DNA from: Candidatus Limnocylindrales bacterium | GTDB taxonomy: Bacteria; Chloroflexota; Limnocylindria; Limnocylindrales; CSP1-4 | DNA length: 64,000 nt | NCBI GenBank assembly: GCA_036570185.1 | Contig: DATCPH010000232.1 | Coordinates: 2,453 to 66,452 of the forward strand | Direction: 5' to 3' | In this document: in pieces, positions 1 to 64,000 of the stretch | Layout of the letters: each line of letters opens with the position of its first letter | How positions within the stretch are numbered: the stretch's first letter is position 1 | Position numbers and translations under genes: made by a program | The notes under the pieces: model-generated | The model's input: only the letters and a program-made list of their open reading frames with translations | Told to the model about the DNA's origin: nothing | Database searches by the model: none

Positions 1-564
1 GCCGACGATCATCGCCTCATCGCGCAGGCCGAAGCCGTCGACGATGTACCGCCCGAATCCGCCGCCGGCCACCAGGGCAGCAATCGTGGCGGTCGCTACC
101 ACCTGGATCGCAGCAGTTCGAATGCCGGCCACGATGACGGGAACCGCGATCGGCAGCTCGAGCCCCGTCAGCACCTGCCAGCCCGTCATTCCCATTCCTC
201 GACCGGACTCGACCAGGTCGCGATCCACCTCCCGCACACCGACGTAGGCGTTTGTCAGGATGGGCGGGATCGCGAGCAGGATGAGCGCCGGAATCGGCGT
301 CGAGAACAGGAAGATCGGGAAGAGCAGGAGGAGAAGCGCGTACGACGGAACGGCGCGCCCGATGTTGGCGACACTCACGACGAGGAATGCTCCCCGGCCC
401 GAATGGCCGATCAGCAAGCCGATCGGGAGCGCGATCGCGAGGCCGACCAGGACGGCGACGCCCGAGAGCTGGATGTGCTCGAAGAGCCGGTTGGGGATTC
501 CGTCGGTGCCCGTCCAGCGCGCCGGATCGGAGAACCACGCAGCGACCTCGCCCACGATCTCCAC
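1..564 (-). CDS. ABC transporter permease, OpuB/OpuC-type osmoprotectant importer; C-terminal part lies beyond the window start
   Basis: Reverse-strand translation from GTG at 564 reads VEIVGEVAAWFSDPARW...LVGLAIALPIGLLIGHSGRG...VVATATIAALVAGGGFGRYIVDGFGL. This is a typical BPD-type TM permease. Its start sits 3 nt after the stop of the upstream permease gene. The frame stays open to position 1. Confidence 0.75.
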   Translation of the reverse strand, partial: MEIVGEVAAWFSDPARWTGTDGIPNRLFEHIQLSGVAVLVGLAIALPIGLLIGHSGRGAFLVVSVANIGRAVPSYALLLLLFPIFLFSTPIPALILLAIPPILTNAYVGVREVDRDLVESGRGMGMTGWQVLTGLELPIAVPVIVAGIRTAAIQVVATATIAALVAGGGFGRYIVDGFGLRDEAMIVG

Positions 565-566
565 GC

Positions 567-1205
567 TTAGAGCCCCCGACTCCAGGGGGTCGCGAGCCGG
601 CCCCCGATGACGAGGGCGCCGTCCGCCACCACCGCCAGCACCACGGTCACGATCGAGCTGGAGTAGACCTCGGCCCAGTTCTGGAGGTTGAAGCCGCGAA
701 GGGTCAGCTGGCCGAGACCGCCCTCTCCGATAAGCGCTGTGACCATGACCAGCCCGATCGTGGTGACCGTCGCGATCCTCAGGCCGGCAACGATCAGCGG
801 AACGGCGAGCGGCAGCTCTACGCGGAGGAGCCGGCCGAGCGGTGTGTAGCCCATTGCGTCGGCGGCCTCGCGGATGTCCGGCGCGACGCTATCGAAGCCG
901 GCCACGATGTTCCGGATCAGGATGAGGAGCGTATAGCTGACCAATCCGATTTCGGCAGTCAGGGCGGTCAGACCGGTAATGGGGACGAGGAGCGCGAAGA
1001 GCGCGAGACTCGGGATGGTGTAGAGGATCCCGGCGATGCCCAGGATCGGACCCGACGAACGCGGGTCGCGGACGATCAGGAGAGCCAGGCTGAAGCTCAG
1101 GACCAGCCCAACGCCGACCGCGACGAGCGTCAGGACGAGGTGGTCGAGCGCCGTCACCGCGAGCAGCCCGGCGTTGTTGGGCACCCAGTCCCAGGTGATC
1201 GTCAT
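567..1205 (-). CDS. ABC transporter permease, glycine betaine/choline family (OpuCB/OpuBB-like)
   Basis: 212-aa ORF with six hydrophobic segments and an EAA-like loop (REAADAMGYTPLGRLLRVELP). It overlaps the upstream ATPase gene by 4 nt, suggesting translational coupling. Confidence 0.85.
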   Translation of the reverse strand: MTITWDWVPNNAGLLAVTALDHLVLTLVAVGVGLVLSFSLALLIVRDPRSSGPILGIAGILYTIPSLALFALLVPITGLTALTAEIGLVSYTLLILIRNIVAGFDSVAPDIREAADAMGYTPLGRLLRVELPLAVPLIVAGLRIATVTTIGLVMVTALIGEGGLGQLTLRGFNLQNWAEVYSSSIVTVVLAVVADGALVIGGRLATPWSRGL

Positions 1206-2509
1206 CCGGCACCTTCAACGGTGGCGGCCGCCTGGGCAGGCACCGCGGTAGCCGCTTGCGGAGCCGCCGCGGCAGCCGTCCGTGGGCTCGCGCGCATTTC
1301 GTCGGCGATCGTGTCCGCGGTCATCAATCCCTGGGCCACGCCGTTTCGATCCACCACGATCCCGGCCTGGACGTCGGCCTCGAGGAGCATCGATAGGGCA
1401 TCCTTGAGCGTCGTCCGGCGGTTGAGCAGCGGAGACGCCGCGATCGCCCGCTCGGCTTTCAGGATGCCGTCCGCCGGGATCTCATCGTGGCTGATCCAGC
1501 CGATGGGGCGGCCTGCGTCGTCAACGAGAAGAAGGTACGGGAACGGATCGGCCAGGGCCCTGGCCCGTGCCGGACCAGCCGGCTCACCGGGCCGAGCCGT
1601 CGCGACTGGCAGGAGCGGCAGCTCGCCGACGCGCCGGAGGGACAGTCGCTTCAGGCCCCGGTCGGCGCCAACGAACTGGGCCACGAATTCCGAGGCCGGA
1701 TGAGCCAGCACGTCGGCCGGCGGGCCGAACTGGGCGAGATGCCCGCCGACCTGCATCACCGCAACGAGGTCGCCCATCTTGATCGCCTCGTCGATGTCGT
1801 GAGTGACGAACAGGATCGTCTTGGCGAGGTCTTCCTGGATGCGAAGGAATTCGTTCTGGAGACGTTCCCGGACGATCGGGTCGACCGCCGCAAAAGGCTC
1901 ATCCATGAGCATGATCGGGGGGTCGGCGGCGAGCGCCCGGGCCACGCCGACGCGCTGCCGCTCGCCGCCCGAGAGCTGGCTCGGATACCGGTCGCGGTAG
2001 CGGGCTGGTTCGAGCCCGACGAGGCCTAGCAGCTCTTCGGCGCGCTGACGTTGCCGCGCCGCGCTCCAGCCGAGCAGCCGCGGCACGGTGGCAACGTTCT
2101 CGGCGATCGTCTCGTGGGGGAAGAGACCGACCTGTTGGATGACGTATCCGATCGATCGGCGCAGCTCGGTGACATCACGCGTCGCGGCATCGACGCCATC
2201 GATCAGGATCCGACCCGAGGTCGGCGTGATCAGGCGGTTGACCATCTTGAGGCTGGTCGTCTTGCCGCAGCCCGACGGCCCGACGAGGACGCAGATCTGC
2301 CCCGCCGGGACGTGGAGTGTCAGATCCTCGACAGCGGCCGGTCCGGCACTGGGTCGGCTGTCGGGTCCGGATGCCGCGCGACCGGCCCGGCCGCCACCGG
2401 CCCCGCCGCCGCCGCGCTGACCCGGATAGCGCTTCGAAACGTGATCGAAGTCGACAGTCGCGGCTCGGCCGCCGCCGGAATGGGGTCGGGCTTCAGCCGC
2501 GATCGACAA
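1202..2509 (-). CDS. Osmoprotectant ABC transporter ATP-binding protein with C-terminal tandem CBS domains (ProV/OpuCA-like)
   Basis: Walker A GPSGCGKTT, signature LSGGERQRV and Walker B ILFVTHD are present. The C-terminal CBS pair is typical of ProV/OpuAA/OpuCA. Gly-rich N-terminal insertion (GGGGAGGGRAGRAASGPDSRPSAGP) and Ala/Pro-rich C-terminal tail. Confidence 0.9.
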   Translation of the reverse strand: MSIAAEARPHSGGGRAATVDFDHVSKRYPGQRGGGGAGGGRAGRAASGPDSRPSAGPAAVEDLTLHVPAGQICVLVGPSGCGKTTSLKMVNRLITPTSGRILIDGVDAATRDVTELRRSIGYVIQQVGLFPHETIAENVATVPRLLGWSAARQRQRAEELLGLVGLEPARYRDRYPSQLSGGERQRVGVARALAADPPIMLMDEPFAAVDPIVRERLQNEFLRIQEDLAKTILFVTHDIDEAIKMGDLVAVMQVGGHLAQFGPPADVLAHPASEFVAQFVGADRGLKRLSLRRVGELPLLPVATARPGEPAGPARARALADPFPYLLLVDDAGRPIGWISHDEIPADGILKAERAIAASPLLNRRTTLKDALSMLLEADVQAGIVVDRNGVAQGLMTADTIADEMRASPRTAAAAAPQAATAVPAQAAATVEGAG

Positions 2510-3443
2510 GCGGCTTGACCTCGCCGATGAACCGCTCCAGCGTTTCGGTGTCGTAGGGCGCCGGCTGCTCGGAGATCACGGTCCGAAAGCCCAGCTCGAC
2601 GTACGGCAACAGCATCTCCGCGACCTGTTCCGGGGTCCCGTTGACGAAGGTCAGGTCGCTCTCCACGTCGGACAGCGGCGTCTTGTTGTGCTCCATCGTC
2701 GCCCGCCAGACGCGCTCGGCTTCCTCCTTCGAGTCCCGAAGCGTCAGCTTCACGCCTAGCGTGTATTCGATCTCGGCCGGGTCCCGTCCGACGTCGGCGC
2801 AATGTCCTCGAAGCACGTTGACCTTGTGACGCATCGTGTCGAGCGGCCCCATGGCATTCCACATGTCCGCGTAGCGCGCGACCGACCGAAGCGTCTTCCG
2901 CTCTCCTGACCCGCCGATCATGATCGGGAGGTGCGCCTGCACGGGACGAGGCAGCTGACGGAGCGCCTTGAAGCGGTAATGCCCGTCCGCAGGAGACGTG
3001 GCTTCACCGCCATCGAGGACCGTCCGCATCGCCCCGAGCGCCTCGTCCAGCCAGTCGAGCCGCTCGCCAGGACTGCGCCCAAAGTCAATGCCATGCGCGT
3101 CCGCCTCGAAATTGAACCAGGCGCCACCCATGCCGAGAATCGCGCGGCCGTTCGAGACGTGGTCGAGGGTCGTGGCCAGCTTCGCGACGAGGCCGGGATT
3201 GCGATAGGGGATCGCGCCGACCAGAAGGCCCAGGCGTGCCTTCTCAGTGGCCATCGCCCAGGCGTGAAGGAGGCCCCAACCCTCGAAAAAGGGCTGGTTC
3301 GTGTCGCCGAAGATGGGATAGAGGTGATCCCAGGTCCAGAGGTGATCGTAGCCAAGCCGGTCCACGCGCTTGGCGGCGTCGAGTATCTCCGCCCAGGTTG
3401 CGGCCTGATTCCACAAGAGAACGCCGCATTTGAGATCGGTCAT
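2493..3443 (-). CDS. LLM-class F420-dependent (luciferase-like) oxidoreductase
   Basis: 316-aa protein with a luciferase-like monooxygenase TIM-barrel signature (DHLWTWDHL, LLVGAIPYRNPGLVAKLATTLDHVSNGRAILGMG, IMIGGSGERKTLRSVARYADMWN). Overlaps the ATPase gene start by 17 nt. Confidence 0.85.
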   Translation of the reverse strand: MTDLKCGVLLWNQAATWAEILDAAKRVDRLGYDHLWTWDHLYPIFGDTNQPFFEGWGLLHAWAMATEKARLGLLVGAIPYRNPGLVAKLATTLDHVSNGRAILGMGGAWFNFEADAHGIDFGRSPGERLDWLDEALGAMRTVLDGGEATSPADGHYRFKALRQLPRPVQAHLPIMIGGSGERKTLRSVARYADMWNAMGPLDTMRHKVNVLRGHCADVGRDPAEIEYTLGVKLTLRDSKEEAERVWRATMEHNKTPLSDVESDLTFVNGTPEQVAEMLLPYVELGFRTVISEQPAPYDTETLERFIGEVKPLVDRG

Positions 3444-3490
3444 CGGGCGAACCTCCTCAGGAATCCATCAGAGCGATTTGCTCGCCCGGC

Positions 3491-3769
3491 TCAGGCACGA
3501 TCCAGCTCCAGGGAGATGGCCCGCAGGATGAAGCGGGCCGCCTCCGCGCTCTTGCCTCCGAGGCGCTGGCCCTCATCCTGCTCCAGGGCAACTCCCAGAT
3601 CGGCGAGCATGCCGTCGAGGGCCGGAGTCCGGACCAGGGCGCCGTCGGCGAAGGCCTCGTCGAGGCGCGACACCGCAGCCCGAGCGTTGTCGACGGCATG
3701 GCCCTTCGCGTCCATCAGCTCGCGGAAGTCGGCACGCGCCTGATCCGCCGCCGGTCCGGTGGATGTCAC
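3491..3769 (-). CDS. Hypothetical small protein (about 92 aa) translationally coupled to the upstream GNAT gene
   Basis: GC3 in this frame is about 85 %. A GTG start at 3769 overlaps the GNAT stop (GTGA). An alternative ATG lies at 3715. No recognizable domain. Confidence 0.45.
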   Translation of the reverse strand: MTSTGPAADQARADFRELMDAKGHAVDNARAAVSRLDEAFADGALVRTPALDGMLADLGVALEQDEGQRLGGKSAEAARFILRAISLELDRA

Positions 3770-4392
3770 TGCGCCGCTTCGGCGCGGCTCCCGACGGCCA
3801 CGCGCGGACCGCGAGGGGCAGCGGGCTTCGCCGCCGGCCACTCCCGATCGAGGATGCTCATCGTGATCTCGTCCCACCAGCGCCCGTCCCGCCAGATGGC
3901 CTCGCGAGCCCGTCCCTCCGCCACGAAACCGCAGCTCGCGTACGAGCGAATCGCACGCTCGTTGAACTCGAAGACCGACAGGACGACTCGGTGGAGGTGG
4001 AGTGTCTCGAACGCGTGCTCGAGCATGAGCAGGGTGGCCTCGGTTCCGTACGACCGGCCCCAGGAATCCTTCTCGCCGATGGTGATGTGGTACATCGCGG
4101 AGCCGTTGTCGCTGTCGAGCTGGCTGAACGCGCACGTCCCGATCAGGCGGCCCGTGGCCCGAACGTGGATGGCCATGGCCAGGGATTCGGCCCCGACAAC
4201 GCGCGAAATGAAGAATCGCTCGACTTCATCGGGCCGCATCGGGCCCTCCTGGTAACGCGTCAGTCGGGCGATCTCTGGATCGGAGTACCAGCGCCGGAAG
4301 GCCTCGAGGTTGGACTGCTCATGGCGGCGCAGCTCGACGCGATCTCCGATCAATCGCTCAGGAAACCACGATCGGGGGGTCATCGCGGGCAC
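3766..4392 (-). CDS. GNAT family N-acetyltransferase (RimJ/RimL-like)
   Basis: 208-aa protein with the acetyl-CoA binding motif region (RVVLSVFEFNERAIRSYASCGFVAEG). The overall pattern matches ribosomal-protein-acetyltransferase-type GNATs. Confidence 0.8.
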   Translation of the reverse strand: MPAMTPRSWFPERLIGDRVELRRHEQSNLEAFRRWYSDPEIARLTRYQEGPMRPDEVERFFISRVVGAESLAMAIHVRATGRLIGTCAFSQLDSDNGSAMYHITIGEKDSWGRSYGTEATLLMLEHAFETLHLHRVVLSVFEFNERAIRSYASCGFVAEGRAREAIWRDGRWWDEITMSILDREWPAAKPAAPRGPRVAVGSRAEAAQ

Positions 4393-4409
4393 GGTATACT
4401 ATCGCCGCC

Positions 4410-6107
4410 ATGCGTCGCTGGAGCGAGCTTGCGGAGCGCGTCGCGGCGACGACTCGGACCTCCGAGAAGACCAGCCTGCTCGCCGAATACCTCCGCGGGC
4501 TCGGGGCCGACGAGCTCCCGATCGCTGCGGTTTTCCTGACCGGTCGGGCGTTTCCCGAGGTCGACCAACGCGGGGCGGGCCTCGGCTGGGCGGCGATCGC
4601 CACGAGCGTGACCACCCTCGCGGGTGCCTCGAGGACGGCCCTCGGCGAGGCGTATGACCGCTCCTCGGATCTCGGACGCGCCGTCATGGACGTGCTGGTG
4701 TCGGCCGGCCACGATCCCGACCCATCGATCTCGCCGAGCCTGCCCGACGTGGCCGCCGCGTACCTGGCGATCCAGGTCGCGTCAGGTGCCGCGAGAAAGT
4801 CCGAGATCTTTGCCGAGCTCCTGGCTCGTTGCGACCCGCTGACCGCCAAGTACGTCGTCAAGGTCCTCTCCGGCGACCTCCGGATCGGCCTTCGCGAAGG
4901 GTTGGTCGAGGCGGCCGTCGCCCGCGCCTACGGAGGCAACCTCGATGCCGTCAAGTGGGCAGGGATGCTCACCGGCGACATCGGGCGGGTGGCCCTGCTG
5001 GCCCGCGACGATCGCCTGGACGAGGCCTCCCTGACTGCCTTCCATCCGATCAAGTTCATGCTCGCGTCGCCCGCCGAAGATGCCGCCGAGATCCTGCAGC
5101 GCGCCGGGCCCACCGTCTGGCTCGAGGACAAGTACGACGGGATCCGTGCCCAGCTCCACAAACGTGGCCCGGACGTCCGTCTCTACTCGCGTGACCTCAA
5201 CGAGATCAGCTCGGGCTTCCCCGAGGTCGTCGACGCCAGTGGCGAGCTGTCGTGGGACGGCATCCTCGACGGCGAGATCCTGGCCTATCGAGACAGCACG
5301 GTGTTGCCGTTCATCTCGCTTCAGGCTCGTCTCGGACGCAAGAATCCGCCTGCGGCCATCCTCGAACAGGTTCCGATCATCTACGTCGCCTTCGATGCCC
5401 TGGGCATTGGCGCGGGCGGCGGGGCGCCGATCGAGCCACTCCTGCGGGAGCCCCTCGCGGAACGGCGACGGCGGCTCGAGGCCCTCGCGCTGCCGCTCGC
5501 CGAGGAAGGCGGTCGCTTCGCGCTCTCGCACCTGGCCGAGGCGCACTCCATCCTGGAGTTGGAGGCAGCGTTTGCCGATGCCCGTGCTCGCCGCAACGAG
5601 GGCCTGATGGTCAAGGACCCGACGAGCACCTACTCGCCGGGCCGGCGGGGTCTGGGCTGGCTGAAAATGAAGAAGGTCCTCGCGACGATCGATTGCGTCG
5701 TGGTGGGCGTCGAGGTCGGCCACGGCAAGCGTCATGGGGTGCTGTCCGACTACACGTTCGCGGTCCGCGACGAGGCCAACGACCGACTGGTCACGATCGG
5801 CAAGGCCTACAGCGGCCTCACCGATGTCGAGATCGCCGACATGACGCGCTGGTTCGAGGCTCACACCGTCTCGCGCCACGGCCGCTACCGGGTCGTGGAA
5901 CCCACGGTCGTGATCGAGGTCGCCTTCGACGTGATCCTACGCTCGAATCGGCACCGCTCAGGGTTCGCCCTGCGCTTTCCGCGCATCGGCCGCCTCCGCC
6001 TCGACAAGCCCGCGACCGAGGCCGACACCCTGGAAACCGTGGAGCGCCTCTACGAGGGCCTCCAGCTCGGCGCCGAGCACCTCGTCACGGCCGGCGCAAG
6101 GGTCTGA
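4410..6107 (+). CDS. ATP-dependent DNA ligase (LigB-like, N-terminal DNA-binding domain + adenylation + OB domains)
   Basis: The adenylation motif I KYDGIRAQL is present. 565 aa. The motif order is conserved through the C-terminal OB fold (VVIEVAFD...RFPRI). Confidence 0.85.
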   Translation: MRRWSELAERVAATTRTSEKTSLLAEYLRGLGADELPIAAVFLTGRAFPEVDQRGAGLGWAAIATSVTTLAGASRTALGEAYDRSSDLGRAVMDVLVSAGHDPDPSISPSLPDVAAAYLAIQVASGAARKSEIFAELLARCDPLTAKYVVKVLSGDLRIGLREGLVEAAVARAYGGNLDAVKWAGMLTGDIGRVALLARDDRLDEASLTAFHPIKFMLASPAEDAAEILQRAGPTVWLEDKYDGIRAQLHKRGPDVRLYSRDLNEISSGFPEVVDASGELSWDGILDGEILAYRDSTVLPFISLQARLGRKNPPAAILEQVPIIYVAFDALGIGAGGGAPIEPLLREPLAERRRRLEALALPLAEEGGRFALSHLAEAHSILELEAAFADARARRNEGLMVKDPTSTYSPGRRGLGWLKMKKVLATIDCVVVGVEVGHGKRHGVLSDYTFAVRDEANDRLVTIGKAYSGLTDVEIADMTRWFEAHTVSRHGRYRVVEPTVVIEVAFDVILRSNRHRSGFALRFPRIGRLRLDKPATEADTLETVERLYEGLQLGAEHLVTAGARV

Positions 6108-6138
6108 CGCGGTCCGTTCGGGCGAGCGGGCCGGCCGC

Positions 6139-6333
6139 GCACTCGACCCAGCCAGGCACTCGACCCAGCCAGGCTGCCCGCACCCAGGCGCCCTCTTGGC
6201 CAGGCTCCCGACCCAGCCAGGCTCCCGACCCGGCCAGCCTCCCGACCCAGCCAGGCTCCCGACCCAGCCAGGCTCCCGACCCGGCGAGCTCCGCACCCGG
6301 CCAGGCTCCCGACCCAGCCAGCTCCCGGCCTCG
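6139..6333. repeat. Tandem direct repeat array: about 10 degenerate copies of an 18-bp unit (consensus CCCGACCCAGCCAGGCTC) with no spacers
   Basis: Read directly from the sequence: GACCCAGCCAGGC(A/T)C(T/C)C recurs head-to-tail from about 6139 to 6333. It lies in the 575-bp gap between the convergent ligase and rhodanese genes. Confidence 0.8.
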
Positions 6334-6682
6334 TTTCATGGGATGCACGTGTCGGCGGCGCCGGGGAGCTCTCCCGGCCGGAATCAGTCGAGATTTTCCA
6401 CCCGATGAAAGATTTCGACCCGAATGCCTCCTACGACCCAGTTTCTTTCACGCGGTGGAACAAACCGACAGGGTCAAGGCCCGATTTCATCGGCTGTGTT
6501 CATGGCATGAAACGCCAGACCGAATTCGTTCATGCGATGCAACGAATTGGGCGGGAGACAGGCGCCGAGCGCGGGCGCGGCTCACGGCAACGGGTCGGGC
6601 CCGGCGAGCAGAGGGCGACGGGCGTCCACTCATGTGATGGCCGGCGGTCGGCCGGGCGTGTTCGACCCGCCCCCCGGGCCCC

Positions 6683-7525
6683 CTAGCGCTCGACCGGCAG
6701 GTCGGGCCGGTTGCCCCACTCGGCCCAGCCGCCGTCGTACACGGCGACGTCGTCGTGCCCGAGGAGCGTCAGGACGTAGGCAAGCTTCGCGGCGCCGAGG
6801 CCCGCGTCGTCATAGCAGACGAGGCGCCGGCCGCGAATAACGCCGGCCTTACGGACCAGCTCGCTCAGCTCAGGCCCTTCGGGAAGCCGCTGGTCGTCTG
6901 TCCTGGCCATTCGGGCGACCGGGAGGTTGAGCGCGCCGGGAATGTGCCCGAGCCGGGCCGTCGTTCCCTGCAGGCCCTGGTGCTCGACCGGCGCTCGCCC
7001 GTCGACGATCATGGCATCGGGCGAATCGATGAGCCCGCGCACGTCGGAGGTTGAGAGGCGCTGGCGCGGATCGGCCCGGGGGGTGAACGTGGTCGGCGTC
7101 CTCGACCGAACCGCCTTCGTTGTTGGCCGGCCCTCGGCGGTCCACGTCGGGAACCCTCCGTCGAGGACCCGGGCAGAGTCGTAGCCGTAGGCTCGCAGGC
7201 TCCACCAGATCCTCGACGCGTAGAGGCCGAGCGTGTCGTCGTAGATCACTGCGGTGGTTCCGTCGCCGGTCCCGGCCAGCGCCATCGCTTCCGCGACCTC
7301 CTCCGGGCCAGCGAGATGAATGGCGCCACTGTCTTCCTCGGGTTCGGCCAGGGCCACCGACCAGTCGACATGAGCGGCACCGGGGATGTGTCCTGCTGCG
7401 AAGACTGCCTGGCCATTCCCGTCGGGTCGCCAGCGAGCGTCGAGGATCCGGACGTCGCGACGGCCCTGGTTCTCGGCCAGCCAGTCGGTCGACGCCAACA
7501 ATTCTGGGCGTGCGAGCCGGGTCAT
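6683..7525 (-). CDS. Thiosulfate/3-mercaptopyruvate sulfurtransferase (two-domain rhodanese, SseA-like)
   Basis: 280-aa protein with two rhodanese domains. The active-site Cys loop is in the second domain (RLVCYDDAGLGAAKLAYVL). The first domain carries an inactive-type loop. Confidence 0.85.
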   Translation of the reverse strand: MTRLARPELLASTDWLAENQGRRDVRILDARWRPDGNGQAVFAAGHIPGAAHVDWSVALAEPEEDSGAIHLAGPEEVAEAMALAGTGDGTTAVIYDDTLGLYASRIWWSLRAYGYDSARVLDGGFPTWTAEGRPTTKAVRSRTPTTFTPRADPRQRLSTSDVRGLIDSPDAMIVDGRAPVEHQGLQGTTARLGHIPGALNLPVARMARTDDQRLPEGPELSELVRKAGVIRGRRLVCYDDAGLGAAKLAYVLTLLGHDDVAVYDGGWAEWGNRPDLPVER

Positions 7526-7590
7526 CGCTTCCTTATTCGAACAGGAGGGCCGGGCATCGTCGATATCATAGGTTCGTGGTCGCCCCCTTC

Positions 7591-8745
7591 ATGCCCGATG
7601 AGGAGAAGCTGGCCGCAGTTCGCGAGGCCCTGCCGGCGGTCGGGGCCGGCATCTACCTGAATACCCCGTCGGCCGGGCCGATGCCGGCCGAGACGGCGAA
7701 GGCGATGGCCGACGTTGCAGCCTCCGAGCTGACGCTCGGGCGGGCCCACCCGGATCAGGCACTCGATGCTCTTGAGCGCTCGGGCGAAGCGCGCGCCGGC
7801 GTCGCCGCGATCCTCGGGACAGACGTCGACTCTGTCGGACTCATTCATTCCGAGACCGATGCGGTCGTCCTGCTGGAGCTGCTTGCTGGGCCCAACGCCA
7901 GGGAGAGATCTGCGGTCCTGATCGATCCGTCGCCCGCGGTTGAAGCCCTGATCAAGGGTTACGGACATGCGGTGGTCCACGTCCCCGCCGATCGCGACGA
8001 CGCCGCGATCCTGCGCCAGTTCGAAGCCGCCATCGCGACGGGGTGTGGTCTTGTGGTCATTCCACACGTGAGCCCGTCGAGCGGAACGGTCCTGCCGGTC
8101 GCCGGGATCGCTGAGCTCGCCCACGCGAAGGGCGCCCTGGTCGCCGTCGACGGCAGCCAGGCTGTCGGCGCGATGCCGTTCGACCTCGAGGCGTCAGGGG
8201 CCGACGTGTACCGCGTCGCGGCCGAGACCTGGCTGCTCGGGCCGCAGGGAATCGGGGCGGTCTGGTGCACCTCGGGCGTTCTCGATCGGGCGCGGGCGAT
8301 CGTCCCCGGTTCGTTCGGCACTGGCGAGGTCGACCACCATCGACCGGTGCTGGTCGGATTCGCCCGGAGCTGCGGTTGGCTGTCGATGTACGTCGGACTC
8401 GAGTGGATCCAGGGCCGAGGCGCCGCGGTCGCCCGGCTTGCGGCCGATCGTCTGGCGAGGATCCCGGGCGTGGTCCTCCTCACGCCGACGGACCGAATGG
8501 CGACGGTCCTGTCATTCAAGGTTCGCGGTTGGTCGGCCGAGGCCGCCCTCGACGAGCTCGGAGCCCGGGCGTTCGCGATCGCGTCCACGGTGCCCGCGCT
8601 CGACGCGATCCGGATCGGGGTCGGGTTCTTCAACTCCGAGGTCGAGATCGAGCGCTTCGCCCAGGCGGTTGAGCTGATCGCGGCGCATACGCCCGAAACG
8701 CTTCCGCCCCGTCGGACCTTGACGATCCTGCACGCGGGCCAGTGA
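7591..8745 (+). CDS. Class V aminotransferase, cysteine desulfurase/selenocysteine lyase-like
   Basis: The ORF-track ORF starts at 7120, but the first 157 codons are Arg-rich and overlap the divergent rhodanese gene. The plausible start is the ATG at 7591 (MPDEEKLAAVREALP). The fold is PLP-dependent class V (SufS/CsdA-like). Confidence 0.8.
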   Translation: MPDEEKLAAVREALPAVGAGIYLNTPSAGPMPAETAKAMADVAASELTLGRAHPDQALDALERSGEARAGVAAILGTDVDSVGLIHSETDAVVLLELLAGPNARERSAVLIDPSPAVEALIKGYGHAVVHVPADRDDAAILRQFEAAIATGCGLVVIPHVSPSSGTVLPVAGIAELAHAKGALVAVDGSQAVGAMPFDLEASGADVYRVAAETWLLGPQGIGAVWCTSGVLDRARAIVPGSFGTGEVDHHRPVLVGFARSCGWLSMYVGLEWIQGRGAAVARLAADRLARIPGVVLLTPTDRMATVLSFKVRGWSAEAALDELGARAFAIASTVPALDAIRIGVGFFNSEVEIERFAQAVELIAAHTPETLPPRRTLTILHAGQ

Positions 8746-9200
8746 GCAATCTCGAGCGGCCGCGCATCACGGGACCGCCTGCAGCGCGGCCTCCCGTCGC
8801 CCGGCCCCCCGTCGCGCCCGTGGTGCGCCGCCGCTCCGAGATCGAGGTCCGCTGGCGCCAGTTCCGTAACGCGCCGCGGCCCATCATCCGGGCTGTGGCG
8901 AGCAGCCTCGTCGTCGCGATCCTGCTGGGAATCGGCTACCTCGCCTACGACGTCGCGCTGACGCGGGGAGCGCGGTTGCCCGGCGGGGACCTTCGGCTTC
9001 TGTTTGCGGCTGCGGACGTTCTCATCGTCCTCGCCACAGGCACGATCCTGACGTACCTGATCGTGCCGATGCCGACCGGATCCGACGCACGGGCCCTCCG
9101 AACCCCCTGGAGCGCGGCGCTCGGCTTCTTCGCGGCGGTCCCGATCTGCTATCTCGTCCTTGTGGTCGTGGTCCAGGTCCTGAAGCCGCTGTTCGTCTGA
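8742..9200 (+). CDS. Hypothetical integral membrane protein (3 TM), coupled to the upstream desulfurase-like gene
   Basis: ATGA overlap with the upstream stop. Pro/Arg-rich N-terminus, then three hydrophobic helices. No recognizable domain. Confidence 0.6.
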   Translation: MSNLERPRITGPPAARPPVARPPVAPVVRRRSEIEVRWRQFRNAPRPIIRAVASSLVVAILLGIGYLAYDVALTRGARLPGGDLRLLFAAADVLIVLATGTILTYLIVPMPTGSDARALRTPWSAALGFFAAVPICYLVLVVVVQVLKPLFV

Positions 9201-9237
9201 TCTCGATCGGCGTTCGGGCCGGTGTAGGATCGGCGAC

Positions 9238-9313
9238 GGGGGAGTAGCTCAGCGGTTAGAGCTGCCGTCTTATACACGGCCGGTCCCAGGTTCGAATCCT
9301 GGCTCCCCTACCA
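9238..9313 (+). tRNA. tRNA-Ile with anticodon UAU (AUA-decoding), CCA encoded
   Basis: Canonical cloverleaf read by hand: acceptor GGGGGAG/CTCCCCT, D-arm GCTC-AGCGGTTA-GAGC, anticodon stem GCCGT/ACGGC with loop CTTATAC (U33, anticodon TAT at 9271-9273, A37), T-arm CCAGG-TTCGAAT-CCTGG, discriminator A, then CCA. Confidence 0.85.
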
Positions 9314-9474
9314 CAATCCCTGCGGTCGTCATCCTCCGGAGCCGAGAGAAGGGCCTGATAACCATCGATTGCTGTGGTCAGCGTTAATCGCCATCGCTTG
9401 GCGCCAAAGACCGAGAGGGGAAATCCAATGGCCGTCGGGAAACTGGGCATCGCCCGGCTCATCGCGCGCTCGAT

Positions 9475-11307
9475 ATGAAGCGCCTCCTCGTACCTTTCCT
9501 CACCGTCGCCCTGGCCGGGGCCCTGGCTGGTCCGGTGGTGGGTTCCTCGGACAACCGTGCCGCCGGCAACGGCGACAACCCCAGGCCCATGGCACGTGAG
9601 CCGCTCGGGTCTACGCCGACCCCGTTGCCGGCTGCACCCACGTTCGCGCAGCTGATCGGTCAGAAGCTGATGGTGGCGATGTCGGGCACGACTCCGGACT
9701 CCGCCCTGTTGGGGCGGATTGGGCGTGGAGAAGTCGGCGGCGTCATCCTCTTCGGCTCGAATATCACGACGGCGGCCGCCCTGGTCGCCCTGACGACCCA
9801 ACTGCGCAACGCGGCTGCGGCCGGTGGCCAGCCACCCCTCCTGATCGCCACGGATCAGGAGGGCGGCTCGGTCAAACGCGTCAGCTGGGCCCCGCCGACC
9901 CTCTCGCCGCCCCAGATGGGCACCAACGGCAGCGCCTCGACCGCCAACAGCCAGGGGCTGGCCACGGGAAAAATCCTGCTCTGCGGGGGCATCAACAACA
10001 ATCTTGCCCCGGTCGCCGACGTTCCGTCCTCGACTGCGTCATTCATGTACCAGCAGGGCCGAACCTGGTCGTTTAATGCCTCCCTGACGGCTACCCTGTC
10101 CGACGCATTCGCCTCTGGCCTCGAGGCCGGTGGCGACATTCCAGCCATGAAGCATTTCCCGGGAATCGGCTACGCGACCCTCAATACCGACTCCAACGTG
10201 GTGACGATCACGGCTTCCAAAACCGCGCTGGCACCGGGCCTGCTTCCGTACCAAAAGGCGATCGGCAACCACATCCCGCTGATCATGCTGTCCAACGCCA
10301 CGTACAGCGCCTATGACCCCAACAACGCGGCCGGTTGGTCGCATGCCATCAGCGTTGACCTGTTGCGCGGCAGCCTCGGATACACCGCAGTCTCGATCAC
10401 CGATTCCCTCGACGGCACGGCCGCATCACGCGGGGTGTCGGAAGCATCGCTCGCCTTGAAGGCAGCATCAGCCGGGACCGACATGATCTTGCTGAGTGGC
10501 TCTGAGGCAACGACAAGTTCGACGTATTCCACTCTCCTGTTCGCCGCCCAGAACGGCACAATCCCGTCGACGACGCTGCAGGCCTCCTATAACCGCATCA
10601 TCGCCCTCAAAACGAAGCTCGTCGCGCCGCCGGCCGATGCGACGCTACCCCAGGTCGCAGCCCCGATCTCCCGTGTCTATGCGCTCGCGACGCTGGGCTC
10701 AGGAACTTCGCCGGTGCGGACCTACTGGTCGGCGACCGATTCCTGCGGCATCTCCGCCCATACCCTGGAGCGGATGGTGAATGGCGGCGCATGGACGGTC
10801 CAGAATCTGCCGAGTACCACCACGACCTATGTCGATCAATCGCTCAGCTTTGGCTCCATCTATCGATTCGTCGTCAAGGCGACCGACGGCGCCGGCAACA
10901 CCAGCAGCTGGGTTTACGGGGCTTACTTCGAGCCGCTCCTCGCCGAGCAGTCGAGCTCGGCGATCACCACCACTGGGACGTGGACCACCGTCTCGAACAG
11001 CCACGCATCGGGCGGCAGCCTGAAGTACTCGACGGCTTCTGGAGCCAGCGCCACCTTCAAGTTCACCGGCTATGGCGTGAACTGGGTGGCATACCGGGGC
11101 CCCGATCGCGGATCGGCCACGATCTATCTCGACGGTGTCTATTACGCCACCGTCAATCTGTACTCGGCTACCTACGCCTCCAAGCAGATCGTCTACGCGG
11201 CCAACTGGGGTGGGAATGGCACGCACACGCTCAAGATCGTGAATCTGGCGACCCCTGGCCATCCACGCGTCGATATGGACGCGTTCGTCCGCCTCTATGC
11301 GACGTGA
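9475..11307 (+). CDS. Secreted glycoside hydrolase family 3 (NagZ/beta-hexosaminidase-like) with C-terminal FN3-like/beta-sandwich extension
   Basis: Signal peptide MKRLLVPFLTVALAGALAG. GH3 N-terminal domain motif KHFPGIGYATLNTDSN, a variant of KHFPG(H/L)G...D(S/T)H. The C-terminal ~220 aa are Thr/Ser-rich beta-sandwich modules. Confidence 0.85.
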   Translation: MKRLLVPFLTVALAGALAGPVVGSSDNRAAGNGDNPRPMAREPLGSTPTPLPAAPTFAQLIGQKLMVAMSGTTPDSALLGRIGRGEVGGVILFGSNITTAAALVALTTQLRNAAAAGGQPPLLIATDQEGGSVKRVSWAPPTLSPPQMGTNGSASTANSQGLATGKILLCGGINNNLAPVADVPSSTASFMYQQGRTWSFNASLTATLSDAFASGLEAGGDIPAMKHFPGIGYATLNTDSNVVTITASKTALAPGLLPYQKAIGNHIPLIMLSNATYSAYDPNNAAGWSHAISVDLLRGSLGYTAVSITDSLDGTAASRGVSEASLALKAASAGTDMILLSGSEATTSSTYSTLLFAAQNGTIPSTTLQASYNRIIALKTKLVAPPADATLPQVAAPISRVYALATLGSGTSPVRTYWSATDSCGISAHTLERMVNGGAWTVQNLPSTTTTYVDQSLSFGSIYRFVVKATDGAGNTSSWVYGAYFEPLLAEQSSSAITTTGTWTTVSNSHASGGSLKYSTASGASATFKFTGYGVNWVAYRGPDRGSATIYLDGVYYATVNLYSATYASKQIVYAANWGGNGTHTLKIVNLATPGHPRVDMDAFVRLYAT

Positions 11308-11470
11308 GGCGAGCAGGCCGCCTCTGACATCCCGTCGGCGGCTGGCGAAGCGCTGCTCGAATGAGGGTAAGCCTGATCGAGGTGGCGGGCGGTCTGGACG
11401 GGCGAGGCAGACGGCAGCGAGGATCGCCCCGCTGGGTGGTGATCCCTGACGCCACGGTGTCCTGTTCGGC

Positions 11471-11503
11471 AAAAAGGACGGGCCCCGACCCCCGGAGCCC
11501 GTC
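11471..11503 (-). terminator. Rho-independent terminator for the minus-strand secreted-protein gene
   Basis: On the minus strand, GACGGGC-tccgggggtcggg-GCCCGTC is followed by CTTTTT. It lies 26 nt downstream of the stop at 11529. Confidence 0.5.
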
Positions 11504-11528
11504 GCTCATTGGGTCCGCACGAGCGCGA

Positions 11529-12050
11529 CTACCTCAGACGGAGGACCTGGGGACCAGCCACGCCGAACGCGGTTCCGGCCGGCGTTCCGGTATCGAGGTC
11601 GAACGGGCCCCAATCGGCCTCGCCGGAGGCGGAGACGATCGCCTTGCCCGTCTTGAACGGAACGCCGGGGCAGCAGTTCTGAGACTGCACGGAGACCAGG
11701 AAATGCGTCGTGGTGCCGTCGCAGGGAAATGGCCCGGCGGAGCCGAAGCCGGATGCGATCGACTTGCCCACAGCCTCGTCGACCTCGACAAACACGCCCG
11801 TCCTATCGGGCGCCGTTGACGCGTTGGCAGTGATGCCAGCGGCGTTGAGACTGCAGGTGACATCGACCGGGACCTTGGCCAGGAGCTTGGCGGTGAGCGA
11901 CGCCGTTGAGCCGATCGTGACAGTGATCGTGCCCCACGTTGGCGGCGGGGTTCCGCCGCCGACGCTGCTGGCGCTCGCCATGGCCGGCGCCCCGATCACC
12001 GCGACGAGCGCGGCCAGGACGGCGATGACCTTTGTAGATCGACAATGCAT
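11529..12050 (-). CDS. Hypothetical secreted protein
   Basis: Start probably at internal ATG (MHCRSTKVIAVLAALVAVIGAPAMASA), giving a clear signal peptide. Mature part is Gly/Thr/Ala-rich with 4 Cys. The track ORF extends to 12110. Confidence 0.55.
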   Translation of the reverse strand: MHCRSTKVIAVLAALVAVIGAPAMASASSVGGGTPPPTWGTITVTIGSTASLTAKLLAKVPVDVTCSLNAAGITANASTAPDRTGVFVEVDEAVGKSIASGFGSAGPFPCDGTTTHFLVSVQSQNCCPGVPFKTGKAIVSASGEADWGPFDLDTGTPAGTAFGVAGPQVLRLR

Positions 12051-12194
12051 GAACGGGACCCTCCGCCCCGGGCGAGATGGTGGACCGACGCGAGTCGCGG
12101 CCGGGTTCATCGGCCGCCTGTCGACGCCTCCCGCTGGGCACGGTGAGGACGCCCGACTCGCCGGAACGTTTCATCGCGATCCCGACGCGCCCTC

Positions 12195-13151
12195 TTACCG
12201 CTCCCGGCGAAGAACCAGGATGTGCTGGTGGACGATGTTGGGAACGAATGCGTTGGGGTAGCCGTAGGGTCGGAGGCGGGTGCCGGCCTGATGCCAGACG
12301 AGGTCGCCCTTCGGAACCAGGCCGACGCCCGTCGCGCGTGCAGCGAGATCCGCGCCAGTGAAGATGTAGCGGCCGTTCTGGTAGGCGTCGCGAACGATGA
12401 GCGCGGCGTACCGGCCCGGCCGTAGCACGCGTCGACACTCGGCCAACGCCGCCTCCATTCGATCGAGGAAGGTCTCGTAATCGCCGCTGTTGGCGAGGTC
12501 GGCCGGATCGGACGTCACCATCGCGTAGTCCGTGCGCCGGTTGGCGTGTGTCTCGGCGAGCTTGCCGCCGGCCATGGTCAGGGGCAGCTGGACGTTGTAC
12601 GGAGGGTCGGTCGCGACGAAATCGACCGACGCCGCCGGCACCGTCGGCAGGATCTTCAGCGAATCACCCCGCCGCATTTCGAGCCCCGAGGGGTCGAACG
12701 ACCGGCGCCCCACCGGGTCCGCCGGTCCCAGATCGCTGAGGTCGGGACCCTTCCCATCGCGCTCGGCAAGCAGGTCGCGGACGACCTCCTCGTAGATGTT
12801 CACCCAGCGGGGATCGAGCTCGATCCCGAGAGCACGGCGGGGCCCGAGAGCGATGGCCGCGCCAAGCAGCGTCCCGCCGACGCCCGCGAACGGATCGAGG
12901 ACCAGCTCGCCCGTCTTGGTGAAGAACTCGATGAGCCTGGCCATGAGCCTCGGCGGCTTGTTGGCTCCATGGCTCTTGCGTCGGGAATGCCCGAGCTCGG
13001 ACGGGTATGCCGTCGACCAGACCGATTTCGTGAAGTAGAGCCACTCCTCGCCGGGCAGCTCGTTGAGGGCATTGTCGGGATGCGCGGCCCGCCTCCTCTC
13101 GGTCATGTGAGGGGCAGCGTAGCCGACGGCGAGCCCTAGAATGGCGTCCAT
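12195..13151 (-). CDS. Site-specific DNA methyltransferase (N6-adenine or N4-cytosine; DPPY motif), orphan (no adjacent restriction enzyme)
   Basis: Motif I VLDPFAGVGGT and motif IV TDPPYNV. The track ORF runs to 13730, but its first ~190 codons are Arg/Ser-rich shadow overlapping the divergent regulator gene. Plausible starts are ATG 13151 or ATG 13106. Confidence 0.75.
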   Translation of the reverse strand: MDAILGLAVGYAAPHMTERRRAAHPDNALNELPGEEWLYFTKSVWSTAYPSELGHSRRKSHGANKPPRLMARLIEFFTKTGELVLDPFAGVGGTLLGAAIALGPRRALGIELDPRWVNIYEEVVRDLLAERDGKGPDLSDLGPADPVGRRSFDPSGLEMRRGDSLKILPTVPAASVDFVATDPPYNVQLPLTMAGGKLAETHANRRTDYAMVTSDPADLANSGDYETFLDRMEAALAECRRVLRPGRYAALIVRDAYQNGRYIFTGADLAARATGVGLVPKGDLVWHQAGTRLRPYGYPNAFVPNIVHQHILVLRRER

Positions 13152-16100
13152 GCCCGCTCGTTTCACGAGCGTCCAGTTCGTCGGGCAAGAGAGAGCATTC
13201 GCCCGGATGGCGGCCTCGCTGGAGGCGGCGTCCGAGGGCCGGGCGACCACCGTTCTCGTTGCCGCGCAGGCGGGCGTGGGCGCGTCGCGGTTCCTGACAG
13301 AGACGGAACGTCGCCTTGCAACGCCCGGCTCCGACTTCCTCGTCTTGCGAGGGGCGGCGACAGCAGATGGGTCTGACCAGCCGTACGGGCCGGCGATTGC
13401 GGCCCTGCGGCCCGTGCTCGAGGCGCTCCCGGATTCGACGCTGGCCACGGTTCTCGGCCCGGGCGCCGAGGAGCTCGCCCGCCTCGTCCCATCGCTCCGC
13501 CCTCGCCTGGAGCCTCTCGGCGCCATGGCTGCGCGGCCCGCCGTGAGTGCTCCAGAGCGCCGGCAGGCCCGGATGCTGGAGGGCGTCCTCGGAGTACTTG
13601 GGCGCTTGTCGGGCCTCCAACCGATCGCCTTCGTGCTCGAGGACCTCCACCACGCCGACGCGGCGACCCGCTCCCTCGTGACCTTCCTAGCCCGCATCGC
13701 CCGGAACCAGCGCCTCTGTACGGTCGGCACCTACCAGCCAGACGAGATGACCCGCGACCATCCGCTCTGGTCGAGCCTGGCGGCGATCGACGACGCACGC
13801 CGGCCGGTCGAGCGGATCGAGCTCCAGGCCCTGGATCGAGGGCGGTTGGCGGAGCTGATCGAGGGCATCGAGGGCGCTCGGCCCTCGGCGTCAGTGCTCG
13901 TGCTCGTTGCGGAACGATCGGGTGGAGTGCCGCTCCTCGCCGAGGAGGTCCTCGCTGCACATCGGGAGCTGTCGAGCGCATCCCTCGCCGGCGGCCTGTC
14001 GGAGCTCGTGGTCGCCCGACTCGCCCTTCGCACCTCGGATTGCCGCCGGGTTCTGGGCCTTCTGGCTCCGGCCCACCGTCCACTGACGGACGCGCAGCTG
14101 GCGAAAGTCGCCTCGGCCTTCGCAGACACCGGCAGGTCGAGCGCCACCCGCGCGCGCCCGGTATCGCCGTCCCTCCGATCCACCGAGACGGCCGCCGGCT
14201 CGTCGCGCGCCTGGGATACCTCGGAGCGCCGTTCCGGTTGGCTCGCGCCCGATCTTGGGGCTGGTCTCGAGGAAGCAATCGAGCACGGATTTGTCGTCCG
14301 ACGCCCGGCCGGCATGATCGACTTCCGGCACGAGCTCATCGGTCGGGCCGTCGCCGACGACCTCCTCCCGGCGGCCCGCGCTCGCCACCACGCGGCCCTC
14401 GCGACCGCGCTCGATGACAACCCAGCCGCCGCGACTCGATACTGGCTCGTCGCCCACCGCGTCCAGGAAGCACGCCGCGCGGCGATCGCGGCAGCCGGCC
14501 TGGCGGAGGCGGTCGACGCCCCCGACGACGCGCTCCGGTACCTGGAGCTTGCCCTGGAGCTTGGCGAGGGCGGCGCCGGTTCCGAGGATGGCGGAACCCG
14601 CGACGCCGCGTCGCCCTCGGTCCACGTTCTCCAGCTGCGGGCCGCCGAGGCGGCCAGCGCGGCGGGCCGTCCCGCCCGAGCGGCGGCATTCGCCGAAGCC
14701 GCCATGAGCGACCTCCAACGTCGACGGGATCGGGTCGCACTGGGTTTGCTCTACGAGCGAATGGGCCGCTACCGGCGTGCCGGCGGCGACAACGACGGGG
14801 CGCTGGCGGCCTATCGTCGGGCAGTCGAGCTCGTTCCCGTCGAGCCGAGCCCGGCGCGCGCCGTCGTCCTCGCCTCGATCGCCCAGATCCGGATGCTCGA
14901 AGGCACGTTCTCGGATGCGGAGCCATACGCCCGCGAAGCGATCAAGATCGCTCGCAAGGTCGGCCCAGGCGCGGCCTCGTCGCTCGTCCACGCGACGACG
15001 ACCCTCGGCGTTTCTCTGGGTTGGGGCAGCGAGCCAGAGGAGGGTGTCCGACTGCTCCGGGAGGCCCGTCAGATGGCGGAGGAACTGGGCAATCTCGACG
15101 AGATGTTCCGGGTCTACGCCAACCTCACCACGGTCCTCGACGTGCTCGGGCGCAGGACCGAAGCCGTCGAGGTCGCGGAGGAGGGGATCGAGAAGGCCCG
15201 TCTTCACGGCCAGGAGGCCGCCTACGGCAACTTCCTGCGGGGCAATGCGGCCGATTCACTGTTTCGCCTTGGACGCTGGCCGGAGTCGCGCGCGCTCAGC
15301 GCGACGGCGGTCGAATGGAGCCCGCTCGGGGTCAACTTCGGCAATGCCAGCGTGTACCTGGCGGTCACCGAGATTGAGACATCAGCCGGCGAGCTCGCCG
15401 CACGCCTCCTGGGGCAGCTCCTGCTCGAGCTCGAGACCGTGCGCGACTCCCAACACGCGGTTCCCGTGTACCAGGCGGCCGCCTCGCTGGCCCTGTGGCG
15501 CGGGGACCTCGCCGACGCCCGTCGAGCCGTCGAGCGCGGCTGGGCTCATGTTCGCGAAACCGAGGACTGGGTCCTGGCGGCAAAGATGGCCGCAACGTTC
15601 CTCGAGGTCGAGGCCATGACGGCGGCCGATGCACGCGAGCGCCGGGACCTCGCCGCGGTTGCGGCGGCGCGCACACGCGCGAGTGTCGTCCTCAGCGAAG
15701 CGGGAGCCCTGGTGGGAGGGTCCCACGTCTCGGTGACTTTCGGCTCTCGGCGCGAGGCGGACGCTCAGCTTGCAACGGCCGCCGCGTTTCACCGGCGCAT
15801 CGAGGCGCGGGACAGGGCGCTCGACTGGGATGCCGTTGCCGCGCAGTGGGCGGCGATCGGCGATCCGTATCAGGTTGCGCGGGCTCGGTGGCGCCAGGCA
15901 GAGGCGATCCTGATGGCGTCCGATGCGCGGGGCGGCCGGAGGCAGGCGCGACGTCCACTTGTCGACGCCGCGACGATCGCACTCGAGCTCGGCGCGGAGC
16001 CCCTCCTCGCGGAATTGCGCGAACTGGCGGCGCGGGCGCGGATTCCGTTGCCGATCCTGGCGGCAGCTGGGCCAGGTTCAGATGATGGAGTGGCTGGCGC

Positions 16101-16536
16101 GCCCGACGGCCACGCCTCTGGGGCACCCGGCGGCCGCGGCCTCAGGCCCGTCGCGACGGCGCCTTCGGGACCCGATGGCGCGCGGCCGGCCCGGTCAGCC
16201 GCGTCGGCCGACTCGGTCGACGGCGCGGGTGCAGCGACTGTAGCCCTTCCCTCAGATCTCGTGCGGAGCGTTGCCGGCCTCGCGTCCGGCGCCGGCCGTC
16301 CCGACACCTTCGGCCTCTCGCGCCGCGAACGGGAAGTCCTGGCTCTGATTACGCAGGGGCGAACGAACCGTCAGATCGGCCAGCACTTGTTCATCAGCCA
16401 GAAGACCGTCGGCGTCCACGTGGGAAAGATCCTCTCCAAGCTCGGGGTTTCGGGCCGCGTTGAGGCGGCGACGGTCGCGATCAGGCTCGATCTTGCCGAC
16501 CGGCCCCTGAATACGTCGAAACCCGGCACCCTTTAG
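13141..16536 (+). CDS. LAL-type transcriptional regulator (AAA/NB-ARC-like ATPase + TPR-like region + C-terminal LuxR HTH)
   Basis: 1131 aa. N-terminal P-loop-like VLVAAQAGVGASRFLTE and Walker B-like IAFVLEDLHHAD. C-terminal LuxR-type HTH LSRREREVLALITQGRTNRQIGQHLFISQKTVGVHVGKILSKLGV. Confidence 0.85.
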   Translation: MASMPARFTSVQFVGQERAFARMAASLEAASEGRATTVLVAAQAGVGASRFLTETERRLATPGSDFLVLRGAATADGSDQPYGPAIAALRPVLEALPDSTLATVLGPGAEELARLVPSLRPRLEPLGAMAARPAVSAPERRQARMLEGVLGVLGRLSGLQPIAFVLEDLHHADAATRSLVTFLARIARNQRLCTVGTYQPDEMTRDHPLWSSLAAIDDARRPVERIELQALDRGRLAELIEGIEGARPSASVLVLVAERSGGVPLLAEEVLAAHRELSSASLAGGLSELVVARLALRTSDCRRVLGLLAPAHRPLTDAQLAKVASAFADTGRSSATRARPVSPSLRSTETAAGSSRAWDTSERRSGWLAPDLGAGLEEAIEHGFVVRRPAGMIDFRHELIGRAVADDLLPAARARHHAALATALDDNPAAATRYWLVAHRVQEARRAAIAAAGLAEAVDAPDDALRYLELALELGEGGAGSEDGGTRDAASPSVHVLQLRAAEAASAAGRPARAAAFAEAAMSDLQRRRDRVALGLLYERMGRYRRAGGDNDGALAAYRRAVELVPVEPSPARAVVLASIAQIRMLEGTFSDAEPYAREAIKIARKVGPGAASSLVHATTTLGVSLGWGSEPEEGVRLLREARQMAEELGNLDEMFRVYANLTTVLDVLGRRTEAVEVAEEGIEKARLHGQEAAYGNFLRGNAADSLFRLGRWPESRALSATAVEWSPLGVNFGNASVYLAVTEIETSAGELAARLLGQLLLELETVRDSQHAVPVYQAAASLALWRGDLADARRAVERGWAHVRETEDWVLAAKMAATFLEVEAMTAADARERRDLAAVAAARTRASVVLSEAGALVGGSHVSVTFGSRREADAQLATAAAFHRRIEARDRALDWDAVAAQWAAIGDPYQVARARWRQAEAILMASDARGGRRQARRPLVDAATIALELGAEPLLAELRELAARARIPLPILAAAGPGSDDGVAGAPDGHASGAPGGRGLRPVATAPSGPDGARPARSAASADSVDGAGAATVALPSDLVRSVAGLASGAGRPDTFGLSRREREVLALITQGRTNRQIGQHLFISQKTVGVHVGKILSKLGVSGRVEAATVAIRLDLADRPLNTSKPGTL

Positions 16537-16553
16537 GGTCCGGGTTTCGTTCT
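16519..16553 (+). terminator. Candidate intrinsic terminator spanning the LAL regulator stop codon
   Basis: AAACCCGG-cacccTTTAGggt-CCGGGTTT is an 8-bp stem with the stop TAG in the loop. It is followed by CGTTCTGTG. Confidence 0.4.
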
Positions 16554-16599
16554 GTGTCCATCGCCCGAGACGCCGGGCGAACGAGGAGACGAGTCGGTC

Positions 16600-16699
16600 T
16601 TACCAGCGCCAACCGGCGGACAGCACGAGTGCCATGGCGATGAGCGGGCCGACGGTCATCAGGCTGAGCCTGGCGCGCCCGGTGAGGCGGTTGAACATT
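16600..16699 (-). CDS. Possible 32-aa small hydrophobic peptide (MFNRLTGRARLSLMTVGPLIAMALVLSAGWRW)
   Basis: Not in the ORF track because it is below the length cutoff. ATG start, one TM-like segment. It lies in a 416-bp gap. Weak evidence. Confidence 0.2.
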
Positions 16700-16952
16700 G
16701 ATCTGGCTCCCTTTTCCTGAGCATTCTGAGCAGCAGATGGTCATCTGGCCGGCCCGGCCGACCGTGGAGACGAAACGTTGCCCGATGCATCCGGTGCTCA
16801 CAACCGGCCCGTTGGTACCTGTCGACCAGCCGATGGTCCTGTCGGGCGCGGCCCGTCGAGATCGCGATACCATCGCCTGGCAAGTCCAGACGACTGCACC
16901 GACCCACGAACGGCCTTCAGCGAGATCCCGTAACACGAGGTCCCGAGTTCGT

Positions 16953-17555
16953 ATGCCCACCCCTCGCCCCCGTCTCCGTGCCGGCGCGGTCTCTTGGCGG
17001 CTGGTCCCCTTCCGCCTGGGCCTCGTCAGAGCCGCCGCGTTCCTTGCGGTTGCGTCGTCGACGACTGCGTGCACCGCCTCGTCGTCGCCGGGTTGGACCT
17101 ATGCTCCCGCCCCGTCCGTCGCATCGGCGGCTCCTGCGGCGTCGGGCGCGGCATCAGCGGCCGCGTCGGGCCCGGCATCAGCGGCCGCGTCGGTCATCCC
17201 TTCGGCCGTCCCGTCTGCAGCGGCCGCCGCACCGTCGAGCTCGCCGTCGGGCGCCCCCTCCGGTGCGGTCGGCGCCCAGCTCCAGCTGGTCGCCAAGAAC
17301 ATCACCTTCGACAAGAAAGACCTGAGTGCAGCCGCAGGCCAGGCCTTCCAGATCGTCCTCGACAACGAGGATGCGGGTGTTCCGCACAACGTTTGGATCA
17401 AGGACGCGACCGGCAACATCATCCTCAAGGACGACTTCTTCAGCGGGGTCGATACCAGGACGTACGATGTTCCGGCACTCCAGGCGGCGACCTACACGTT
17501 CTACTGCTCGGTCCACAACATCGCGGCCATGACGGGTACCCTCACGGTCCACTAG
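16953..17555 (+). CDS. Secreted/lipoprotein blue-copper (cupredoxin, plastocyanin/azurin-like) protein
   Basis: ATG at 16953 gives signal peptide MPTPRPRLRAGAVSWRLVPFRLGLVRAAAFLAVASSTTAC (lipobox-like), then a long Ala/Ser/Pro linker. The C-terminal cupredoxin domain has type-1 Cu ligands (H...C-SVH-NIAAM: YTFYCSVHNIAAMTGTLTV). Confidence 0.75.
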   Translation: MPTPRPRLRAGAVSWRLVPFRLGLVRAAAFLAVASSTTACTASSSPGWTYAPAPSVASAAPAASGAASAAASGPASAAASVIPSAVPSAAAAAPSSSPSGAPSGAVGAQLQLVAKNITFDKKDLSAAAGQAFQIVLDNEDAGVPHNVWIKDATGNIILKDDFFSGVDTRTYDVPALQAATYTFYCSVHNIAAMTGTLTVH

Positions 17556-17618
17556 GCCTGTTAGGCCAGTTGGGCCCCACTCAAGGGCTCTTCGCAGCGC
17601 GCCGGCAGGGAGACGCTG

Positions 17619-18368
17619 ATGTCAGGCGAGCAGATCTGCTATTCCGACGCGTACGCCCGATCGGTCGACGCCGTCGTGACCGCCGTGTCGATCGGCGAAT
17701 CCGGCACGGCCGCCGTGGTGACGCTCGACCGGACGGTCTTCTACCCGGGCGGCGGCGGTCAGCCCGCCGACCGCGGCGCGCTTGGTGGCGCCGACGGTCG
17801 ATCATGGATCGTCCAGATCGCCAGCAAGCTCGACGGCGAAATCGTCCACGAGATTGGGGACTCCGGCGAGATCGCGCCACCTGCGATTGGGGAACGGGTG
17901 GTCGCCGACATCGACTGGGAGCGCCGCTACGCCCTGATGCGAACGCACACCGCTCTCCACGCCCTGTGCGGGGTGGTCTGGCGCGATTGGGGCGCCCAGG
18001 TGACCGGCGGCAACATGGAGCCGGGCAGCGGCCGAATGGACTTCGAATTCGAGCGGATGGCGGGTGAGCTGGTCGGGAAGATCGAGTCGCGTGTGAACGT
18101 CGAGCTCGCCGCGGAGCGCGACGTCCGCGTCGCGAACCTGCCTCGAGACGAGGCGTTCGCCATTCCGGATCTGATCCGGACCAAGATCAACCTTCTGCCG
18201 GCGGGGATTGCGACCGTCCGAACGATCGAGATCGTGGGGCTCGACCTCCAGGCCGACGGCGGCACCCACGTCGCCAACACTCGAGAGGTCGGCCGGATCC
18301 GCGTGACCGGCTACGAATCGAAGGGCCGCATCTACAAACGGATCCGGATCGCGATCGAGGACGCCTGA
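17619..18368 (+). CDS. Alanyl-tRNA editing protein AlaX-M-like (Ser/Gly-tRNA(Ala) deacylase, AlaRS second additional domain)
   Basis: The zinc-binding editing motifs HTALHAL and GGTHV are present. 249 aa. Confidence 0.85.
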   Translation: MSGEQICYSDAYARSVDAVVTAVSIGESGTAAVVTLDRTVFYPGGGGQPADRGALGGADGRSWIVQIASKLDGEIVHEIGDSGEIAPPAIGERVVADIDWERRYALMRTHTALHALCGVVWRDWGAQVTGGNMEPGSGRMDFEFERMAGELVGKIESRVNVELAAERDVRVANLPRDEAFAIPDLIRTKINLLPAGIATVRTIEIVGLDLQADGGTHVANTREVGRIRVTGYESKGRIYKRIRIAIEDA

Positions 18369-18441
18369 ACGCGACGACGCATGAGCCCGGGGCCTTCCCG
18401 CGCCGGTCTGGGCCTTCCTCTCGTGGGGCTCGGCGCCGCCC

Positions 18442-19440
18442 TCAGCTCGGCGCTTGCTCCCGGCGATGCCCGGTCGCAACCTCGGCGAGGGCGCTCTCCT
18501 CGATCTGGTCCGGCGACGCAACCGCCACGCGAGCGCGGGTGACAGCGCGCAGCGTCGAGGTCCGAAGGCCGCCTTCGAGGATCGCCCGCTCGCCCAGGAT
18601 CGCGCCCGGTCCGATCTCGGCGACCTCGTTGCCGTCGACGATCACGCTCAGCACCCCGTCGAGCAGGAGGAAGATCTCACTGCCCGGGTCGCCCTGTTCG
18701 ACCAGGGACTGACCTGCGTCGACCGTCCGGATCCGGGGTGACGTCCCGGACCGCATGATCGTCCGCGAGAGCTGTCGCTCGAGGGCCGTCTCGACCGCGG
18801 TGACCACGGCCGGCGAGTCGTACGCGCCCCATGGGGTGTGCACACCGAACGAATCGTTGAACCAGGTCTTGAAGTCGATGACCGCCGACTTCGCGACAAG
18901 CTTGCCGGCATGGTCGTAGACCCAGTGACGCGGAAACGGACTGGCACCGACGAGTTCGCGCTGGGTCGTCCCATCGCTGTTGATCGTGAGGGCAAGAGTG
19001 GTCCAGGCGATCGGTGGGGTGAGCTGGAAAAAGGGCTTTCGTGGCACGGGTCTGGGGGTCGGCAATCCCATTCGGCCGCCCACCGTCTGGACGAAGCGCA
19101 CCGAGGTGGGACCGACGACGGGGTCGGGCGTGATGTCGGCCAGTCTCACCGCCGGGAATGCAATGGACGCGGGGCCCAGCCGGACGGTTGTGGATCCGAT
19201 ATGGCCGCCGCCGCTCTGGCCGTAGCTGCTGACGCGCCCGTCCTCGAACTCGACGTAGGCGCGAAGCTCATTGGCCTCCCTGAACCGGTCACCCTTCCGG
19301 AGCGCCTCAAGATCCTCGATGGCGTCGGGCGGAGGCTCGTCATAGTGGGTGATGCCCACCTCGAAGGGCATCTTGGCCAGTCCTTCGATCGCCTCTGACG
19401 GAATCCAGGAGAGCGAGGTAACCGACGAATCTATGCGCAT
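18442..19440 (-). CDS. Protein with N-terminal domain of unknown function and C-terminal cyclic-nucleotide-binding (CAP effector-like) domain
   Basis: Start chosen at ATG 19440 (MRIDSSVTSLSWIP), preceded by GGAGGG. The cNMP-binding motif region is GDPGSEIFLLLDGVLSVIVDGNEVAEIGPGAILGERAIL...TLRAVT. No HTH follows. Confidence 0.7.
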   Translation of the reverse strand: MRIDSSVTSLSWIPSEAIEGLAKMPFEVGITHYDEPPPDAIEDLEALRKGDRFREANELRAYVEFEDGRVSSYGQSGGGHIGSTTVRLGPASIAFPAVRLADITPDPVVGPTSVRFVQTVGGRMGLPTPRPVPRKPFFQLTPPIAWTTLALTINSDGTTQRELVGASPFPRHWVYDHAGKLVAKSAVIDFKTWFNDSFGVHTPWGAYDSPAVVTAVETALERQLSRTIMRSGTSPRIRTVDAGQSLVEQGDPGSEIFLLLDGVLSVIVDGNEVAEIGPGAILGERAILEGGLRTSTLRAVTRARVAVASPDQIEESALAEVATGHRREQAPS

Positions 19441-19547
19441 CTGCGACCCTCCGGCCGAACGGCGACCCTGGCAATGGTTGACGAGGACATGATGGCATCC
19501 TCGTCGTGAATGGCGGTACGACCAGCCGCCGGCTACCGTAGAGCGTC

Positions 19548-20042
19548 GTGAACGCTCAAGATCAGGAACCGTCCGGGGCGACGCCGGCGATCGACGCCGT
19601 CGCGGCTTCGGGCGTCCCGCATCGCATCGTCCGAACGGCGCTGCCCGAGAGCCCCGAAGAGAGCGCATCGCTCCAGGGGATCCCGATCGGCGCGCTCCTC
19701 CGGACGATCGTCGTGCGCCGCGGTGCCGACGACTACCTGTTCGTCCTGGTTCCTGCCGGCCGGCGATTCGACTGGCCGAAGGTCCGTGCCCACCTCGGTG
19801 TGAGTCGCCTCTCGCTGCCGAACGCCGACGAGGCCCAGGCGGTGACCGGCTATGTTCGATACACGATCACGCCGTTCGGCTCCAGCCGAGCCTGGCCGGT
19901 CATCGTCGACGCCTCGGCCATGGACCACGCAGCCGTGTCGGTTGGCGGTGGGGCGCGTGGAGTGAACATCCACCTCGCGCCACAGGATCTCGTCGATCAT
20001 TTCGCGGCGGACGTCGTGGACCTCACGACCCCGGAAGCCTGA
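19548..20042 (+). CDS. YbaK/EbsC-type aminoacyl-tRNA deacylase (Cys-tRNA(Pro) trans-editing family)
   Basis: 164-aa protein with the YbaK/ProX deacylase fold pattern (VRTIVVRRGADDYLFVLVPAGRRFDWPKV...GYVRYTITPFG). Confidence 0.8.
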   Translation: MNAQDQEPSGATPAIDAVAASGVPHRIVRTALPESPEESASLQGIPIGALLRTIVVRRGADDYLFVLVPAGRRFDWPKVRAHLGVSRLSLPNADEAQAVTGYVRYTITPFGSSRAWPVIVDASAMDHAAVSVGGGARGVNIHLAPQDLVDHFAADVVDLTTPEA

Positions 20043-20314
20043 AGGCACCCGAAATCGATCCGAGCACCGGACGTTTGCCAAACTCGCACCAGGACTGGCT
20101 TAACCAGTGGACGCGGCTGCTCGTTCGCCATTTCACGCCCGGGGTGCCTATACGGCGGAGATCAGCGTCCGTCGCACACGGGATGAGGTTGCCGCAGCCA
20201 CCGTCTTGCCCCAGGCCGCTCCGCTAAGGCCGGCCTGGCGCGAGTGTGGCAAGAAACCGCGTTGAGGCGCGGCGGCGGGATCGCGGGCGCGCTGGTTTCG
20301 GGAGGTCCCCGGAC

Positions 20315-21733
20315 CTAAACCGCCTTGACGGCCGAGACGAGGGACGCCAACCCTTCCTTGGCGTCGGCGAACAGCATCCCCGTCTTTGGGTTCGTGTAGA
20401 GCTCGTTGTCGATACCCGCGTAGCCCGACGCCATCGAGCGCTTGACCACGATGATCGACTTGGCGTGGTCAACGTCGAGGATCGGCATGCCCGAGACCGG
20501 ATTGCCGGGCCGGCGCGCCGCCGGGTTGGTGACGTCGTTGGCGCCGACCACCAGTGCGACGTCGGCGCGCTCGAAGTCGGGGTTGACCTCGTCCATCTCC
20601 TTGAGTTGGGGATACGGCACGTTCGCTTCGGCGAGCAGGACGTTCATGTGTCCGGGCATCCGGCCGGCCACCGGGTGGATTGCGTACTCGACGGTGACGC
20701 CACGGGACTCGAGGAGCTCGGCAAGCTCGCGCACGGCGTGCTGGGCCTGGGCGACGGCGAGACCGTAGCCCGGCACCACGATCACCAGGCTGGCATAGGC
20801 CAGCTGGATGGCCGCATCGTCGGCCGAGATCTGGCGGACGCTTCCGCCCGCGCCTGCTCCCGCAGCCGCCACTGCCCCGTCGCCGCCGCCGAAGCCGCCG
20901 AGCATGATGTTCAATACGGAGCGGTTCATCGCGCTGGCCATGAGCTTGGTCAGGATCGCGCCTGACGCTCCGACGAGAGCGCCGGCAATGATCAGGACCG
21001 GGTTGTCGAGGACGAAGCCGGCCATCGCGACGGCCGTGCCGGTGAACGAGTTCAGGAGGCTGATGACGACCGGCATGTCCGCGCCGCCGATCGGCAGCAC
21101 CATCGTGATGCCGAAGATCAGGGCCGCGGCAATGATCACGAACAGGACCGGGACGCTGACGTTGCCGGCGAACAGGTAGCCCGCGCCCACGATCGCGATC
21201 ACGGCAATGGCCGCGGTGATGATCCGTCCACCCGGGATCAGGATGGGCTTGCCTGAGATCAGGCCCTGCAGCTTGCCCGACGCGATCACCGAGCCGGTAA
21301 AGGTCACCGACCCGATGATCACGTCGAGAACGGTGGGGACGCTCGTCTGAAGGCTGATGGCACCGCCGGCGTTGGCGAGGCGGATGTAGTCGTCGATCGC
21401 GATCAGGGCCGCCGCGCCGCCACCGACCGCGTTGAATAGCGATACCAGCTGCGGCATCGCGGTCATCTTCACGGTCCGTGCGGTGTACAGGCCCAGGCCG
21501 CCACCGATGACGACGCCGACCGCGATGATCGGCCAGGCGAGGCCCTGCACGGTGCCCGCGTGGCCGGCGGCGATCAGGACGACGGTCCCGAGGATCGCCA
21601 GCGTCATGCCGCCGGCCGACAGGAGGTTGCCGTTGCGGGCGGTGGCCGGCGAATTCATCTGGTGGAGGCCGAGGACGAACGCCGCCGCCCCCAGGAGCCA
21701 GATGAGACGGACGACGGTATCGAGGGTGTCCAC
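20315..21733 (-). CDS. pntB: NAD(P) transhydrogenase subunit beta
   Basis: The N-terminal 9-TM domain is followed by the NADP(H)-binding dIII domain (GYGLAVAQAQHAVRELAELLESRGVTVEYAIHPVAGRMPGHMNVLLAEANV). Start at GTG 21733, preceded by GAGGG. The track start 21832 adds an Arg-rich stretch. Confidence 0.9.
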   Translation of the reverse strand: MDTLDTVVRLIWLLGAAAFVLGLHQMNSPATARNGNLLSAGGMTLAILGTVVLIAAGHAGTVQGLAWPIIAVGVVIGGGLGLYTARTVKMTAMPQLVSLFNAVGGGAAALIAIDDYIRLANAGGAISLQTSVPTVLDVIIGSVTFTGSVIASGKLQGLISGKPILIPGGRIITAAIAVIAIVGAGYLFAGNVSVPVLFVIIAAALIFGITMVLPIGGADMPVVISLLNSFTGTAVAMAGFVLDNPVLIIAGALVGASGAILTKLMASAMNRSVLNIMLGGFGGGDGAVAAAGAGAGGSVRQISADDAAIQLAYASLVIVVPGYGLAVAQAQHAVRELAELLESRGVTVEYAIHPVAGRMPGHMNVLLAEANVPYPQLKEMDEVNPDFERADVALVVGANDVTNPAARRPGNPVSGMPILDVDHAKSIIVVKRSMASGYAGIDNELYTNPKTGMLFADAKEGLASLVSAVKAV

Positions 21734-21737
21734 CGCG

Positions 21738-22055
21738 TCAGCCCTCGACGTTCGACTTCGGCGCCGGCGCCGTCGGCTTCTTCTTGAACATCTGGAGCAT
21801 TCGGTCGGTGACGACGTAGCCGCCGACGACATTCATTGCCGCGAACGCGACCGCGACCAGCGACAGGACCTGGCTGAGGATGTTGTCCGCGCCGGCGGCG
21901 ATGAGCATCGACCCGACGAGCACGATGCCGTGGATCGAGTTCGCTCCGGACATCAGCGGCGTGTGAAGGGTCGCGGGGACCTTGCTGATGACCTCGAAGC
22001 CCACGAGGATCGCGAGGACGAAGACGGTCAGGGCCGACAGCAGCTCGGGACTCAC
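21738..22055 (-). CDS. pntAB: NAD(P) transhydrogenase subunit alpha part 2 (membrane part)
   Basis: 105-aa protein with 3 TM helices, located between pntAA and pntB. 4-nt overlap with pntAA. Confidence 0.85.
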   Translation of the reverse strand: MSPELLSALTVFVLAILVGFEVISKVPATLHTPLMSGANSIHGIVLVGSMLIAAGADNILSQVLSLVAVAFAAMNVVGGYVVTDRMLQMFKKKPTAPAPKSNVEG

Positions 22056-23215
22056 GCGGCACCTCCCGGCGCGGCGGGCGCCGGATCCAGCAGCTTGCGT
22101 ACCGCCTCCGAAACGACTTCGCCGCCGTGGGTGATCGTCACCGGGCCGGTGATCTCATCGGTCAGGTCGATGTTCAACTCCCCGTCCTTCGTCATGTGCA
22201 GCAACAGCGTCGAGATGTTGCGGGCGTAGAACTGCGAGGCGCTGGCGGGCATCGAGGCCGGCAGGTTGTCCGGCGCGATGATCGTCACGCCCTCCTCGGT
22301 CAGGATCGTCTCGCCGGCCTTCGAGAGCTCGCAGTTGCCGCCGAGCGTCGAGGCGGCCATGTCGACGATGACCGAGCCCGACTTCATGCCGTGGACGGCT
22401 TCGGCCGTGACGAGGACCGGTGGTTTGCGCCCGGGTACCTGGGCGGTCGTGATCACGACGTCCATACCAGCGATGACTTCGTTGAGCTCGGCCTGCTGGG
22501 CGGCGCGTTCCTCCGCGGTCAGTTCGCGCGCGTAGCCGCCGGCCCCGGTGGCGTCGATCGCCGTCTTCAGCGTCACGAACTGCGCACCGAGCGACTGCGC
22601 CTGTTCCCGGGTCTCGGGCCGGACGTCATACGCCTTGACGACCGCACCGAGTCGCCGCGCCGTGCCGATCGCTTGGAGCCCCGCCACGCCGATCCCGAGG
22701 ATCAGGACGTTGGCGGGCTTGGCGGTTCCAGCCGCAGTCGTGAGCAGCGGGAAGTAGCGCCCAAAGGCGTTGGCGGCGATCAGCACGGCCTTGTAACCAC
22801 CGACATTTGCCTGTGAGCTCAGGGCATCCATCGTCTGGGCCCGCGACAGGGTGCGCGGAATCGCATCGAGGCTGACCGCGGTGATGCCCTGCTTCGCCAT
22901 GGAGCCTGCGAGCACCGGATCGATCAGCGGCTGGAGGACTCCGACAAGGGCCTGGCCCGATCGCATCCGGCCGACTTCGGCCGGCGAAGGCTTCTGGACA
23001 CGAAGCACAACGTCGGCGTCGCGGTACAGCTCGTCGGTCGAGACCACGCGCGCACCCGCTTCGACAAAGGCCTGATCGGGGATGAGCGCGCCGTCACCGG
23101 CGCCTTGTTCCACGAGGATCTCCAAGCCCCCGGCCGTCAACTTGCTGAGTGCTTCGGGTACCAGGGCGACGCGCCGTTCGCCGGGCGCAGTCTCCTTGGC
23201 GACGCCGACCTTCAT
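22052..23215 (-). CDS. pntAA: NAD(P) transhydrogenase subunit alpha part 1 (dI, NAD(H)-binding)
   Basis: Alanine-dehydrogenase/PNT fold with Rossmann motif LILGIGVAGLQAIGTARRLGAVV. Start at ATG 23215 with AGGTGG SD. The track ORF to 23632 is an upstream shadow. Confidence 0.9.
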   Translation of the reverse strand: MKVGVAKETAPGERRVALVPEALSKLTAGGLEILVEQGAGDGALIPDQAFVEAGARVVSTDELYRDADVVLRVQKPSPAEVGRMRSGQALVGVLQPLIDPVLAGSMAKQGITAVSLDAIPRTLSRAQTMDALSSQANVGGYKAVLIAANAFGRYFPLLTTAAGTAKPANVLILGIGVAGLQAIGTARRLGAVVKAYDVRPETREQAQSLGAQFVTLKTAIDATGAGGYARELTAEERAAQQAELNEVIAGMDVVITTAQVPGRKPPVLVTAEAVHGMKSGSVIVDMAASTLGGNCELSKAGETILTEEGVTIIAPDNLPASMPASASQFYARNISTLLLHMTKDGELNIDLTDEITGPVTITHGGEVVSEAVRKLLDPAPAAPGGAA

Positions 23216-23441
23216 GGGCACCACCTTGGGTCGTGTTGGGATTGATCGCGCATGACGTTCTGGGAACCGATGAAGGATAGCGGTCACCGCTCCGGGGCGT
23301 CCGGTATTCGATGGCAAGGTTCCGATTCTTCCGCGCCACCGGCCCCTGGCAAGAGTTGGTCGCCCGGGAGGATCGACCGGCCCGTCCCCAAGGGGCCGTT
23401 CGGCCCTGTTGACGGGCTCCGCTCGGTCCCAACGTTCGGTC

Positions 23442-25457
23442 ATGGCATACCGCATCGAGATCGACCATGCGGGCTGCATCAATTGCGGCATCTGCATGGA
23501 CACCTGCCCGGTCGAAGCGCTCGACATGACCCGCCCAACAGGTCCCGGCATCGAGTCTTCAGGGGCCGGCGCGCCCCAGCCGTGGATGATGGAGCACCCG
23601 GTCCAGGTCGGGGAGTGCGTGGGCTGCGGCATCTGTATTCGCGAGTGCCCTGTCGTCGTGATGACGCTCCACGCCGATGCCGACGGCCCGGACCTTCAGC
23701 CGCGCCAGGGTCCGATCGACCGGCCGGCGGTGCAGGCATCCCGCAAGAGTAGAGACGCTCGCGATCGAACCGCCTGGCTACCTCTCTCGACGGTCACCCG
23801 CGAGGCGCTGAAGCCGATTCACGGGTCGCCGTGGGGCGACCTCTTCTCGTGGAGAACCTCCGAGCGACCGAAGGCCTGGCAGACGTGGAAATCGATGGTC
23901 GACGCTCGTCCAGCCGAACCGATCGCGCCGTGTCAGGAGGCGTGCCCCGCTGGGACTGACGCCGGTCGCTACGTCGGGCTCATCGCCCAGGGTCGCTACG
24001 ACGACGCCTACGCGGTCGCCGCCGAGGTCAACCCGTTTCCGTCGGTGTGCGGCTGGATCTGCACGGCGCCGTGCGAGTCGGTCTGCCGCCGGGGCGTCCT
24101 CGACGAGCCGATCGCCATCCGGACGCTGAAGCGCTTCGCGGCCGAGCACGGCCACCTGCCCGCCGTCCCGAAGCCCACGCTGCGTCGCGAGGCGCCGGTC
24201 GCCATTGTCGGCGGCGGACCCGCCGGGATGTCGGCGGCGTATTACCTGGCGCGACTTGGCTACCCGGTGACCGTGTTCGAGGCGATGCCTGTACCCGGCG
24301 GGATGATGGCAATCGGGATCCCCGAATATCGTCTGCCGCGCGAGGTCCTTCGCGAGGAGCTCGACCGGATCGTGGGGCTGGGCGTCGACCTTCGCCTCGA
24401 TGCGGCGATGGGCCGGGACTTCACGCTCGCCGACCTGGAGCGGGACGGCTACCGCGCGATCTTCCTCGCCACCGGAGCATCGAAGAGCCGACGGCTGGCT
24501 GTGCCCGGGGACGATCTCCGCGGCGTGGTCCCCGCGACCCTGTTCCTGAAGCAGGTCAATCTCGGCGAGCGGCCAGAGCTGAGCGGGGCGGTAGTCGTGG
24601 TCGGTGGCGGAAGCACGGCGATGGACGCAGCTCGCTCGGCGCTGCGGAGCGGAGCTGCCTCTGTGACGATTGCCTATCGCCGCGGCCGCGCCGACATGCC
24701 CGCTCAGGAGGAAGAGATCGAGGCCGCGCTCCGAGAGGGGATCGCCCTCGAGACGGGCCTTCTTCCGCTCGAAGTCGTCGGATCCGGCGGCCGTGTGACC
24801 GGGCTCCGGTTCGCGGAGCAGCGTGCTTCGGCGCGCTCCGAGGGCGGGCGTGTTGCCTGGGAGACGGTGCCGGACACTGAGCGGCACTTGCCCGCGACGA
24901 CGATTCTGGTCGCAGTCGGCGAGGAACCCGATCCATCGATCCTTCCGGAAGGTGCCGGAATCGGGGTCAGCGGCTGGGCGGGCATCGCCGCGGACTCGCG
25001 AACCCTCGCGACCGGACGCCCCGGCATCTTCGCCGGCGGCGACGTGGTTTCGGGTCCGAAGACGATCATCGATGCGGTCGCCGCCGGCCGGCGCGCCGCC
25101 GGCTCAATCCACGAGTTCCTCGGCGGCGTCGCAAACGGCGAGTCGGCGATTCTCGCCGCCGTCCGGTACCGCACCTCGGCGGAACCGGCGCTCAGCCTTG
25201 ACCTTGGCATCCGCCCGCGGGCCCGTGCGCCGCTTCCGGTGATCGACCGGGCTTCGTTCGCCGCGAGCCAGGTCGGGTTCGACGAGCCGGCCGCGCGAGC
25301 GGAGGCCGAGCGCTGCTTCCGGTGCGATGCGATCTATCGTTCTGCGTCGGTTGAGGTCACCGCGGGCCGTGGGCCGCACGAGAACCGGACCGCCGCCACG
25401 CACGACGCTCCGCCGGCGGTGTTCGAACGACCAATCCAACCGATCTCGGGAGGGTAG
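23442..25457 (+). CDS. Iron-sulfur flavoprotein: N-terminal 2x[4Fe-4S] ferredoxin domain fused to glutamate-synthase-small-subunit-like (GltD/NfnB/SudA-type) FAD/NAD(P)H oxidoreductase
   Basis: Two CxxCxxCxxxCP motifs (CINCGICMDTCP, CVGCGICIRECP). GltD-type cluster region (CQEACPAG...CGWICTAPCESVC). FAD motif VAIVGGGPAGMSAAYYLA and NAD(P) motif VVVVGGGSTAMDAARSA. ATG at 23442 chosen; the track start is TTG 23409. Confidence 0.85.
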   Translation: MAYRIEIDHAGCINCGICMDTCPVEALDMTRPTGPGIESSGAGAPQPWMMEHPVQVGECVGCGICIRECPVVVMTLHADADGPDLQPRQGPIDRPAVQASRKSRDARDRTAWLPLSTVTREALKPIHGSPWGDLFSWRTSERPKAWQTWKSMVDARPAEPIAPCQEACPAGTDAGRYVGLIAQGRYDDAYAVAAEVNPFPSVCGWICTAPCESVCRRGVLDEPIAIRTLKRFAAEHGHLPAVPKPTLRREAPVAIVGGGPAGMSAAYYLARLGYPVTVFEAMPVPGGMMAIGIPEYRLPREVLREELDRIVGLGVDLRLDAAMGRDFTLADLERDGYRAIFLATGASKSRRLAVPGDDLRGVVPATLFLKQVNLGERPELSGAVVVVGGGSTAMDAARSALRSGAASVTIAYRRGRADMPAQEEEIEAALREGIALETGLLPLEVVGSGGRVTGLRFAEQRASARSEGGRVAWETVPDTERHLPATTILVAVGEEPDPSILPEGAGIGVSGWAGIAADSRTLATGRPGIFAGGDVVSGPKTIIDAVAAGRRAAGSIHEFLGGVANGESAILAAVRYRTSAEPALSLDLGIRPRARAPLPVIDRASFAASQVGFDEPAARAEAERCFRCDAIYRSASVEVTAGRGPHENRTAATHDAPPAVFERPIQPISGG

Positions 25458-25459
25458 AG

Positions 25460-26110
25460 ATGCGCGCCGACCAGGTATCCGGGTTCTTCGACGCCGGCGA
25501 AGGCTTCATCGAGGGCACGATCGCGGCCGCGCTCGTCGTCTTGTGGCTGCTCGTCGTCGCGCTCCATCTCGGCCGCCCGTACATGGTCCGGACCACCGGC
25601 AAGTTCACCCTTCGATTGGGGGCCGACCTGTGGTGGATCATCTACGTGGGGCTGCGTGACATCTTCACCGTCCAGGTCTTTCTCGGCAGCTTCATCTTCT
25701 TCTACCCGGACGTGGTCACCGGCCAGGACCTGCCGATCACCGGCGGCCTCGCCGCCGTCTGCGCGTTCGGCGCGCTCCTGATCAAGCTCATGACGCGGGG
25801 CGACGCGCGCACACCGTACCTGTGGCAGGCGCTGCTGCTCGGGTTGGGCGCGGCGCTCTATATCGGCCCGTATTTCTTCGGCGTACAGATGACGATGCTG
25901 ACCGGCAAGAACGTCGACGTGATCATGCCGCTGCTCGTCTCATCCAAGAATCCCGATCTCGCCCTGGCCCTTTGCTACCTCTCGGCGGCCCTTGTCGGCG
26001 TCCTCGGCCTTGTCGCGGTGGCCTACAACCTGCGGGCCACGATGGGCCGGCCGCAGGCCACCCGGCGCTCTTCGACTGCGGAGCAAGCCGCAACCCAAGG
26101 AGGAATCTGA
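25460..26110 (+). CDS. Hypothetical 5-TM membrane protein, operonic with the Fe-S flavoprotein
   Basis: Starts 3 nt after the flavoprotein stop with GGGAGGG SD. Five hydrophobic helices. Paralogous to the next gene. Confidence 0.65.
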   Translation: MRADQVSGFFDAGEGFIEGTIAAALVVLWLLVVALHLGRPYMVRTTGKFTLRLGADLWWIIYVGLRDIFTVQVFLGSFIFFYPDVVTGQDLPITGGLAAVCAFGALLIKLMTRGDARTPYLWQALLLGLGAALYIGPYFFGVQMTMLTGKNVDVIMPLLVSSKNPDLALALCYLSAALVGVLGLVAVAYNLRATMGRPQATRRSSTAEQAATQGGI

Positions 26111-26739
26111 TGTTGAGTGCCGACGATCTGGCCCAGGCCCTGACCCACGGCTCCTCCGGGTGGATGGTCCTGTCGGTCGCCGCGGTGCTGCCGATCCTGT
26201 GGGCCTTCACCCTGGTCCTGCACTTCGCCCGCCCCGCGATGATCCGCTTCCTCCAGAGCCTGACCCTGCGTTTTGGTGGCGACGTCTGGTGGCTCTCCTA
26301 CGTGCTATTCCGGGACGCGCTCCTGGTGATCACCCTCGGATTGAGCGTGATCTTCCTCATGCCAAATCTCTATCTGAAGATCGGGCTTCCGATCACGGCG
26401 CCGCTCGCGACGCTCGTCCTGTTCTGGGCGCTCATCGTGAAGCTCGTTCGCGATTCGGATGATGATCCGGCCGCCTTCCGCCTTGTCAGCGTCCTGTTGG
26501 TCGTGGCCTCGGTGCTCTACATCGTCCCGCAGATCTACGGTCTCGAAGCAGCCGATCAGGCGTATCTGGGCGGCCTGCCGGCCGCCCTCACCAGCAGCTC
26601 GAATCTGGCGGTCGCCAAGCCGATCCTCTGGATCAGTCTCGGGCTCCTTGGCCTGACGGCGACCGGCGTGTTCCTGCGCTTCCTGCGCGACCTCCTGCGG
26701 GCCGACTTCGCCGACGAGGAGTCGTCCGCCGGGGCCTGA
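26110..26739 (+). CDS. Hypothetical 5-TM membrane protein, paralog of the preceding gene
   Basis: ATG 26110 with AAGGAGG SD, overlapping the previous stop. Shared blocks with its neighbour: TLR(L/F)G(A/G)D(L/V)WW and GLPIT(G/A)(G/P)LA. Confidence 0.65.
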   Translation: MLSADDLAQALTHGSSGWMVLSVAAVLPILWAFTLVLHFARPAMIRFLQSLTLRFGGDVWWLSYVLFRDALLVITLGLSVIFLMPNLYLKIGLPITAPLATLVLFWALIVKLVRDSDDDPAAFRLVSVLLVVASVLYIVPQIYGLEAADQAYLGGLPAALTSSSNLAVAKPILWISLGLLGLTATGVFLRFLRDLLRADFADEESSAGA

Positions 26740-26785
26740 CGGATCGGGCTCGGAATAAAGAGGCTCCGCCGAGAGCGCGGTCGCT

Positions 26786-27364
26786 TCAGCCCGCGGCGCC
26801 TCCAACGTTGACGTTGCGTCCGTTGACGGCCGCGGCGACGTCACGGGGCGGCTCTTCGCCAGTCATCGCCTCGCTGTTGAGGCGGTCGGTCAGCAGCAGG
26901 ATCAGGCGAAGCAACTCGCGCTGATCCGTCTCGCTGAGGCCGCCGTAGACGCGGGCCATCATCGCCTGGCGATGGGCGAAGATCTTCGGAACGCTGTCGG
27001 CCTGGGTCGTGAGCTCGACGATCGTGGCGCGCCGGTCGGATGGGTGCGGACGCCTGCGGACCAGCCCCTCCGCCTCGAGACCGTCAACGAGCGCGGTGAT
27101 GTTCCGGGCCGTGACTCCCAGGCGCTGGCTCAGCTCGGCCATGATCTGCGGCCCATGGCGATGAAGCGCGAAGAGGAGCTGCAGCCGCGGCCACGAGAGC
27201 CCGCCCTCGGGCTCGTGGGCTCGTGCCCAGCGGCCGAATGCGGCCCCGAACGCCCCCCAGGCGCCGACCAGTTCCGCGGCCGTGCTGGTTGCCGGCGGAC
27301 GGCTCACCCGCCGCCGCCGTTCGGCCCCGGGCGACTCAGTCGGCCTGCCCGATACTGTAGACAT
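26786..27364 (-). CDS. MarR family transcriptional regulator
   Basis: Winged-HTH region LSWPRLQLLFALHRHGPQIMAELSQRLGVTARNITALVDGLEAEGLVRRRPHPSDRRATIVELT. Divergent from an ABC exporter pair. Confidence 0.8.
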   Translation of the reverse strand: MSTVSGRPTESPGAERRRRVSRPPATSTAAELVGAWGAFGAAFGRWARAHEPEGGLSWPRLQLLFALHRHGPQIMAELSQRLGVTARNITALVDGLEAEGLVRRRPHPSDRRATIVELTTQADSVPKIFAHRQAMMARVYGGLSETDQRELLRLILLLTDRLNSEAMTGEEPPRDVAAAVNGRNVNVGGAAG

Positions 27365-27497
27365 TCATTATCCACCGTGATACTGTCACGGCCTTCATGA
27401 TAGCACTCGGATCCGGCAACCTCCACGCCTCGAACACATTCGGTCCACACGATCGGCCGACGATCGCGGGTACCGTGAACAACGAGGAACGAACCCG

Positions 27498-29246
27498 ATG
27501 ATCCGCCTCCTTCGGACCTACCTTCGGCCGTACTCTGGCCAGCTGACCCTGACCATGGGCCTGTTGCTGATCGGGGCGATCGGGAACCTGTATCTGCCGA
27601 CGCTCAATGGCGACATCATCAACAACGGCGTCGCCAAGGGTGACAACGGGTACATCCTGCAGGCCGGAGCGCTGATGCTCGTGGCGACGTTCGCCCTCGG
27701 AATCGCCTCGATCGCGGCGGTGTATTTCGGCGCGCGGATCGCGATGGGCTTTGGTCGCGACGTTCGCAGCGCGATCTTCCGCAAGGTCGAGAGCTTCAGC
27801 CAGGTCGAAGTGAATCGCTTCGGGCCGCCGTCTCTCATCACCCGGAACACGAACGACGTCCAGCAGGTCCAGATGGTCGTGTTCATGGGCCTCACGATCC
27901 TGGTCTCCGCCCCGATCCTCGCCGTCGGCGGGATCATCCTCGCGGTCCGGCAGGACGTGCCCCTGTCCGGCCTTCTCGTCGTCATCCTGCCGCTCATGGC
28001 CGCCTTCATCGGCCTGGTGATGTCTCGAGCCATCCCCCTCTTCCGGTCCATGCAGGTCAAGCTGGACCGGATCAACCAGGTGATGCGCGAGACCCTCGCC
28101 GGCGTCCGCGTCATCCGGGCCTTCGTCCGGGCGGAGCACGAGGAGGGGCGCTTCGATCAGGCCAACACCGACCTCTTCAACACCGCGATCTCGGTCAACC
28201 GCCTGTTCGCACTGACGATCCCGGTGATGAGTGGGATCTTCAATCTGTCGAGCGTCGCGGTGATGTGGTTCGGCGCCCTCCGCGTGGACAGCGGACAGAT
28301 GCCGATCGGCAACCTCACCGCGTTCCTGCAGTACCTCATGCAGATCCTCTTCGCGGTGATGATGGCCGTTTTCATGTTCGTCTTCGTGCCGCGAGCAGCC
28401 GTCTCGGCCGGTCGGATCCAGGAGGTCCTCGAAACCGATCCGCTCATCTCCGATCCCGAGCGCCCGGTGCCGCTCCCGCCCATCGGGTCCGGGACGCGAC
28501 GTGGGGTCCACGTCGAATTCCGCGACGTCGAGTTCGGCTATCCCGGGGCAGAGCAGCCGGTCCTCCGCGACAACTCCTTCGAGGCCCGGCCCGGCGAGAC
28601 GACGGCCATCATCGGCAGCACCGGCAGCGGCAAGTCGACCCTCATCAACCTGATTCCGCGCTTTTACGACGTCACCGGTGGCTCGGTACTGATTGACGGT
28701 GTCGACGTCCGTGAGATCAACCGCGAGGACCTCTGGCTGCGGATGGGCGTCATCCCCCAGAAGGCGTTCCTCTTCAGTGGGACCGTGGCCTCCAACCTCC
28801 GCTTCGGGGACCAGAACGCGACGGACGACGAGTTGTGGCGGGCGCTCGAGACGGCCCAGGCGCGGGACTTCGTCGAGGAGATGGGCGGCCTTGACGCGCC
28901 GATCACGCAGGGCGGAACGAACGTTTCGGGCGGACAGCGCCAACGACTGGCGATCGCCCGAGCCCTGGTGAAGAACGCCGGGCTGTACATCTTCGACGAG
29001 AGCTTCTCGGCCCTCGACTTTGCGACCGACGCCCGCCTCCGTGCTGCGATCGAACGAGAGCTCGGGTGGGCCACCCTGATCATCGTTGCCCAGCGCGTCG
29101 GCACGATCATGAAAGCCGATCAGATCCTGGTCATGGAGGATGGCCGGATCGTCGGCCGGGGCACCCACGCCGAACTGCTCGACACCAACGAAACCTATCG
29201 CGAGATCGTCTACTCGCAGCTGTCGGCCGCGGAGGCGGTGGCATGA
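27498..29246 (+). CDS. ABC transporter ATP-binding/permease protein (type I exporter half-transporter, MDR-like)
   Basis: 6-TM domain followed by an NBD with Walker A GSTGSGKST, signature VSGGQRQRLAIARA and Walker B LYIFDESFSALD. Confidence 0.9.
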   Translation: MIRLLRTYLRPYSGQLTLTMGLLLIGAIGNLYLPTLNGDIINNGVAKGDNGYILQAGALMLVATFALGIASIAAVYFGARIAMGFGRDVRSAIFRKVESFSQVEVNRFGPPSLITRNTNDVQQVQMVVFMGLTILVSAPILAVGGIILAVRQDVPLSGLLVVILPLMAAFIGLVMSRAIPLFRSMQVKLDRINQVMRETLAGVRVIRAFVRAEHEEGRFDQANTDLFNTAISVNRLFALTIPVMSGIFNLSSVAVMWFGALRVDSGQMPIGNLTAFLQYLMQILFAVMMAVFMFVFVPRAAVSAGRIQEVLETDPLISDPERPVPLPPIGSGTRRGVHVEFRDVEFGYPGAEQPVLRDNSFEARPGETTAIIGSTGSGKSTLINLIPRFYDVTGGSVLIDGVDVREINREDLWLRMGVIPQKAFLFSGTVASNLRFGDQNATDDELWRALETAQARDFVEEMGGLDAPITQGGTNVSGGQRQRLAIARALVKNAGLYIFDESFSALDFATDARLRAAIERELGWATLIIVAQRVGTIMKADQILVMEDGRIVGRGTHAELLDTNETYREIVYSQLSAAEAVA

Positions 29247-31330
29247 GCGAGCAGCGATCCGACTCCGGCCCGAGGACCAACGGCCATCGACCCGATAGCG
29301 CGGGCGCAGGCTCGCCGGCCATGCGTACCGGAGCGGGAAGTCCGCCAGCGGGAGCCGGTGGTCCGCCGCCCGGCGGCCCGATGCGACCGGGCGGGGGTCC
29401 CGGCGGCGGCCGGGGGGCCGGAATGATGGGCTTCGGCATGCCGGTCGCCAAGCCGAAGAACTTCCGGGACGGATTCCTGCGGCTCCTTCGCCGGCTTCGG
29501 CCGGAGTCGCCCCTCGTGATCCTCGTGGTTGCGCTGGCCGTCATCAGCGTGACCCTCGCGGTCATCGGCCCGAAGATCCTCGGCAACGCGACGAACGACA
29601 TCTTCCAGGGGCTCATCAGCAAGCAGCTGCCGGCGGGCGTCACAAAGGAACAGGCTGTCGCCGCCCTGCGGGCGCGCGGCCAGAACCAGCTCGCCGACAT
29701 GCTCAGCGCCATGACCCTCACGCCGGGGGTCGGCGTCGATTTCGGCGCCCTCGGGCAGACGCTGCTCTTTCTCGTGGGCATCTACGTCCTGAGCTCGATC
29801 TTCAGCTGGGGCCAGGCATGGATCATGGCCGGCGTCACGCAGCGGACCGTCTACCGTCTCCGCCAGGATGTCGACCACAAGCTCGCGCGCCTGCCGCTCA
29901 AGTATTTCGATAGCCATCCGCGCGGGGACACGCTCAGCCGGGTCACCAACGACATCGACAACATCGGCCAGACGCTCCAGCAGAGCCTCACCCAGCTCAT
30001 TACCTCGCTCCTGACCGTCGTCGGAGTGCTGATCCTGATGCTGACGATCAGCCCGATCTTGGCGGCGATCTCGCTGCTCGCGGTTCCGGCCTCGATCGTC
30101 GTGACGATCCTGATCGCCGGTCGCTCGCAGAAGCAGTTCATGGCCCAGTGGGCATCGACCGGCGCCCTCAACGGCCACGTCGAGGAGATGCACACGGGCC
30201 ACTCGATCGTGAAGGTGTTCGGGCGCCAGCAAGAGGCGATCGAGGCCTTCGACGCCGAGAACGACCGCCTGTACGACGCGAGCTACCGCGCCCAGTTCAT
30301 CTCCGGGATCATCCAGCCGGCGATGAACTTCATCGCCAACCTCAACTACGTGGCCATCGCCGTGATCGGCGGCCTGCGTGTCGCGTCGGGGCAGCTGAGC
30401 CTGGGCGACGTCATCGCCTTCATCCAGTACTCGCGGCAGTTCACCTTCCCGATCGTCCAGACCGCGAGTATCGCGAACGTCCTGCAATCGGCCGTGGCCT
30501 CTGCCGAGCGGGTCTTCGAGCTCCTCGACGAGCCCGAAGAGGTTCCCGACCCGGTCCGGCCGCGGATCCTTTCGAAGCCGCGGGGCGCGGTCGCGTTCGA
30601 GGACGTCTCGTTCCGGTACGAGCCGGACAAGCCCCTGATCGAGCACCTCGACCTGGTTGCCGATGCGGGCGAGACCGTCGCGATCGTTGGTCCCACGGGT
30701 GCTGGCAAGACCACCCTGGTCAACCTGCTCATGCGCTTCTATGAGCTCGACGGCGGCCGCATCACCATTGACGACATCGACACCCGCGAGCTCACCCGCG
30801 ACAACCTGCGGCGCACGTTCGGGATGGTTCTCCAGGACACCTGGCTGTTCCACGGCACCATTCGCGAGAACATCGCCTACGGTCGCGAGGACGCGACGGA
30901 GGCCGAGATCATCGAAGCGGCCGAGGCGGCCCACGTCGACCACTTCGTGCGAACGCTGCCGGACGGCTACGACTCCGTGATCGATGACGACGCCACGAAC
31001 CTGTCGGCCGGCGAAAAGCAACTGCTCACGATTGCTCGGGCGTTCCTCGCCAATCCCCCGATCCTGATCCTCGACGAGGCGACGAGCTCGGTGGACACGA
31101 GGACGGAAGTTCTGATCCAGCGAGCCATGCAGCGCCTGATGAAGGGCCGGACCACCTTCGTGATCGCCCACCGCTTGTCCACGATTCGCGACGCCGGCAC
31201 GATCCTGGTCATGGACCACGGCAGCATCATCGAGCAGGGCACCCACGAGGAGCTGTTGACTCGGCGGGGCTTCTACTACGAGCTCTACAACAGCCAATTC
31301 GTCGAGCCGCTGGTCGCCGAAGCCGTGTAG
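29243..31330 (+). CDS. ABC transporter ATP-binding/permease protein (second half of heterodimeric exporter) with Gly/Pro-rich N-terminal extension
   Basis: ATGA overlap with the upstream gene. N-terminal about 70 aa of low complexity (GAGSPPAGAGGPPPGGPMRPGGGPGGGRGAGMMGFGMP). Then a TMD, and an NBD with GPTGAGKTT, LSAGEKQLL, LILDEATSSVD. Confidence 0.9.
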   Translation: MSEQRSDSGPRTNGHRPDSAGAGSPAMRTGAGSPPAGAGGPPPGGPMRPGGGPGGGRGAGMMGFGMPVAKPKNFRDGFLRLLRRLRPESPLVILVVALAVISVTLAVIGPKILGNATNDIFQGLISKQLPAGVTKEQAVAALRARGQNQLADMLSAMTLTPGVGVDFGALGQTLLFLVGIYVLSSIFSWGQAWIMAGVTQRTVYRLRQDVDHKLARLPLKYFDSHPRGDTLSRVTNDIDNIGQTLQQSLTQLITSLLTVVGVLILMLTISPILAAISLLAVPASIVVTILIAGRSQKQFMAQWASTGALNGHVEEMHTGHSIVKVFGRQQEAIEAFDAENDRLYDASYRAQFISGIIQPAMNFIANLNYVAIAVIGGLRVASGQLSLGDVIAFIQYSRQFTFPIVQTASIANVLQSAVASAERVFELLDEPEEVPDPVRPRILSKPRGAVAFEDVSFRYEPDKPLIEHLDLVADAGETVAIVGPTGAGKTTLVNLLMRFYELDGGRITIDDIDTRELTRDNLRRTFGMVLQDTWLFHGTIRENIAYGREDATEAEIIEAAEAAHVDHFVRTLPDGYDSVIDDDATNLSAGEKQLLTIARAFLANPPILILDEATSSVDTRTEVLIQRAMQRLMKGRTTFVIAHRLSTIRDAGTILVMDHGSIIEQGTHEELLTRRGFYYELYNSQFVEPLVAEAV

Positions 31331-31435
31331 CGGTCGGGCGGGCCGTCCAGTCGACAGCGTTCCGATGTGAACGCATCGTCACCGGACCAGCGTTCATCGA
31401 ATCGAAAGGATCGACGCGCTACCGTTCGGAGGTAG

Positions 31436-32809
31436 ATGCGCCAGTCTGTCGCGCTCCGGCCCCTTCCGATGCCCCGCACCTGGCCGCTCCGACCGAGCGA
31501 CCTTGCGGCGTTCGCCACGGCAAACGGAATCCTCATTGTCGGGATGTGGGTGCGCCACGGCGGCCTGAACAGCCTCGACAGCCTGGGCACCCAGCTGACC
31601 GCTGCCGGGCAGCTGACCGCCCTGCTCGGCACCTACCTGGTCCTGATCCAGCTCGTCCTCATGTCGAGGAGCCCGTGGCTCGACCAGCTGTTCGGAATGC
31701 CCCGTCTGGCGGCCTGGCATCGGTGGGTCGGGTTTGCCTGCCTGTGGTTGCTCGTGGGACACGGCGTCTTTACGATCGTCGGCTTCTCGATGGTGGATCG
31801 GATCGACCCGATCGGTGAGGCCTGGACGATGCTGACGACCTACCCCTACGTCCTCATGGCAACCGCTGCTCTCGGACTGCTCGTGCTCGTCGGCGTCACG
31901 TCCGTCCGGATCGCCCGACGACACCTTACCTATGAGACCTGGTACTACGTCCACATCTACGCGTATCTCGGGGTTGCGCTCGCCTTCGCCCATCAACTCG
32001 TGGTCGGCACGGACTTCATCAACGACACGCTGGCGCGCGGATACTGGATCGCGCTCTATGCGCTGACCGCCGCCTGCATCCTCTTCTTCCGGATCGGCCC
32101 TCCGATCCAGATGGCATTCCGGCATCGACTTCAAGTGGCGAACGTCGTCTCCGAAGGCCCGGGGGTGATCTCGATCTACGTGACCGGCCGCGATCTCGAT
32201 CGGCTGCCCGTCCGTGCCGGCCAGTTCTTCCTGTGGCGGTTCCTGGCCGGCGATGGGTGGTGGCGGGCGCATCCCTTTTCGATCTCGGCGGCCCCGAACG
32301 GCGAATGGCTGCGGCTGACGGTCAAGGATCGAGGGGACGACACCAGAGCCCTCCAGGCCCTGCGCATCGGCACGCCCGTGTTCGCTGAAGGGCCTTACGG
32401 TGCCTTCACTGGGGCTCTGAGCAGCCGGCCGCGAACCCTGCTGATCGCGGGAGGCATCGGGATCACGCCCCTCCGGGCCCTTCTCGAGGAGATGGCCGCG
32501 CCACCCGGGACCCTCACCCTGATCTACCGGGCCAGTCGCTGGGACGACGTCATCTTTCGTCGTGAGCTCGACGTCCTGATCAAGGCCCGTCTATGGCGGG
32601 TTCACTACGTCGTCGGGCGGCGAGGGCTGGGCGAGGTGCCACGCGAGCCCCTCGATGCCGCCCACATTCGCGCCCTTGTCCCGGACGCGGCAAAGCGCGA
32701 CGTCTTCGTCTGCGGTCCGGACTCCTTGCTCGATGCCGTTCGCCGCAGCCTGGCAATCCTCCGCGTGCCGGTAGCACAGATCCATTTTGAAAGGTTCGCA
32801 TTCTCGTGA
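31436..32809 (+). CDS. Ferric-reductase-like transmembrane domain fused to FAD- and NAD(P)-binding domains (NOX/FRE-type membrane flavoprotein)
   Basis: N-terminal 6-TM domain with paired His residues (HRWVGFACLWLLVGHGV, HIYAYLGVALAFAH). FAD motif HPFSI and NAD motif GGIGITP in the cytoplasmic ferredoxin-reductase-like module. Confidence 0.8.
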   Translation: MRQSVALRPLPMPRTWPLRPSDLAAFATANGILIVGMWVRHGGLNSLDSLGTQLTAAGQLTALLGTYLVLIQLVLMSRSPWLDQLFGMPRLAAWHRWVGFACLWLLVGHGVFTIVGFSMVDRIDPIGEAWTMLTTYPYVLMATAALGLLVLVGVTSVRIARRHLTYETWYYVHIYAYLGVALAFAHQLVVGTDFINDTLARGYWIALYALTAACILFFRIGPPIQMAFRHRLQVANVVSEGPGVISIYVTGRDLDRLPVRAGQFFLWRFLAGDGWWRAHPFSISAAPNGEWLRLTVKDRGDDTRALQALRIGTPVFAEGPYGAFTGALSSRPRTLLIAGGIGITPLRALLEEMAAPPGTLTLIYRASRWDDVIFRRELDVLIKARLWRVHYVVGRRGLGEVPREPLDAAHIRALVPDAAKRDVFVCGPDSLLDAVRRSLAILRVPVAQIHFERFAFS

Positions 32810-33339
32810 GGACGTCCACGGCCCATGGCAGCAGGCTGACTCCGATCCCTACGCGCGCTGTCGTCGCGATCGCCGGAACAGCCCTGGGGCTCATTCTCCT
32901 GTTCAGCTTCAAGACGCCCGATCAGGCCCCGCACCGGCTCGCTGGTGCGGCCGCGCCCGCGGCCTCTGCTGGGCCGATCGCCGCGTCAGGACCGGGCGCG
33001 ACATCGGCGCCGGGAGCGGCCGCAGCTCCAACGGCGGCACCGAAGGCGACGACTGTTACCGGAACGAAGACGGTCATCGGCGACGACGTGCCCAACCAGT
33101 TCGGCGACGTCCAGGTCCAGGTGACGTTCTCCGGCAGGAAGATCACCGACGTCAAGGCTCTGCAGCTGCCCTCCGATCGCGCCCGCTCGGCACAGATCAG
33201 CAATTTCGCCGCGCCGTACCTTCGGACGGAAGCCCTCCAGGCCCAGAGCGCCCAGATCGACCTGATCTCGGGTGCGACGTACACCAGCGAGTCGTACGCG
33301 CAATCGCTGCAATCGGCGATCGACAAGGCTGGCGTTTGA
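32806..33339 (+). CDS. Exported FMN-binding domain protein (flavinylation substrate)
   Basis: N-terminal membrane anchor AVVAIAGTALGLILLF, then an Ala/Pro linker. C-terminal FMN_bind domain with the flavinylation motif DLISGATYTSESY. ATGA-coupled to the upstream gene. Confidence 0.75.
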   Translation: MRTSTAHGSRLTPIPTRAVVAIAGTALGLILLFSFKTPDQAPHRLAGAAAPAASAGPIAASGPGATSAPGAAAAPTAAPKATTVTGTKTVIGDDVPNQFGDVQVQVTFSGRKITDVKALQLPSDRARSAQISNFAAPYLRTEALQAQSAQIDLISGATYTSESYAQSLQSAIDKAGV

Positions 33340-33380
33340 CGGTCGCGGCGCCCACGGAGCTTCGGCCTCAAGCTCGCCCC

Positions 33381-34133
33381 ATGCATCGAGTCGAGCACGC
33401 GATGGGTACGGCGATCAGCGTCGACCTTCGAGATGGCCACATCGGCGACGAGGTGCTCGGCGGGGTTTTCGAGCACTTCCAATCCGTCGACGCCCGCTTC
33501 AGCCCGTTCAAGCCGGACAGCGAGGTGAGCCGCCTCAGCCGCGGCGACATCGTCCTGGAGTCCTGCAGCCCGGATCTTCGAGAGGTCCTCGACTTATGTG
33601 ACGCGGTCCGTCTCGACAGCAACGGATATTTCGACATCCGCGCACACCGCACCGACGGTGATATCGACCCGTCGGGCCTCGTGAAGGGCTGGGCCGTCGA
33701 AGGGGCGGCGAAGATCCTCGACCAGGCCGGCATCCGGAACTACTACATCAATGCGGGCGGAGACGCGTTGATTCGCGGTGAAGCCGGACCGATGCAGCCG
33801 TGGCGCGTGGGAATCCGTCATCCAGAGCGCCCTGACCGGGTCGCCGCGGTCCTCGAGGTCAGGGACCTCGCCGTCGCGACCTCGGGCGCATACGAGCGCG
33901 GAGAGCATGTGATCGATCCGCACACGCACCGCGCGCCCGAGGGCATCCTGAGCGTGACGGTTGTCGGCCCCAGCCTGACCTTTGCCGATGTCTACGCGAC
34001 CGCCGCACTGGCGATGGGGCCGGCAGGCCTCGAGTGGATCGCCTCTCTGCCCGAGTACACCGCCTGCTTCATCACGACCGATCGTCGCCTCGTCTGGACG
34101 CCGGGTTTCGAAGCCCATATGGCATCGCCCTAG
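33381..34133 (+). CDS. apbE: FAD:protein FMN transferase
   Basis: Conserved ApbE N-terminal MGT block (HAMGTAISVD) and overall ApbE pattern. An alternative in-frame TTG start at 33336 overlaps the upstream stop. Confidence 0.8.
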   Translation: MHRVEHAMGTAISVDLRDGHIGDEVLGGVFEHFQSVDARFSPFKPDSEVSRLSRGDIVLESCSPDLREVLDLCDAVRLDSNGYFDIRAHRTDGDIDPSGLVKGWAVEGAAKILDQAGIRNYYINAGGDALIRGEAGPMQPWRVGIRHPERPDRVAAVLEVRDLAVATSGAYERGEHVIDPHTHRAPEGILSVTVVGPSLTFADVYATAALAMGPAGLEWIASLPEYTACFITTDRRLVWTPGFEAHMASP

Positions 34134-34183
34134 CCCGCTCCGGCTGCGGCGTAGCGGGTCGGCGCGCGTCATTGTCGTCGCCC

Positions 34184-35506
34184 TCAGGTCCGCGCCGGCG
34201 CCTCGGCCTCGGCGGATTGCTCCAAGCTCTGCCCTTCGAATGCGGGTCCCCGCGTTCGGTTCCAGGCAACAGACATTCGCGCTCCGCCGCCCGGAGAGTC
34301 GCCGATCTCCCATTTGCCACCGGTGGCCGTGACGATTGCATCGGCGATCGCCAGGCCCAGGCCGGCCCCACCATGCTCTTCGTTCGCTCTATGGAATCGA
34401 TCGAAGATCCGGTCGCGCTCCTCTACCGGAATCCCGGGCCCGGTATCGTCGACGGTGAGTCGGACCCGACCGCCGTCCGTCGACACCTGTACCGCGACGG
34501 CGCCGCCCGGCGGCGAGTACTTCACTGCGTTGTCGAGAAGGACGGAGACGAGTCGCGCGAGCCACTCCGGCGGGGCGGTGACGACTGGGCCCGATAGGCC
34601 GGTTACGCGGAACTTGAGCTCGAGACCGCGGTGATCGCAGACGGCGCGGAAACGCTCTGTCGTTGTCGCCGCGAGGGCGCCCAGGTCAATTGGAGCCGCT
34701 TCGGGGGGGTCGGGCGTGGCATCGAACCGGGCCAGCCACAGAAGGTCGTCCACGAGGCGGTGGAGATGGCGGCTTTCGGCGAGCACGTGCTCGAAACCGC
34801 TCCGATCCAGATCGGGCTCGCGCGGGGAGCCGAGGGCCAGCGAAGCCTCCGCCTCGATGACGGTCAGCGGCGTACGAAGCTCGTGGGAGGCGTCGGCCGT
34901 GAAGTCGAGCTGGCGACGGCGCGCCCGCTCGATGGGCCCCGCGACCCTGCGTCCGATCGTCAAGGATCCGAGGAAGACGAGGAGCAGCACGAGCGGTGCA
35001 ATCGCGACCTCGGCGAGGATGACGGTGTTCTGTGCGTTGGCCATCTCTGCCGTCGATTGCGCTACCTCGATCCAACCCGGCCCCAGCGCTGCGCCGGTGA
35101 GGCGAACCTGAGAGCCGCCCACGCTGGCGATGACCGGCGCCGTGACTCGGCGCTGGTCCAGCGCCAGCGTCGCTCTCGGATCGCTGGCGGTCACCGTCCC
35201 GTCCGGCCCGATCAGCCAGACGAGGAGCGGTGCCTCGAAGCGTCGCCCTTCGCGCTCATCGGTCGCGTCCGGATTCACCGCGGCGATCGGTACGCCGTTC
35301 GCGAACAGCTCGTCGGCGTCGCTCCGGGTCTGCATCGCGGAGATCTCGTCCTGGAGCCGTCGGTCGATGCCGGCCACGAGGTTCCGCTGAACGAGCAGGA
35401 CCACGACCACCGCGACCACGAGGTACAGGACCCCGACGATCGCCGTTGTCGTGGCGGCAACCCGGATCGGGAGGTGTCGGAATCGAGCGGGCGGGCGCGG
35501 AGTCAT
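34184..35506 (-). CDS. Sensor histidine kinase (HAMP + HisKA + HATPase_c)
   Basis: Two TM segments. H-box LDFTADASHELRTPLTVI. N, G1 and G2 boxes (VLLDNAVKYSPPGG, DDTGPGIP, GGAGLGLAI). Confidence 0.85.
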   Translation of the reverse strand: MTPRPPARFRHLPIRVAATTTAIVGVLYLVVAVVVVLLVQRNLVAGIDRRLQDEISAMQTRSDADELFANGVPIAAVNPDATDEREGRRFEAPLLVWLIGPDGTVTASDPRATLALDQRRVTAPVIASVGGSQVRLTGAALGPGWIEVAQSTAEMANAQNTVILAEVAIAPLVLLLVFLGSLTIGRRVAGPIERARRRQLDFTADASHELRTPLTVIEAEASLALGSPREPDLDRSGFEHVLAESRHLHRLVDDLLWLARFDATPDPPEAAPIDLGALAATTTERFRAVCDHRGLELKFRVTGLSGPVVTAPPEWLARLVSVLLDNAVKYSPPGGAVAVQVSTDGGRVRLTVDDTGPGIPVEERDRIFDRFHRANEEHGGAGLGLAIADAIVTATGGKWEIGDSPGGGARMSVAWNRTRGPAFEGQSLEQSAEAEAPART

Positions 35507-35522
35507 GAGGCGAAGCTGTGGC

Positions 35523-36200
35523 TCACGACGCGAGCCGGTAGCCTGCGCCTCGGACCGTCACGATCTGGGCACCGGACCCGGCAAGCTTTGCGCGGAGGCG
35601 GGCGATCTGGACATCGATCGTATTCGAGCCGATCGGCTCCGTTTCATCCTTCCAGGCGTGCTGCGCGATCAGCTGGCGGTTCACCACGGCCGGAGCGCGG
35701 AACATGAGCACCTCGAGGATTCGGAACTCAGTGCCCGTCAAGTGGAGTGGGAAGTCGCCGGCGAGGACGTCCCGCGTCGCCGGGTCGAGAGCCAATGTGC
35801 CCCGCTTCAGGATGCGACCATCGGTACTCCCGGGCCGCCGGACGAGGGCCCGCACTCGGGCAAGGAGCTCATCGAAATCAAACGGTTTCACCAGGTAGTC
35901 GTCGGCTCCAGCGTCGAGCCCGGCCACCCGATCGGCCGGCGCGTCGCGCGCGGTCAACATCAGGACCGCGGTGCCGTTCCCTTCCTGGCGCATCCGGGCG
36001 ACGACTTCGAGGCCAGACGTGTGAGGCATCCGCCAGTCGAGGATGACCACCGCATATTCGTAGAACCGGATGTAGTCGAGCGCCTCGTCGCCGGTCGCGA
36101 CGGCATCGACGAAGTAGCCGCTCCGCTCGAGGCCGCGAACGAGCACGGATCGAAGGGCTTGGTCGTCCTCAGCGACCAGGAGCCGCATGGGGCAAACCAT
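35523..36200 (-). CDS. OmpR-family response regulator
   Basis: Receiver domain (LLVAEDDQALRSVLVRGLERSGYFVDAVATGDEAL...VVILDWRMP) plus winged-helix DNA-binding domain. Confidence 0.9.
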   Translation of the reverse strand: MVCPMRLLVAEDDQALRSVLVRGLERSGYFVDAVATGDEALDYIRFYEYAVVILDWRMPHTSGLEVVARMRQEGNGTAVLMLTARDAPADRVAGLDAGADDYLVKPFDFDELLARVRALVRRPGSTDGRILKRGTLALDPATRDVLAGDFPLHLTGTEFRILEVLMFRAPAVVNRQLIAQHAWKDETEPIGSNTIDVQIARLRAKLAGSGAQIVTVRGAGYRLAS

Positions 36201-36341
36201 TGGGCGCCGTCATCGCGCGAGAGTGTAGGTCGCTCGACCTTACGGCAGCATGACGGCCCCCCGCCAGGTCGCCGAGGTCGCCCCGCGCAGGCCGCCAAGG
36301 CGCCCGTCGAAGCAGCGGGGTCGCTCCGCGAACCTCGTCCG

Positions 36342-37268
36342 CTAGGTGCCCGTCGAGCTCTCGGCTTTCTGGATCAGGCCCATCGCGTCACCGATCGGGA
36401 TCGCGAAGCCGATCCCCTCGGCCGTGGTCGCCGTTGCCGAGTTGACGCCGATTACGGCCCCCGAGGCGTCGAGGAGCGGCCCCCCGCTGTTGCCGGGGTT
36501 GATGGCAGCGTCCGTTTGGATGAGGTTTTTCAGTTGGACCCGTTGACGCGTTGCGGCGTCGCGGACCGTGATCGACCGGCCAAGTCCGGACACGATGCCG
36601 CTGGTCACGGTTTCGGTAAAGGTGCCGAGCGGACTGCCGATCGCGATCACCAGTTGACCCACCGCGAGCTTGGATGAGTCACCCAGCGTTGCCGGCTTCA
36701 ATCCGGTTGCCGTGACCTTGATGATCGCAAGATCGGCCGCCGTGTCCGACGTCACGACGCTGGCATCGAACTGCTGCCCGTCGGAGGTCTCGACCGTCAA
36801 CGAACTGCTGCCCGCAACGACGTGGGCGTTGGTCAGGATGAGTCCGCCGGCGGTCAGGATGATGCCCGATCCGACGCCGGTGCTCGGGACCGAGAACGGC
36901 GACAGGTTCGATGTGCCCTGCGAGGTGATCGTGACGACCGAGGGGTCTGCCTCGGCGGCGACCGCCTCGATTGCGGTCTGCTGGTCCTCGGGAGCGAGGG
37001 ATTGGGCCGCCGTCGTCTCTCGGCCGCTCGGCGGCTGCGCCGTTGCTGTCGCCGAGGTGATGTTCGCCGGCCTGACCAGCAGGAAGGCCGTCGCCCCAGA
37101 TGCGAGAGCCGCCGACAGCAGGGCCGTTACGAGAATCACCGGGACCGATGCCTGACGCGGCCGACGCGTCGGAGGCTCCAGCGGTTGCGCGGGCTGCTGC
37201 CTCTCGTCCATGTCCATGGTCATGGAATACGCTGGGCACCTGAAAGCCCGCTGAGAATGTCTTTGCAC
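36342..37268 (-). CDS. Membrane-anchored trypsin-like serine protease (HtrA/S1C-type, no PDZ domain)
   Basis: TM anchor VPVILVTALLSAALASGATAFLLV. Catalytic triad context TNAHVV, DLAIIKV and GNSGGPLLD. Confidence 0.8.
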   Translation of the reverse strand: MQRHSQRAFRCPAYSMTMDMDERQQPAQPLEPPTRRPRQASVPVILVTALLSAALASGATAFLLVRPANITSATATAQPPSGRETTAAQSLAPEDQQTAIEAVAAEADPSVVTITSQGTSNLSPFSVPSTGVGSGIILTAGGLILTNAHVVAGSSSLTVETSDGQQFDASVVTSDTAADLAIIKVTATGLKPATLGDSSKLAVGQLVIAIGSPLGTFTETVTSGIVSGLGRSITVRDAATRQRVQLKNLIQTDAAINPGNSGGPLLDASGAVIGVNSATATTAEGIGFAIPIGDAMGLIQKAESSTGT

Positions 37269-37373
37269 CGGCCTATCGAACGACGAAAATCGAGCGAGCC
37301 ACCAGGCAAGCGGGTAGTTCGGCCGCTATCGTGGCGCGGTGCATGAGGATCTGAGTCTGGCCGTCCGTGCGTC

Positions 37374-38045
37374 ATGCCGCGGGAATCACTCGTGACCGCG
37401 GCAGAGCTCGATCTCGCCCCGGCCGTCGCGGTCGTGTCCGCGGCCGATCCGGTGATGGGGGAGTTCATCCGTCGCGCGGGTCCCTATGAGGAGCGTGCCG
37501 GTTACGGCGACTACTTCGGCTCGCTGGCGCGCGCGATCGTTTTCCAGCAGCTCGCCGGACGCGCCGCCGCCGCGATCCACGGGCGAGTCGTGGCCGCCGT
37601 GGGTGGCCGTATGACCCCGGAAGCGATTCTGGCGACGACACCCGAAACGCTCCGTGCGGCTGGACTCTCAGGTGCGAAGACCGCCTCGCTCATCGACCTG
37701 GCGACGCACGTCATCGACGGAACCGTCCCGCTCGAAGGCCTCGCGGCTCTGGACGATGAGGAGATCATCGCCCGCCTCATCGAGGTCCGGGGTGTCGGAA
37801 GGTGGACCGCCGAGATGTTCCTGATGTTCGAGTTGCGCCGGCCGGATGTCTGGCCGGTCGAGGACTACGGCGTGCGCAACGGCTACAGCCTGATCCACTC
37901 ACTCCCCGAGATCATCAAGCCTCACGCCCTGCGCGAGGCCGGCGAGCCATTCCGCCCATTCCGGAGTTTCGTCGCGCTCTATTGCTGGCATGCAGTCCAC
38001 ATCGCTCGGGGCCAGATCGTGTTGCCGGCCGCGACAGAAGGCTGA
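37374..38045 (+). CDS. alkA: DNA-3-methyladenine glycosylase II (HhH-GPD family)
   Basis: HhH-GPD motif region IARLIEVRGVGRWTAEMFLMFELRRPDVWPVEDYGVRNG, with the catalytic Asp in VEDYG. Confidence 0.8.
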   Translation: MPRESLVTAAELDLAPAVAVVSAADPVMGEFIRRAGPYEERAGYGDYFGSLARAIVFQQLAGRAAAAIHGRVVAAVGGRMTPEAILATTPETLRAAGLSGAKTASLIDLATHVIDGTVPLEGLAALDDEEIIARLIEVRGVGRWTAEMFLMFELRRPDVWPVEDYGVRNGYSLIHSLPEIIKPHALREAGEPFRPFRSFVALYCWHAVHIARGQIVLPAATEG

Positions 38046-38095
38046 GCGTCCGTCCGGGCTTCGCCGACGTTTACGTAGCCGGGAATCCCGTCGCT

Positions 38096-38410
38096 TCAGC
38101 TCTCGGGGACGATCGGCTCCAGGTCGATCGTGCGAACCCGGCGTGTGTGGCCTGAGTCGGTGCGAACCATTGCCGACGGAATCACACCTGGCGCCAATGA
38201 AACGATGACGGCAGCCTCGCCGCTGTAGAGCCCGGTGTTGCCGATTCGGACGCGGCTCCCGACCGCCAGACCCTTCCGTCCGGCTCGGGCTGTGATGTCG
38301 ATCGCGACAACACCGGTCCGTACGAATGTCGGGTCAGCCGGTCCGCCGACGACGCCCGGCGGTCGGCGGCTCGTGAGTGCCACCGGATAGGTGACTTTTC
38401 GCCTGCGCAC
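38096..38410 (-). CDS. Hypothetical small protein (104 aa)
   Basis: GTG start directly abutting the upstream gene stop. High GC3. No recognized domain. Confidence 0.5.
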   Translation of the reverse strand: MRRRKVTYPVALTSRRPPGVVGGPADPTFVRTGVVAIDITARAGRKGLAVGSRVRIGNTGLYSGEAAVIVSLAPGVIPSAMVRTDSGHTRRVRTIDLEPIVPES

Positions 38411-38965
38411 TTAATAGGACCGTCGCGAGCGCGGCTCTTCCTTGGGGGGACGCGGCTCGTGGCCCGGTCGGGGCGGGCGTGGCTGGGTGCCGGGGGCCAT
38501 GTCGGGCCGTCGCGGCTCCGGGCCGCGTGCGCGGGCCGCCTCCACGGTCGAGGCAAATGCCCCGGCGCGATCGGCCGGAAGGCTTCGCAGCCACGCGCTT
38601 TCGATCTCCTTCACGCGCTCGGACTCGCCGATGCGGCGATCGCGCTCGTGCCTTGAGTGTTTCGTCATTCGAACCTCGCTTCGCGTCCGCACCCTCAGCG
38701 GGCGCTCGACGAGGTCATTGTGACCGGGTGGCGCAATCTCGTATCGGACTACTTGGTCGCCTGGATGTCCTCGCTCAAGCTCCCGCTCGGCGGTAGCCTT
38801 GGCATGATGGCTCGAGCTGAGTCGCTCGACCCGCTCCGATAGCTCCTGAACGCGCGGATCTTCCGGGTCAAGCCCCGCTTTCTCTTCCTCGAGGCCTTTC
38901 ACCTGCTCGGCATCGCCGCGGATCGACTCTTCGGTGGCCTGAAAATCCTCCTGCGAATCGGGCAT
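38411..38965 (-). CDS. Hypothetical highly charged (Glu/Arg-rich, likely disordered or coiled-coil) protein
   Basis: Start chosen at ATG 38965 (MPDSQEDFQATEES...). The track start 39055 is an upstream GTG that overlaps the preceding gene even further. C-terminal Pro/Arg-rich tail. Confidence 0.45.
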   Translation of the reverse strand: MPDSQEDFQATEESIRGDAEQVKGLEEEKAGLDPEDPRVQELSERVERLSSSHHAKATAERELERGHPGDQVVRYEIAPPGHNDLVERPLRVRTRSEVRMTKHSRHERDRRIGESERVKEIESAWLRSLPADRAGAFASTVEAARARGPEPRRPDMAPGTQPRPPRPGHEPRPPKEEPRSRRSY

Positions 38966-39212
38966 CCTGCTCCTGCGCTCCTGGCTTCGCGACAGTCGTC
39001 CTGGTATCGATCCAGTGTCCGTCGCGATAGACGTACCAGACGAGGATCGGCTCACCGACCAGCTCTCGAGCGTGGACGACGGCTTGCGGATAGAGACCCT
39101 TGAGCCGCCGTTCGAGCTCGTCGGTCGATGCTGCGCCGTGGTCGACGACCATCCTGGCGAACTCGCTGAAGACGCGATCGGCAGCCGGGTTCACCACGAG
39201 GGTCGGGCTCAT
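38868..39212 (-). CDS. Hypothetical protein (MSPTLVVNPAADRVFSEFARMVVDHG...WYVYRDGHWID)
   Basis: Very high GC3 over the first about 75 codons. The last about 35 codons have poor codon usage and overlap the next gene out of frame by about 98 nt. Confidence 0.45.
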   Translation of the reverse strand: MSPTLVVNPAADRVFSEFARMVVDHGAASTDELERRLKGLYPQAVVHARELVGEPILVWYVYRDGHWIDTRTTVAKPGAQEQDARFAGGFSGHRRVDPRRCRAGERPRGRESGA

Positions 39213-39396
39213 CGTTTCACGCTTCAAGGACTGAGTATTCTCGGTCGGGCTCAGTCACTGGTCGAACAGAATGCAGCGGGGCCTCGCAGGGCCGTTGCAT
39301 TTTCCGAGGTTCGAGACTACCTAGGGTGAGCGCCGGCTACGTCGGCAGGCCCTTTGCGGCAATCGGCCGGCAGACGACCACTTCGGGCGGTCCTGC

Positions 39397-40356
39397 TTGG
39401 AGCGCCGCCAGCCGATCGCCCAGAAGGACCGTTGCCACCTGGTCCTCGGCGGTCAGGCTCGCGAGATCCGCATGGAGCTCGTAGAACCCGGCTACCAGTT
39501 CGTGGGCCAGCAGATCGACATCGTGTCCACGGTCGGAACGTCATCCAGCAACCCCCTGACGATCGTCTTCACGATCGACGGCAGTGCACTTCTCGACGCA
39601 ACAGGCTTCAGCCAACCACCACCCGAGAGCATCGCTGTCACCCGGGCCGAGGTCACCGGCCCCGTCGTCATCCCGAGCTGCGCGAGCACCGGGCCACCGA
39701 TCGTCCCCGACCCGTGCGTCGCAGACCGGCACTACGTCAGTGGCGACCTCCAGATCACGATCCTGACCGGCTCGGCCAGCCACTGGAACACCGCCGTCAA
39801 GGTCGTCGGGGTAACTGTCGCCAACAGCGGCTACAGCCCCCAGGGTGTGACCGTGGGGCAGGGCGGGATCGTCCTCTGGACCTTCGCCGGTACGAAGCCC
39901 CACAGCGTCACCGAGAACCTCAAGCTCGGTCCCGCCAAGGCCCCCCTATTCGGCTCGGGGGTCCTGACCAGCGGTCGCTACGGGTACCTCTTCCAGGCGG
40001 CCGGGACGTACACCTACGGCTCGACGGTCAAGGGCGATCCCGGCAGCTTCGTGGGCTCGATCGCGGTCCCGGTTCGTATCAGCCCGGTGAGCGGCGGGAC
40101 GGCAACGTCGTTCACAGTGACCTGGTCAGCCTCGACCCTGAGCGGCTACGTCTTCGACGTCCAGTACCGCTTCATGCGAGCAGGAGCGAAGAGCTGGTCG
40201 CCCTACAAGCTCTGGCAGAACGGCGCGTCGGCCGCGAGCGGCGTGTTCAGCCCGCCCTCGGGCGCCGGGACGTACGCGTTCAGCGCCCGCCTTCGCAGCT
40301 CGACCACCGCGATGGCGTCGCTCTGGTCTCCCGAGACCAGCATCGCCGTGCATTGA
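39397..40356 (+). CDS. Cupredoxin-like beta-sandwich + fibronectin type III domain protein; no signal peptide with the only available start (TTG)
   Basis: High GC3 throughout. Middle domain GVTVGQGGIVLWTFAGTKPHSVTEN...GTYTYGSTVKGD is plastocyanin-like but lacks a Cys ligand. C-terminal FN3-like SFTVTWSAS...YVFDVQYRF...WSPYKLW. A stop lies 9 codons upstream of the TTG. Confidence 0.5.
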   Translation: MERRQPIAQKDRCHLVLGGQAREIRMELVEPGYQFVGQQIDIVSTVGTSSSNPLTIVFTIDGSALLDATGFSQPPPESIAVTRAEVTGPVVIPSCASTGPPIVPDPCVADRHYVSGDLQITILTGSASHWNTAVKVVGVTVANSGYSPQGVTVGQGGIVLWTFAGTKPHSVTENLKLGPAKAPLFGSGVLTSGRYGYLFQAAGTYTYGSTVKGDPGSFVGSIAVPVRISPVSGGTATSFTVTWSASTLSGYVFDVQYRFMRAGAKSWSPYKLWQNGASAASGVFSPPSGAGTYAFSARLRSSTTAMASLWSPETSIAVH

Positions 40357-40487
40357 CGCTCTGGGTTTCGAACGGAACGCCAGGACTCGTAGACCCCGGT
40401 CCATCACGTTCCATCGTCCCGGCGCGCCGCCCCGAGCGGCTCCTCCTTTGACCCGAGGCCTCGCGCGGCTCAGTCTTCGCGCAACCG

Positions 40488-42218
40488 ATGAGGCTGACTG
40501 CATCCGGATGGGGGCGTAATCGATTGGCCTCGTCGTCGACCGGGGAACAGATCGCGGTCCAGTACTGGGAGGCGCTGCTCCCGATGCGATCGTTCCGCGC
40601 GACGGAAATCGGTGATGAGCGGTACGACGACCGCCTTGAGGACCCGACCACCGCAGGGCGTTCCGCCCGCACCAGGCTCGCGGCGGAGACAGTCGCCGAT
40701 CTCGATCGACTCGGGCATGAACGTGTGGCTGGGCTCGAAGGCGAAATCGAAGACGCGGTCACCGCAGACGTGCTCCGGTTCCTCTGCGAGGTTGAGCTCG
40801 AAACGGTCGCGACCGAACGTTGGCGACTCGAGTCGATCGATCACATGGACAGGGGTCCGGCGGTCGCCCTCGTCATGCTGGCTCAGGCCCAATGGGCGGA
40901 CACCCCCGAGCGGCTCGACCGATGGCTGGCCCGTCTGGCGGCGTATCCACGGTACATCGAGGGACCTATCGAACAGATCAACGAGGCGCGCGGACTCGGA
41001 ATCTTGCCCTCCAAGATCGTCGCCCAGCGTGTCCTCGACCAGCTGGACGGCTTGCTCGCCGAGCCCGCTGTGAGCACGGTCTTCGTCACGGCACCGCCGG
41101 TTGCCGATCCGGCTGATCGCGAGCGGATCGCGGTCGCCGTCGCTGCCAATGTCCAACCCTCGCTCGCGCGCTTCCGCGACGTGATCCACGGCCTTCTGTC
41201 AGAGGCTCGGACAGAGCCCGGCCTGTGGGCCGTGCCGGGCGGAGACCGGATGTACCTGAGTGCGGTGCGCGAGTGGACGACTGTGCAGATCGATCCAGAA
41301 GAGCTCCATCGCTCAGGTCGCGACGACCTTGAGCAGATTGAGCGCGAGCGACAGTTGATCGCGCGAGGGGCCGGTCATGGCGCCGACACCGCTGCTTATC
41401 GGCGATCGTTGGCGGCGGATCCAATCAATATCCCGACATCTGCGGATGCGCTGCTCGGGCGGATGGAGGCGGATATCGCGCGGGCACAGGCCGCTGCGCC
41501 GAAGTGGTTCGGTCGCCTTCCACGCGCCGGGTGCGAGGTCCAACCGCTCGCAGATGCGATCGCTGGCGGCTCGCCTGGCTACTTCCTTTCGGCGACCCCA
41601 GACGGCGCTCGGCCGGGGGTCTTCTACATGAACACGAGCGATCTTCCGAGCCGGCTCTTCAGCCGGAGCGCCACCACGATCTACCACGAGACCGTCCCCG
41701 GGCATCATCTCCAGATCGGGCTTCAGAACGAACACCCGAGCCTGTCCCCATTCCGCCGCCTCGGGGCCGACCTTTGCGCTGGTGCCTTCGTCGAAGGCTG
41801 GGGACTCTACGCCGAGCGACTGGCTGATGAGATGGGACTCTTCCGCACCGACGGGGAGCGGTTTGGGATGCTCGATGCCCAGGCCTGGCGAGCCGCGCGG
41901 CTCGTCATCGATACGGGTCTCCATGCATTTGGATGGGACCGGGAGCGTGCCGTCGATGAGCTCGTCGGCGCAACTGGTTTCGAGCGCGTCGACGCTGAGA
42001 TCGAGGTCGACCGGTACGTCGCGATCCCGGGACAGGCGCTCGCCTACAAAGTGGGGCAGCGCGAGATCGAGCGGCTCAGGGCTGGTGGGTCAGCGACAGC
42101 CGAGGCGGCAGGCCGATCGTTCGACCTCCGCCACTTCCACGACGAACTTCTCGGCCACGGCGCCCTGCCTCTCAGTGTCCTGGGCGCCCGGCTCCCTGGG
42201 TGGCTCGGCGAAAGTTGA
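40488..42218 (+). CDS. DUF885 family protein (putative metallopeptidase-like, HExxH-type motif)
   Basis: The family-typical motif YHETVPGHHLQ and downstream EGWGLYAE are present. 576 aa. No signal peptide. Confidence 0.8.
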   Translation: MRLTASGWGRNRLASSSTGEQIAVQYWEALLPMRSFRATEIGDERYDDRLEDPTTAGRSARTRLAAETVADLDRLGHERVAGLEGEIEDAVTADVLRFLCEVELETVATERWRLESIDHMDRGPAVALVMLAQAQWADTPERLDRWLARLAAYPRYIEGPIEQINEARGLGILPSKIVAQRVLDQLDGLLAEPAVSTVFVTAPPVADPADRERIAVAVAANVQPSLARFRDVIHGLLSEARTEPGLWAVPGGDRMYLSAVREWTTVQIDPEELHRSGRDDLEQIERERQLIARGAGHGADTAAYRRSLAADPINIPTSADALLGRMEADIARAQAAAPKWFGRLPRAGCEVQPLADAIAGGSPGYFLSATPDGARPGVFYMNTSDLPSRLFSRSATTIYHETVPGHHLQIGLQNEHPSLSPFRRLGADLCAGAFVEGWGLYAERLADEMGLFRTDGERFGMLDAQAWRAARLVIDTGLHAFGWDRERAVDELVGATGFERVDAEIEVDRYVAIPGQALAYKVGQREIERLRAGGSATAEAAGRSFDLRHFHDELLGHGALPLSVLGARLPGWLGES

Positions 42219-42267
42219 TCTCAGCCCGTCATGACCTTGTCATCGAGAGTCCGATGCGCCATGTCGC

Positions 42268-43713
42268 TCAGGCACCCCGCCGGGACAAGGACGTCCTGGG
42301 CTCGTAACGGCGGATGTCCTGCGTCTGGCGCACGAGGGCCCGTAACGTCTCGAGGTCGCCCGACAGGAGCCCGCGGGCCCGCGCCTGGATCAGCACGTTG
42401 CCGAGGGCGGTCGCCTCGACCGGTCCGGCGATCACGGGGACCTCGCATGCATCGGCCGTCAGTTGGCAGAGGAGCGTGTTTCGACTGCCACCACCGACGA
42501 GGTGGACGACGTCGACCGACTGACCCGACAGCCGCGCGGCGTCGCGGACCGTTCGCCCGTAGGCCGCAGCGAGGCTGTCGAGGATGCATCGCACCAACCC
42601 GGCTCGCGTTTCCGGCGGCGGCCGGTCGAGCCTCAGGCACGCCGCCGCGATCCGGGCCGGCATGTCGCCCGTCGGCAGGAATGACGGATCGTCAGGGTCG
42701 ATCACGGGTCCGCCTGCCGGGAGCTCGCCGGCGGCGATGAGCAGGCCCGGAAGCTGTTCCGGACTGCCATCGAGCTCCCAGGTCCTGAGCGACTCCTGGA
42801 GAAGCCACAGGCCCATCACGTTGCGCAGGTAGCGGATCCGGTCGTCGACGCCGCCCTCGTTGGTGAAATTCGCCTCGCGACTCTCATTGGTGAGGATCGC
42901 ATGATCCACCTCGACGCCGACCAGCGACCAGGTGCCGCAGGCGATGTACGCGAACGACGCGTCGCCCGCGGGCACGCCGACGACGGCGGAGGCGGTGTCG
43001 TGAGAACCGACGAGCGTCAGCAACGTCTCCGCGGACGCACCGGTTTCCGCGCGGACCTCGTCCCGCAATGGGCCAATCACGTCGCCGGGGACGCCCAGGG
43101 GCGGGAACAGCGAGGGCGGAATGCCCAGCGCGGAGATCAGCTCCACGTCCCACGTTCGTCGATGGACGTCGAGCAGCGCCGTCGTCGATGCGTTCGTGAC
43201 CTCCGCGACCCGCACGCCCGAGAGCCAATGGCCCAGGAGATCGGGGATGAGCAGCATCGTCCGGGCCAGCGCGAACAGCGACGTCCCCCGTGCCGAAGCA
43301 AGCTGGTAGATCGTGTTGAAGGGCAGGAACTGGAGGCCAGTCCGCGCATAGAGGTCGGCGGTCGGCACGATCCGGTGGACCGCGTCCACGGCGGCAGCCG
43401 TCCGGGTGTCGCGGTAGTGATACGGATCGCCGAGCAGCGTCCCAGACTCATCGAGCAGGCCGTAGTCGACCCCCCACGAGTCGACGCCAATGCTGAGCAG
43501 CTCGTTGGCGGCCCGCGTCGCCTGGCGCAGGCCCGCCAGGACCTCCCGGTAGAGACGCAGGATGTCCCAGTGGAGGCCGTCCGGGAGGCGGACCGGGTCG
43601 TTCGAGAATCGATGGACCTCGGTCAGCTCCAGCTCGTTCGGTGCGACCCGTCCCACCATGACCCTGCCGCTCGATGCGCCGAGGTCGACAGCCGCGACGA
43701 GTCGCCCCGTCAA
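42268..43713 (-). CDS. rhaB: Rhamnulokinase (FGGY carbohydrate kinase)
   Basis: FGGY N- and C-terminal domains (AAVDLGASSGRVMVG, GGGSRNTLLCQLTADA). ATGA-coupled to the upstream aldolase/dehydrogenase gene. Confidence 0.85.
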   Translation of the reverse strand: MTGRLVAAVDLGASSGRVMVGRVAPNELELTEVHRFSNDPVRLPDGLHWDILRLYREVLAGLRQATRAANELLSIGVDSWGVDYGLLDESGTLLGDPYHYRDTRTAAAVDAVHRIVPTADLYARTGLQFLPFNTIYQLASARGTSLFALARTMLLIPDLLGHWLSGVRVAEVTNASTTALLDVHRRTWDVELISALGIPPSLFPPLGVPGDVIGPLRDEVRAETGASAETLLTLVGSHDTASAVVGVPAGDASFAYIACGTWSLVGVEVDHAILTNESREANFTNEGGVDDRIRYLRNVMGLWLLQESLRTWELDGSPEQLPGLLIAAGELPAGGPVIDPDDPSFLPTGDMPARIAAACLRLDRPPPETRAGLVRCILDSLAAAYGRTVRDAARLSGQSVDVVHLVGGGSRNTLLCQLTADACEVPVIAGPVEATALGNVLIQARARGLLSGDLETLRALVRQTQDIRRYEPRTSLSRRGA

Positions 43714-45755
43714 CGGAGAAACGCTGCTGCGACGCCTGCGTCGACCGGGATGTGGAGACCGGTGGTCTGGCTGAGGTCTCCGCCGGCCAGCGCGAAGACG
43801 GCGGCGGCCACGTGCTCGGGCAGGACCTCACGCTTGAGCAGCGTCCGCTGCGCGTAGAACTCGCCCAGCTTGTCCTCCGGGATCCCGTATGTCCGGGCCC
43901 GGTCGGCCCCCCAGCCCTTGGCGAAGATCCCGGAACCGCGCACGACTCCATCGGGATTCACGCCGTTCACCCGGATCCCGTATTGACCGAGCTCAGCCGC
44001 GAGCAGCCGAACCTGGTGGGCCTGGTCCGCCTTGGCTGCGCCGTAGGCGACGTTGTTGGGTCCGGCGAAGAGCGCGTTCTTGCTGACGATGTAGATGAGG
44101 TCGCCACCCATCGCCTGGTCGATCAGGATCCGGGTCGCCTCACGCGAGACGAGGAACGAGCCGCGGGCCATCACGTCGTGCTGGAGGTCCCAGTCGCGCA
44201 AGGTCGTCTCGAGAAGCGGCTTGGAGATCGACAGCCCGGCATTGTTGACGACGAGGTCGACGCCGCCGAAGGCCAGCACGGCCCTCCTGAACGCCTCCCC
44301 GACCTGGGCCTCATCGGTGACGTCGGCGGTCACGCTGACCGCGACATCCATTCCCCCCAGCTCGCGCGCCACGGCCTCGGCACTCGCGGGATCGATGTCC
44401 GCGAGCACGACGCAGGCGCCCTCGGCGGCGAGCCGATGGGCGATCGCCTTGCCGATTCCCGATCCGGCCCCGGTGACGAATGCGACCCTCGCGGCGAGTG
44501 GCTTCGCCGGCGGCATCCTCGACAGCTTTGCTTCCTCGAGCGCCCAGTACTCGACCCGGAACTTCTCAGATTCGGCAATCGGAGCGTACGTTGACAGGGC
44601 CTCCGCGCCGCGCATCACGTTGATCGCGTTGACGTAGAACTCACCGGCGACCCGGGCCGTCTGCTTGTTGGCCCCGAACGAGAACATGCCGACCCCAGGC
44701 ACGAGGACGATCGCCGGATCCGCCCCGCGCATCGGCGGGCTATCGGACGTCGCATGACGCTCGTAGTAGAGGCGATAGTCTGCCCGGTACGCTTCGTGCA
44801 GCTCCCGAAGACGGGTCACGACCGTGGCCAGATCGGCGGTCCCTGGAAGGTCGAGGACCATGGGCCGGACCTTCGTCCGCAGCAAGTGATCCGGACACGA
44901 CGTCCCCAGCGCGGCGAGCCGTGGGTGCTCGGCCCGAGCGACGAAATCGAGGACGACATCGCTGTCCGTGTAGTGGCCGACGATCGACCGGTCTGTCGAC
45001 GCGAGGCCGCGCAGGAGTGGAAACAACGCCGTAGCCCGGGCGTGGCGTTCGGGCTCGGGGAGCGGCTCGAAGCCGTCGATCTGGGGTCCGAACGGGTCGG
45101 GCCGGCCCTCCTCTGCGATGAAACGTTCCGCGGTCCGGATGATCTCGAGTGATCGTGCCTCGCACTCCTCGGACGTGTCGCCCCACGCAGTGATCCCGTG
45201 TCCCCCGAGGATCGCGCCGATCGCCCCGGGGCGATCGCGACGCACCGCGGCCATGTCGAGTCCCAGCTGGAAACCGGGCCGGCGCCAGTCGACCCACGCC
45301 ACGCGTTCGCCGAAGCAGCGGCGCGTCAGGGCCTCGCCGTCAGCCGAGGTCGCCAGGGCGATTCCTGAATCCGGGTGGAGGTGGTCGACGTGATCGGCCT
45401 CGATCAGCCCGTGCATCGCCGTGTCGATCGACGGCGCGGCGCCGCCGCGACCATGAAGGCAGTAGTCGAAGGCCGCGACCATCTCGTCTTCGCGGTCGAC
45501 GCCCGGGTACACGTTCACCAGCGCGCGCAGCCGGTCGAGCCGAAGGACGCCCAGCCCGGCCTCGGTCAACGTGCCAAGATCGCCGCCGGAGCCTTTGACC
45601 CACAGCAATTCGACCGGCCGCCCTGTCGCCGGATCGATCCCGATCCCCTTGGCCGAGGTATTCCCCCCGGCGTAGTTGGTGTTCCGAGGGTCCGACCCGA
45701 GTCGGTTCGAGCGCTCCAAGAGCGCAGCAACTGTCGGATTCGTGTCTGGGGTCAT
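43710..45755 (-). CDS. Bifunctional rhamnulose-1-phosphate aldolase / short-chain dehydrogenase (RhaEW-type)
   Basis: N-terminal class II aldolase/adducin domain (NTNYAGGNTSAKG). C-terminal SDR with TGAGSGIGKAIAHRLAAEGA and the Y-x3-K catalytic pair. Start at ATG 45755 (MTPDTNPTVAALLERSN). The track start 45824 would overlap rhaI. Confidence 0.85.
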   Translation of the reverse strand: MTPDTNPTVAALLERSNRLGSDPRNTNYAGGNTSAKGIGIDPATGRPVELLWVKGSGGDLGTLTEAGLGVLRLDRLRALVNVYPGVDREDEMVAAFDYCLHGRGGAAPSIDTAMHGLIEADHVDHLHPDSGIALATSADGEALTRRCFGERVAWVDWRRPGFQLGLDMAAVRRDRPGAIGAILGGHGITAWGDTSEECEARSLEIIRTAERFIAEEGRPDPFGPQIDGFEPLPEPERHARATALFPLLRGLASTDRSIVGHYTDSDVVLDFVARAEHPRLAALGTSCPDHLLRTKVRPMVLDLPGTADLATVVTRLRELHEAYRADYRLYYERHATSDSPPMRGADPAIVLVPGVGMFSFGANKQTARVAGEFYVNAINVMRGAEALSTYAPIAESEKFRVEYWALEEAKLSRMPPAKPLAARVAFVTGAGSGIGKAIAHRLAAEGACVVLADIDPASAEAVARELGGMDVAVSVTADVTDEAQVGEAFRRAVLAFGGVDLVVNNAGLSISKPLLETTLRDWDLQHDVMARGSFLVSREATRILIDQAMGGDLIYIVSKNALFAGPNNVAYGAAKADQAHQVRLLAAELGQYGIRVNGVNPDGVVRGSGIFAKGWGADRARTYGIPEDKLGEFYAQRTLLKREVLPEHVAAAVFALAGGDLSQTTGLHIPVDAGVAAAFLR

Positions 45756-45811
45756 TGCGTTCTTTCGCCGTTTCGTCGCCAGTTTCCCCGGCCTGGCCGC
45801 CGGTTCGACGC

Positions 45812-46996
45812 TCACGCCCCCCAACCCGCCTGTTGCCCACCGACCCGCTCAGCCACGATCCGTTCACCGTAGCCAGACCTGGCGTATGCAGCGACCGGAT
45901 CGGGATCGAGCCCGAGGCCGGTCCGCACCTCGGCCAGGAGTGGGCGAACATCGGTGTTGTAGGCGTCCATGAAGACCGCGTTGGCGCCGAGGACGTCGCC
46001 GCGTTGCTGGGCCTCCGCGAGAGCGTCGGCGTCGACCAGCAGGGCTTTGGCGGTGGCCTCCTGGACGTTCATGACCGATCGGATCTGGCCCGGGATCTTC
46101 GGCTCGATGTTGTGGCACTGGTCGAGCATGAAGGCCACGCCGGCTTCCTGGCTCAGCCCACGCGCACGCACGACCTCGTACATGATCCTGAACAACTGGA
46201 ACGGATCGGCCGACCCGACCATCAGATCGTCGTCGGCGTAGAACCGGGAGTTGAAGTCGAAGCCGCCCAGGCGAGCCGCCCGGAGCAGGGACGCGACGAT
46301 GAATTCGATGTTGGTGCCCGGTGCGTGGTGACCGGTGTCCACGACGACCTTGGCCTTCGGCCCAGCGGCGACGCAGTGGATGAAGGCCGTGCCCCAGTCC
46401 GGCACGTCCATCGTGTAGAACGACGGCTCGAAGAGCTTGTATTCGAGGAGCATCCGCTGGTCCGAGTTCAGTCGCGCATGCACCGCCGCGAGGGCCTCGG
46501 CAAGCCGGTCCTGTCGCGCTCGAATGTCGTCCTGGCCAGGGTAGTTCGTGCCGTCTGAAAACCACAGCTTCAGGTCCCGCGAGCCGGTCGCATCCATGAT
46601 GTCGATGCACGCCAGCAAGTGGTCGAGCGCCTTGCGCCGCACGCGTGCATCCGGGTTGCAGACGCTGCCGAGCATGTAGTCGTCGTCCTGGAAGACGTTC
46701 GAGTTGATCGTGCCGAGCCTCACGCCGACGTCCGACGCGTGACGTGCCAGGTCGGCGTAGTCGTCGACCCTGTCCCATGGGATGTGGAGCGCGACGGACG
46801 GTGCAACGCCGGTGAACCGGTGGACCTGGGCGGCGTCGGCGACCTTCTCATACGGCGTCCGCGGAACGCCCTTTTGAGCGAACACCTTGAATCGTGTCCC
46901 CGAGTTGCCGAAGGCCCACGACGGCAGTTCGATGTGCTGGACTCTGAGCGCCGCAACGATTGCTGGGTTGCCGATGACGACGGCTGAATTGGTCAC
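45812..46996 (-). CDS. rhaI: L-rhamnose isomerase (actinobacterial xylose-isomerase-like TIM barrel type)
   Basis: 394-aa protein matching the Streptomyces/Mycobacterium-type RhaI pattern (HIPWD, EYKLFEPSFY, DTGHHAPGTNIEFIVA). Confidence 0.9.
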   Translation of the reverse strand: MTNSAVVIGNPAIVAALRVQHIELPSWAFGNSGTRFKVFAQKGVPRTPYEKVADAAQVHRFTGVAPSVALHIPWDRVDDYADLARHASDVGVRLGTINSNVFQDDDYMLGSVCNPDARVRRKALDHLLACIDIMDATGSRDLKLWFSDGTNYPGQDDIRARQDRLAEALAAVHARLNSDQRMLLEYKLFEPSFYTMDVPDWGTAFIHCVAAGPKAKVVVDTGHHAPGTNIEFIVASLLRAARLGGFDFNSRFYADDDLMVGSADPFQLFRIMYEVVRARGLSQEAGVAFMLDQCHNIEPKIPGQIRSVMNVQEATAKALLVDADALAEAQQRGDVLGANAVFMDAYNTDVRPLLAEVRTGLGLDPDPVAAYARSGYGERIVAERVGGQQAGWGA

Positions 46997-47136
46997 GTCT
47001 GCCTCCGCCGCCCGTCGGGGCGGATCTTCCTCGCTCTCCTGACCGGTCCGCGTACAGCCTTTTGCCGATCGTAGTCCTCAGCCCGGGGCCATGACGGGTA
47101 GGCTGACACAGATTTCGATTACTTTCAATTCCTTTC

Positions 47137-47166
47137 TTGACATTGGCTTTACGAAGGGTCTACTGT
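47137..47166 (+). promoter_or_regulatory. Candidate sigma70-like promoter (TTGACA-18 nt-TACTGT) flanked by inverted repeats TTTCGATT / AATCGAAA in the divergent rha control region
   Basis: Read directly in the AT-rich 216-bp gap between rhaI and the DeoR gene. The inverted-repeat arms are at 47113-47120 and 47179-47186. Confidence 0.35.
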
Positions 47167-47212
47167 GCGTCAGTAACCAATCGAAACCAAATTCCCCACA
47201 CCACTTGGGGCC

Positions 47213-48109
47213 TTGACCGTCCGCCGAGACCAAGGGGAGGCCGTGACCGTTCCTGCCAGCGCCTCGCCGAGGGACGTTTTTGCGCGCGAGCGGCAGGAGC
47301 GCATTGCACGCGTCGTCGAGGAGCATGGACGCGCGAGGGTCAGCGATCTCGCGGCACAATTCGGCGTCTCGGCGGTGACGATCCGCAAGGACCTGGTGAT
47401 TCTCGAATCGGAACATCGCTTGGTTCGCGCCCACGGCGGCGCCATCGTCGTCGACAGGAGCCGGCCGGAACTCTCGTTCGAGATCCGAGAGCGGCTCCAG
47501 GCGGACGAAAAGCTCCGAATCGGGGCAGCGGCTGCGGCCCTTGTGCATGACGGCGAGAGCATCGTCATGGATGCGAGCACAACGGCCCTTTCGGTGGCGC
47601 GTCACCTGAAGGCGCGCGGGGGCTGGAGTCAGGTGACCGTGATTACGAACGGCCTGCGGCTGGCTTCGGAGCTCGCCGGCCACCCGGGAATCACGGTCCT
47701 CATGCTCGGTGGCCGGGTGCGCTGGGAGGCGTTGTCGGTCGTCGGTCAGCTGGGCGATGGGCTGTTCAGCCGGATCAACGTCCAGAAGGCGTTCCTTGGC
47801 GCCGCCGGCTTCACCCCCGAGTCCGGCCTGGCCGATGCCACGGACGAAGAGGCGCAGATCAAGCGCTCCATGGTCGCGGCCGCTCGAGAGGTCATCGCGA
47901 TTGTCGACCACACAAAGTGGGAGCGCGCCGCGTTCGCGACGTTCTGCGCGACCGACCAGATCAGCATCGTCCTGACCGATGACGCCGCCCCGCCTGAGAT
48001 GGTCGAGTCACTCATTGACCGCGGTGTGCAGGTCCGGCTCGTCGGGCCTGACCAGGCCATCGAAACGGAGGCTGCCCGAAGCTCCGACGTCACGAGATTG
48101 TCTCGGTGA
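47213..48109 (+). CDS. DeoR/GlpR family transcriptional regulator (likely rhamnose regulator)
   Basis: N-terminal HTH (RIARVVEEHGRARVSDLAAQFGVSAVTIRKDLVILESEHRLVRAHGGA) plus a DeoR C-terminal sugar-phosphate sensor domain. First gene of the transporter operon. Confidence 0.85.
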   Translation: MTVRRDQGEAVTVPASASPRDVFARERQERIARVVEEHGRARVSDLAAQFGVSAVTIRKDLVILESEHRLVRAHGGAIVVDRSRPELSFEIRERLQADEKLRIGAAAAALVHDGESIVMDASTTALSVARHLKARGGWSQVTVITNGLRLASELAGHPGITVLMLGGRVRWEALSVVGQLGDGLFSRINVQKAFLGAAGFTPESGLADATDEEAQIKRSMVAAAREVIAIVDHTKWERAAFATFCATDQISIVLTDDAAPPEMVESLIDRGVQVRLVGPDQAIETEAARSSDVTRLSR

Positions 48110-49668
48110 CCGCGGCCGACGCCGCAGCGACGCCACCCCGTGCCGAGCTCCGCGGGATCTCCAAGCGGTTCGCCGCGACGCAGGCCCTGGATGACGTTTC
48201 GCTGGATCTGATGCCCGGGGAGATCCACGCGTTGGTCGGCGAGAACGGCGCGGGCAAGAGCACCCTGGTCAAGATCCTCGCGGGGGTCCATCAGCCGGAC
48301 AGCGGGACGATCTGGCTCGACGGCCAGTCAACGGAGATTAACGGCCCCGCCCATGCTCGCTCGCTTGGGATCGCCGTCGTCCACCAAGAGCCACGTCTGT
48401 TCCCGGATCTGACCGTCGCCGAGAACGTGTTCATCGGCCACGCGCCCTCCGGTCGCCTCGGCACGCTCGACTGGGGCGGGACTCGCCGGGCGGCGCGGGC
48501 GCTGTTCGATGAACTCGAGGTCCAGTTCGACGTCGATGCGCCGGTCCGTGGCCTGTCGATGGCCGACCAACAGCTGATCGAGATCGCCAAGTCCCTGTCT
48601 GTCGATGCCCGCGTGCTCATCCTGGACGAACCGACCGCCTCGCTCTCCGCCCATGAGGTCGACCGGCTGTTCACGATCGTTCGACGGCTCCGAGACCGCG
48701 GCGTGGCGATCCTGTTCGTGAGCCACCGGCTGGACGAGGTCTTCGAACTGTGCGACCGAGCGACCGTTTTTCGTGACGGTCGCCACGTCGTCACCATGGC
48801 GACGCGCCAGCTCACGACGGCCGACCTCGTGCGGTACATGGTCGGTCGAACGGTCTCGCTGTTTCCGAAGATCGAGACACCTGTCGGCGACGTGCTCCTC
48901 GAGGTCAGCGACCTCTCCAGGGTCGGCGTGTTCCGCGACGTCGGGTTCTCCGTGCGTGCCGGGGAGATCCTTGGGTTCGCGGGCCTGGTCGGCGCCGGCC
49001 GCACCGAGGTCGCCCGGGTCCTCTTCGGGATCGACCAGCGCGATGGCGGCGAGATGCGGCTCGGGGGCACGCCCGTCAACTTTGCGAGCCCATCCGACGC
49101 GATGCATGAAGGGATCGCTTATCTGCCCGAGGACCGCCATCAGGAGGGCCTCGTTTCCGGCTTCTCGATCGCTCAGAACGTGACGCTGCCGATCCTGCCG
49201 CGCCTCTTTCCGCGGTTCCTGGTTCGCTCCTCCACCGAGGGCAAGGTCGCCCACGAATACACCCGACAATTCAATGTTCGGATGACCGGGGTCGACCAGC
49301 TCGTCGGCGCCCTCTCGGGCGGCAATCAACAGAAGGTCGTGCTGGCCAAGTGGTTGGCCTCCAAGCCCAGGATCCTGATCCTGGACGAGCCAACGCGCGG
49401 GATCGACATCGGCGCCAAGGTGGAGGTCCACCGGATCATCTCCGAACTGGCGGCGTCCGGACTGGGGATCATCCTGATCTCGAGCGACCTGCCTGAGGTC
49501 CTCGCGATGTCCGACCGGATCGTCGTGTTCCATGAAGGCCGGATCACCGCCGAGATTCCGCGGGATCGGGCGACCCAGGAGCGGATCATGTTCGCCGCGA
49601 CCGGCAAATTCGGCGGCGACGACCCACCGCCCGCCGATGATGGGGTCAATGTCAGCTCCGGTGCTTGA
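48106..49668 (+). CDS. rhaT: Sugar (rhamnose) ABC transporter ATP-binding protein, duplicated NBD
   Basis: Two NBDs with Walker A GENGAGKST, signature LSMADQQLIEIAKSL, and a second LSGGNQQKVVLAKWL. Confidence 0.9.
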   Translation: MTAADAAATPPRAELRGISKRFAATQALDDVSLDLMPGEIHALVGENGAGKSTLVKILAGVHQPDSGTIWLDGQSTEINGPAHARSLGIAVVHQEPRLFPDLTVAENVFIGHAPSGRLGTLDWGGTRRAARALFDELEVQFDVDAPVRGLSMADQQLIEIAKSLSVDARVLILDEPTASLSAHEVDRLFTIVRRLRDRGVAILFVSHRLDEVFELCDRATVFRDGRHVVTMATRQLTTADLVRYMVGRTVSLFPKIETPVGDVLLEVSDLSRVGVFRDVGFSVRAGEILGFAGLVGAGRTEVARVLFGIDQRDGGEMRLGGTPVNFASPSDAMHEGIAYLPEDRHQEGLVSGFSIAQNVTLPILPRLFPRFLVRSSTEGKVAHEYTRQFNVRMTGVDQLVGALSGGNQQKVVLAKWLASKPRILILDEPTRGIDIGAKVEVHRIISELAASGLGIILISSDLPEVLAMSDRIVVFHEGRITAEIPRDRATQERIMFAATGKFGGDDPPPADDGVNVSSGA

Positions 49669-50689
49669 GCCCGCCGTCAGCGCCACGGTCGGCCGGCCAC
49701 GCACCCGCGGGTCGTGGTTGTCCACGATCGCGCGCCAACGCGAGCTGAGCCTGCTCGCGATCGTGTTCGTGCTGGGCGGTCTGGTATCCGTCGTGGCACC
49801 GCAATTCCTGACGGCATCCAACCTGACGCAAGTTGCCGTCCTGGCCTCGATCATCGCCATCGCGGCAGTTGGCGAGGCATTGGTGGTCCTGACCAGGAAC
49901 GTCGACTTGTCCGTGGAGGCCGTGATGGGCCTCGTCGCCTATTCGGTCGCGCGGCTCCTCGAGCTGCACGCCCTCGACCCGCTCCCGGCGGTCGCCTTCG
50001 GGATCGGCCTGGGACTCCTCCTCGGGATGATCAACGGCGCGATCGTCACGATCTTCAGGGTCCCGGCGATCGTCGCCACGCTCGGCACGTTGAGCATCTT
50101 TCGGGGCGTGGACTACCTCGTGGCCGGCAGCCATCAGGTCCCGCTGGCTGGCCTCCCGCCCGGCTTCACCGACGCTGCCATCGGCTCGATCTTCGGGATC
50201 CCGACGTTCGTCTTCATCGCGATCGTGATCGTGATCGTCGCAAGCGCGGTGCTCCGGTCGACTCCGTTCGGGCGCCAGATCTACGCCGTCGGCAGCAACC
50301 CCGAGGCGGCGGCCATCATCGGTATCCGCTCCAGGCTGGTCGTCTTCACCGCCTTCGCACTGTGCGGCCTGCTCGCGGGCGTTGCCGGGGTGCTGTATGT
50401 CATCGAATTCGGGACGATCAACGGAACGTCGGCGACCGGCCTCGTGCTGTCGGTGGTGGCCGCGGTCGTCGTCGGGGGCGTCAACATCTTCGGTGGCTCG
50501 GGAAGTGTCGCAGGGGCGGCCCTGGGCGCCCTGTTCCTCGGCTTTATTGCGAACGCACTGATCCTGGTCGGCCTGTCGCAGTTCTGGCTCCAGGCCATCT
50601 ACGGTGCCGTGATCCTTGCCGCCGTGTCCGCCGACGCCGTAATCCTGCGACGCGTCCAGCGGGCGGCCATGGAGCAGCGCGCACGATGA
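49649..50689 (+). CDS. rhaP: Sugar ABC transporter permease
   Basis: Ribose/rhamnose-type permease with about 10 TM helices. The start is ambiguous (ATG 49637, 49640 or 49649, or GTG 49661) and overlaps the ATPase stop. Confidence 0.8.
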   Translation: MSAPVLEPAVSATVGRPRTRGSWLSTIARQRELSLLAIVFVLGGLVSVVAPQFLTASNLTQVAVLASIIAIAAVGEALVVLTRNVDLSVEAVMGLVAYSVARLLELHALDPLPAVAFGIGLGLLLGMINGAIVTIFRVPAIVATLGTLSIFRGVDYLVAGSHQVPLAGLPPGFTDAAIGSIFGIPTFVFIAIVIVIVASAVLRSTPFGRQIYAVGSNPEAAAIIGIRSRLVVFTAFALCGLLAGVAGVLYVIEFGTINGTSATGLVLSVVAAVVVGGVNIFGGSGSVAGAALGALFLGFIANALILVGLSQFWLQAIYGAVILAAVSADAVILRRVQRAAMEQRAR

Positions 50690-51741
50690 CCACTGCCGTG
50701 GCACGCCGGGCTCGTGAGCGGCCATGGATGCGCTGGCTCGCGCGCTGGGAGGTCTTCCTTGCCATCGCCCTCGCGGGGCTCCTCCTCCTCGGGGCGAGGC
50801 TGTCGCCTTTCTTCCTGAGTGCGGGCAACTTCTCGAACCTCGTCGCGGCCCTTATGGAAGTCGCGATCATGGCCCTGCCGATGACCCTGATCATCGTCGC
50901 CGGCGAGATCGACCTTTCGGTCGAGTCGATGGCCGGACTGGCCAGCGCGCTCCTTGGGTTCCTGTGGGCCGCCGGCATTCCACTCTGGATCGGGATTCCT
51001 CTCGTCCTCCTCGTCGGCGCCCTTGGCGGGCTCCTGAACGGCCTGCTCGTGGCTCGCGGCCGCTTGCCCTCGCTCGTCGTGACCCTGGGCACGCTGGCCC
51101 TGTTCCGCGGTGGGGCGTTGATCGTCCTCGGACCGCGCGGCGTCAGCGACTTTCCAGCCGCGTTCACGCAACTGGGCTTTGGTCATGTCCCGGGGACACT
51201 CATCCCGTGGCCCTTCGTTATCTTCATCGTCCTGGCCGGCTTGCTCGGCGTCGTGCTCCATCGGACCTGGATCGGGCGCCAGATCTACGCGATCGGCAAG
51301 AACCCGAGCGCTGCGCGCTACTCAGGCGTTCGGGTGACCCGGGTCAAGGTCCTCCTCTTCGTGTTGTCCGGACTGATCGCCTCGCTGGCTGGGATCATCC
51401 TGACCTCACGCCTGTCCAGCGCCCGCGCCGATGCGGGCGAGGGCATGACCCTCACGGTCGTCACCGTGGTTCTGCTCGGTGGCGTCAATATCTTCGGCGG
51501 ATCGGGCACGATCCCCGGTGTCGTTCTGGCGGTCCTCGCGGTGGCCGTGATGCAGAACGCCCTCCGCCTCGCGAGCGTCACCGTCGAGGTCCAGAGCATC
51601 GCCCTTGGCTTGCTGCTGATCCTCTCGGTCGTCATCCCCACTTCTGCTCACCAGGCCAAGTCGGCTATCGATCGAGTTCGCGGAGGCCGGCCTCCGCCGG
51701 CCGGCTCGGTCCCCATGGTGAGCGGAGACATGGATCGGTAG
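50686..51741 (+). CDS. rhaQ: Sugar ABC transporter permease
   Basis: ATGA overlap with rhaP. The real frame is the C-terminal part of the long track ORF 49714..51741, starting MTTAVARRARERPWMRWLARWEVFLAIALAGLL. Confidence 0.85.
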   Translation: MTTAVARRARERPWMRWLARWEVFLAIALAGLLLLGARLSPFFLSAGNFSNLVAALMEVAIMALPMTLIIVAGEIDLSVESMAGLASALLGFLWAAGIPLWIGIPLVLLVGALGGLLNGLLVARGRLPSLVVTLGTLALFRGGALIVLGPRGVSDFPAAFTQLGFGHVPGTLIPWPFVIFIVLAGLLGVVLHRTWIGRQIYAIGKNPSAARYSGVRVTRVKVLLFVLSGLIASLAGIILTSRLSSARADAGEGMTLTVVTVVLLGGVNIFGGSGTIPGVVLAVLAVAVMQNALRLASVTVEVQSIALGLLLILSVVIPTSAHQAKSAIDRVRGGRPPPAGSVPMVSGDMDR

Positions 51742-51754
51742 AGGAGGAACAGGT

Positions 51755-52858
51755 TTGATGTTCAAGTCACAAGGGCGTTTAGCAGGCTTCGCTGGTGTCG
51801 CGGTCGTGCTTCTTGCGGCCTGCACCAGCGCGACCTCGACTTCGGGGCCGGCTTCGGCAGCGCCGGCATCGGCCGCGCCGGCATCGGCCGCGCCCGCGGC
51901 ATCCGCACCCGCGGCGTCCACCGCCGCGGGACCCATCACCGTCGGCTACCTGCCGAAGGACATTGTCAACCAGTACTTCGCGGCCGCGAAGACCGGCATG
52001 GACAAGGCCGCAACCGAACTTGGCGGGACGGTGACCGAGGTTGGCCCCAACCAGGCGAAGGCTGATCTCCAGATCCCGTTCATCCAGGACCTCACGACCA
52101 AGAAAGTCAGCGCGATCGTCATTTCGGCTGACGACAAGGATGCCGTCGCGCCCGCCCTCCAGGCGGCGATGGCGGCTGGCATCAAGGTGGTCGGCTTCGA
52201 CTCGAGCCCCGCGGTCGGCGCTTACAACGTTTTCGTCAACCAGGTCGACTTCAGCGGTGTGGGCGTGAACCTGTCGGATTGGGCGTGTGAGCTCGCACCG
52301 AACTGCACGGGCGACATCGCGATCCTGTCCGCGGCAGCGACCGCGACCAACCAGAACGCGTGGATCGACCTGATGAAGACCACGCTGGCAACGGCCAAGT
52401 ACAAGGGCCTCAAGCTCGTCGCGACCGTTTACGGCAACGACGATGCGACCGAGAGCACCACGCAGGCCCAGGGCCTGCTCACCAAGTACCCCAATCTCAA
52501 GGTCATCGTCGCACCGACCACCGTCGGCATTCTTGCTGCGGCCCAGGTCGTGAAGCAAGCCGGCAAGTCGGCGACGGTCAAGGTCACAGGGCTCGGCTTC
52601 CCGAACGACATGAAGCCGTTCGTGAAGGACGGCACCTCTCCGGTCTTCGGGCTGTGGAGCGTGCCTGACCTTGGCTATCTCTCATTCCAGGTCGCGGCTA
52701 AGCTCGTCAGCGGCGAGATCACCGGCAAGGAGGGCGAGAGCTTCACCGTGGCGAGTCTCAACGGGGGCAAGCCGTACACGATCGGAAAGGACAGCGTCGT
52801 GATCCTCGGGCCGGCGTTCCGGTTCGACAAGACGAACGTCGACAACTTCAACTTCTAA
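51755..52858 (+). CDS. rhaS: Rhamnose ABC transporter substrate-binding lipoprotein
   Basis: Lipoprotein signal AGVAVVLLAAC, then an Ala/Pro/Ser linker. Periplasmic-binding-protein type I fold (ITVGYLPKD...VKVVGFDSS). Confidence 0.85.
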   Translation: MMFKSQGRLAGFAGVAVVLLAACTSATSTSGPASAAPASAAPASAAPAASAPAASTAAGPITVGYLPKDIVNQYFAAAKTGMDKAATELGGTVTEVGPNQAKADLQIPFIQDLTTKKVSAIVISADDKDAVAPALQAAMAAGIKVVGFDSSPAVGAYNVFVNQVDFSGVGVNLSDWACELAPNCTGDIAILSAAATATNQNAWIDLMKTTLATAKYKGLKLVATVYGNDDATESTTQAQGLLTKYPNLKVIVAPTTVGILAAAQVVKQAGKSATVKVTGLGFPNDMKPFVKDGTSPVFGLWSVPDLGYLSFQVAAKLVSGEITGKEGESFTVASLNGGKPYTIGKDSVVILGPAFRFDKTNVDNFNF

Positions 52859-52859
52859 C

Positions 52860-52911
52860 CCGCCTCGACGAGGCGGACGAGAGCCCCGGAAGCGACGCTT
52901 CCGGGGCTCTC
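52860..52911 (+). terminator. Two consecutive GC-rich hairpins between rhaS and rhaM (terminator/attenuator-like, no U-tract)
   Basis: CCGCCTC-gac-GAGGCGG at 52860-52876. Then a 15-bp perfect stem GAGAGCCCCGGAAGC-gac-GCTTCCGGGGCTCTC at 52879-52911. Confidence 0.35.
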
Positions 52912-52929
52912 GGATTCGGAGGTAGCACC

Positions 52930-53244
52930 ATGGAGCGCGTCGGATTCACGATGCGGATCCTGCCCGGACAGGGCGACGAGTACCGTCGACGGCACGCTGC
53001 GGTCTGGCCGGAGATGCTCGATGCCCTCAAGGTCGCCGGATGCCGCGACCATTCGATCTTCATCAGGGACTCGGACCTGTTCGCTTACTTCGAGGTCGGT
53101 GACTTCGATGCGTTTCGCGCATTGATGAACGCAAGCCTGGTGAACGCGCGATGGCAGGCCGAGATGGCCGAATTGATCGACCCGCTCACGGACCCGATGA
53201 CCGGCTTCCACAAGCGTCTCGAGGAGATCTTCCACCTGGACTGA
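52930..53244 (+). CDS. rhaM: L-rhamnose mutarotase
   Basis: 104-aa protein with the RhaM pattern (MRILPGQGDEYRRRHAAVWPEMLDALKVAGCRDHSIFIRD). Confidence 0.85.
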   Translation: MERVGFTMRILPGQGDEYRRRHAAVWPEMLDALKVAGCRDHSIFIRDSDLFAYFEVGDFDAFRALMNASLVNARWQAEMAELIDPLTDPMTGFHKRLEEIFHLD

Positions 53245-53298
53245 AGCCCGGCTCGCGGAGCTACGCTTGACCGGGACGGAACCTGGGGGCGGACGTAG

Positions 53299-53886
53299 AT
53301 GACCGACGACTTGCCTCTCGGCCGATTCGTGACCAAGATCGAACCCCGTGCGACATGGGACGACCTCGTCCTGCCCGCTTCGGAACTGGACCTGCTCCAT
53401 CAGATCGCAGACCAAGTCCGGGGACGCTCAACCGCCGACGAGGACTGGAGCTTTGGGGGCCCGAAGCGTCGAGGGTCCGGAGCCAGCGTTCTGTTTGCGG
53501 GTGCCAGCGGTGCCGGTCAGTCAACGGCAGCCGAGGTTCTCGCCCGCGCACTTGGGTTCAGCCTGTACCGGATCGACCTCTCGACGGCCGTCAGCAAGTA
53601 CATCGGCGAAACGGAGAAAAACCTGCGCCGCGTGTTCGACGCTGCCAATGAGAGCAACGCGATTCTCTTCTTCGACGAGGCCGACGCGCTCTTCGGCAAG
53701 AGGAGCGAGGTCAAGGACTCCCACGACCGCTACGCGAACATCAAGGTCGACGATCTGCGGGAGCTCTTCGGAGCCTTTCGTGGAGTCATCATTCTCGCCA
53801 CGGAGGCAGCCGACGCGCTAGCCGTCGAGGTGCTTGGTCCCGGCACCTTCTTGGTGAAGTTCGACGTGCCTGGCCAGCCGCGCTGA
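53299..53886 (+). CDS. AAA-family protein with degenerate Walker A (GASGAGQST, Lys replaced by Gln)
   Basis: Clearly homologous to the widespread actinobacterial AAA ATPase family (LYRIDLSTAVSKYIGETEKNLRRVFDAANE...ILFFDEADALFGKRSEVKDSHDRYANI). The P-loop reads GASGAGQST instead of GPxGTGKT. Confidence 0.7.
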   Translation: MTDDLPLGRFVTKIEPRATWDDLVLPASELDLLHQIADQVRGRSTADEDWSFGGPKRRGSGASVLFAGASGAGQSTAAEVLARALGFSLYRIDLSTAVSKYIGETEKNLRRVFDAANESNAILFFDEADALFGKRSEVKDSHDRYANIKVDDLRELFGAFRGVIILATEAADALAVEVLGPGTFLVKFDVPGQPR

Positions 53887-54022
53887 ACGAACGCGCGACT
53901 GAATCCGCCTGAGGAGCTCGCAGCCCGCTCCGCTCGGCCCTGCCCTGAACGATTCCGGGGCAGCCTACCCTCATGCTCGATAGACCGCGGTCACCTCGAC
54001 CACGGCCAATCGCCGGAGACCC

Positions 54023-54577
54023 ATGGACCGAGACCTCGTCGAGCGGGCGCGCTCGGGCGACCAGGCGGCATTCGCGGAGCTGGTGCACCAGGTCAGCGAC
54101 ACGCTGTTCGGGATCGCTCGACGCATCCTGCGCGATCCGGGCCTCGCCGAGGACGTCCTGCAGAACGCCCTCGTGACCATCTGGCGGAAGCTGCCGCACT
54201 TGCGGGAGCCCGAGCGCTTCGATGCATGGGCCTACCGGATCCTGGTCAATGCCTGCTACGCGGATGCTTCGCGCAATCGGCGGTGGGCATCGACCGTGCG
54301 CATTCTCCCGGTCGATCGGGCGAGCGACGCTGACGATTTCCAATCGATCTCCGACCGTGACGAGCTGGAGCAGGCGTTCCGCCGGCTTCCGCTCGACCAA
54401 CGGGCCGTGTTCGTCCTTCACCACCACGCGGGCTTGCCCCTCGTGGCGGTGGCCGAAGCACTTGGCATCCCGGACGGCACGGCCCGATCTCGACTCCACT
54501 ACGCAACCAGTGCGCTTCGGGCCGCCTTCGTGGCATCCCGAGCTCGAGACAATCTCCGCGAGGGACAGCCGGCATGA
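54023..54577 (+). CDS. ECF-subfamily RNA polymerase sigma-70 factor
   Basis: Region 2 (FAELVHQVSDTLFGIARRIL...DVLQNALVTIWRKL) and region 4 (LDQRAVFVLHHHAGLPLVAVAEALGIPDGTARSRLHYA). Confidence 0.85.
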   Translation: MDRDLVERARSGDQAAFAELVHQVSDTLFGIARRILRDPGLAEDVLQNALVTIWRKLPHLREPERFDAWAYRILVNACYADASRNRRWASTVRILPVDRASDADDFQSISDRDELEQAFRRLPLDQRAVFVLHHHAGLPLVAVAEALGIPDGTARSRLHYATSALRAAFVASRARDNLREGQPA

Positions 54578-55437
54578 ACGACGATCGCGCCTTCGAACGC
54601 GCCACTCAAGAATGGCTGGATGAGGGTTCCGACAGGACCCCGCCCGCCGCAATCGATGCCGTCCTCCTCGCGGTCCGGACCACGCCACAGGAGCGGGGTC
54701 TTCGGATCCCGTGGAGGACCGCCCCCATGCCCAATTCCATGCGACTCGTCGCCGCCACCGCGGTCGTCGTGGTCGTCGGCGTCGTGGGTTTCAATCTGTT
54801 ACCCCGCTCGCCCGGCGTCGGCGGCGTGAGCTCTCCACCCACGTTGCCGCCGTGCGCTGCCGCGCCGACGCCGAGCCAGTCACCCGCAGCCTCCCCGATC
54901 GACACGACGACATGGACGCCCTACACGTCGACGTCCTATGGCTTCAGCATCTGCCACCCTGCCGCTTGGACAGTACGTCCCGCGACCGGCGTCTGGAGTT
55001 TCCCCGCGGACGCGACGCTATATGAAAAGAGCCCCGCGGAGCGCTTCGCCGCCGCGGACAGCTCCATCGCCGTATCAGCCTGGTCGGTCGCCGTCGCGCC
55101 CGGCACGTCGCTCGACGCGTGGCTGCAAGCCTACTGCCCGGTGGCCGAGTCCAACTCCTGTACGGCGATCCAGGGTCTCAGCGTCGCTGCGAGCATGGAC
55201 GGCCATGCCGGCCTGATCGTGAAGTTCACGGACGACACCCAGGCGTTCTTCCTGGTTGGCAACCGGATATACGTCGTCGGGTGCTGGCGGCCAGAGTCCG
55301 ACCCGACTGTGGCGTCGTACGGGGGCGCCGTTCGGCTCCTCGAAGCCTATCTCTCGACGATGCACCTCCTTCCCGGAGGTCCGGCCCCTGCATCCACGAC
55401 CGCACCGCCGGTCTTCTCGTCGGCGGCTCCGAGCTGA
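54574..55437 (+). CDS. Membrane-anchored anti-sigma factor (cognate to the upstream ECF sigma)
   Basis: ATGA overlap with the sigma gene. Cytoplasmic N-terminal region, a single TM (LVAATAVVVVVGVVGF), then an extracytoplasmic Pro/Ala-rich and beta-rich domain. Confidence 0.65.
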   Translation: MNDDRAFERATQEWLDEGSDRTPPAAIDAVLLAVRTTPQERGLRIPWRTAPMPNSMRLVAATAVVVVVGVVGFNLLPRSPGVGGVSSPPTLPPCAAAPTPSQSPAASPIDTTTWTPYTSTSYGFSICHPAAWTVRPATGVWSFPADATLYEKSPAERFAAADSSIAVSAWSVAVAPGTSLDAWLQAYCPVAESNSCTAIQGLSVAASMDGHAGLIVKFTDDTQAFFLVGNRIYVVGCWRPESDPTVASYGGAVRLLEAYLSTMHLLPGGPAPASTTAPPVFSSAAPS

Positions 55438-55624
55438 CCCGTCCGCCGCCAATCGAGGAGTGCCTCCGGGCCTCGCTCCGCGAAGCTCGGAGGCTTCCAC
55501 TGTCACCTCGGCGGCGTCCCGGTCGACTAGACTCGCGGTCCCATTCGCCTGGAGGAGCCGTTGCGCGCGTTCGAGATCGGGGTGGTTCGGCGTTTGGTAG
55601 TACCACCAGAAGGAGTACTACCGA

Positions 55625-55867
55625 GTGCCCAAGTTTTCGATTCCCGTTCCGGACGACCTTGGGACGCGGCTCGCCTCCTCGGGGCCGATGGAGAGGGCCG
55701 TCGACATCGCCGTCGCCCGCCGCTTCAAGTCCCGCGGCATGAGCTGGTTCCGGCGCGGCGTGTCGGCCCTCGTCTGCCTCCGGCTGCTCCGGCTCAACGG
55801 CACGTGGACCGGCTACTGGTCCGAGCGCTTCGCCGCCGCGCTCCGCCCCTGGCCGTACCCGGTCTGA
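55625..55867 (+). CDS. Hypothetical small protein (80 aa)
   Basis: GTG start preceded by a strong GAAGGAG SD that is embedded in a GGTAGTAC/GTACTACC stem-loop. High GC3. Confidence 0.4.
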   Translation: MPKFSIPVPDDLGTRLASSGPMERAVDIAVARRFKSRGMSWFRRGVSALVCLRLLRLNGTWTGYWSERFAAALRPWPYPV

Positions 55868-56120
55868 GCCAGGACAGAGAATGGGATGCGTCCTGAACTT
55901 GGACGGCCACGGTCACGGAGCCCGAGTAACAGGACGTAAGTTCAGCCCAGGTCGCGGCTCCGCTGCCGGATCTCGTCGAGCCGGCTCGTGCCCGATCGAT
56001 CCGCTGCGATGACCTCGTCTCGGAAGCGCCGCAGCGTATCGAGGTCCCAGAAGACGCACGTGAGCTCGGCCACGCCGAGCTCCGCGAGGGACTTCCCACG
56101 TAGGGAGCTCTATGACGACG

Positions 56121-58301
56121 CTACGCGTCCTCGACGGCGCGCGCCGGCTGGCGCGGGCCAACGAGGTGGGCCACCTCGAACGGCGCGGTCGCGAGGGCTA
56201 CTAACGGCTCAAGCGCGGACGGGCCGACCTCGCCGGCCGGGATCGGACGGTCACCGGTGAGCGGCGAGCGGCGGGCGCGCGCGACGAGCCGGGCGAGTTC
56301 GGTGAGCGACGTCACCACGGGGACGCCGCTCCCCGCGAACGCATCCGGATGGCCGGGACGATAGAGACCCACGAAGCGGACCCCCGCGGCCCGGGCGATC
56401 GCAGCGTCACGCGCCGCGTCGCCCACGAACAGGACGTCGCTGGGAGCGACGCCGATCGCGGCCGCCCAGGCCCGGAGCTGCACCACCTTGGGATGGTCCG
56501 GCCGCCAGCCGTCGACCGCAGCTGCGAGCTGGGCCAGCCCGAAGCGCCGGCAAAACTCCTGGACGAGCTCAGCCCGCGTGCTGCTGCAGACGAGGGCAGG
56601 GACGTCGGCATGCCCGAGGCGCTCGATGGCCGCTCCCGCGTCCGCGAACGGTCGGACGCCTCCCATGAGGCCTTCCTTGGCGGCTTCGAAACGGATGGCG
56701 ATCTCGTCGAGGTACGGGCAGCCGTCCGCGATGACGTCGAGCTGGGTCCGGAAGTCGTCGCCCGCGGTCGCGAGGTAGCGGCTCGTGGCTTCGTCGCGCG
56801 GCATGCCGAGCTCGCGCGAGAGCAGCCCGGCCGCGAGCTTCGCGAGCGTCCCCATGGAGTCTGCCACCGTGCCGTCGAAGTCGAACGCCACGGCCCGCAC
56901 CCCCATGTAGTGGGCACCCGGTCCGTCAGCCCACCAGGACGCCCGCAGCCGCACGCTCACGATCCCCACGCACAGGACGGCCACGACGGCGAGCGCGGCC
57001 AGCAGCGCGCTGGCATGCACGGCTGCGCCCAAGGCGCCGAGCGTCACGATCAGCAGTCGCACGTCGCGCCCGCGGCCGCCCGCGACGAGAACGCCGTGGT
57101 ACCTGTGGCCGAGGTCGACGGCGGCCTTGGCCGTCGTATAGCTGACGAGCAGGTGCCCGACGAGCGCCAGGCCGGCGACGGCGATCACGACCGGCACCTG
57201 CACCGACCCAAGATGGCCGGCGAGGTCCCCCGAGGTCCCGAGGTAGATGGCCGCGCCGGTGAAGAGCAGGCCGTCCGCCGCCCGGTCGAGGACCGCGTCG
57301 AAGAACGACCCGAAGCGCGACGAGCGGTGCGCCAGGCGGGCGATCTCGCCATCGCTGCCGTCGAGCACGCTTGCCGCCGTGATGAGGACTGCGGCTACCA
57401 CGGGGGCGTGGGCGGCCAGGGCTGCCCCGGCGGCGAGCGCGACAGCGAACGCGGCAATCGTGACCTGGTTCGGGGTGATCGAGGGGAAGACACCGAGCAG
57501 CACCGGGGTCACGAAGCGCTGCGAAACAGCGCGGTTCAGGCGCGTCGCAACGGCGCCGTCGAGTGCCTTACCGGTGCTTCGGAACAGGTACCGGCTGCCG
57601 CGGCGGTAGTCGGTAGGGGTGTCGATGTCAAACCACCATTCGTCGGCGTTGAGAGGCAGCGCGCGTGCCTTGCCGCGGCCGGCGAGCAGTTGCACGGCAC
57701 CCGCCAACGCGGTGTCGCCGGATGCAGCAACCGCCTCGACCGCGTCGAGCACCGCGGCGCTGCAGACGAAGGCGCCCACGTCGAACGCGTCGTAAGCGGG
57801 CAGCATCTTCCTGATGGCCTCGACCTGGTCGCCGGTGAGTCGAACCTTCATAGCGTCGGCGGGGTCGACACCGGCGGCCCGTCCGAGCGAGCGGTCGACG
57901 GCGACGACGACCTCGCCCGGTAGTACCGACGTCGCCCGGAGCCGGCGCAGCAGTGCCGGCGCGAAGACGTGATCGGCCATCACGAGCGCGAACGGTGCGT
58001 CGCCGACGATGTCCTTCGCGGCGAGGACGGAGAGTCCGTTGCCCTCTCGATAGCGCGCGTTGTGGACCACGGCAACGCGCTGCCCTCGGCGACGGCTCAC
58101 GTCGAGGGCCTCTCGGGCGACACGTTCCGGTTCGTGGCCAGTGACGACGACGATGTCGTCGAAGCCCGCCTCGTGCGCCGCGACGATTGACCGTTCCAGA
58201 AGTGTCATACCCCCGACCGGCACCAGAGGTTTCGCACTCACCTTGGGCTGGAGGCGCGACCCAACTCCGGCGGCAAGCACCACAAGCCGGGAGGTTTGCA
58301 T
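56121..58301 (-). CDS. Tri-domain fusion: sugar/inositol-phosphate cytidylyltransferase (MobA-like NTP transferase) + CDP-alcohol phosphatidyltransferase (DIPPS-like, membrane) + HAD-superfamily phosphatase
   Basis: Single 726-aa ORF. Residues 1-235 form an NTP_transferase domain (VVLAAGVGSRLQP...KPLVPVGG; WFDIDTPTD). Residues ~240-470 are a multi-TM domain with the CDP-OH phosphotransferase signature D-G-x2-A-R-x8-G-x3-D-x3-D (LDGSDGEIARLAHRSSRFGSFFDAVLDRAAD). Residues ~480-690 carry HAD motifs I FDFDGTV, II CSST, III HPK and IV FVGDAARD. Confidence 0.85.
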   Translation of the reverse strand: MQTSRLVVLAAGVGSRLQPKVSAKPLVPVGGMTLLERSIVAAHEAGFDDIVVVTGHEPERVAREALDVSRRRGQRVAVVHNARYREGNGLSVLAAKDIVGDAPFALVMADHVFAPALLRRLRATSVLPGEVVVAVDRSLGRAAGVDPADAMKVRLTGDQVEAIRKMLPAYDAFDVGAFVCSAAVLDAVEAVAASGDTALAGAVQLLAGRGKARALPLNADEWWFDIDTPTDYRRGSRYLFRSTGKALDGAVATRLNRAVSQRFVTPVLLGVFPSITPNQVTIAAFAVALAAGAALAAHAPVVAAVLITAASVLDGSDGEIARLAHRSSRFGSFFDAVLDRAADGLLFTGAAIYLGTSGDLAGHLGSVQVPVVIAVAGLALVGHLLVSYTTAKAAVDLGHRYHGVLVAGGRGRDVRLLIVTLGALGAAVHASALLAALAVVAVLCVGIVSVRLRASWWADGPGAHYMGVRAVAFDFDGTVADSMGTLAKLAAGLLSRELGMPRDEATSRYLATAGDDFRTQLDVIADGCPYLDEIAIRFEAAKEGLMGGVRPFADAGAAIERLGHADVPALVCSSTRAELVQEFCRRFGLAQLAAAVDGWRPDHPKVVQLRAWAAAIGVAPSDVLFVGDAARDAAIARAAGVRFVGLYRPGHPDAFAGSGVPVVTSLTELARLVARARRSPLTGDRPIPAGEVGPSALEPLVALATAPFEVAHLVGPRQPARAVEDA

Positions 58302-58505
58302 TTTTTCTCGATCTCCATCTTGCTGTAGCCCGAGTGAGCCGCCCCTGGGTTGCTGCGGCCGACGCTGATCCAGTAGTCGCGGCCGACCTGCTGCACGCGA
58401 TCTACGACCGCATCGTTGTCGCGGGTCGGTCGACCGTCGCGGCTCGCCTGACGCCGGCGGCCTATTCGAACGGCCTGGCTCTCGCTTTGCCGCAGGTTGT
58501 TAAAG

Positions 58506-58578
58506 CGCGCCCGGAGGGACTCGAACCCCCGACCCTCTGGTCCGAAGCCAGATGCTCTATCCGCTGAGCTACGGGCGC
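58506..58578 (-). tRNA. tRNA-Arg (anticodon UCG), CCA not encoded
   Basis: Minus-strand cloverleaf: GCGCCCG-TA-GCTC-AGCGGATA-GAGC-A-TCTGG-CTTCGGA-CCAGA-GGGTC-GGGGG-TTCGAGT-CCCTC-CGGGCGC-G. Anticodon TCG and A20 fit Arg identity. Ends are accurate to about +/-2 nt. Confidence 0.8.
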
Positions 58579-58680
58579 GGAGCGCTAGGGTACCGCAGAG
58601 AAAGGCGTGACTCAGCCAACCGTGGGCCGTACGCTTCGCGTGAACTTCGGTAGGCGCGGAAGGGCACAGGAGGGCGTCGA

Positions 58681-59091
58681 ATGGCGAGCGGCACTGGCAC
58701 GAAAGAGGATCCCTGGGTCTTGAAAACGCCGCCCGGGACATCCGAGTACACGATGTACCGCGACGAGACGGCCGAGCCGCCGACACTGGTCTGCCAGGTG
58801 GGATCGACGCAGCTCAAGTACAACCTTCGGGCGATCGACGATCTCCACGCGATGCTCGTCGCGCACGGGGACTGGATGCCGCTCGGCGCCGCCGACGAGC
58901 AGAAGCCCGTGGCGGACGGAACGGTCGAGGCGTGGGGGCGAAGCGAATCGAACCCGGTCGGCGGCTGGTACGGCCTGCGGAAGGGCTATCGCGGCAGGTT
59001 CGGGATGTATCTGCCCCCGCTGCTGGAAGCCCTCGGGATGGCCGAGCTGACCCACGACCCCAAGGGCAACCGGATGCGCGCCATCGGATGA
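58681..59091 (+). CDS. Hypothetical conserved protein (136 aa)
   Basis: High GC3, ATG start. Globular-looking sequence (KEDPWVLKTPPGTSEYTMYRDE...GWYGLRKGYRGRFGMYLPPLLEALG). No domain recognized. Confidence 0.6.
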   Translation: MASGTGTKEDPWVLKTPPGTSEYTMYRDETAEPPTLVCQVGSTQLKYNLRAIDDLHAMLVAHGDWMPLGAADEQKPVADGTVEAWGRSESNPVGGWYGLRKGYRGRFGMYLPPLLEALGMAELTHDPKGNRMRAIG

Positions 59092-59134
59092 GGCGCGCCG
59101 TCGGCCGAGTGCCCGGCACGGGCTGACTGGCCGG

Positions 59135-60577
59135 CTACGTGCCTTCGACCCGGCGATATCGGCGCCCGATCAGCGAGTAGGCAGGCAGCCGACCGAGCTT
59201 TGCGCTGAGGCGCAGCTCCGTCGAGCCGTCGCGAGCCTCGATCGCCAGGAGGGAGTCGGTCGCGGTCGCGTCGGCCGGCCTGGCATCGACCACCGCCAGG
59301 TCGATGGCGACCTGACCTGGCACGGCTTCGCCCAGCAGCGCGACTTCGGCCGTGGGGAAGGCACCCTCCTCGTACTCGGCGCGGATCTCGGCATCGCTGC
59401 GCCAACGCGGGCGGCGCAGAAGGATCGCCCGCCAGCCGGCGGCGATCGACGGCTCGACCCTGCCGTCGCCAGGCTCCGGGGGCGGAGCGTCCGGACCGAG
59501 CACCGATTCGCCGCGAGCCCAGCGGGCGGCCTGGTGGAGAAGGGCGTATTCGTCGAGATCGGCGTAGGCACCAAGTCGGTCGGCCGGTGACGTTTCTCCG
59601 AAGATCGCCCGGATCGAGGGCGCGAACACCTCGGCCAGGTCGAGGTCGATCGCCCGGACCGTCCGATGGAAGTAGACCTGCTGGTACATGAACAGTCGCG
59701 CGGTTAGGAACATTTCGAGCGCGCCGAGGGCCGCCTCGTACAGCGTAAGCCCGCGGTCCGAGATGAACGTGTATCGACGCAGCCGCTCGACATCGACCGG
59801 CCCGACAGCGACCCCGATCAGGTAGGCGTCGCGCCGGACGTAATCGAGGTTGTCCACGGTGAAGACGCCCGAGAGCAGCGGTTGCAGCCACCTCACCCAT
59901 TGCGGCATCGATTCGTCGGCGAGGGCTGGCTTCGAAACGAGGAACGAGACCCAGCGCGGGTCGATCGTTTCGCCGCTGGCAAATGCATCCCGCTCGACGA
60001 CCGACCCCGGCGCCCGACGGAGACCCCGGATCATGTCGGCGAGCTCCTGCTCGATGATCAGCTGGCTCAGGTCCTCGTGGGTGAGCCGCTTCCCGCCGTC
60101 GCGGCGCGGATCGTCCGGAGCCGAGAAGGCCGACAGGACATGGTCGTCGAAGAAATGGGCGAAGGGCCCATGCCCCACATCGTGGAGCAGGCCGGCGATC
60201 CGGAGGGTTTCCACGACCAAGCCCTCGGAGGGCGTCACCATCGGCTCGCCGCCCCTGCCAGCCTCCGCCTCGACGAGCGCTCGTCGCAGGCTCGGATAGA
60301 GCGACCGCGCCCACAGTCCGGCCTCGTGCATGACCCCGAGGCCGTGGGTGAACCGCGAGTGCTCGGCGGTCGGGAAGACCCAGCGTGCGCTCTGGAGCTG
60401 GCTGACGCGCCGGAGACGCTGGAGCCAGGCGGTGTCGAGCAGATCCTCCTCGGCGGCGCTTTCTTCGGGGAGGTCGAGCGCGGCCGCCTCGTTGGGCGTC
60501 AGGCGTTTGGTCAACTCAACGTAGCCGTGGATCGGGTCGGCGATCAGGTTGACCGCAGTGAACGGATGACGCGCCAC
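59135..60577 (-). CDS. HD-domain deoxynucleoside triphosphate triphosphohydrolase-like protein (dGTPase/SAMHD1 family)
   Basis: HD motif region FTHGLGVMHEAG...LLHDVGHGPFAHFFDDHVL with the family-typical N-terminal DPIHGYVELT. Start is GTG 60577 or TTG 60604 overlapping the upstream stop. The track start 60706 adds an Arg/Gly-rich shadow. Confidence 0.8.
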   Translation of the reverse strand: MARHPFTAVNLIADPIHGYVELTKRLTPNEAAALDLPEESAAEEDLLDTAWLQRLRRVSQLQSARWVFPTAEHSRFTHGLGVMHEAGLWARSLYPSLRRALVEAEAGRGGEPMVTPSEGLVVETLRIAGLLHDVGHGPFAHFFDDHVLSAFSAPDDPRRDGGKRLTHEDLSQLIIEQELADMIRGLRRAPGSVVERDAFASGETIDPRWVSFLVSKPALADESMPQWVRWLQPLLSGVFTVDNLDYVRRDAYLIGVAVGPVDVERLRRYTFISDRGLTLYEAALGALEMFLTARLFMYQQVYFHRTVRAIDLDLAEVFAPSIRAIFGETSPADRLGAYADLDEYALLHQAARWARGESVLGPDAPPPEPGDGRVEPSIAAGWRAILLRRPRWRSDAEIRAEYEEGAFPTAEVALLGEAVPGQVAIDLAVVDARPADATATDSLLAIEARDGSTELRLSAKLGRLPAYSLIGRRYRRVEGT

Positions 60578-60600
60578 AGCCCCGGTCCGCGGGTCCGTCG

Positions 60601-61617
60601 TCAACCGCCGAGCGCCGCGAGCGCCCGTCGATGCGTTTCGCGGACATCCTCGCGCAGCGCGGCCGGCTCGAGCACCTCGACCTCGTCGCCCCATGACAGG
60701 ATCCACAGCCGGATCTCGATCGTCCCCGCGACCGTGGCGCGCCAGACCAGCGACCCGTCAGACGGAAGCTCGATTTGCTGGCTCGGGTGCCAGACGGTCT
60801 CACGGACGCGGGCAGCGACGGAGGGAGCGAAGCGAAGGACGACGTCGACTGCGGGCTGGTCGGCGATGATGTCCCACGCCCGCCTAAGAGACGACTCGAG
60901 GGCCTCGGCCTCCGGCGCCGCGAACGCGTGAGGGGTCAGGGCGACGTCTCGGATGCGCTCGATCTTGAAGGTCCGCAGCGCCCCCTTGGTCTCGTCGAAG
61001 CCGATCAGGTACAGCGCGTGCGTTTGCAGCGAAGGCTCGATCAGGTACGGCCGAACGGTTGCCCGGCGTGGCCCGGCCGAGCCCCCGTCGTAGCGCGCCG
61101 GCTCGTACTCGATCACCACCGTCCGCCGTTCCGCCCATGCTTTCGTGAGGAGGTGGACGTGATGGCTGAAGCTCTCATCTCGCGGCGCCTTCGAAAGGAC
61201 GTCGAGGGTCTGTTCGACGTGCTCGGCGAGGGCGGGGGGCAGGCCCTGCTCGAGCTTCTCGAACGCGGCCGCGAGATCCGGGTCGTATTTGTCGGCGTAG
61301 CGGACCATCAGCCGCGCCGAGAGGACGACGGCCATGGCCTCGGACAGGGTCAGCTTCAATGGCGGGAGGAAGGCGCGCTCCTGGTCGACGCCCCATTTGC
61401 CCTCGTCCGCCCAGAGCGGCACGCCGAGCTCGTCGTCGATGGCCTTCAGGTCGCGGTAGACGTTGCGCACGGACATCCCGACCCGCTCTGCGAGCTCGGG
61501 CACGCGGAGGCCGGCCGGATGGCCCTGCAGGACCGACACGAGCCGGGCCAAACGAGCGACCCGGTCTCGCTTACCCCGCGAGCGGCTCCCCTCGAGGTCG
61601 TCGGTGAGTTCGGTCAT
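60601..61617 (-). CDS. HTH + WYL-domain transcriptional regulator (PafBC/BrxR/CapW-like)
   Basis: N-terminal HTH (RVARLARLVSVLQGHPAGLRVPELAERVGMSVRNVYRDLKAI). Central WYL-type beta-barrel (RRTVVIEYEPARYDGG...ALYLIGFDETKGALRTFKIERI). C-terminal WCX-like region. Start at ATG 61617 (MTELTDD). Confidence 0.8.
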   Translation of the reverse strand: MTELTDDLEGSRSRGKRDRVARLARLVSVLQGHPAGLRVPELAERVGMSVRNVYRDLKAIDDELGVPLWADEGKWGVDQERAFLPPLKLTLSEAMAVVLSARLMVRYADKYDPDLAAAFEKLEQGLPPALAEHVEQTLDVLSKAPRDESFSHHVHLLTKAWAERRTVVIEYEPARYDGGSAGPRRATVRPYLIEPSLQTHALYLIGFDETKGALRTFKIERIRDVALTPHAFAAPEAEALESSLRRAWDIIADQPAVDVVLRFAPSVAARVRETVWHPSQQIELPSDGSLVWRATVAGTIEIRLWILSWGDEVEVLEPAALREDVRETHRRALAALGG

Positions 61618-61712
61618 CGTCGCTCCGGAGCATAGCCGCCGCGGTCGGGAGGACGGCGCTCCGCGCTCGTCCGCGCCTCGGGTCCGGGTGCTCGCCATGT
61701 ACCATCGAGTCG

Positions 61713-62543
61713 ATGGAGCGACCTTTGATCAGCTTCCTGACCGACTTCGGGCCGGACGCCGCCGCCGCCATCTGCCGGGGCGTCATGCTCGGCATCGCCC
61801 GGGACGCCGTGATCCTGGATATCAGCCATTCCGTTCGCAAGTACGCCATCCGCGATGGAGCGTTTCTCCTGTGGGCGACCCTGCCCTCGATCCCGGTGGC
61901 AATCCACGTTGCGGTGGTCGACCCGGGCGTCGGGACCGCGAGGCTCCCGATCGGCGTTCGAACGGGTCGGGGCGACGTCCTGATCGGCCCGAACAACGGC
62001 CTGCTCATGCCGGCGGCTGAGCGACTCGGCGGAATCGAGGAGGTTCGGTCGCTGGAGAACCGCGATCTGATGCTGCCCTCGACGTCGTCGACATTCCATG
62101 GGCGGGACATCTTCTCGCCGGTCGCGGCCCATCTCGCGGCCGGTCGCCAGTTCTCGGAGGTCGGGCCGCCGATCTCCGTCCAGGACCTCGTCGAGCTCCG
62201 GTTTCCGTCGGCGGTCGTCCGCGACGGCGGCCTCGACACCTCCGTCCTGTACGTGGACAGCTTCGGCAACCTGCGGTTCGCTGGCTTTCCCGACGATCTG
62301 GCGGCGGCCATCGGACCCCTCGAGCCGGGCAGGCCGATCGCACTGGAATTCGCTGCGCCCGACGGCCGGGCGGCGCGTCGCGACGAGGCGACGTGGGAGC
62401 GAACCTTCGGGGAGACGCCTCTCGGGGCGCCCCTCATCTACGAGGATTCCTTCGGGCAGATTGCCTACGCCGACAACCAGGGGAACGTCGCCGCGCGCCT
62501 GGGGGTCGGCGAGGATCGGCCGGTCCGCATCCAGCCTGCCTGA
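61713..62543 (+). CDS. SAM hydroxide adenosyltransferase (DUF62; SAM hydrolase, chlorinase/fluorinase-like fold)
   Basis: Family-typical blocks VDPGVGT, FHGRDIFSPVAAHLAAG and YVDSFGNL. Confidence 0.85.
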   Translation: MERPLISFLTDFGPDAAAAICRGVMLGIARDAVILDISHSVRKYAIRDGAFLLWATLPSIPVAIHVAVVDPGVGTARLPIGVRTGRGDVLIGPNNGLLMPAAERLGGIEEVRSLENRDLMLPSTSSTFHGRDIFSPVAAHLAAGRQFSEVGPPISVQDLVELRFPSAVVRDGGLDTSVLYVDSFGNLRFAGFPDDLAAAIGPLEPGRPIALEFAAPDGRAARRDEATWERTFGETPLGAPLIYEDSFGQIAYADNQGNVAARLGVGEDRPVRIQPA

Positions 62544-62555
62544 CCCTCGCGCCTG

Positions 62556-64000
62556 ATGGCCGTTGCGGCGCCCCTCCTCGAGATCGAGGGCCTCACGTTC
62601 CGGTATCGCCGGGCAAGCGAGCCGGCCATCCGGGACATCTCCCTGACGGTCGGCCGCGGCGAAGTCCTGCTCGTGGCAGGGCCATCGGGCTGCGGCAAGA
62701 CGACGTTGATTCGAGCCATCAACGGCCTGATCCCGCACGCGTACCCCGGCGAACTGGGCGGGACGGTGAAGATCGACGGCCGGCCCACCACCGAGATGAA
62801 GCTGCGCGACATCGCGCTCACGGTCGGGACGGTCCTTCAGGATCCGGCTAAGCAGATCGTCGGAGCGTCGGTCACGGCCGAGCTCGCCTTCGGACCCGAG
62901 AACCTCGGCGTCGAGCGGGCAGAGATCCGCCGTCGGGTCCACGAGGTCTCCGAGCGCACGGGAATCGCCCATCTCCTGGAACGCGAGACGTCGGCCCTCT
63001 CAGGCGGGGAGAAGCAACTCCTGGCCGTCGGCGGGATCCTCATGATGCGTCCGACCCTGTTCGTCGTCGACGAGCCCCTCGCAAACCTCGATCCGGCCAG
63101 CGCGGCGCACCTCCTGGCCATCCTCCGGGAGCTCGCCGACGAGGGCCACTCCGTCGTGATCGTCGAGCACCGCGTCGAGGAGGCGCTGGAGCTCCGCCCA
63201 GACCGCGTCCTCGAGCTGAGCGAGGGCCGCGCAACCTATCTCGGTCCCGTCGCGGGCTACCTCGAGGTCGCCGATCCGGGGGCCGTCAAGCTGCCGTTTG
63301 CTGTGATCCTCGAGCGGACCCGAGCGCTGGCGAAGCGCGGCAAGCTGTCCGACGCCTTGGCGGCGCCCGGTGCGGCAGCGGTCGAGCCGAAGGTGCCGGA
63401 CGCCGAGCCGGACAACGGGTCGGAGACTCCCCCGGAGGAGCCGCGCCTCGAATTTCGCGGGCTGTGGGCAGGGTACAAGAAGGACGAGGAGGTCCTCGCC
63501 GGTGTCGATGCCCGGCTCGGTGCTCACGAGATCGTGGCCGTCCTCGGACCCAACGGTTCGGGCAAGACGACCCTGTTCAAGACCGCCATGCGGCTTCTCG
63601 AGCCCACCCTGGGGAGCATCCTGGTCGACGGCGCGTCGGTGCGGACCTTCACCGTCGCCCAGCTCGCCACGATCTTCGGATATGTCTTCCAGAGCCCCAG
63701 CCAGATGCTCTTCGCGAGGACGGTCCGCGAGGAGATCACGTTCGGGCCGCGAAACCTCGGCCGCGACCCCGCGACCTTCGATCGCCTGATCGCGGATTCG
63801 TTGCGGCGCGTTTCACTCGACACCCTCGAGGCGATCGAGGAGCGGCCGCCCCTCGCGCTTTCGTTCGGCCAGCAGAAACGGCTCGCGCTGGCGATCGCGC
63901 TGGCCCTGGAGCCGCGGACCTTGATCCTCGATGAGCCCTCGGCCGGGCAGGATCACCGAACGGCGGAGCGGTTCATGTCGGAGGTCACCGCGCTGCCCGG
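62556..64000 (+). CDS. ECF/cobalt-type ABC transporter ATP-binding protein with duplicated NBD (EcfA1-EcfA2 fusion-like); C-terminus beyond window end
   Basis: ATG at 62556. Open frame to the window end, not listed in the ORF track. First NBD: GPSGCGKTT, LSGGEKQLLAVGG, LFVVDEPLANLD. Second NBD: GPNGSGKTT, LSFGQQKRLALAIA, LILDEPSAGQD. Confidence 0.85.
   Translation, partial: MAVAAPLLEIEGLTFRYRRASEPAIRDISLTVGRGEVLLVAGPSGCGKTTLIRAINGLIPHAYPGELGGTVKIDGRPTTEMKLRDIALTVGTVLQDPAKQIVGASVTAELAFGPENLGVERAEIRRRVHEVSERTGIAHLLERETSALSGGEKQLLAVGGILMMRPTLFVVDEPLANLDPASAAHLLAILRELADEGHSVVIVEHRVEEALELRPDRVLELSEGRATYLGPVAGYLEVADPGAVKLPFAVILERTRALAKRGKLSDALAAPGAAAVEPKVPDAEPDNGSETPPEEPRLEFRGLWAGYKKDEEVLAGVDARLGAHEIVAVLGPNGSGKTTLFKTAMRLLEPTLGSILVDGASVRTFTVAQLATIFGYVFQSPSQMLFARTVREEITFGPRNLGRDPATFDRLIADSLRRVSLDTLEAIEERPPLALSFGQQKRLALAIALALEPRTLILDEPSAGQDHRTAERFMSEVTALP

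Follow-up and report, generated by a model that had tools for sequence, protein, structure and literature searches.

A conserved cassette of a ferredoxin-GltD-like flavoprotein and two paralogous five-helix membrane proteins in Limnocylindria, a candidate heme-less membrane-bound NAD(P)H oxidoreductase

An Fe-S flavoprotein gene of the GltD type that is followed directly by two membrane-protein genes raises the question of where the flavoprotein delivers its electrons. Such a locus lies in a 64,000-nucleotide stretch of DNA (the window, meaning the whole stretch analysed); the host of the cassette belongs to the soil Chloroflexota (Limnocylindria), and the identical M1 sequence is carried by a Candidatus Limnocylindrales MAG. 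Three ORFs, all on the plus strand, make up the locus: F (23442..25457), a 671-aa Fe-S flavoprotein composed of a ferredoxin module, a GltD/NfnB-like core and a C-terminal extension; M1 (25460..26110), a 216-aa protein of a new family with five transmembrane helices; and M2 (26110..26739), its 209-aa paralog, also with five helices. Upstream, pntAA is encoded on the minus strand and ends at about 23215. The divergent intergenic region between pntAA and F, 226 nt by the ORF coordinates (23216..23441), is the presumed promoter region; it contains a single weak sigma-70-like match, on the minus strand (23352-23325), and an Rfam search of it returned no match. No prior experiment or literature on the F-M1-M2 system was found.

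The first-pass annotation of this DNA had treated the three genes as one unit with spacings of 3 nt and an overlap. The overlap stands, the M1 stop TGA (26108-26110) sharing 1 nt with the M2 ATG (26110), but the gap between the F stop TAG (25455-25457) and the M1 ATG (25460) measures 2 nt. The strong Shine-Dalgarno sequences reported before both membrane genes were located by reading the plus strand: GGGAGGG for M1 (25448..25454), within the 3' end of F, and AGGAGG for M2 (26098..26103), within the 3' end of M1. In related genomes the stop of F and the start of M1 overlap by 4 nt (36 of 38 assessable loci), and a candidate M2 start is found -4 to +17 nt from the M1 stop in 64/64 loci; in most, the junctions overlap. 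Of 80 Limnocylindria species-representative loci, 79 keep the order F-M1-M2; L055, the exception, has too little upstream sequence for F to be visible, and all 79 loci that are long enough thus hold the three genes together. Such recurrence means that the order is not a chance arrangement, and as judged from gene order and junctions F-M1-M2 is a conserved, translationally coupled cassette.

The orthologs of F at 77 loci are 54-79% identical. Residues 1-158 (23442..23915, plus strand) comprise a 2x[4Fe-4S] ferredoxin module, matched by Pfam Fer4 at residues 5-71, and a Trp-rich extension with the motif W112-x-P-L-S-x-x-T-R-E-x-L-K followed by W131, W137, W146 and W149. The two CxxCxxCxxxC motifs (C12/15/18/22 and C59/62/65/69) match those of NuoI/TYKY and FwdF/MvhB, with E-values of 1e-18 for FwdF and ~1e-4 for NuoI/TYKY, and NCBIfam FpoI matches the same module at 1.7e-8. 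NuoI is located at a membrane-arm interface. However, the PDB matches of the FwdF/MvhB/NuoI type are limited to residues 4-78, and F differs from these proteins in an insert of ~36 residues between the motifs and in the 80-residue Trp-rich extension, for which the PDB search gave no match.

Residues 159-564 (23916..25133, plus strand) form the GltD/NfnB-like module. PF14691 (Fer4_20) matches residues 162-236 (E = 3.9e-15) and PF07992 (Pyr_redox_2) residues 253-549 (E = 1.1e-33), with further matches to NAD_binding_8 and Pyr_redox; Rossmann domains of the adrenodoxin-reductase-like type are present for both FAD and NAD(P)H, the FAD fold at ~253-260 and the second fold at ~386-395. The latter is followed by YRRGR, a motif that suggests NADPH, and on its strength F is probably NADPH-dependent. 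The best PDB sequence matches are 9n5u_A (2e-98), 8oh5_C (3e-86), NfnB 4ylf_B (1e-75), GltD 2vdc_G (1e-53) and DPD (1e-48), which upholds the earlier assignment of F to the GltD/NfnB/SudA type. The two [4Fe-4S] clusters that had been ascribed to F proved too few: adding the Fer4_20 cysteines (C164, C168, C203, C207, C211 and C215) to the eight of the ferredoxin module gives Cys motifs for four clusters, and since all 14 ligands are 100% conserved among 77 homologs, the electron wire of F looks intact from its sequence.

The C-terminal extension of F (residues 565-671; 25134..25457, plus strand, stop codon included) carries an invariant C625-x2-C628 and a conserved tail, FERPIQPISGG. Queried alone, it had no Pfam and no PDB match; in the full-length PDB search, the alignments with 9bov and 8oh5_C take in residues 564-630. 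At two positions of F the window lacks a cysteine that most homologs have: it has Ser at 634, where 86% of homologs carry Cys, and Phe at 457, where 69% do.

Comparison with named families places F in the superfamily. The E. coli proteins AegA and YgfT share with F the order of a [4Fe-4S] ferredoxin module and then a GltD-like module, and the AegA alignment spans F residues 4-562. Nevertheless, with 223 bits F stays below the AegA cutoff of 1003 and cannot be counted as an ortholog of AegA, and YgfT was likewise rejected (193 bits, cutoff 1154). Unlike that of AegA, the ferredoxin module of F bears the specific Trp-rich extension, which it has in common with archaeal stand-alone ferredoxins, and no pairing of AegA with M-like membrane proteins is known. 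The function of AegA is also poorly understood (PMC8097209). The other NCBIfam equivalog cutoffs were not reached either (best PRK12771, 449 bits against 516; gltA TIGR01316, 300 against 472; gltD_gamma, 235 against 483), and because F falls below every one of them, it is regarded as a superfamily member with no named equivalog.

The GltD-like modules of glutamate synthase beta, NfnB/SudA and the N-terminal domains of StnC and DPD align end to end with residues 159-564 of F and share with it the Fer4_20 cysteines and both Rossmann motifs. These modules have been described as passing electrons from NAD(P)H to a partner via low-potential [4Fe-4S] clusters, in DPD through a chain of four such clusters, and their usual clients are soluble partners (PMC8097209). 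By analogy, F may be expected to act in the same way. Its partner, however, appears to be a membrane-protein pair, unlike the GltB, NfnA, StnAB or DHODH-like partners of the known modules: no gene for GltB, NfnA/SudB, StnAB or a DHODH-like protein was found in the 8-kb flanks (recurring neighbour clusters of 62 loci, and the called genes of L001), and a search of the 64-kb window for a catalytic partner gave no GltB-sized ORF, the large ORFs being unrelated. Apart from the ferredoxin module and M, no redox partner recurs in the neighbourhoods, and the convergent MarR gene that neighbours the cassette in the window stands beside it in 0/80 genomes.

Aligned over 213 aa, M1 and M2 share 30% of their residues (E = 9e-22), and both hydropathy and an AlphaFold model of M1 (pLDDT 83), which shows five long helices, agree with their first description as tandem paralogous 5-TM proteins. 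Searches returned 2453 homologs for M1 and 1635 for M2, none of them named. Membership of a well-characterised family would have overturned the view that M1 and M2 are uncharacterised, and it was looked for at several levels: Pfam and NCBIfam assigned neither protein to a family (E up to 0.1 or 0.01), a profile of the Limnocylindria M1 and M2 sequences (A1) found no PDB match with the E limit set at 10, and searches of the PDB by Foldseek with monomer models of M1 and of the archaeal homolog P0439 (pLDDT 75) yielded no fold match, the best E-values being 0.41 and 0.15, respectively, and the TM-scores <=0.30. By these searches M1 and M2 are members of an undescribed membrane-protein family.

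Twelve residues, mostly charged, are invariant in the M family across Bacteria and Archaea. The family-wide invariant positions, among them R39, R44, G54, D56, W59, R66, D67, K109 and D115, are found for the most part at the cytoplasmic face and in TM2. Of the cytoplasmic loops, the best conserved reads A-R-P-Y...K-F-T-L-R-L-G-A-D, and the outer loops also keep some residues (P83, LPIT, S161 and N164). The reported lack of cofactor motifs was borne out: the family has no conserved Cys, and H36 in TM1, the sole His, is invariant across the Limnocylindria M1 and M2 sequences, but most of the archaeal and other distant relatives have Gln in its place. The topology is probably N-out/C-in, as suggested by a signal peptide or Ig-like domain ahead of TM1 in some relatives and by the predicted distribution of K+R, 7 inside and 3 outside.

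What accompanies M across genomes is narrower than the pairing of a GltD-type enzyme with membrane proteins that had been proposed. Pairing was defined as an M gene adjoining a module with two CxxCxxCxxxC motifs and the W-x-P-L-S-x-x-T-R-E-x-L-K extension, as seen in the window, and a ferredoxin module adjoins M in every assessable locus among L001-L168. Every assessable locus of L082-L168 shows one of three architectures, namely a Fd-GltD fusion followed by M-M, as in Limnocylindria, M-Fd with a stand-alone Fd, as in Nitrososphaerota archaea, and M-Fd-M. Homology to the stand-alone ferredoxin whose gene adjoins M in archaea extends over the full length of F residues 1-158, with 36% identity across 159 aa (E = 2e-30). 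The membrane pairing is therefore retained and the ferredoxin module takes the place of GltD as its conserved part: on these comparisons, the conserved unit across Bacteria and Archaea is an M protein plus a specialised ferredoxin module, and GltD is a lineage-specific add-on.

That the M family always adjoins one ferredoxin module points to a membrane-bound electron-transfer enzyme that has not been studied before. We tentatively propose, giving it somewhat less than an even chance, that F, M1 and M2 constitute one NAD(P)H:quinone-type oxidoreductase, membrane-bound and heme-less, whose anchor and acceptor site come from M1 and M2. M1 and M2 would form a pseudo-symmetric 10-helix heterodimer with N-termini outside and C-termini inside the cell, and the ferredoxin module of F would dock on its cytoplasmic face via the Trp-rich extension and the best-conserved loop of M on that side. 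The FAD of F would receive a hydride from NAD(P)H, with NADPH the probable donor, and the electrons would travel along a four-cluster wire resembling that of dihydropyrimidine dehydrogenase to a lipophilic acceptor in M1/M2, most likely menaquinone, at a site that may be lined by the family-invariant TM2 residues D56, W58/W59, Y62 and R66-D67. Since no other redox partner recurs, a chain of clusters ending at the membrane would need a membrane-resident acceptor. In the archaeal M+Fd core, the part of the fused GltD would fall to a small ferredoxin or a different electron donor.

If this proposal is right, M1/M2 would be a new kind of membrane anchor, a functional parallel to the FrdCD or DmsC/NrfD anchors. 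FrdC/FrdD of E. coli fumarate reductase, a paralogous pair, and the DmsC/NrfD/PsrC-type subunits supply a quinone/quinol site, and as small cofactor-free membrane subunits beneath an Fe-S chain they may be compared with M1/M2 by functional analogy only; the helix number, 5+5 in M1/M2, is unlike that of FrdCD (3+3) or the NrfD type (8 or more). The 5-TM cytochrome b anchors of the NarI/HdrE/DsrM type offer another analogy, with five helices, a cytoplasmic Fe-S partner and the N-out/C-in topology of NarI. However, NarI, HdrE and DsrM bind two b hemes via four conserved His, whereas M has a single TM1 His that is Gln in most archaeal homologs, and no Pfam or fold match links the two. As candidates for M itself, the known anchors (NrfD/PsrC/DmsC, FrdCD/SdhCD and NarI/HdrE/DsrM) were rejected: neither Pfam, NCBIfam nor the PDB profile gave sequence homology, their folds were absent among the Foldseek matches of the monomer models, and a heme b anchor of the NarI/HdrE/SdhCD types would need conserved His ligands, of which M has only H36. 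Several points count against the oxidoreductase proposal. In M, neither a motif for quinone binding nor the fold of a known quinone site emerged from Pfam, the PDB profile or Foldseek, the conserved mid-membrane Arg-Asp pair would suit ion translocation no less than the binding of quinone, and the host is known only from a MAG.

Among the alternatives, the best placed, though unlikely, is that M1 and M2 passively hold F at the membrane or aid its assembly or stability, while F passes its electrons to an acceptor that is soluble or peripheral, for example a ferredoxin, a thiol or a metabolite. M indeed lacks cofactor ligands, GltD-like modules normally serve soluble partners (PMC8097209), and the closest solved relatives of F are soluble Nfn/Stn-type enzymes. 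For a mere tether, however, the retention of 12 invariant, mostly charged residues across two domains of life is not expected, nor is strict pairing with one ferredoxin module in three gene architectures, and no gene for a soluble acceptor recurs nearby.

Next in likelihood, and doubtful to us, comes redox-driven translocation of H+ or Na+, with M1/M2 as a small ion-conducting unit; the electron flow through the ferredoxin module, either NADPH oxidation or ferredoxin/NADP+ exchange, would be coupled to it as in Rnf or PntAB, and translocation could operate alongside quinone reduction. R66-D67 is invariant in mid-TM2, other charged positions are likewise unchanged across the two paralogs and the archaeal homologs, pntAB lies nearby in a subclade, and by the established redox potentials the step from NADPH to menaquinone would yield enough energy for pumping. 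On the other side, M showed no similarity to known ion-translocating subunits (Pfam, PDB profile and Foldseek), there are just 10 helices, the archaeal version has ferredoxin-type partners only with no second soluble redox couple evident, and the adjacency of pnt is not conserved (~7/80 loci).

Reduction of another lipophilic or membrane substrate, such as the double bonds of isoprenoids or lipids, lipid peroxides or metal ions on the membrane surface, follows as a further unlikely reading. It obeys the same logic as the quinone proposal, namely that the clusters lead to a membrane protein devoid of cofactors, and the conserved acidic cluster D113-D115 of M could bind a cation. In addition, the gene immediately following Fd encodes an alpha/beta-hydrolase (Ser_hydrolase) in four type-B loci, and in one or two more a thioesterase gene is close by. 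Nevertheless, Pfam and Foldseek showed no similarity to known lipid or metal reductases, and no consistent link to lipid-modifying or metal-handling genes was seen.

A conduit that carries cytoplasmic electrons across the membrane to an extracytoplasmic enzyme or acceptor is improbable. In L088, M and Fd are separated by a gene whose product is a NirK-like copper nitrite reductase with a TM anchor, which hints at acceptors other than quinone and to that extent weighs against the oxidoreductase proposal; the Ig-like domain of some M relatives and the outer-loop conservation also point outward. However, the NirK association is seen in 1/87 loci, and M has no conserved heme, Fe-S or Cu ligands and therefore no electron route across ~30 Å.

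Finally, the divergent adjacency of pntAA-pntAB-pntB to the cassette is real in the window, but the functional link drawn from it, a joint NAD(P)H redox-balancing locus, is very improbable: the probable NADPH dependence of F (YRRGR) and the presence of pnt within a few kb in ~7 of 80 genomes (L001/L013, L004, L008, L034, L037 and L061) speak for it, whereas ~73 of the 80 cassette-keeping genomes lack pnt in the 8-kb flanks, the archaeal M-Fd loci have none, and in L001, the one locus with pnt that was analysed in depth, pnt and F are separated by a two-component system of histidine kinase and response regulator.

The cassette comprises three plus-strand genes spanning 23442-26739 of the window, which has a high GC content (~0.68). 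The first gene encodes an Fe-S flavoprotein, F (23442-25457, 671 aa), and the other two encode the membrane proteins M1 (25460-26110, 216 aa) and M2 (26110-26739, 209 aa). The TAG stop codon of F occupies 25455-25457, M1 starts 2 nt downstream with GGGAGGG ahead of it, and the ATG of M2 shares one base with the TGA of M1 and is preceded by AGGAGG. The tightly joined three-gene arrangement described in the first-pass annotation is thus present, with a measured F-M1 spacing of 2 nt in place of the 3 nt given there. A mechanical ORF beginning at 25822 is too long for M2, and the true start is the ATG at 26110. Scans for promoters, terminators and Rfam families over 22800-27500 gave no informative match. 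The M1 sequence is identical to that of a 'hypothetical protein' from a Candidatus Limnocylindrales MAG (Chloroflexota).

M1 and M2 belong to a small family, the M family, of which 286 members (E up to 1e-3) were recovered when 1.84 billion representatives were searched exhaustively with an HMM. Limnocylindria carry it densely and in well-conserved form: M1 has 2453 matches and M2 1635, the best of them 73-96% identical and none named. Among GTDB species representatives, 376 stretches encode an M relative, and nearly all of the best 80 come from MAGs with the label Limnocylindria, Chloroflexia or Chloroflexota; one of them (L075) bears the label Candidatus Sulfotelmatobacter. The cassette proteins of this locus and of a database homolog labelled Candidatus Deferrimicrobium (P0144) are 62-76% identical to those of Limnocylindria. 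Their occurrence in MAGs of unrelated phyla is most likely due to mis-binning, the alternative being horizontal transfer.

The order F-M1-M2 is found in 79 of the best 80 loci, that is, in every locus long enough. Of 38 loci in which the F-M1 junction could be assessed, 36 have a 4-nt overlap between the stop codon of F and the start codon of M1, and a candidate M2 start lies between -4 and +17 nt from the M1 stop in all 64 loci (64/64). The conserved order, together with the overlapping or close junctions, provides strong comparative evidence for F-M1-M2 being an operon with translational coupling. Apparent natural fusions of F with M or of M1 with M2 (P0245, P0314, P0348, P0357, P0337, P0367, P0241 and P0123) were rejected, since Arg/Pro-rich junk joins the good segments; they are probably frameshifted gene calls arising from assembly errors in high-GC MAGs.

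F consists of a ferredoxin module (Fd, residues 1-158), a GltD/NfnB-like part (residues 159-564) and a C-terminal extension (residues 565-671). In the Fd module an unusually long insert lies between the two full CxxCxxCxxxC motifs (C12/15/18/22 and C59/62/65/69), and the second motif is followed by a Trp-rich extension of 80 residues (W112-L-P-L-S-x-x-T-R-E-x-L-K ... W131, W137, W146, W149). The likeness of the module to polyferredoxin FwdF/MvhB and NuoI/TYKY of solved structure is limited to F residues 4-78. The GltD/NfnB-like part matches Pfam Fer4_20 (E = 4e-15) and Pyr_redox_2 (E = 1e-33), and its PDB relatives are 9n5u_A (2e-98), StnC (8oh5_C, 3e-86), Thermotoga maritima NfnB (4ylf_B, 1e-75), Pyrococcus furiosus NfnI (5jca_L, 6e-70), GltD (2vdc_G, 1e-53) and DPD (1e-48). 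F is therefore a member of the GltD-like superfamily; in NCBIfam it falls below every curated equivalog cutoff, the best being PRK12771 (449 bits, with the cutoff at 516). It has the same domain order as AegA/YgfT but lies below their equivalog cutoffs, and the partners that define GOGAT and Nfn are missing beside it. All 14 cluster-ligand Cys residues are 100% conserved among 77 full-length homologs, so that F carries motifs for four [4Fe-4S] clusters, not the two counted at first pass, as well as for FAD.

The C-terminal extension gave no match when searched alone, and it contains an invariant C625-x2-C628 and a conserved extreme tail. At two positions the protein of the window departs from most of the 77 homologs: position 457 (24810-24812) is Phe here and Cys in 69% of them, and position 634 (25341-25343) is Ser here and Cys in 86%. 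Together with the invariant C625 and C628, these positions may make up an accessory metal or cluster site of four Cys, which thus appears degenerate in this genome. The last 11 residues, FERPIQPISGG (661-671; 25422-25454), are ~90% conserved and follow 100 variable residues; part of this region overlaps the Shine-Dalgarno sequence of M1, and the tail may be a docking element too.

M1 and its paralog M2 share 30% identity (E = 9e-22), and each has five hydrophobic segments in hydropathy analysis. AlphaFold models of M1 (14 sequences; pLDDT 83, pTM 0.75) and of an archaeal homolog, P0439 (62 sequences; pLDDT 75), both consist of five long helices. In M relatives the region before TM1 is occupied by a signal peptide that looks cleavable, by one more N-terminal helix, or by an Ig-like domain behind a signal peptide, and K+R residues are distributed 7 inside and 3 outside. 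Taken together, these two features give an N-out/C-in topology, in which the best-conserved stretch of M, A-R-P-Y-x-x-R-x-x-x-K-F-T-L-R-L-G-A-D, faces the cytoplasm. Twelve residues (M1 numbering) are invariant in 62 bacterial and archaeal members, namely R39, R44, G54, D56, W59, R66, D67, P83, K109, L110, D115 and S161; they are mostly charged and on the cytoplasmic face, and the R66-D67 pair lies roughly half-way along TM2. As a separate observation, a signal peptide and an ~100-aa Ig-like or acidic domain stand before TM1 in P0256 (L087, 1037-2044), P0262 and P0275, and in L087 the extended M is located between F and an ordinary M2; this fixes the M N-terminus outside the cytoplasm.

The earlier statement that M1 and M2 have no recognizable cofactor motifs holds: the family has no conserved Cys, and Gln replaces its sole His, H36, in most of the distant members. 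Therefore, an SdhC/D-like heme b held between M1 and M2 by the TM1 His was rejected, the second ligand also being absent. Neither Pfam nor NCBIfam contains a family for M1 or M2, the family profile matched no PDB sequence at E up to 10, and Foldseek found no fold match for the M1 and P0439 models (best E-values 0.41 and 0.15, TM-scores <=0.30). CcmC (7f02_C) was in both Foldseek lists, but with TM-scores between 0.21 and 0.30 and an rmsd of 12.7-15 Å it amounts to noise, and a CcmC-like fold was rejected.

The carriers of the distant M homologs (alignment A2) are mostly archaea, represented by Nitrososphaerota/Thaumarchaeota MAGs. Their loci have a single M gene followed immediately by a gene for a 155-177-aa ferredoxin, which is homologous to F residues 1-158 from end to end, the Trp-rich extension included (36% identity over 159 aa, E = 2e-30). 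A 100-aa ferredoxin-like protein often comes next, with an atypical C-x5-C-x3-C-P motif and a normal CxxCxxCxxxC (L084, 9481-9786; L082, 9477-9779). Three architectures emerged when another 87 loci (L082-L168) were surveyed: [Fd-GltD-Cterm]-M-M (type A), M-Fd, in which the small ferredoxin may be present or absent (type B), and M-Fd-M (type C). None of these loci with enough flank lacks the ferredoxin module, so the sequence comparison identifies M plus the ferredoxin module as the conserved unit, with GltD as a bacterial add-on giving a pyridine-nucleotide site. No other redox partner recurs; near the archaeal and type C loci only V4R and HTH_10 regulators (e.g. V4R-domain and HTH_10 genes at L086 9947-10426 and L093 8112-8552), the small ferredoxin and scattered hydrolases occur. 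In one of the 87 loci (L088, 940-3511, on a low-GC contig of GC 0.39), M and Fd are separated by a gene for a NirK-like copper nitrite reductase with a TM anchor; no other locus of the 87 places an extracytoplasmic redox enzyme within the pair.

The analysis establishes the linkage of the genes, intact ligands for four clusters, the motifs for flavin and nucleotide, a topology of five helices and the clustering of M invariants on the cytoplasmic face. The cassette is real and strongly conserved as a system of three genes, and we infer its function as follows. The Fd module would dock on an M1/M2 heterodimer, and the archaeal ferredoxin on an M homodimer. FAD would be reduced by NAD(P)H, and its electrons would cross the four [4Fe-4S] clusters to the membrane surface, like the four-cluster wire described for DPD (PMC8097209). 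Since ligands for a redox cofactor are lacking in M and the cassette is not linked to a gene for a soluble acceptor, a lipophilic acceptor held by M would be the simplest final sink; we propose menaquinone, with a candidate site formed by D56, W58/W59, Y62 and R66-D67. On this reading F-M1-M2 may be a heme-less NAD(P)H:quinone-type oxidoreductase, an assignment that we hold tentatively. In such a complex M1 and M2 would act like the FrdCD or DmsC/NrfD-type anchors. They are not members of those families, as judged by sequence, by fold and by heme ligands. More doubtful is the broader proposal that M and Fd constitute an unrecognised heme-less respiratory module, possibly energy-conserving, which is common to Limnocylindria and Nitrososphaerota and feeds the quinone pool; NADPH electrons would enter through the fused GltD in bacteria, and ferredoxin electrons in archaea.

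Several alternatives were weighed against the quinone-type oxidoreductase. M1 and M2 might serve only to tether F, which is unlikely. Ion-coupled operation of the complex, to which the Arg-Asp pair in mid-membrane points, is about as unlikely, and so is a lipophilic substrate other than quinone. Export of electrons across the membrane is very improbable.

An Fe-S flavoprotein on a hydrophobic anchor is a familiar kind of system; here the anchor belongs to an undescribed family whose fold has no solved relative, and the core of M plus the ferredoxin module is present in both Bacteria and Archaea. Literature searches on Limnocylindria and on NfnB with a membrane subunit and quinone found no description of this system. 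Limnocylindria are abundant in soil and freshwater and almost wholly uncultured, and the archaeal carriers of M-Fd, too, are represented by MAGs only. Because the enzyme is strictly conserved in such organisms, its uncharacterised membrane partner leaves a gap in genome-based reconstruction of electron transport in Limnocylindria and the archaeal carriers. If the respiratory module exists, it would be a new class of NAD(P)H/ferredoxin:quinone oxidoreductase with a membrane fold that has no solved relative. If M1 and M2 are a new quinone-reactive or ion-coupled anchor, they would add a fold to the few known to link soluble NAD(P)H/ferredoxin pools to the membrane, provide an annotation for thousands of 'hypothetical protein' entries (2453 + 1635 matches), and represent the first case of a GltD-like module plugged into a membrane system. 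As the system consists of just three genes and its predicted activity depends on NADPH, it lends itself to direct testing.

The divergent pntAA-pntAB-pntB operon pointed out in the first-pass annotation does adjoin the cassette in the window, upstream of F on the minus strand (pntAA, about 22052-23215; pntAB, 21738-22055; pntB, from 20315, upper end unmapped), but pnt genes occur within 8 kb of the cassette in only about 7 of the 80 loci, and a joint function of the two is hardly credible. Downstream of M2 and convergent with the cassette lies a MarR gene (26786-27364), followed by two ABC exporter genes; MarR is near the cassette in none of the 80 loci. Neither pnt nor MarR was accepted as a functional partner, since neither is conserved beside the cassette. 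In most Limnocylindria genomes, a same-strand pair is located directly upstream of F-M1-M2, comprising a cytoplasmic GAF-HisKA_3 histidine kinase (44 of 62 type A loci) and a NarL-type regulator (at least 30 of 62), as in L001 (3805-5877) and L002 (5192-5920). This pair is absent from the window, where pntAA abuts F. A DosS-like hypoxia sensor was considered for the kinase and rejected, as PDB and NCBIfam gave no support for it and the matches were confined to generic kinase cores of the NarX/NarQ/DesK type. Upstream of the pnt genes, the window encodes a cNMP-binding-domain protein (18442-19440, minus strand) with an N-terminal region of ~230 aa without assignment and, beyond it, a 1131-aa AAA_16/LuxR-type regulator (13141-16536, plus strand). 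Another membrane NAD(P)H oxidoreductase, a 457-aa FRE/NOX-like protein with a ferric-reductase-like transmembrane domain and an NAD-binding domain, is encoded 4.7 kb downstream of the operon (31436-32809, plus strand).

Follow-up and report, generated by a model that had tools for sequence, protein, structure and literature searches.

Could three overlapping genes carry electrons from cytoplasmic NAD(P)H to a flavoprotein at the cell surface, and how would that flavoprotein acquire its FMN when the transferase encoded beside it carries no export signal? This question is raised by a locus from Candidatus Limnocylindrales bacterium, located within a 64-kb stretch of DNA (hereafter the window, meaning the whole stretch analysed), where three overlapping ORFs occupy positions 31436-34133 of the forward strand. 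The original prediction described them as three coupled genes, and both overlaps can be read in the sequence: GTGA at the reductase/FMN_bind junction and TTGA at the FMN_bind/apbE junction, the latter provided that TTG 33336 is the start. An alternative apbE start, ATG 33382, lies 43 nt past the FMN_bind stop and gives 250 aa, and the database gene call for this ApbE (P0002) begins even later, with a conserved RVEH upstream of its first Met. The features of the trio are as follows.

31436-32809, forward strand: NOX-fold reductase gene, ATG start, GGAGG 3 nt 5' of the start, 457 aa
31718-31762, forward strand: codons of H95 (31718-31720) and H109 (31760-31762), H-x13-H in predicted TM3
31952-31993, forward strand: codons of H173 (31952-31954) and H186 (31991-31993), H-x12-H in predicted TM5
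Residues 279-282 of the reductase, forward strand: FAD motif HPFS, predicted cytoplasmic module
Residues 339-345 of the reductase, forward strand: NAD(P)H motif GGIGITP, predicted cytoplasmic module
32806-33339, forward strand: FMN_bind gene, GTG start, 177 aa; short basic N-terminus, helix, Ala/Pro/Gly/Thr-rich linker of about 50 residues, domain at residues 88-175
33259-33279, forward strand: predicted flavinylation motif D152-L-I-S-G-A-T158, with T158 (33277-33279) as the predicted FMN-phosphoester site
33336-34133, forward strand: apbE gene, TTG start, 265 aa

The three proteins and their motifs

The domains originally assigned to the three genes were all recovered by Pfam. In the reductase, PF01794 (E 5.7e-19, residues 62-183), PF08022 (E 1.5e-5) and PF00175 (E 1.2e-7, residues 336-436) were matched, and six hydrophobic segments (residues 21-39, 58-76, 98-116, 139-157, 172-190 and 199-220) are followed by the dehydrogenase domain. 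NOX and ferric-reductase proteins are marked by His pairs spaced H-x13-H (TM3) and H-x12-H (TM5), by an FAD motif of the HPFS type and by the NAD(P)H motif G-x-G-x-x-P, and all of these marks, His spacing included, are present here. Conservation was counted in alignments of 50 sequences, that is, the window and 49 of 79 related loci, with the remaining 30 left out for partial or missing matches. Both His pairs that the original prediction relied on as haem ligands are found: H95, H109, H173 and H186 (contexts WH95RW..VGH109G and VH173IY..FAH186Q), the predicted ligands, are invariant in 50/50 sequences. P280 and S282 of HPFS as well as the Gly and Pro residues of GGIGITP are likewise invariant in 50/50, and H279 is His in 47/50. 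The AlphaFold2 model of the reductase (mean pLDDT 84.4, pTM 0.80) has as its top fold match the Streptococcus pneumoniae NADPH oxidase SpNOX (8qt6/8qq7, TM-score 0.70/0.79 over the full length), which is also the top PDB sequence match (E 3.8e-12), followed by DUOX1, NOX5 and NOX2; a weak NCBIfam match to MsrQ (E 1e-5) falls far under the cut-off. With an FAD/NAD(P)H module built into its chain, this putative di-haem membrane protein is regarded as a bacterial NOX-fold enzyme.

The second protein matches PF04205 over residues 100-172 (E 1e-8, 36.1 bits against a cut-off of 22), and its nearest solved structure is 8p2a (E 2.6e-19, residues 88-175). The membrane anchor claimed for it corresponds to an N-terminal hydrophobic segment at residues 19-35 (nt 32860-32910), with a mean Kyte-Doolittle hydropathy of 2.43. 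The stretch SGATYTSESY, proposed from the outset to hold the flavinylated Thr, occupies residues 155-164, and the pattern [D/N]-x-x-[S/G]-G-A-[T/S] is kept in 50/50 aligned FMN_bind sequences; the ApbE target motif has been defined as D-x-x-[S/T]-G-A-[S/T] (PMC12052999; here and below, statements on sources cited by PMC number refer to the parts of them consulted). A search for longer FMN_bind homologues returned 37 matches, of which 34 are multi-domain Streptomyces FMN-binding proteins. Two apparent fusions of FMN_bind with the reductase or ApbE (P0156 and P0157) were rejected as frameshift artefacts because of their Arg-rich out-of-frame stretches, and no true fusion of either kind is among the 37 matches of this search, which yields few long proteins by design.

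The third gene encodes an ApbE, as had been supposed, with a PF02424 match of E 5.6e-45 (154 bits against a cut-off of 25.6) and a match to E. coli ApbE 4xgw of E 1.1e-17. Its S183, H191, D218 and T222 are invariant in 50/50 sequences, and the first three are equated, through HMMER alignment to E. coli ApbE and not through structure, with the conserved Ser241, His257 and Asp285 of Vc_ApbE (PMC12052999). In the genome, which is 93% complete, the FMN_bind protein is the only target recognised for ApbE. The different target considered in the original prediction, such as Nqr or Rnf elsewhere, did not appear: the genome, at this completeness, contains no second FMN_bind, no NqrB/RnfD and no DUF2271.

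Known relatives and the proposed electron path

The comparison with ApbE-associated gene clusters that was suggested for this locus places the trio in the published MsrQ-like type, which combines the same PF01794 di-haem protein and C-terminal PF00175 with FMN_bind and apbE (Meheust et al., 2021, PMC8238504). That survey lists 1,797 MsrQ-like clusters, with PF00175 in 1,437, and puts forward NAD(P)H as the cytosolic donor (PMC8238504); the clusters have also been modelled by Huang et al. (2024, PMC11334425). The type is recognised by a PF01794 gene no more than five genes from an ApbE or FMN_bind gene, and here the genes are adjacent and overlapping; it is further recognised by six TM segments and four His, and here six hydrophobic segments and four invariant His are seen, with haem binding predicted. 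MsrQ-like clusters are widely conserved in Actinobacteria and infrequent in other lineages (PMC8238504). The window trio differs in that the MAGs with its nearest relatives bear the labels Chloroflexota/Limnocylindria and Dormibacterota, and in that no VIT1 iron transporter lies nearby.

The gene order is well conserved among the related loci, which come from Chloroflexota/Limnocylindria, Dormibacterota and Actinomycetota; four Streptomyces loci are among those with this trio. Of the 79 loci, 69 extend 1400 nt or more past the reductase gene, and in 59 of these the order reductase-FMN_bind-apbE occurs on the same strand; the stops and starts of the three genes overlap or abut in 59/69 loci across the three phyla. 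The module is present in 48/151 genomes searched in the window's class, a tally that includes one unpublished genome (G106).

Three further known systems each resemble one part of the trio. SpNOX (8qq7, 8qt6) has the same single-chain 6-TM di-haem domain and FAD/NADPH dehydrogenase domain, but its identity to the window reductase is only 18-19% and its acceptor is O2. SpNOX is not known to have an FMN_bind or ApbE partner. In E. coli MsrPQ the same ferric-reductase membrane domain passes electrons to an extracytoplasmic redox protein, whereas the window reductase has its own NAD(P)H module. No MsrP gene (Oxidored_molyb, PF00174) was seen in the window, and three lie on other contigs of the genome; an MsrP-like gene stands beside the trio in 5/79 loci, together with a second FNR-fused reductase in 4 of those. 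The closest solved FMN_bind relative is SaFMN3 of Streptomyces azureus (8p2a, about 55% identity over 88 residues), which, like the window protein, has an N-terminal anchor and the same motif, where it is flavinylated by ApbE (PMC10339131), although it comprises three tandem domains instead of one. The structure 8p2a is a single SaFMN3 domain carrying the ApbE-attached FMN, with an Em of -184 mV and a reduced form that reacts with O2 (PMC10339131).

The trio is thus quite probably an MsrQ-like flavinylation-associated transmembrane electron-transfer system, of a NOX-fold subtype, that exports electrons to a surface FMN_bind protein. Cytoplasmic NAD(P)H would reduce the FAD of the NOX-fold protein, from which electrons would pass to an inner haem b (H95/H173) and then to an outer haem b (H109/H186). 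The outer haem would in turn reduce the FMN held covalently on Thr158 of the FMN_bind protein, which would be tethered to the membrane at its outer side, and Thr158-FMN would hand the electrons to an extracytoplasmic oxidant, while ApbE would form the FMN-Thr158 phosphoester from FAD. We infer the cofactors and the electron path, because no experiment on any cluster member, and no enzyme assay, was found in the literature consulted; haem and flavin binding, electron direction, the outside location of FMN_bind, docking between the proteins and the acceptor belong to the same inference. At this level, the electron route put forward in the original prediction, which runs from NAD(P)H to a flavoprotein outside the cytoplasm, is supported, and it matches the published model for the cluster type (PMC8238504).

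An ApbE without an export signal

A lipoprotein or secretion signal is typical of the ApbE N-terminus, if not universal. In the window's ApbE the conserved MGT is reached after only some 22 residues, which lack a hydrophobic stretch. No hydrophobic N-terminal segment appears in any reading of the upstream frame: across the 47 related loci scored, the maximum 15-residue hydropathy upstream of MGT is 1.4 in any stop-to-stop frame. A longer ApbE starting in the upstream frame was considered and rejected, as the extra part overlaps the FMN_bind gene and is Arg-rich and non-hydrophobic. The picture is similar in the 120 best database homologues, where hydropathy over 12 residues peaks at 1.78 and the stretch ahead of MGT is shorter than 60 residues in 117 of them. 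Judged from these N-termini, the ApbE of the whole subfamily (the loci and the 120 database homologues) is leaderless. The lack of a signal peptide is not mentioned in the parts of PMC8238504 consulted, and no report of a leaderless ApbE in such clusters was found in the open-access literature, including the parts consulted of PMC11334425, PMC12052999 and PMC9973259; supplementary file 1 of PMC8238504, which gives per-gene signal-peptide calls, may already show these ApbEs as leaderless. The genome's second ApbE is leaderless too; its gene comes after one for a small anchored protein with the C-terminus T-T-G-G-S.

The published MsrQ-like model puts ApbE outside the cytoplasm (PMC8238504). Because the window's ApbE has no export signal, we consider it most likely that it modifies the C-terminal motif in the cytoplasm, before or during export of the substrate. 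Since ApbE can modify unstructured tags of 7 residues in the cytoplasm of E. coli (PMC12052999), flavinylation before export is feasible. A cytoplasmic ApbE, also without a signal peptide, matures the fumarate reductase of Klebsiella pneumoniae, although its substrate is a soluble cytoplasmic enzyme, whereas the window substrate is anchored and has a surface-type linker (PMC12052999).

Could all the flavin parts then be cytoplasmic? If the FMN_bind protein were oriented N-out/C-in, with ApbE in the cytoplasm, the outer haem would reduce the acceptor directly and FMN_bind could offer electrons another way in or out beside the FAD domain. The absence of an export signal from every ApbE homologue examined fits such an arrangement, as does the Klebsiella precedent of a cytoplasmic ApbE with a cytoplasmic FMN_bind substrate (PMC12052999). 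So do the near-invariant K/R right after the hydrophobic helix of the FMN_bind proteins and the flanks of the anchor, where K+R is higher on the N-side in 10/29 sequences, equal in 16/29 and lower in 3/29. These mixed charges leave the orientation of the anchor unfixed by the charge rule; on average, however, K/R is higher on the N-flank (2.5 versus 1.5). An outward position is also suggested by the long linker of Pro, Thr, Ser and Ala and by the Streptomyces relatives with several domains, both of which are read as marks of surface proteins in PMC10339131 and PMC8238504, and a flavin module on the cytoplasmic side is already part of the NOX-fold protein. On this balance we consider the wholly cytoplasmic arrangement distinctly unlikely. 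It is also unlikely, though somewhat less so, that ApbE is exported unconventionally, by Tat hitch-hiking on the FMN_bind pre-protein or by an unrecognised signal, and flavinylates outside. NosX-type ApbEs are Tat substrates (PMC7660919), the anchor is preceded by RR in 10/29 FMN_bind proteins and by KR/RK in 8/29, and the basic residue past the helix recalls Tat "Sec-avoidance" signals; however, the remaining 11/29, the window's protein (T-R) among them, have a single Arg, and none of the recurrent neighbours was recognised as an FAD exporter gene.

The similarity to SpNOX, DUOX1, NOX5 and NOX2 in sequence and fold, together with the NOX spacing of the His residues, would also suit a plain bacterial NADPH oxidase, whose outer haem reduces O2 to superoxide/H2O2 as in SpNOX, while FMN_bind and ApbE would serve a separate function and only happen to sit in the same operon. 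An overlapping or abutting trio conserved in 59/69 loci of three phyla is hard to account for without a joint function, though, and the occurrence of the module in about a third of the class genomes is the pattern of an accessory module. The plain oxidase therefore appears to us very unlikely, and the MsrQ-like system with a surface FMN_bind protein is kept as the preferred reading.

Neighbouring genes and possible roles

Three genes convergent with or close to the trio recur in related loci.

34184-35506, reverse strand: sensor histidine kinase (Pfam HisKA/HATPase_c), convergent with the trio
35523-36200, reverse strand: OmpR-type response regulator (Pfam Response_reg/Trans_reg_C), convergent with the trio
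36342-37268, reverse strand: membrane-anchored HtrA-family serine protease (Trypsin_2 E 4.6e-34; no PDZ match)

Regulator and/or kinase genes related to these are found no more than 5 kb from the trio in 15/79 loci and flank it directly in 11, and this recurrent adjacency makes the two-component system (34184-36200) a candidate regulator of the trio. The protease gene, whose NCBIfam HtrA match (E 2.1e-68) is under the curated cut-off, is the first of an htrA-RR-HK string; in 8/79 loci a same-strand htrA homologue stands immediately next to the trio, in two arrangements, and the protease is a candidate functional neighbour. The parts of PMC8238504 consulted mention neither the recurrent OmpR-type system nor HtrA beside such a trio. 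In addition, a paralogous regulator, 64% identical, adjoins the genome's second ApbE/ferric-reductase locus.

Other surroundings were less informative. All-against-all clustering of the ORFs in the 79 loci, with Pfam run on 32 cluster representatives, gave no conserved acceptor gene, and the only clusters reaching more than 17 of the 79 loci are the trio and its antisense shadows. The ABC exporter pair and MarR gene upstream (26786-31330) were rejected as parts of the module, since their adjacency to the trio is not conserved and the related loci give only generic ATPase-level matches of at most 83 bits. The original prediction also pointed to a secreted cupredoxin in the window; an ORF with this domain does exist (16698-17555), but it lies 14 kb off behind unrelated genes and is unrelated to the trio. 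No Rfam family was matched at E <= 0.1 over 26000-39000, no promoter-like site was found, the single terminator-like site seen is at chance level, and the surroundings of the trio showed neither an iron transporter nor a Fur-type signal or riboswitch.

What, then, might receive the electrons? A broad surface reductase of Fe(III) chelates or other small oxidants is our tentative first guess, followed by support against envelope oxidative damage or stress under the neighbouring two-component system, which we hold to be possible but rather doubtful. A wider proposal, as tentative as the first guess, is that FMN is attached in the cytoplasm before or during export throughout the subfamily, and that the module is induced by an envelope-stress-type two-component system together with HtrA and serves stress response or repair, not respiration or iron uptake.

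With this locus, the catalogued system gains a lineage, Limnocylindria-type Chloroflexota, but no new mechanism. The cluster type itself is common, with the 1,437 clusters of the 2021 survey (PMC8238504) and the share of class genomes given above. As far as their sequences indicate, its members would be the nearest bacterial relatives of NADPH oxidase that pass electrons to a covalently flavinylated second carrier and not to O2. The recurrent two-component system and HtrA neighbours offer a concrete first lead to the physiological role, and the site where the leaderless ApbE acts bears on how surface flavoproteins mature in bacteria without a known FAD exporter. If flavinylation is indeed cytoplasmic, neither FAD nor ApbE would have to leave the cytoplasm for these monoderm-type bacteria to build a surface flavoprotein, and the same logic would apply to the second leaderless ApbE, whose substrate would be the domain-less anchored peptide ending in T-G-G-S.

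Gene content and predicted products of the trio

The three ORFs at 31436-34133 on the + strand have the starts, overlaps and Pfam matches listed below; the coordinates, the gene content and the flavinylation motif named in the original prediction were all found to be right.

Genes of the trio (window coordinates)
31436 (ATG), +: gene 1, NOX-fold reductase, 457 aa, start preceded by GGAGG; Ferric_reduct (E 5.7e-19), FAD_binding_8 (E 1.5e-5), NAD_binding_1 (E 1.2e-7)
32806 (GTG), +: gene 2, FMN_bind protein, 177 aa, start overlapping the gene 1 stop as GTGA; FMN_bind (E 1e-8)
33336 (TTG, most upstream start), +: gene 3, ApbE, overlapping the gene 2 stop as TTGA, with a second possible start at ATG 33382; ApbE (E 5.6e-45)

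The window, with a G+C content of about 65-72%, is located on contig C232 of an assembly of 3.7 Mb in 320 contigs, which is 93% complete. Upstream of the trio are two genes for MsbA/CydDC-like ABC exporters, of which the second (29066-31330, +) encodes a protein with a Gly/Pro/Arg-rich N-terminal extension of about 100 residues; no terminator-like site was found in the 105-nt gap between this gene and the trio. The cupredoxin expected elsewhere in the window is present as the ORF 16698-17555 (+) (Cupredoxin_1, E 4.4e-7; Copper-bind, E 1e-6). Between it and the trio are genes for a tRNA-synthetase-like editing domain, a cNMP-binding protein, a transhydrogenase beta subunit and an Fe-S flavoprotein, all unrelated.

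The gene 1 product has six hydrophobic segments followed by the dehydrogenase module, and its His pairs are at NOX spacing (H95-x13-H109 and H173-x12-H186). Its AlphaFold2 model, based on an alignment of 50 sequences, has a mean pLDDT of 84.4 and a pTM of 0.80. Among solved structures, the model resembles most closely, over the full length, those of the Streptococcus pneumoniae NADPH oxidase determined by cryo-EM and crystallography (TM-score 0.70/0.79), and next DUOX1, NOX5 and NOX2; the best PDB sequence match is also the S. pneumoniae enzyme (E 3.8e-12).

The gene 2 product consists of a short basic N-terminus, one hydrophobic helix (residues 19-35, hydropathy 2.43), an Ala/Pro/Gly/Thr-rich linker and the FMN_bind domain. 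The closest solved structure to this domain is 8p2a (E 2.6e-19), one domain of SaFMN3 from Streptomyces azureus, on which ApbE-attached FMN has been shown, with an Em of -184 mV and re-oxidation by O2 (PMC10339131). The segment D152-L-I-S-G-A-T158 fits the flavinylation motif D-x-x-[S/T]-G-A-[S/T] as defined in PMC12052999.

Conservation, cluster type and proposed electron route

With one genome scanned per species, 110 relatives of gene 1 were obtained, and 79 distinct loci among them were kept. The majority come from MAGs that are labelled Chloroflexota/Chloroflexia/Limnocylindria (54-71% identity) or Dormibacterota; further ones are from Actinomycetota, Streptomyces among them (40-50%), and a few from Patescibacteria. 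Where 1400 nt or more are available beyond gene 1 (69 loci), FMN_bind and then ApbE follow on the same strand in 59. The ten exceptions comprise one locus with both genes on the opposite strand, four with FMN_bind alone (on the strand of gene 1 in three and on the opposite one in the fourth) and five in which neither gene was found at phmmer sensitivity. When the window was aligned with the 49 loci that are near-full-length for all three genes (n = 50, the 30 truncated or partial loci being left out), the four haem His of gene 1, the flavinylation motif class of gene 2 and S183, H191, D218 and T222 of ApbE were invariant in 50/50. Within the class of the window, a gene 1 orthologue (E <= 1e-40) occurs in 48 of the 151 genomes searched, a tally that counts one unpublished genome (G106), and in 40 of the 111 high-quality genomes. 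The distribution of the module in the class is patchy and accessory.

NOX-fold relatives (35-44% identity) were also seen in MAGs labelled Saccharimonadia, Levyibacteriota and WWE3 (loci L048, L051, L073, L079, L083 and L084). FMN_bind and ApbE are on the opposite strand at L048, and in most of the other five they were not found with window-derived queries. According to the 2021 survey (PMC8238504), flavinylation is strongly under-represented in the candidate phyla radiation. In addition, two database proteins (P0156 and P0157) resemble reductase-FMN_bind and FMN_bind-ApbE fusions, but were rejected as frameshift artefacts arising in assembly or gene calling; both contain long Arg-rich out-of-frame stretches.

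By its predicted domains, the trio has the architecture of the 'MsrQ-like system' of Meheust et al. 2021 (PMC8238504), which is defined by PF01794 beside flavinylation genes. That survey counted 1,797 such clusters, with a C-terminal PF00175 in 1,437 and a NuoF-like protein instead in 31; both variants are present in the genome studied here, the NuoF-like one on contig C301. MsrQ-like proteins were modelled, and their conserved His pointed out, by Huang et al. 2024 (PMC11334425), and in the parts of the literature consulted no assay of any MsrQ-like cluster member was found. The trio belongs to this catalogued, uncharacterised cluster type, and its lineage is among those in which the survey found such clusters infrequently (PMC8238504).

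The original reading of the trio as a transmembrane electron export module is supported. Most likely, electrons would pass from NAD(P)H to the FAD of the NOX-fold protein, then via the inner to the outer haem, from there to FMN-Thr158 on the tethered FMN_bind carrier, and finally from the carrier to an external oxidant. The haems of NOX enzymes have potentials near -225 and -265 mV. Set against the -184 mV of the related FMN domain (PMC10339131), these potentials are compatible with the proposed route. When all ORFs of the 79 loci were clustered in search of an acceptor gene, nothing apart from the trio itself, with the shadow ORFs antisense to it, was present in more than 17 loci; the electron acceptor is not encoded together with the trio.

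Probable substrate and compartment of ApbE

The genome contains two genes each for ApbE and for proteins with a ferric-reductase domain, and one FMN_bind gene, namely that of the window; neither NqrB/RnfD nor DUF2271 was found in the 93%-complete assembly; the DUF3570 search was silent in every control genome and hence gives no information. Therefore, the FMN_bind protein of the window is the only recognisable ApbE substrate found in this assembly, and the expectation that ApbE would act on its neighbour meets no rival target there.

The gene 3 product matches E. coli ApbE (E 1.1e-17) and keeps Ser183, His191 and Asp218. Only about 22 residues precede its conserved MGT, none of them in a hydrophobic stretch. 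An MGT-type motif was matched in 51 of the 66 related loci having an ApbE match, and no export signal was found in the 47 that were scored (maximum 15-residue hydropathy of 1.4 upstream in the open frame), the upstream part of the remaining four being shorter than 15 residues. The 120 best homologues in a collection of 5.8 billion proteins, whose genes were called by other pipelines, have a median length of 272 aa, with the MGT within the first 60 residues in 117; no signal was seen among them (highest 12-residue hydropathy 1.78), and the two long outliers likewise have no hydrophobic segment.

Unlike in the textbook picture, the ApbE of the window is thus predicted to carry no export signal, whereas in published models the enzyme is located outside the cytoplasm and supplied by exported FAD (PMC9973259, PMC12052999). 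Such a location could be kept if ApbE were exported by an unconventional route. Alternatively, the FMN_bind domain itself may be cytoplasmic. The charges around the FMN_bind anchor do not discriminate between the two orientations: K+R is higher in the N-flank than in the C-flank in 10/29 sequences, equal in 16/29 and lower in 3/29. A twin arginine precedes the anchor in only 10/29. We favour attachment of FMN by ApbE in the cytoplasm, before or during export of the carrier, since unfolded termini bearing seven-residue tags are flavinylated by ApbE in the cytoplasm of E. coli (PMC12052999).

The second ApbE of the genome belongs to another ferric-reductase locus.

Second ApbE/ferric-reductase locus (contig C301)
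C301:8947-10866 (= L001:1112-3031 in the fetched locus): four genes, in the order 111-aa ORF, leaderless 334-aa ApbE, 214-aa MsrQ-like protein, NuoF-like gene
C301:9285-10289: the leaderless ApbE

The product of the 111-aa ORF has a single hydrophobic helix and a linker rich in Thr and Ser, and it ends in T-T-G-G-S. An equivalent small ORF precedes ApbE in 20 of the 27 loci of the same class fetched with the C301 ApbE, with a tail of the type [T/S/G/V/R]-x-G-[G/S/A/T]-S at the stop or at most three residues from it. The small protein resembles a domain-less flavinylation tag and is a candidate substrate of ApbE. The GC pattern of the ORF across codon positions is unusual (0.46/0.76/0.86); its bias towards Thr and Ser could be the reason.

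Recurrent neighbours and possible role

A string of three genes is convergent with the trio in the window.

The htrA-regulator-kinase string (window coordinates)
36342-37268, -: HtrA-family protease, heading the string
35523-36200, -: response regulator, second
34184-35506, -: histidine kinase, third

In 15 of the 79 loci, homologues of the regulator and/or the kinase are encoded no further than 5 kb from the trio, flanking it directly in 11, and in 8 loci an HtrA homologue abuts it on the same strand. The regulator/kinase-flanked loci, from Chloroflexota, Dormibacterota and Actinomycetota, have these genes upstream and mostly divergent (L031, L050, L071, L072, L075, L080, L081, L082 and L085) or downstream and convergent (L034 and L035). 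HtrA is found in two arrangements, upstream (L008, L010, L012, L013 and L014) and downstream (L037, L039 and L042). The regulator of the window and that at C301:12339-13184 (+) are paralogues with 64% identity, and a kinase accompanies the latter; it seems that each of the two ApbE/ferric-reductase loci is accompanied by a two-component system of its own.

Other neighbours were observed as well. An MsrP-like molybdopterin oxidoreductase gene adjoins the trio, upstream on the - strand, in five loci (L026, L027, L028, L029 and L055), with a second, FNR-fused reductase (FAD_binding_6 + NAD_binding_1) beside the trio in four of them; at such loci there would be two electron exporters of the NOX type, differing in their acceptors. 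In 10 of the 79 loci (L032, L037, L041-L044, L046, L052, L061 and L080), the gene for a MacB/FtsX-type ABC permease is no more than 5 kb from the trio, an arrangement reminiscent of Bifidobacterium breve, where FtsX-type permeases are encoded together with the FMN_bind protein SifE (PMC5449479).

All these neighbour counts overstate independence, because the loci are akin to one another. As leads rather than proof, the recurrent neighbours point to a role in envelope stress or repair. Iron reduction is also a possible role, because the anchored SifE and ApbE are required under iron limitation in B. breve (PMC5449479).

Follow-up and report, generated by a model that had tools for sequence, protein, structure and literature searches.

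Di-myo-inositol phosphate (DIP) is regarded as a hallmark solute of (hyper)thermophiles, and as heat- and stress-protective. The characterised IPCT/DIPPS proteins of its biosynthesis come from (hyper)thermophilic hosts, end after their sixth transmembrane helix (TM6), and need a separate phosphatase, which to our knowledge has never been pinned down genetically. Published reconstructions assign this DIPP phosphatase step to IMPase, and according to published papers DIP has so far been chemically demonstrated only in (hyper)thermophiles. Among other CDP-alcohol phosphotransferases (CAPTs), the PIP and archaetidylinositol-P synthases (PIPS and AIPS) share with the CAPT domain described below a six-TM fold, an inositol-1-phosphate acceptor, an RxxR motif and a product needing a phosphatase, but they use CDP-DAG or CDP-archaeol donors via a hydrophobic groove and have no functional cytidylyltransferase domain. 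Furthermore, Heaver et al. (2022) described in Bacteroidetes a MIPS-linked cluster of an NTP transferase, a CDP-alcohol phosphatidyltransferase and a HAD hydrolase, and proposed it to be an inositol-lipid pathway. This Bacteroides vulgatus/Prevotella triad (BVU_RS13095, NTP transferase; BVU_RS13105, CDP-alcohol phosphatidyltransferase; BVU_RS13115, HAD hydrolase; beside MIPS) occurs in gut and oral hosts as separate genes or as a two-domain fusion, and has been interpreted as a lipid route that involves no phosphorylated intermediate; in P. veroralis, the CAPT and HAD parts are fused in the same order as in the protein studied here (Heaver et al. 2022). Lastly, a HAD-IA phosphatase fused in cis within an osmolyte route is found in MtlD of Acinetobacter baumannii (PDB 7OCS), where its partner is mannitol-1-phosphate dehydrogenase, which forms the phosphorylated precursor of the osmolyte.

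Here we describe a gene that combines all three domain types in one reading frame, located in a 64-kb stretch of DNA from a Candidatus Limnocylindrales bacterium (hereafter the window). The IPCT/DIPPS fusion and the separate triad cluster are already known. Our searches of the literature yielded nothing relevant on a characterised three-domain enzyme or on DIP genes in soil MAGs, in agreement with a preliminary description of this DNA, which knew of no characterised three-domain version. The features of the locus are as follows.

58302..58356, minus strand: conserved leader of ~55 bp with an AAGGAG-type ribosome-binding site (upstream-region alignment; blastn boundary at 58356)
56121..58301, minus strand: three-domain IPCT-DIPPS-HAD fusion gene, stop codon included (ORF, codon-position GC, homolog alignment, AlphaFold model)
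57567..58301, minus strand: IPCT-like cytidylyltransferase domain, aa 1-245 (Pfam NTP_transf_3, NCBIfam, Foldseek)
56922..57566, minus strand: DIPPS-like six-TM CAPT domain with a juxtamembrane helix (250-271), aa 246-460 (Pfam CDP-OH_P_transf, model, NCBIfam)
57285..57362, minus strand: CAPT signature D314xxD317G318xxA321R322x8G331xxxD335xxxD339 (regular expression; eight residues invariant in 27 homologs)
56250..56921, minus strand: HAD-IA phosphatase with a four-helix C1 cap (aa 483-548), aa 461-684 (Pfam HAD_2 and Hydrolase, motifs, domain model)
56868..56882, minus strand: HAD motif I, D474-F-D476-G-T478, the nucleophile and general acid/base Asp pair (invariant)
56406..56423, minus strand: HAD motif IV, G627-D628-A-A-R-D632 (G627, D628 and D632 invariant)
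56124..56249, minus strand: C-terminal tail, aa 685-726, disordered and little conserved (pLDDT <50 for 685-726; varies among homologs)
56106..56201, plus strand: remnant of a His_Phos_1 gene, its last 32 codons, convergent with the fusion (tblastn match with the C-terminal end of the L021 protein at 78% identity, E 1.4e-12)

The fusion gene is genuine and not an assembly artefact. Its ORF runs from an ATG start through 726 codons without interruption, exactly at 56121..58301 on the minus strand, and its codon-position GC of 0.78/0.52/0.86 is that of genuine genes in this DNA (window GC 68%). In a Pfam scan, aa 7-137 match NTP_transf_3 (3.5e-16), aa 276-410 match CDP-OH_P_transf (6.8e-11) and aa 472-645 match HAD_2 (8.6e-13), each hit passing the gathering threshold, and the AlphaFold model of the whole protein reaches a mean pLDDT of 86.3 and a pTM of 0.72. 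More than 100 three-domain homologs align end to end with the window protein, and among the best 120 homologs nearly all have the three domains in collinear arrangement and a length of 700-780 aa, with a few truncated proteins. The single-polypeptide architecture in the order proposed earlier is thereby borne out, and a frameshift joining separate genes does not explain it. The same order is common to hundreds of homologs, with identities down to about 26-40%, remoter three-domain proteins being found at 38-45%. In an alignment of 27 such proteins (identity down to 38%), the catalytic residues of the cytidylyltransferase, CAPT and HAD domains are all invariant, from which it follows that selection acts on all three activities.

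The first 450 residues are genuinely homologous to characterised IPCT/DIPPS proteins, and the preliminary description had already called the CDP-OH phosphotransferase DIPPS-type. Residues 5-448 are collinear with the IPCT/DIPPS of A. fulgidus, an enzyme characterised by both biochemistry and structure (AF0263, PDB 4MND; E 1.1e-37 by sequence, and by Foldseek E 2.4e-24 with a target-normalised TM-score of 0.78), which is the best match by sequence, family model and fold alike, and which shares the domain order, the signatures, the six-TM core and the cytoplasmic N-terminal domain. The alignment to the NCBIfam IPCT/DIPPS model covers its profile positions 3-411 out of 419. For the N-terminal domain alone this is again the top NCBIfam family, with 110 bits against 69 for the runner-up, and Foldseek retrieves the IPCTs of T. 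maritima (4JD0) and A. fulgidus (2XME) with target-normalised TM-scores of 0.83-0.89. The nucleotidyltransferase signature G12-x-G14-x-R16...K24 and D110 are invariant in the 27-sequence alignment. Identity to characterised IPCT/DIPPS proteins is nevertheless only ~27%, and the protein scores 205.5 bits with the curated IPCT/DIPPS equivalog NF041135, below its cut-off of 580; since that model was built for Thermococcales, this indicates that the protein is no close ortholog, rather than that it has another function.

In the CAPT domain, the signature that was reported earlier is present in its exact form (D317 to D339), within the full CAPT signature that runs from D314 to D339 and sits on TM2 and TM3 of a six-TM core. 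The modelled TM helices (277-296, 300-323, 329-356, 358-397, 412-425 and 431-459) are not followed by any extra C-terminal ones. Clarke et al. (2015) linked this six-TM architecture to soluble acceptors, and lipid-acceptor CAPTs to typically 3-4 additional C-terminal TM helices. When this domain is scored by itself against NCBIfam, DIPPS comes first with 85 bits, followed by archaetidylinositol-P synthase (75), PIP synthase (61) and BT1523 (50), runner-up families that all use inositol-1-phosphate as an acceptor, while the PgsA and PssA models give at most 26 bits. The PIPS and AIPS scores lie below their cut-offs of 170-180 (170 for the PIPS, or PgsA1, equivalog). Invariance extends to the RxxR acceptor motif R412/R415, which corresponds to R152/R155 of MtPIPS, and to R451, where TM6 ends. 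Moreover, the juxtamembrane residues N256-R257-x-x-S260 are those of AfDIPPS and AF2299, which take soluble donors, where the PIP synthase of M. tuberculosis has S-R-x-x-F. The nearest PDB sequences, however, are AF2299 (61.4 bits), which binds CDP-glycerol, and AfDIPPS (59.1 bits); these two score about equally, and the sequence does not fix the identities of donor and acceptor.

The HAD domain lies C-terminal to the membrane domain, as described earlier, and both alignment and model join it to TM6 via a linker of ~15 residues. All four HAD motifs that had been claimed are there, including the catalytic Asp pair D474/D476; in addition to motifs I and IV, motif II (S573-S574-T575) and motif III (K605) are present, with S573-T575 and K605 invariant in the 27 sequences. 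The domain is modelled with a pLDDT of 93.2, and in the full model its cap consists of helices 483-498, 502-511, 517-524 and 531-548. Such a C1 cap, a helical bundle between HAD motifs I and II, is typical of enzymes with small-molecule substrates. In line with this, profile and fold comparisons both place C1-capped HAD-IA phosphatases that act on small soluble phosphoesters closest to the domain. The nearest structures, all C1-capped HAD-IA proteins, are DR_1622, AlnB, phosphoglycolate phosphatases, CbbY, beta-PGM and the phosphatase domain of MtlD; the latter is a detectable relative in both structure and sequence, although MtlD differs in partner enzyme, solute and domain order, and is soluble rather than membrane-anchored. 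Lipin-type or other lipid phosphatases were absent from the sequence and fold matches of this domain. The top curated family is phosphoglycolate phosphatase, but its 45 bits fall short of the cut-off, 180, so that no named equivalog includes the domain. Judged from sequence and fold, the HAD domain is a phosphatase of the small-molecule type. The tail behind it overlaps, in antisense, the remnant of the convergent His_Phos_1 gene.

How widespread is this architecture, and what ties it to inositol? A rough NJ tree groups the HAD-bearing sequences in what is essentially a single clade, with AfDIPPS outside. The clade's members carry labels of many bacterial phyla and of Methanosarcinales archaea, at 50-78% identity, and one branch alone comprises thousands of database sequences. 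In contrast to the (hyper)thermophilic hosts of characterised IPCT/DIPPS, the MAGs that carry three-domain genes come from soils and sediments. The link to inositol-1-phosphate that had been suggested earlier stands in part. MIPS was not found in the 64-kb window, either by Pfam scans of ~50 coding-type ORFs or by tblastn with the MIPS of L028, and it is absent within 10 kb of every close homolog (at least 57% identical). In other lineages, however, it lies directly upstream of the three-domain gene on the same strand with a gap of 20-27 bp (L056, L057, L058 and L077), or adjoins it divergently (L053, L059, L061 and L081), and about half of the two-domain relatives have MIPS directly upstream. 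As such, the three-domain family is tied to inositol-1-phosphate through MIPS adjacency in other lineages.

We consider it probable that the fusion constitutes a membrane-anchored, single-polypeptide pathway from CTP and inositol-1-phosphate via CDP-inositol and DIPP to DIP. By homology, the cytoplasmic N-terminal domain would convert CTP and L-myo-inositol-1-phosphate into CDP-inositol, from which the CAPT, with its active site presumably at the cytoplasmic face of the membrane, would move phospho-inositol to a second inositol-1-phosphate, yielding DIPP and CMP. Going by the architecture, the HAD domain, on its short linker at the cytoplasmic side, would then strip the terminal phosphate from DIPP to give DIP, while a MIPS gene at another place in the host genome would have to supply the inositol-1-phosphate. 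Of the one-protein DIP pathway put forward in the preliminary description, the three activities in their order hold, and the HAD domain is of the small-molecule type; its role as DIPP phosphatase is what we infer from the fusion.

This solute reading has a published rival, because Heaver et al. (2022) read the same triad as an inositol-lipid pathway. The Bacteroidetes triad and the window protein consist of the same three families, as far as they can be likened by family description, and MIPS adjoins the triad as it does other members of the window protein's clade; the species with that cluster make phosphoinositol dihydroceramide without a canonical PIPS pathway. The fusion might then be an inositol phospholipid or sphingolipid head-group synthase, which could work in two ways. 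In a Kennedy-like route, CDP-inositol would be made and the CAPT would pass phospho-inositol to diacylglycerol or ceramide, with the HAD domain working on a lipid phosphate, for instance from phosphatidate to DAG, or in PI remodelling. Such a route needs no phosphatase and leaves an invariant, fused HAD domain unexplained, and the CAPT lacks extra TM helices, the HAD domain following directly after TM6. Alternatively, the CAPT would be a PIP synthase, using CDP-DAG along with inositol-1-phosphate, and the HAD domain a PIP phosphatase. The CAPT does resemble PIP and AIP synthases (61-75 bits), its six TM helices and conserved RxxR would fit equally, and Clarke et al. (2015) called the bacterial PIP phosphatase not yet identified; yet this would leave the invariant IPCT-like cytidylyltransferase without a role, and the juxtamembrane residues follow the soluble-donor enzymes instead of PIPS. 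Both versions must also account for a HAD domain whose kin act on small soluble phosphoesters, and for a clade whose bacterial and archaeal labels, at 50-78% identity, fit soluble substrates more easily than domain-specific membrane lipids. Furthermore, the Bacteroidetes pathway is itself putative, a search of the literature having returned no confirming follow-up. We therefore regard a lipid product as unlikely, though it is the alternative to be taken most seriously.

The chemistry could also be the same and the product another phosphodiester solute, such as glycero-phospho-inositol, a di-polyol phosphate of another isomer, or a glycosylated derivative, if the cytidylyltransferase or the acceptor site used a polyol phosphate other than myo-inositol-1-phosphate. 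This would suit the slightly better CAPT score to CDP-glycerol-binding AF2299 and the low identity to characterised IPCT/DIPPS. In one subclade, moreover, a GFO/IDH/MocA oxidoreductase follows the fusion (L026, with a 4-bp overlap at the stop codon, L073, L078 and L080), a hint of other isomers of inositol in some lineages. This enzyme is weakly similar to inositol dehydrogenase, but its 95 bits do not come near the IolG cut-off, 355, and the window protein's own subclade lacks it. An apparent iol catabolism cluster at L026 was rejected on the same grounds, as its oxidoreductases reach 95-120 bits against that cut-off and its TPP enzyme resembles acetolactate synthase, not IolD. Given that the nucleotidyltransferase is nearest to IPCTs in sequence and fold, and that the recurrent upstream partner is MIPS and not a glycerol-phosphate enzyme, we deem a different solute rather improbable.

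A second phosphatase gene is found next to many of the fusions. An intact His_Phos_1 partner (Pfam His_Phos_1 1.4e-44) adjoins the fusion in L002, L003, L006, L014, L021, L022, L023, L031 and L032, as well as in L039-41, L053, L061 and L076, and this neighbour is kept down to fusion genes ~40% identical to the query. His_Phos_1 is present in 13 of the 41 three-domain loci, plus 10 remnants, and an IMPase-family gene stands beside the fusion in five of the 41, translationally coupled in low-GC operons. Since a second phosphatase thus travels with the fusion in many lineages, it may be that the HAD domain does not dephosphorylate DIPP, or does not do so alone. It could be an inositol-1-phosphate phosphatase that releases free inositol, to serve as acceptor or elsewhere, a phosphatase with a regulatory or proof-reading role, or a phosphomutase (HAD-IA also includes mutases, e.g. 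beta-PGM), with DIPP being dephosphorylated by His_Phos_1, the IMPase-family neighbour, or the housekeeping IMPase that published reconstructions name. We consider this very improbable, as in at least 10 loci, the window among them, an intact and conserved fusion gene stands next to a His_Phos_1 gene truncated to 27-60 codons, as 23 of the 41 three-domain loci lack any other neighbouring phosphatase and none of the 21 two-domain operons has an adjacent one of the His_Phos_1 or IMPase kind, as the short tether puts the HAD domain beside the transferase active site, and as consecutive steps are the most economical explanation for an obligate cis-fusion.

Between genomes, among them MAGs given to Chloroflexota and to Actinomycetota, DNA identity of 87-95% ends at the edges of the fusion gene; by blastn, the end of the leader at 58356 is where the shared DNA stops upstream, and because of this sharp boundary the gene looks horizontally mobile. 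Together with its ancestral, convergent His_Phos_1 partner, it looks like a compact unit that can pass horizontally between high-GC soil bacteria. At the edges of the shared DNA, we looked for terminal inverted or direct repeats, or an attC-like site, and found only short repeats at chance level. A tRNA-Arg upstream in the window was considered as an integration site and rejected, as other loci have no consistent tRNA neighbour. The window's flanking genes (ECF sigma, putative anti-sigma, DUF6855, HD, WYL and SAM hydroxide adenosyltransferase) are not near any homolog, so that the local context is uninformative. The osmoprotectant importer noted earlier at 1-2509 is real and of the ProV/ProW type, but it lies 54 kb from the fusion, and with flanking genes that do not recur, the osmo-adaptation theme drawn from it is no evidence.

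What would this mean for the family and its hosts? More tentatively, and with a chance that we put somewhat below even, a mobile single gene may give mesophilic soil bacteria of several phyla the full DIP route, with the HAD domain as its dedicated DIPP phosphatase, and by extension the Bacteroidetes triad may carry out the same solute-type chemistry or use its product. Should the predicted DIP function be correct, a dedicated phosphatase could be named for the last step of DIP synthesis, which published reconstructions fill with an assumed housekeeping IMPase, and a ‘thermophile’ solute pathway would be widespread in temperate soils and cold sediments, adding to reports from deep-sea Thaumarchaeota. 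A one-gene cassette (plus MIPS) would then be available to engineer a potent protein-stabilising solute, and there would be a clean test for the function of the inositol-lipid-linked NTP-transferase/CAPT/HAD triad in gut Bacteroidetes. Lastly, the gene-limited identity of 87-95% between Chloroflexota and Actinomycetota would illustrate how a gene for stress protection travels as a minimal unit.

The gene is a single open reading frame at exactly 56121-58301, as the preliminary description had claimed; it is on the minus strand, with an ATG start and a product of 726 aa. Its codon-position GC (0.78/0.52/0.86) is typical for genuine genes of this 68% GC window. The domain scan which that description had proposed returned the three Pfam domains in the expected order, each above its gathering threshold, and an AlphaFold model built on a 27-sequence alignment (mean pLDDT 86.3, pTM 0.72) supplies the architecture around them:

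aa 7-137, NTP_transf_3 (Pfam)
aa 276-410, CDP-OH_P_transf (Pfam)
aa 468-645, HAD_2/Hydrolase (Pfam)
aa 1-245, alpha/beta nucleotidyltransferase domain (model)
aa 250-271, juxtamembrane helix (model)
aa 277-296, 300-323, 329-356, 358-397, 412-425 and 431-459, six TM helices (model)
between TM6 and the HAD core, linker of ~15 residues with a conserved S-W-W inside (model)
after the linker, Rossmannoid HAD core; its C1 cap, aa 483-548, has four helices (model)
aa 685-726, disordered tail (model)

The CDP-alcohol phosphotransferase (CAPT) signature is complete (D314-x2-D317-G-x2-A-R-x8-G331-x3-D335-x3-D339), and all four HAD motifs that had been read from the sequence are there (D474-F-D476-G-T478; S573-S574-T575; K605; G627-D628-x3-D632). 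Every catalytic residue of the three domains is invariant in the 27-sequence alignment, which spans 38-92% identity. A search for homologs with the same domain order, likewise proposed beforehand, found the best 120 database matches (60-92% identity) to be nearly all collinear three-domain proteins, with a few truncated. Cluster representatives at 50% identity yielded further three-domain proteins (P0123-P0131, 38-45% identity), five of them with all three domains confirmed by precomputed Pfam matches, and a metagenome scan added dozens more, down to 26-33% identity. Since three-domain homologs occur among the best 120, at 38-45% and in metagenomes, an assembly artefact is ruled out as the source of the fusion.

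What, then, does each domain resemble? Residues 5-448 are collinear with the A. fulgidus structure 4MND (E 1.1e-37), a fusion that joins an inositol-1-phosphate cytidylyltransferase (IPCT) to the CAPT domain DIPPS. The same structure is the top Foldseek match (E 2.4e-24), followed, at TM-scores of 0.83-0.89, by two IPCTs, 4JD0 from T. maritima and 2XME from A. fulgidus. The NCBIfam IPCT/DIPPS model, which is Thermococcales-specific, aligns over profile positions 3-411 of 419 and scores 205 bits, below its 580-bit cut-off. Scanned alone, the N-terminal domain matches IPCT/DIPPS best (110 bits; next family 69). The transferase domain alone prefers DIPPS (85 bits) over archaetidylinositol-phosphate synthase (75), PIP synthase (61) and BT1523 PIPS (50), all four of which use inositol-1-phosphate as acceptor, and scores at most 26 bits against PgsA and PssA. 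Modelled alone, the HAD domain reaches pLDDT 93. Profile and fold both place it nearest to HAD-IA phosphatases that have a C1 cap and act on small soluble phosphoesters (AlnB, DR_1622, phosphoglycolate phosphatases, CbbY, beta-PGM, TM_1254 and the mannitol-1-phosphate phosphatase domain of MtlD). No curated equivalog matched; phosphoglycolate phosphatase came closest, with 45 bits where the cut-off is 180.

Six-TM CDP-alcohol phosphotransferases have soluble acceptors, lipid-acceptor enzymes having 3-4 additional C-terminal helices; two arginines hold the phosphate of an inositol-phosphate acceptor, and the donor pocket is small and hydrophilic in DIPPS and AF2299, and a hydrophobic groove in PIP synthase (Clarke et al. 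2015, PMC4634129). The model of our protein has exactly six TM helices. Its RxxR (R412-D-V-R415), aligned to R152/R155 of MtPIPS, is invariant, as is R451 at the end of TM6. The juxtamembrane helix carries N256-R-x-x-S260, like AfDIPPS and AF2299 and unlike M. tuberculosis PIP synthase, which has S-R-x-x-F at this position. At the level of sequence alignment, these features speak for a donor that is soluble and an acceptor of the inositol-phosphate type. As the number of TM helices is even, the HAD domain is predicted to lie on the same side of the membrane as the N-terminal domain; in solved homologs this side is cytoplasmic and holds the transferase active site.

Taken together, the protein probably provides a single-polypeptide route, in three steps, from inositol-1-P and CTP to di-myo-inositol phosphate (DIP). 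By homology, the N-terminal domain would convert CTP and L-myo-inositol-1-P to CDP-inositol; the six-TM domain, judging from homology and its acceptor-site residues, would join CDP-inositol and inositol-1-P into phosphorylated DIP (DIPP), releasing CMP; and the HAD domain would cleave DIPP to DIP and Pi. We infer this last step from four features: the HAD domain is an obligate C-terminal fusion, its tether is short, it belongs to a small-molecule type, and two-domain (IPCT/DIPPS) operons hold no phosphatase. Synthase-phosphatase fusions recur in compatible-solute pathways: the phosphatase domain of MtlD, a bifunctional osmolyte enzyme, is detectably related to our HAD domain, and further examples are MPGS/MPGP of Dehalococcoides and TPS/TPP.

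The strongest rival, in our judgement an unlikely one, is a Kennedy-like synthesis of inositol lipids. In Bacteroides vulgatus and Prevotella, inositol-1-phosphate synthase (MIPS) has as neighbours an NTP transferase, a CDP-alcohol phosphatidyltransferase and a HAD hydrolase, the last two of this triad being fused in P. veroralis; the species carrying it make phosphoinositol dihydroceramide, and a Kennedy-like lipid pathway is the authors' proposal, as yet unconfirmed (Heaver et al. 2022, PMC9246714). Compared with this published cluster, our protein amounts to a full fusion of the triad. Four points speak against a lipid acceptor here: the architecture has six TM helices, the HAD domain is of a small-molecule type, the proposed lipid route needs no phosphatase, and the three-domain clade spans bacteria and archaea.

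A comparison of 108 related loci bears on the substrate. MIPS lies directly upstream of three-domain genes, either on the same strand at a gap of 20-27 bp (L056, L057, L058, L077) or divergently (L053, L059, L061, L081), and directly upstream of 12 of the 24 two-domain relatives, including that of locus L028, whose protein is 45% identical to ours. This placement ties the three-domain clade to inositol-1-phosphate. Physical linkage to MIPS has been lost in the query's own subclade (at least 57% identity). That the product is a different polyol phosphodiester we consider quite improbable: one three-domain subclade has, immediately after the fusion gene, a gene for a GFO/IDH/MocA oxidoreductase (L026 12118-13101, overlapping the fusion by 4 bp; L073 1670-2650; L078 3677-4660; L080 9170-10150), but it scores far under the IolG cut-off. 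Its weak likeness to IolG may point to another inositol isomer in that lineage. Among the other neighbours, a Na+/H+ exchanger with a TrkA_N domain (L024 3810-5660), directly upstream and on the same strand as a 42%-identical three-domain gene, is a weak hint of an ion or osmotic-stress context. A 206-aa ORF follows two-domain homologs 44-45% identical to the query (L011 11335-11955; L028 2542-3162); that of L011 overlaps the stop codon and matches DUF4202 and HD, and that of L028 has no Pfam match and no similarity to the L011 ORF detectable by tblastn.

Many three-domain genes have a second phosphatase beside them. Of the 41 loci whose flanks are long enough, 13 have an intact, convergent His_Phos_1 gene that overlaps the fusion's 3' end, and this gene is still found beside fusion genes with only about 40% identity to the query; in at least 10 loci, this window included, just a remnant of 27-60 codons is left. 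In low-GC lineages an IMPase-family gene (PF00459) overlaps the fusion's stop codon by 4 bp; this arrangement was seen in sediment lineages of GC 0.35-0.43 (L057, L058 at 8684-12712, L065, L068, L074, L082). At L057 and L058 MIPS precedes as well, giving an operon of MIPS, fusion and IMPase family, and with the fused HAD domain thus two phosphatases per operon. Given the remnants, and the 23 of 41 three-domain loci with neither neighbour, the neighbouring phosphatase is dispensable; the fused HAD domain, by contrast, is invariant. Downstream of two-domain genes, none of 21 loci has a His_Phos_1 or IMPase-type phosphatase. That the HAD domain has another role, with the neighbour acting on DIPP, strikes us as very improbable indeed.

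The window itself holds the following features:

1-2509, minus strand, osmoprotectant importer
9238-9313, plus strand, tRNA-Ile, anticodon TAT (ARAGORN)
42268-53244, complete-looking L-rhamnose utilisation cluster: FGGY kinase, aldolase/short-chain dehydrogenase fusion, isomerase-like TIM barrel, DeoR regulator, sugar ABC transporter (ATPase, permease, binding protein), rhaM mutarotase
56106-56201, plus strand, His_Phos_1 remnant, last 32 codons then stop (78% identity, E 1.4e-12)
58187-58567, plus strand, antisense ORF
58505-58578, minus strand, tRNA-Arg(TCG)

The fusion gene has tRNA-Arg and a DUF6855 gene as neighbours at one end; at its other end are an ECF sigma factor and a putative anti-sigma factor. 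No MIPS occurs anywhere in the 64 kb, and the gene context within the window is uninformative. The importer, which the preliminary description had read as OpuC-type and as part of an osmoadaptation theme, is real and of the ProV/ProW betaine/choline type, but it lies 54 kb off and is unlinked to the fusion's homologs elsewhere. Its ProV-type ATPase scores 315.6 bits against the 326.6-bit cut-off of the betaine/proline/choline subfamily, next to two ProW/ChoW-like permease genes, and the OpuC label is plausible. The fusion gene lies just downstream of tRNA-Arg, and the antisense ORF in the intervening 200 bp, whose translation (…DLLHAIYDRIVVAGRSTVAARLTPAAY…) resembled a recombinase fragment by eye, is a possible integration scar. 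tRNA-Ile(TAT) is uncommon in bacteria, where AUA is mostly decoded by a lysidine-modified CAT tRNA.

All 61 HAD-bearing sequences fall in one 68-tip clade of a rough, quick neighbour-joining tree of the shared IPCT and CAPT region, midpoint-rooted and without support values; the remaining tips are genes cut off by a contig end plus a few genuine two-domain proteins, and AfDIPPS and the MIPS-linked two-domain genes fall outside. In an all-against-all blastn of query-subclade loci with 10-kb flanks, window positions 56107-58356 share 87-95% nucleotide identity with L001-L009, L021 and L029-L035, and this identity covers nothing beyond the gene and, in some cases, His_Phos_1. Identity starts ~55 bp upstream of the ATG and stops ~14 bp past the stop codon, or past His_Phos_1 where present; no pair shows flank homology. 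In the window, where the His_Phos_1 remnant overlaps the gene's 3' tail, the DNA common to other genomes stops exactly at the breakpoint. These copies come from MAGs labelled Chloroflexia, Limnocylindria, Acidimicrobiia and Actinomycetota, and the gene region has 72% GC against ~68% for the window. Transposase or integrase genes lie near L021, L022, L025 and L026; no terminal repeats were found at the edges of the common DNA. Identity limited to the gene, with no flank homology between pairs, suggests that the gene was recently transferred horizontally as a minimal unit, or else that MAG contigs were mis-binned. One otherwise 94% identical copy (L009 11400-12182, MAG MFD08497.bin.2.46) is split among different reading frames after aa 467, probably a long-read assembly error and not a pseudogene.

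IPCT/DIPPS, the DIP pathway and the triad as a gene cluster are already known, and DIP-synthase homologs have been described in non-thermophiles: in deep-sea Thaumarchaeota they form, together with an additional IMPase, a small island that was acquired and is transcribed at ~2 °C (PMC7265257, PMC8397731). In the literature searched we found no paper describing or assaying the three-domain protein. It is neither categorically new nor rare, being abundant in public data under generic names: the low-GC branch alone counts 2,504 database proteins at E<=1e-20, named at source only 'HAD hydrolase-like protein', 'NTP transferase domain-containing protein' or 'Bifunctional IPC transferase...', with taxon labels from Ca. 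Anammoxibacter, KSB1, Deltaproteobacteria and Dehalococcoidia through to Methanosarcinales archaea. A self-contained DIP-type synthase moving as a single gene in temperate soil bacteria would be moderately surprising to a specialist, and one construct makes two questions testable, namely the identity of the DIPP phosphatase and the product of the Bacteroidetes triad.
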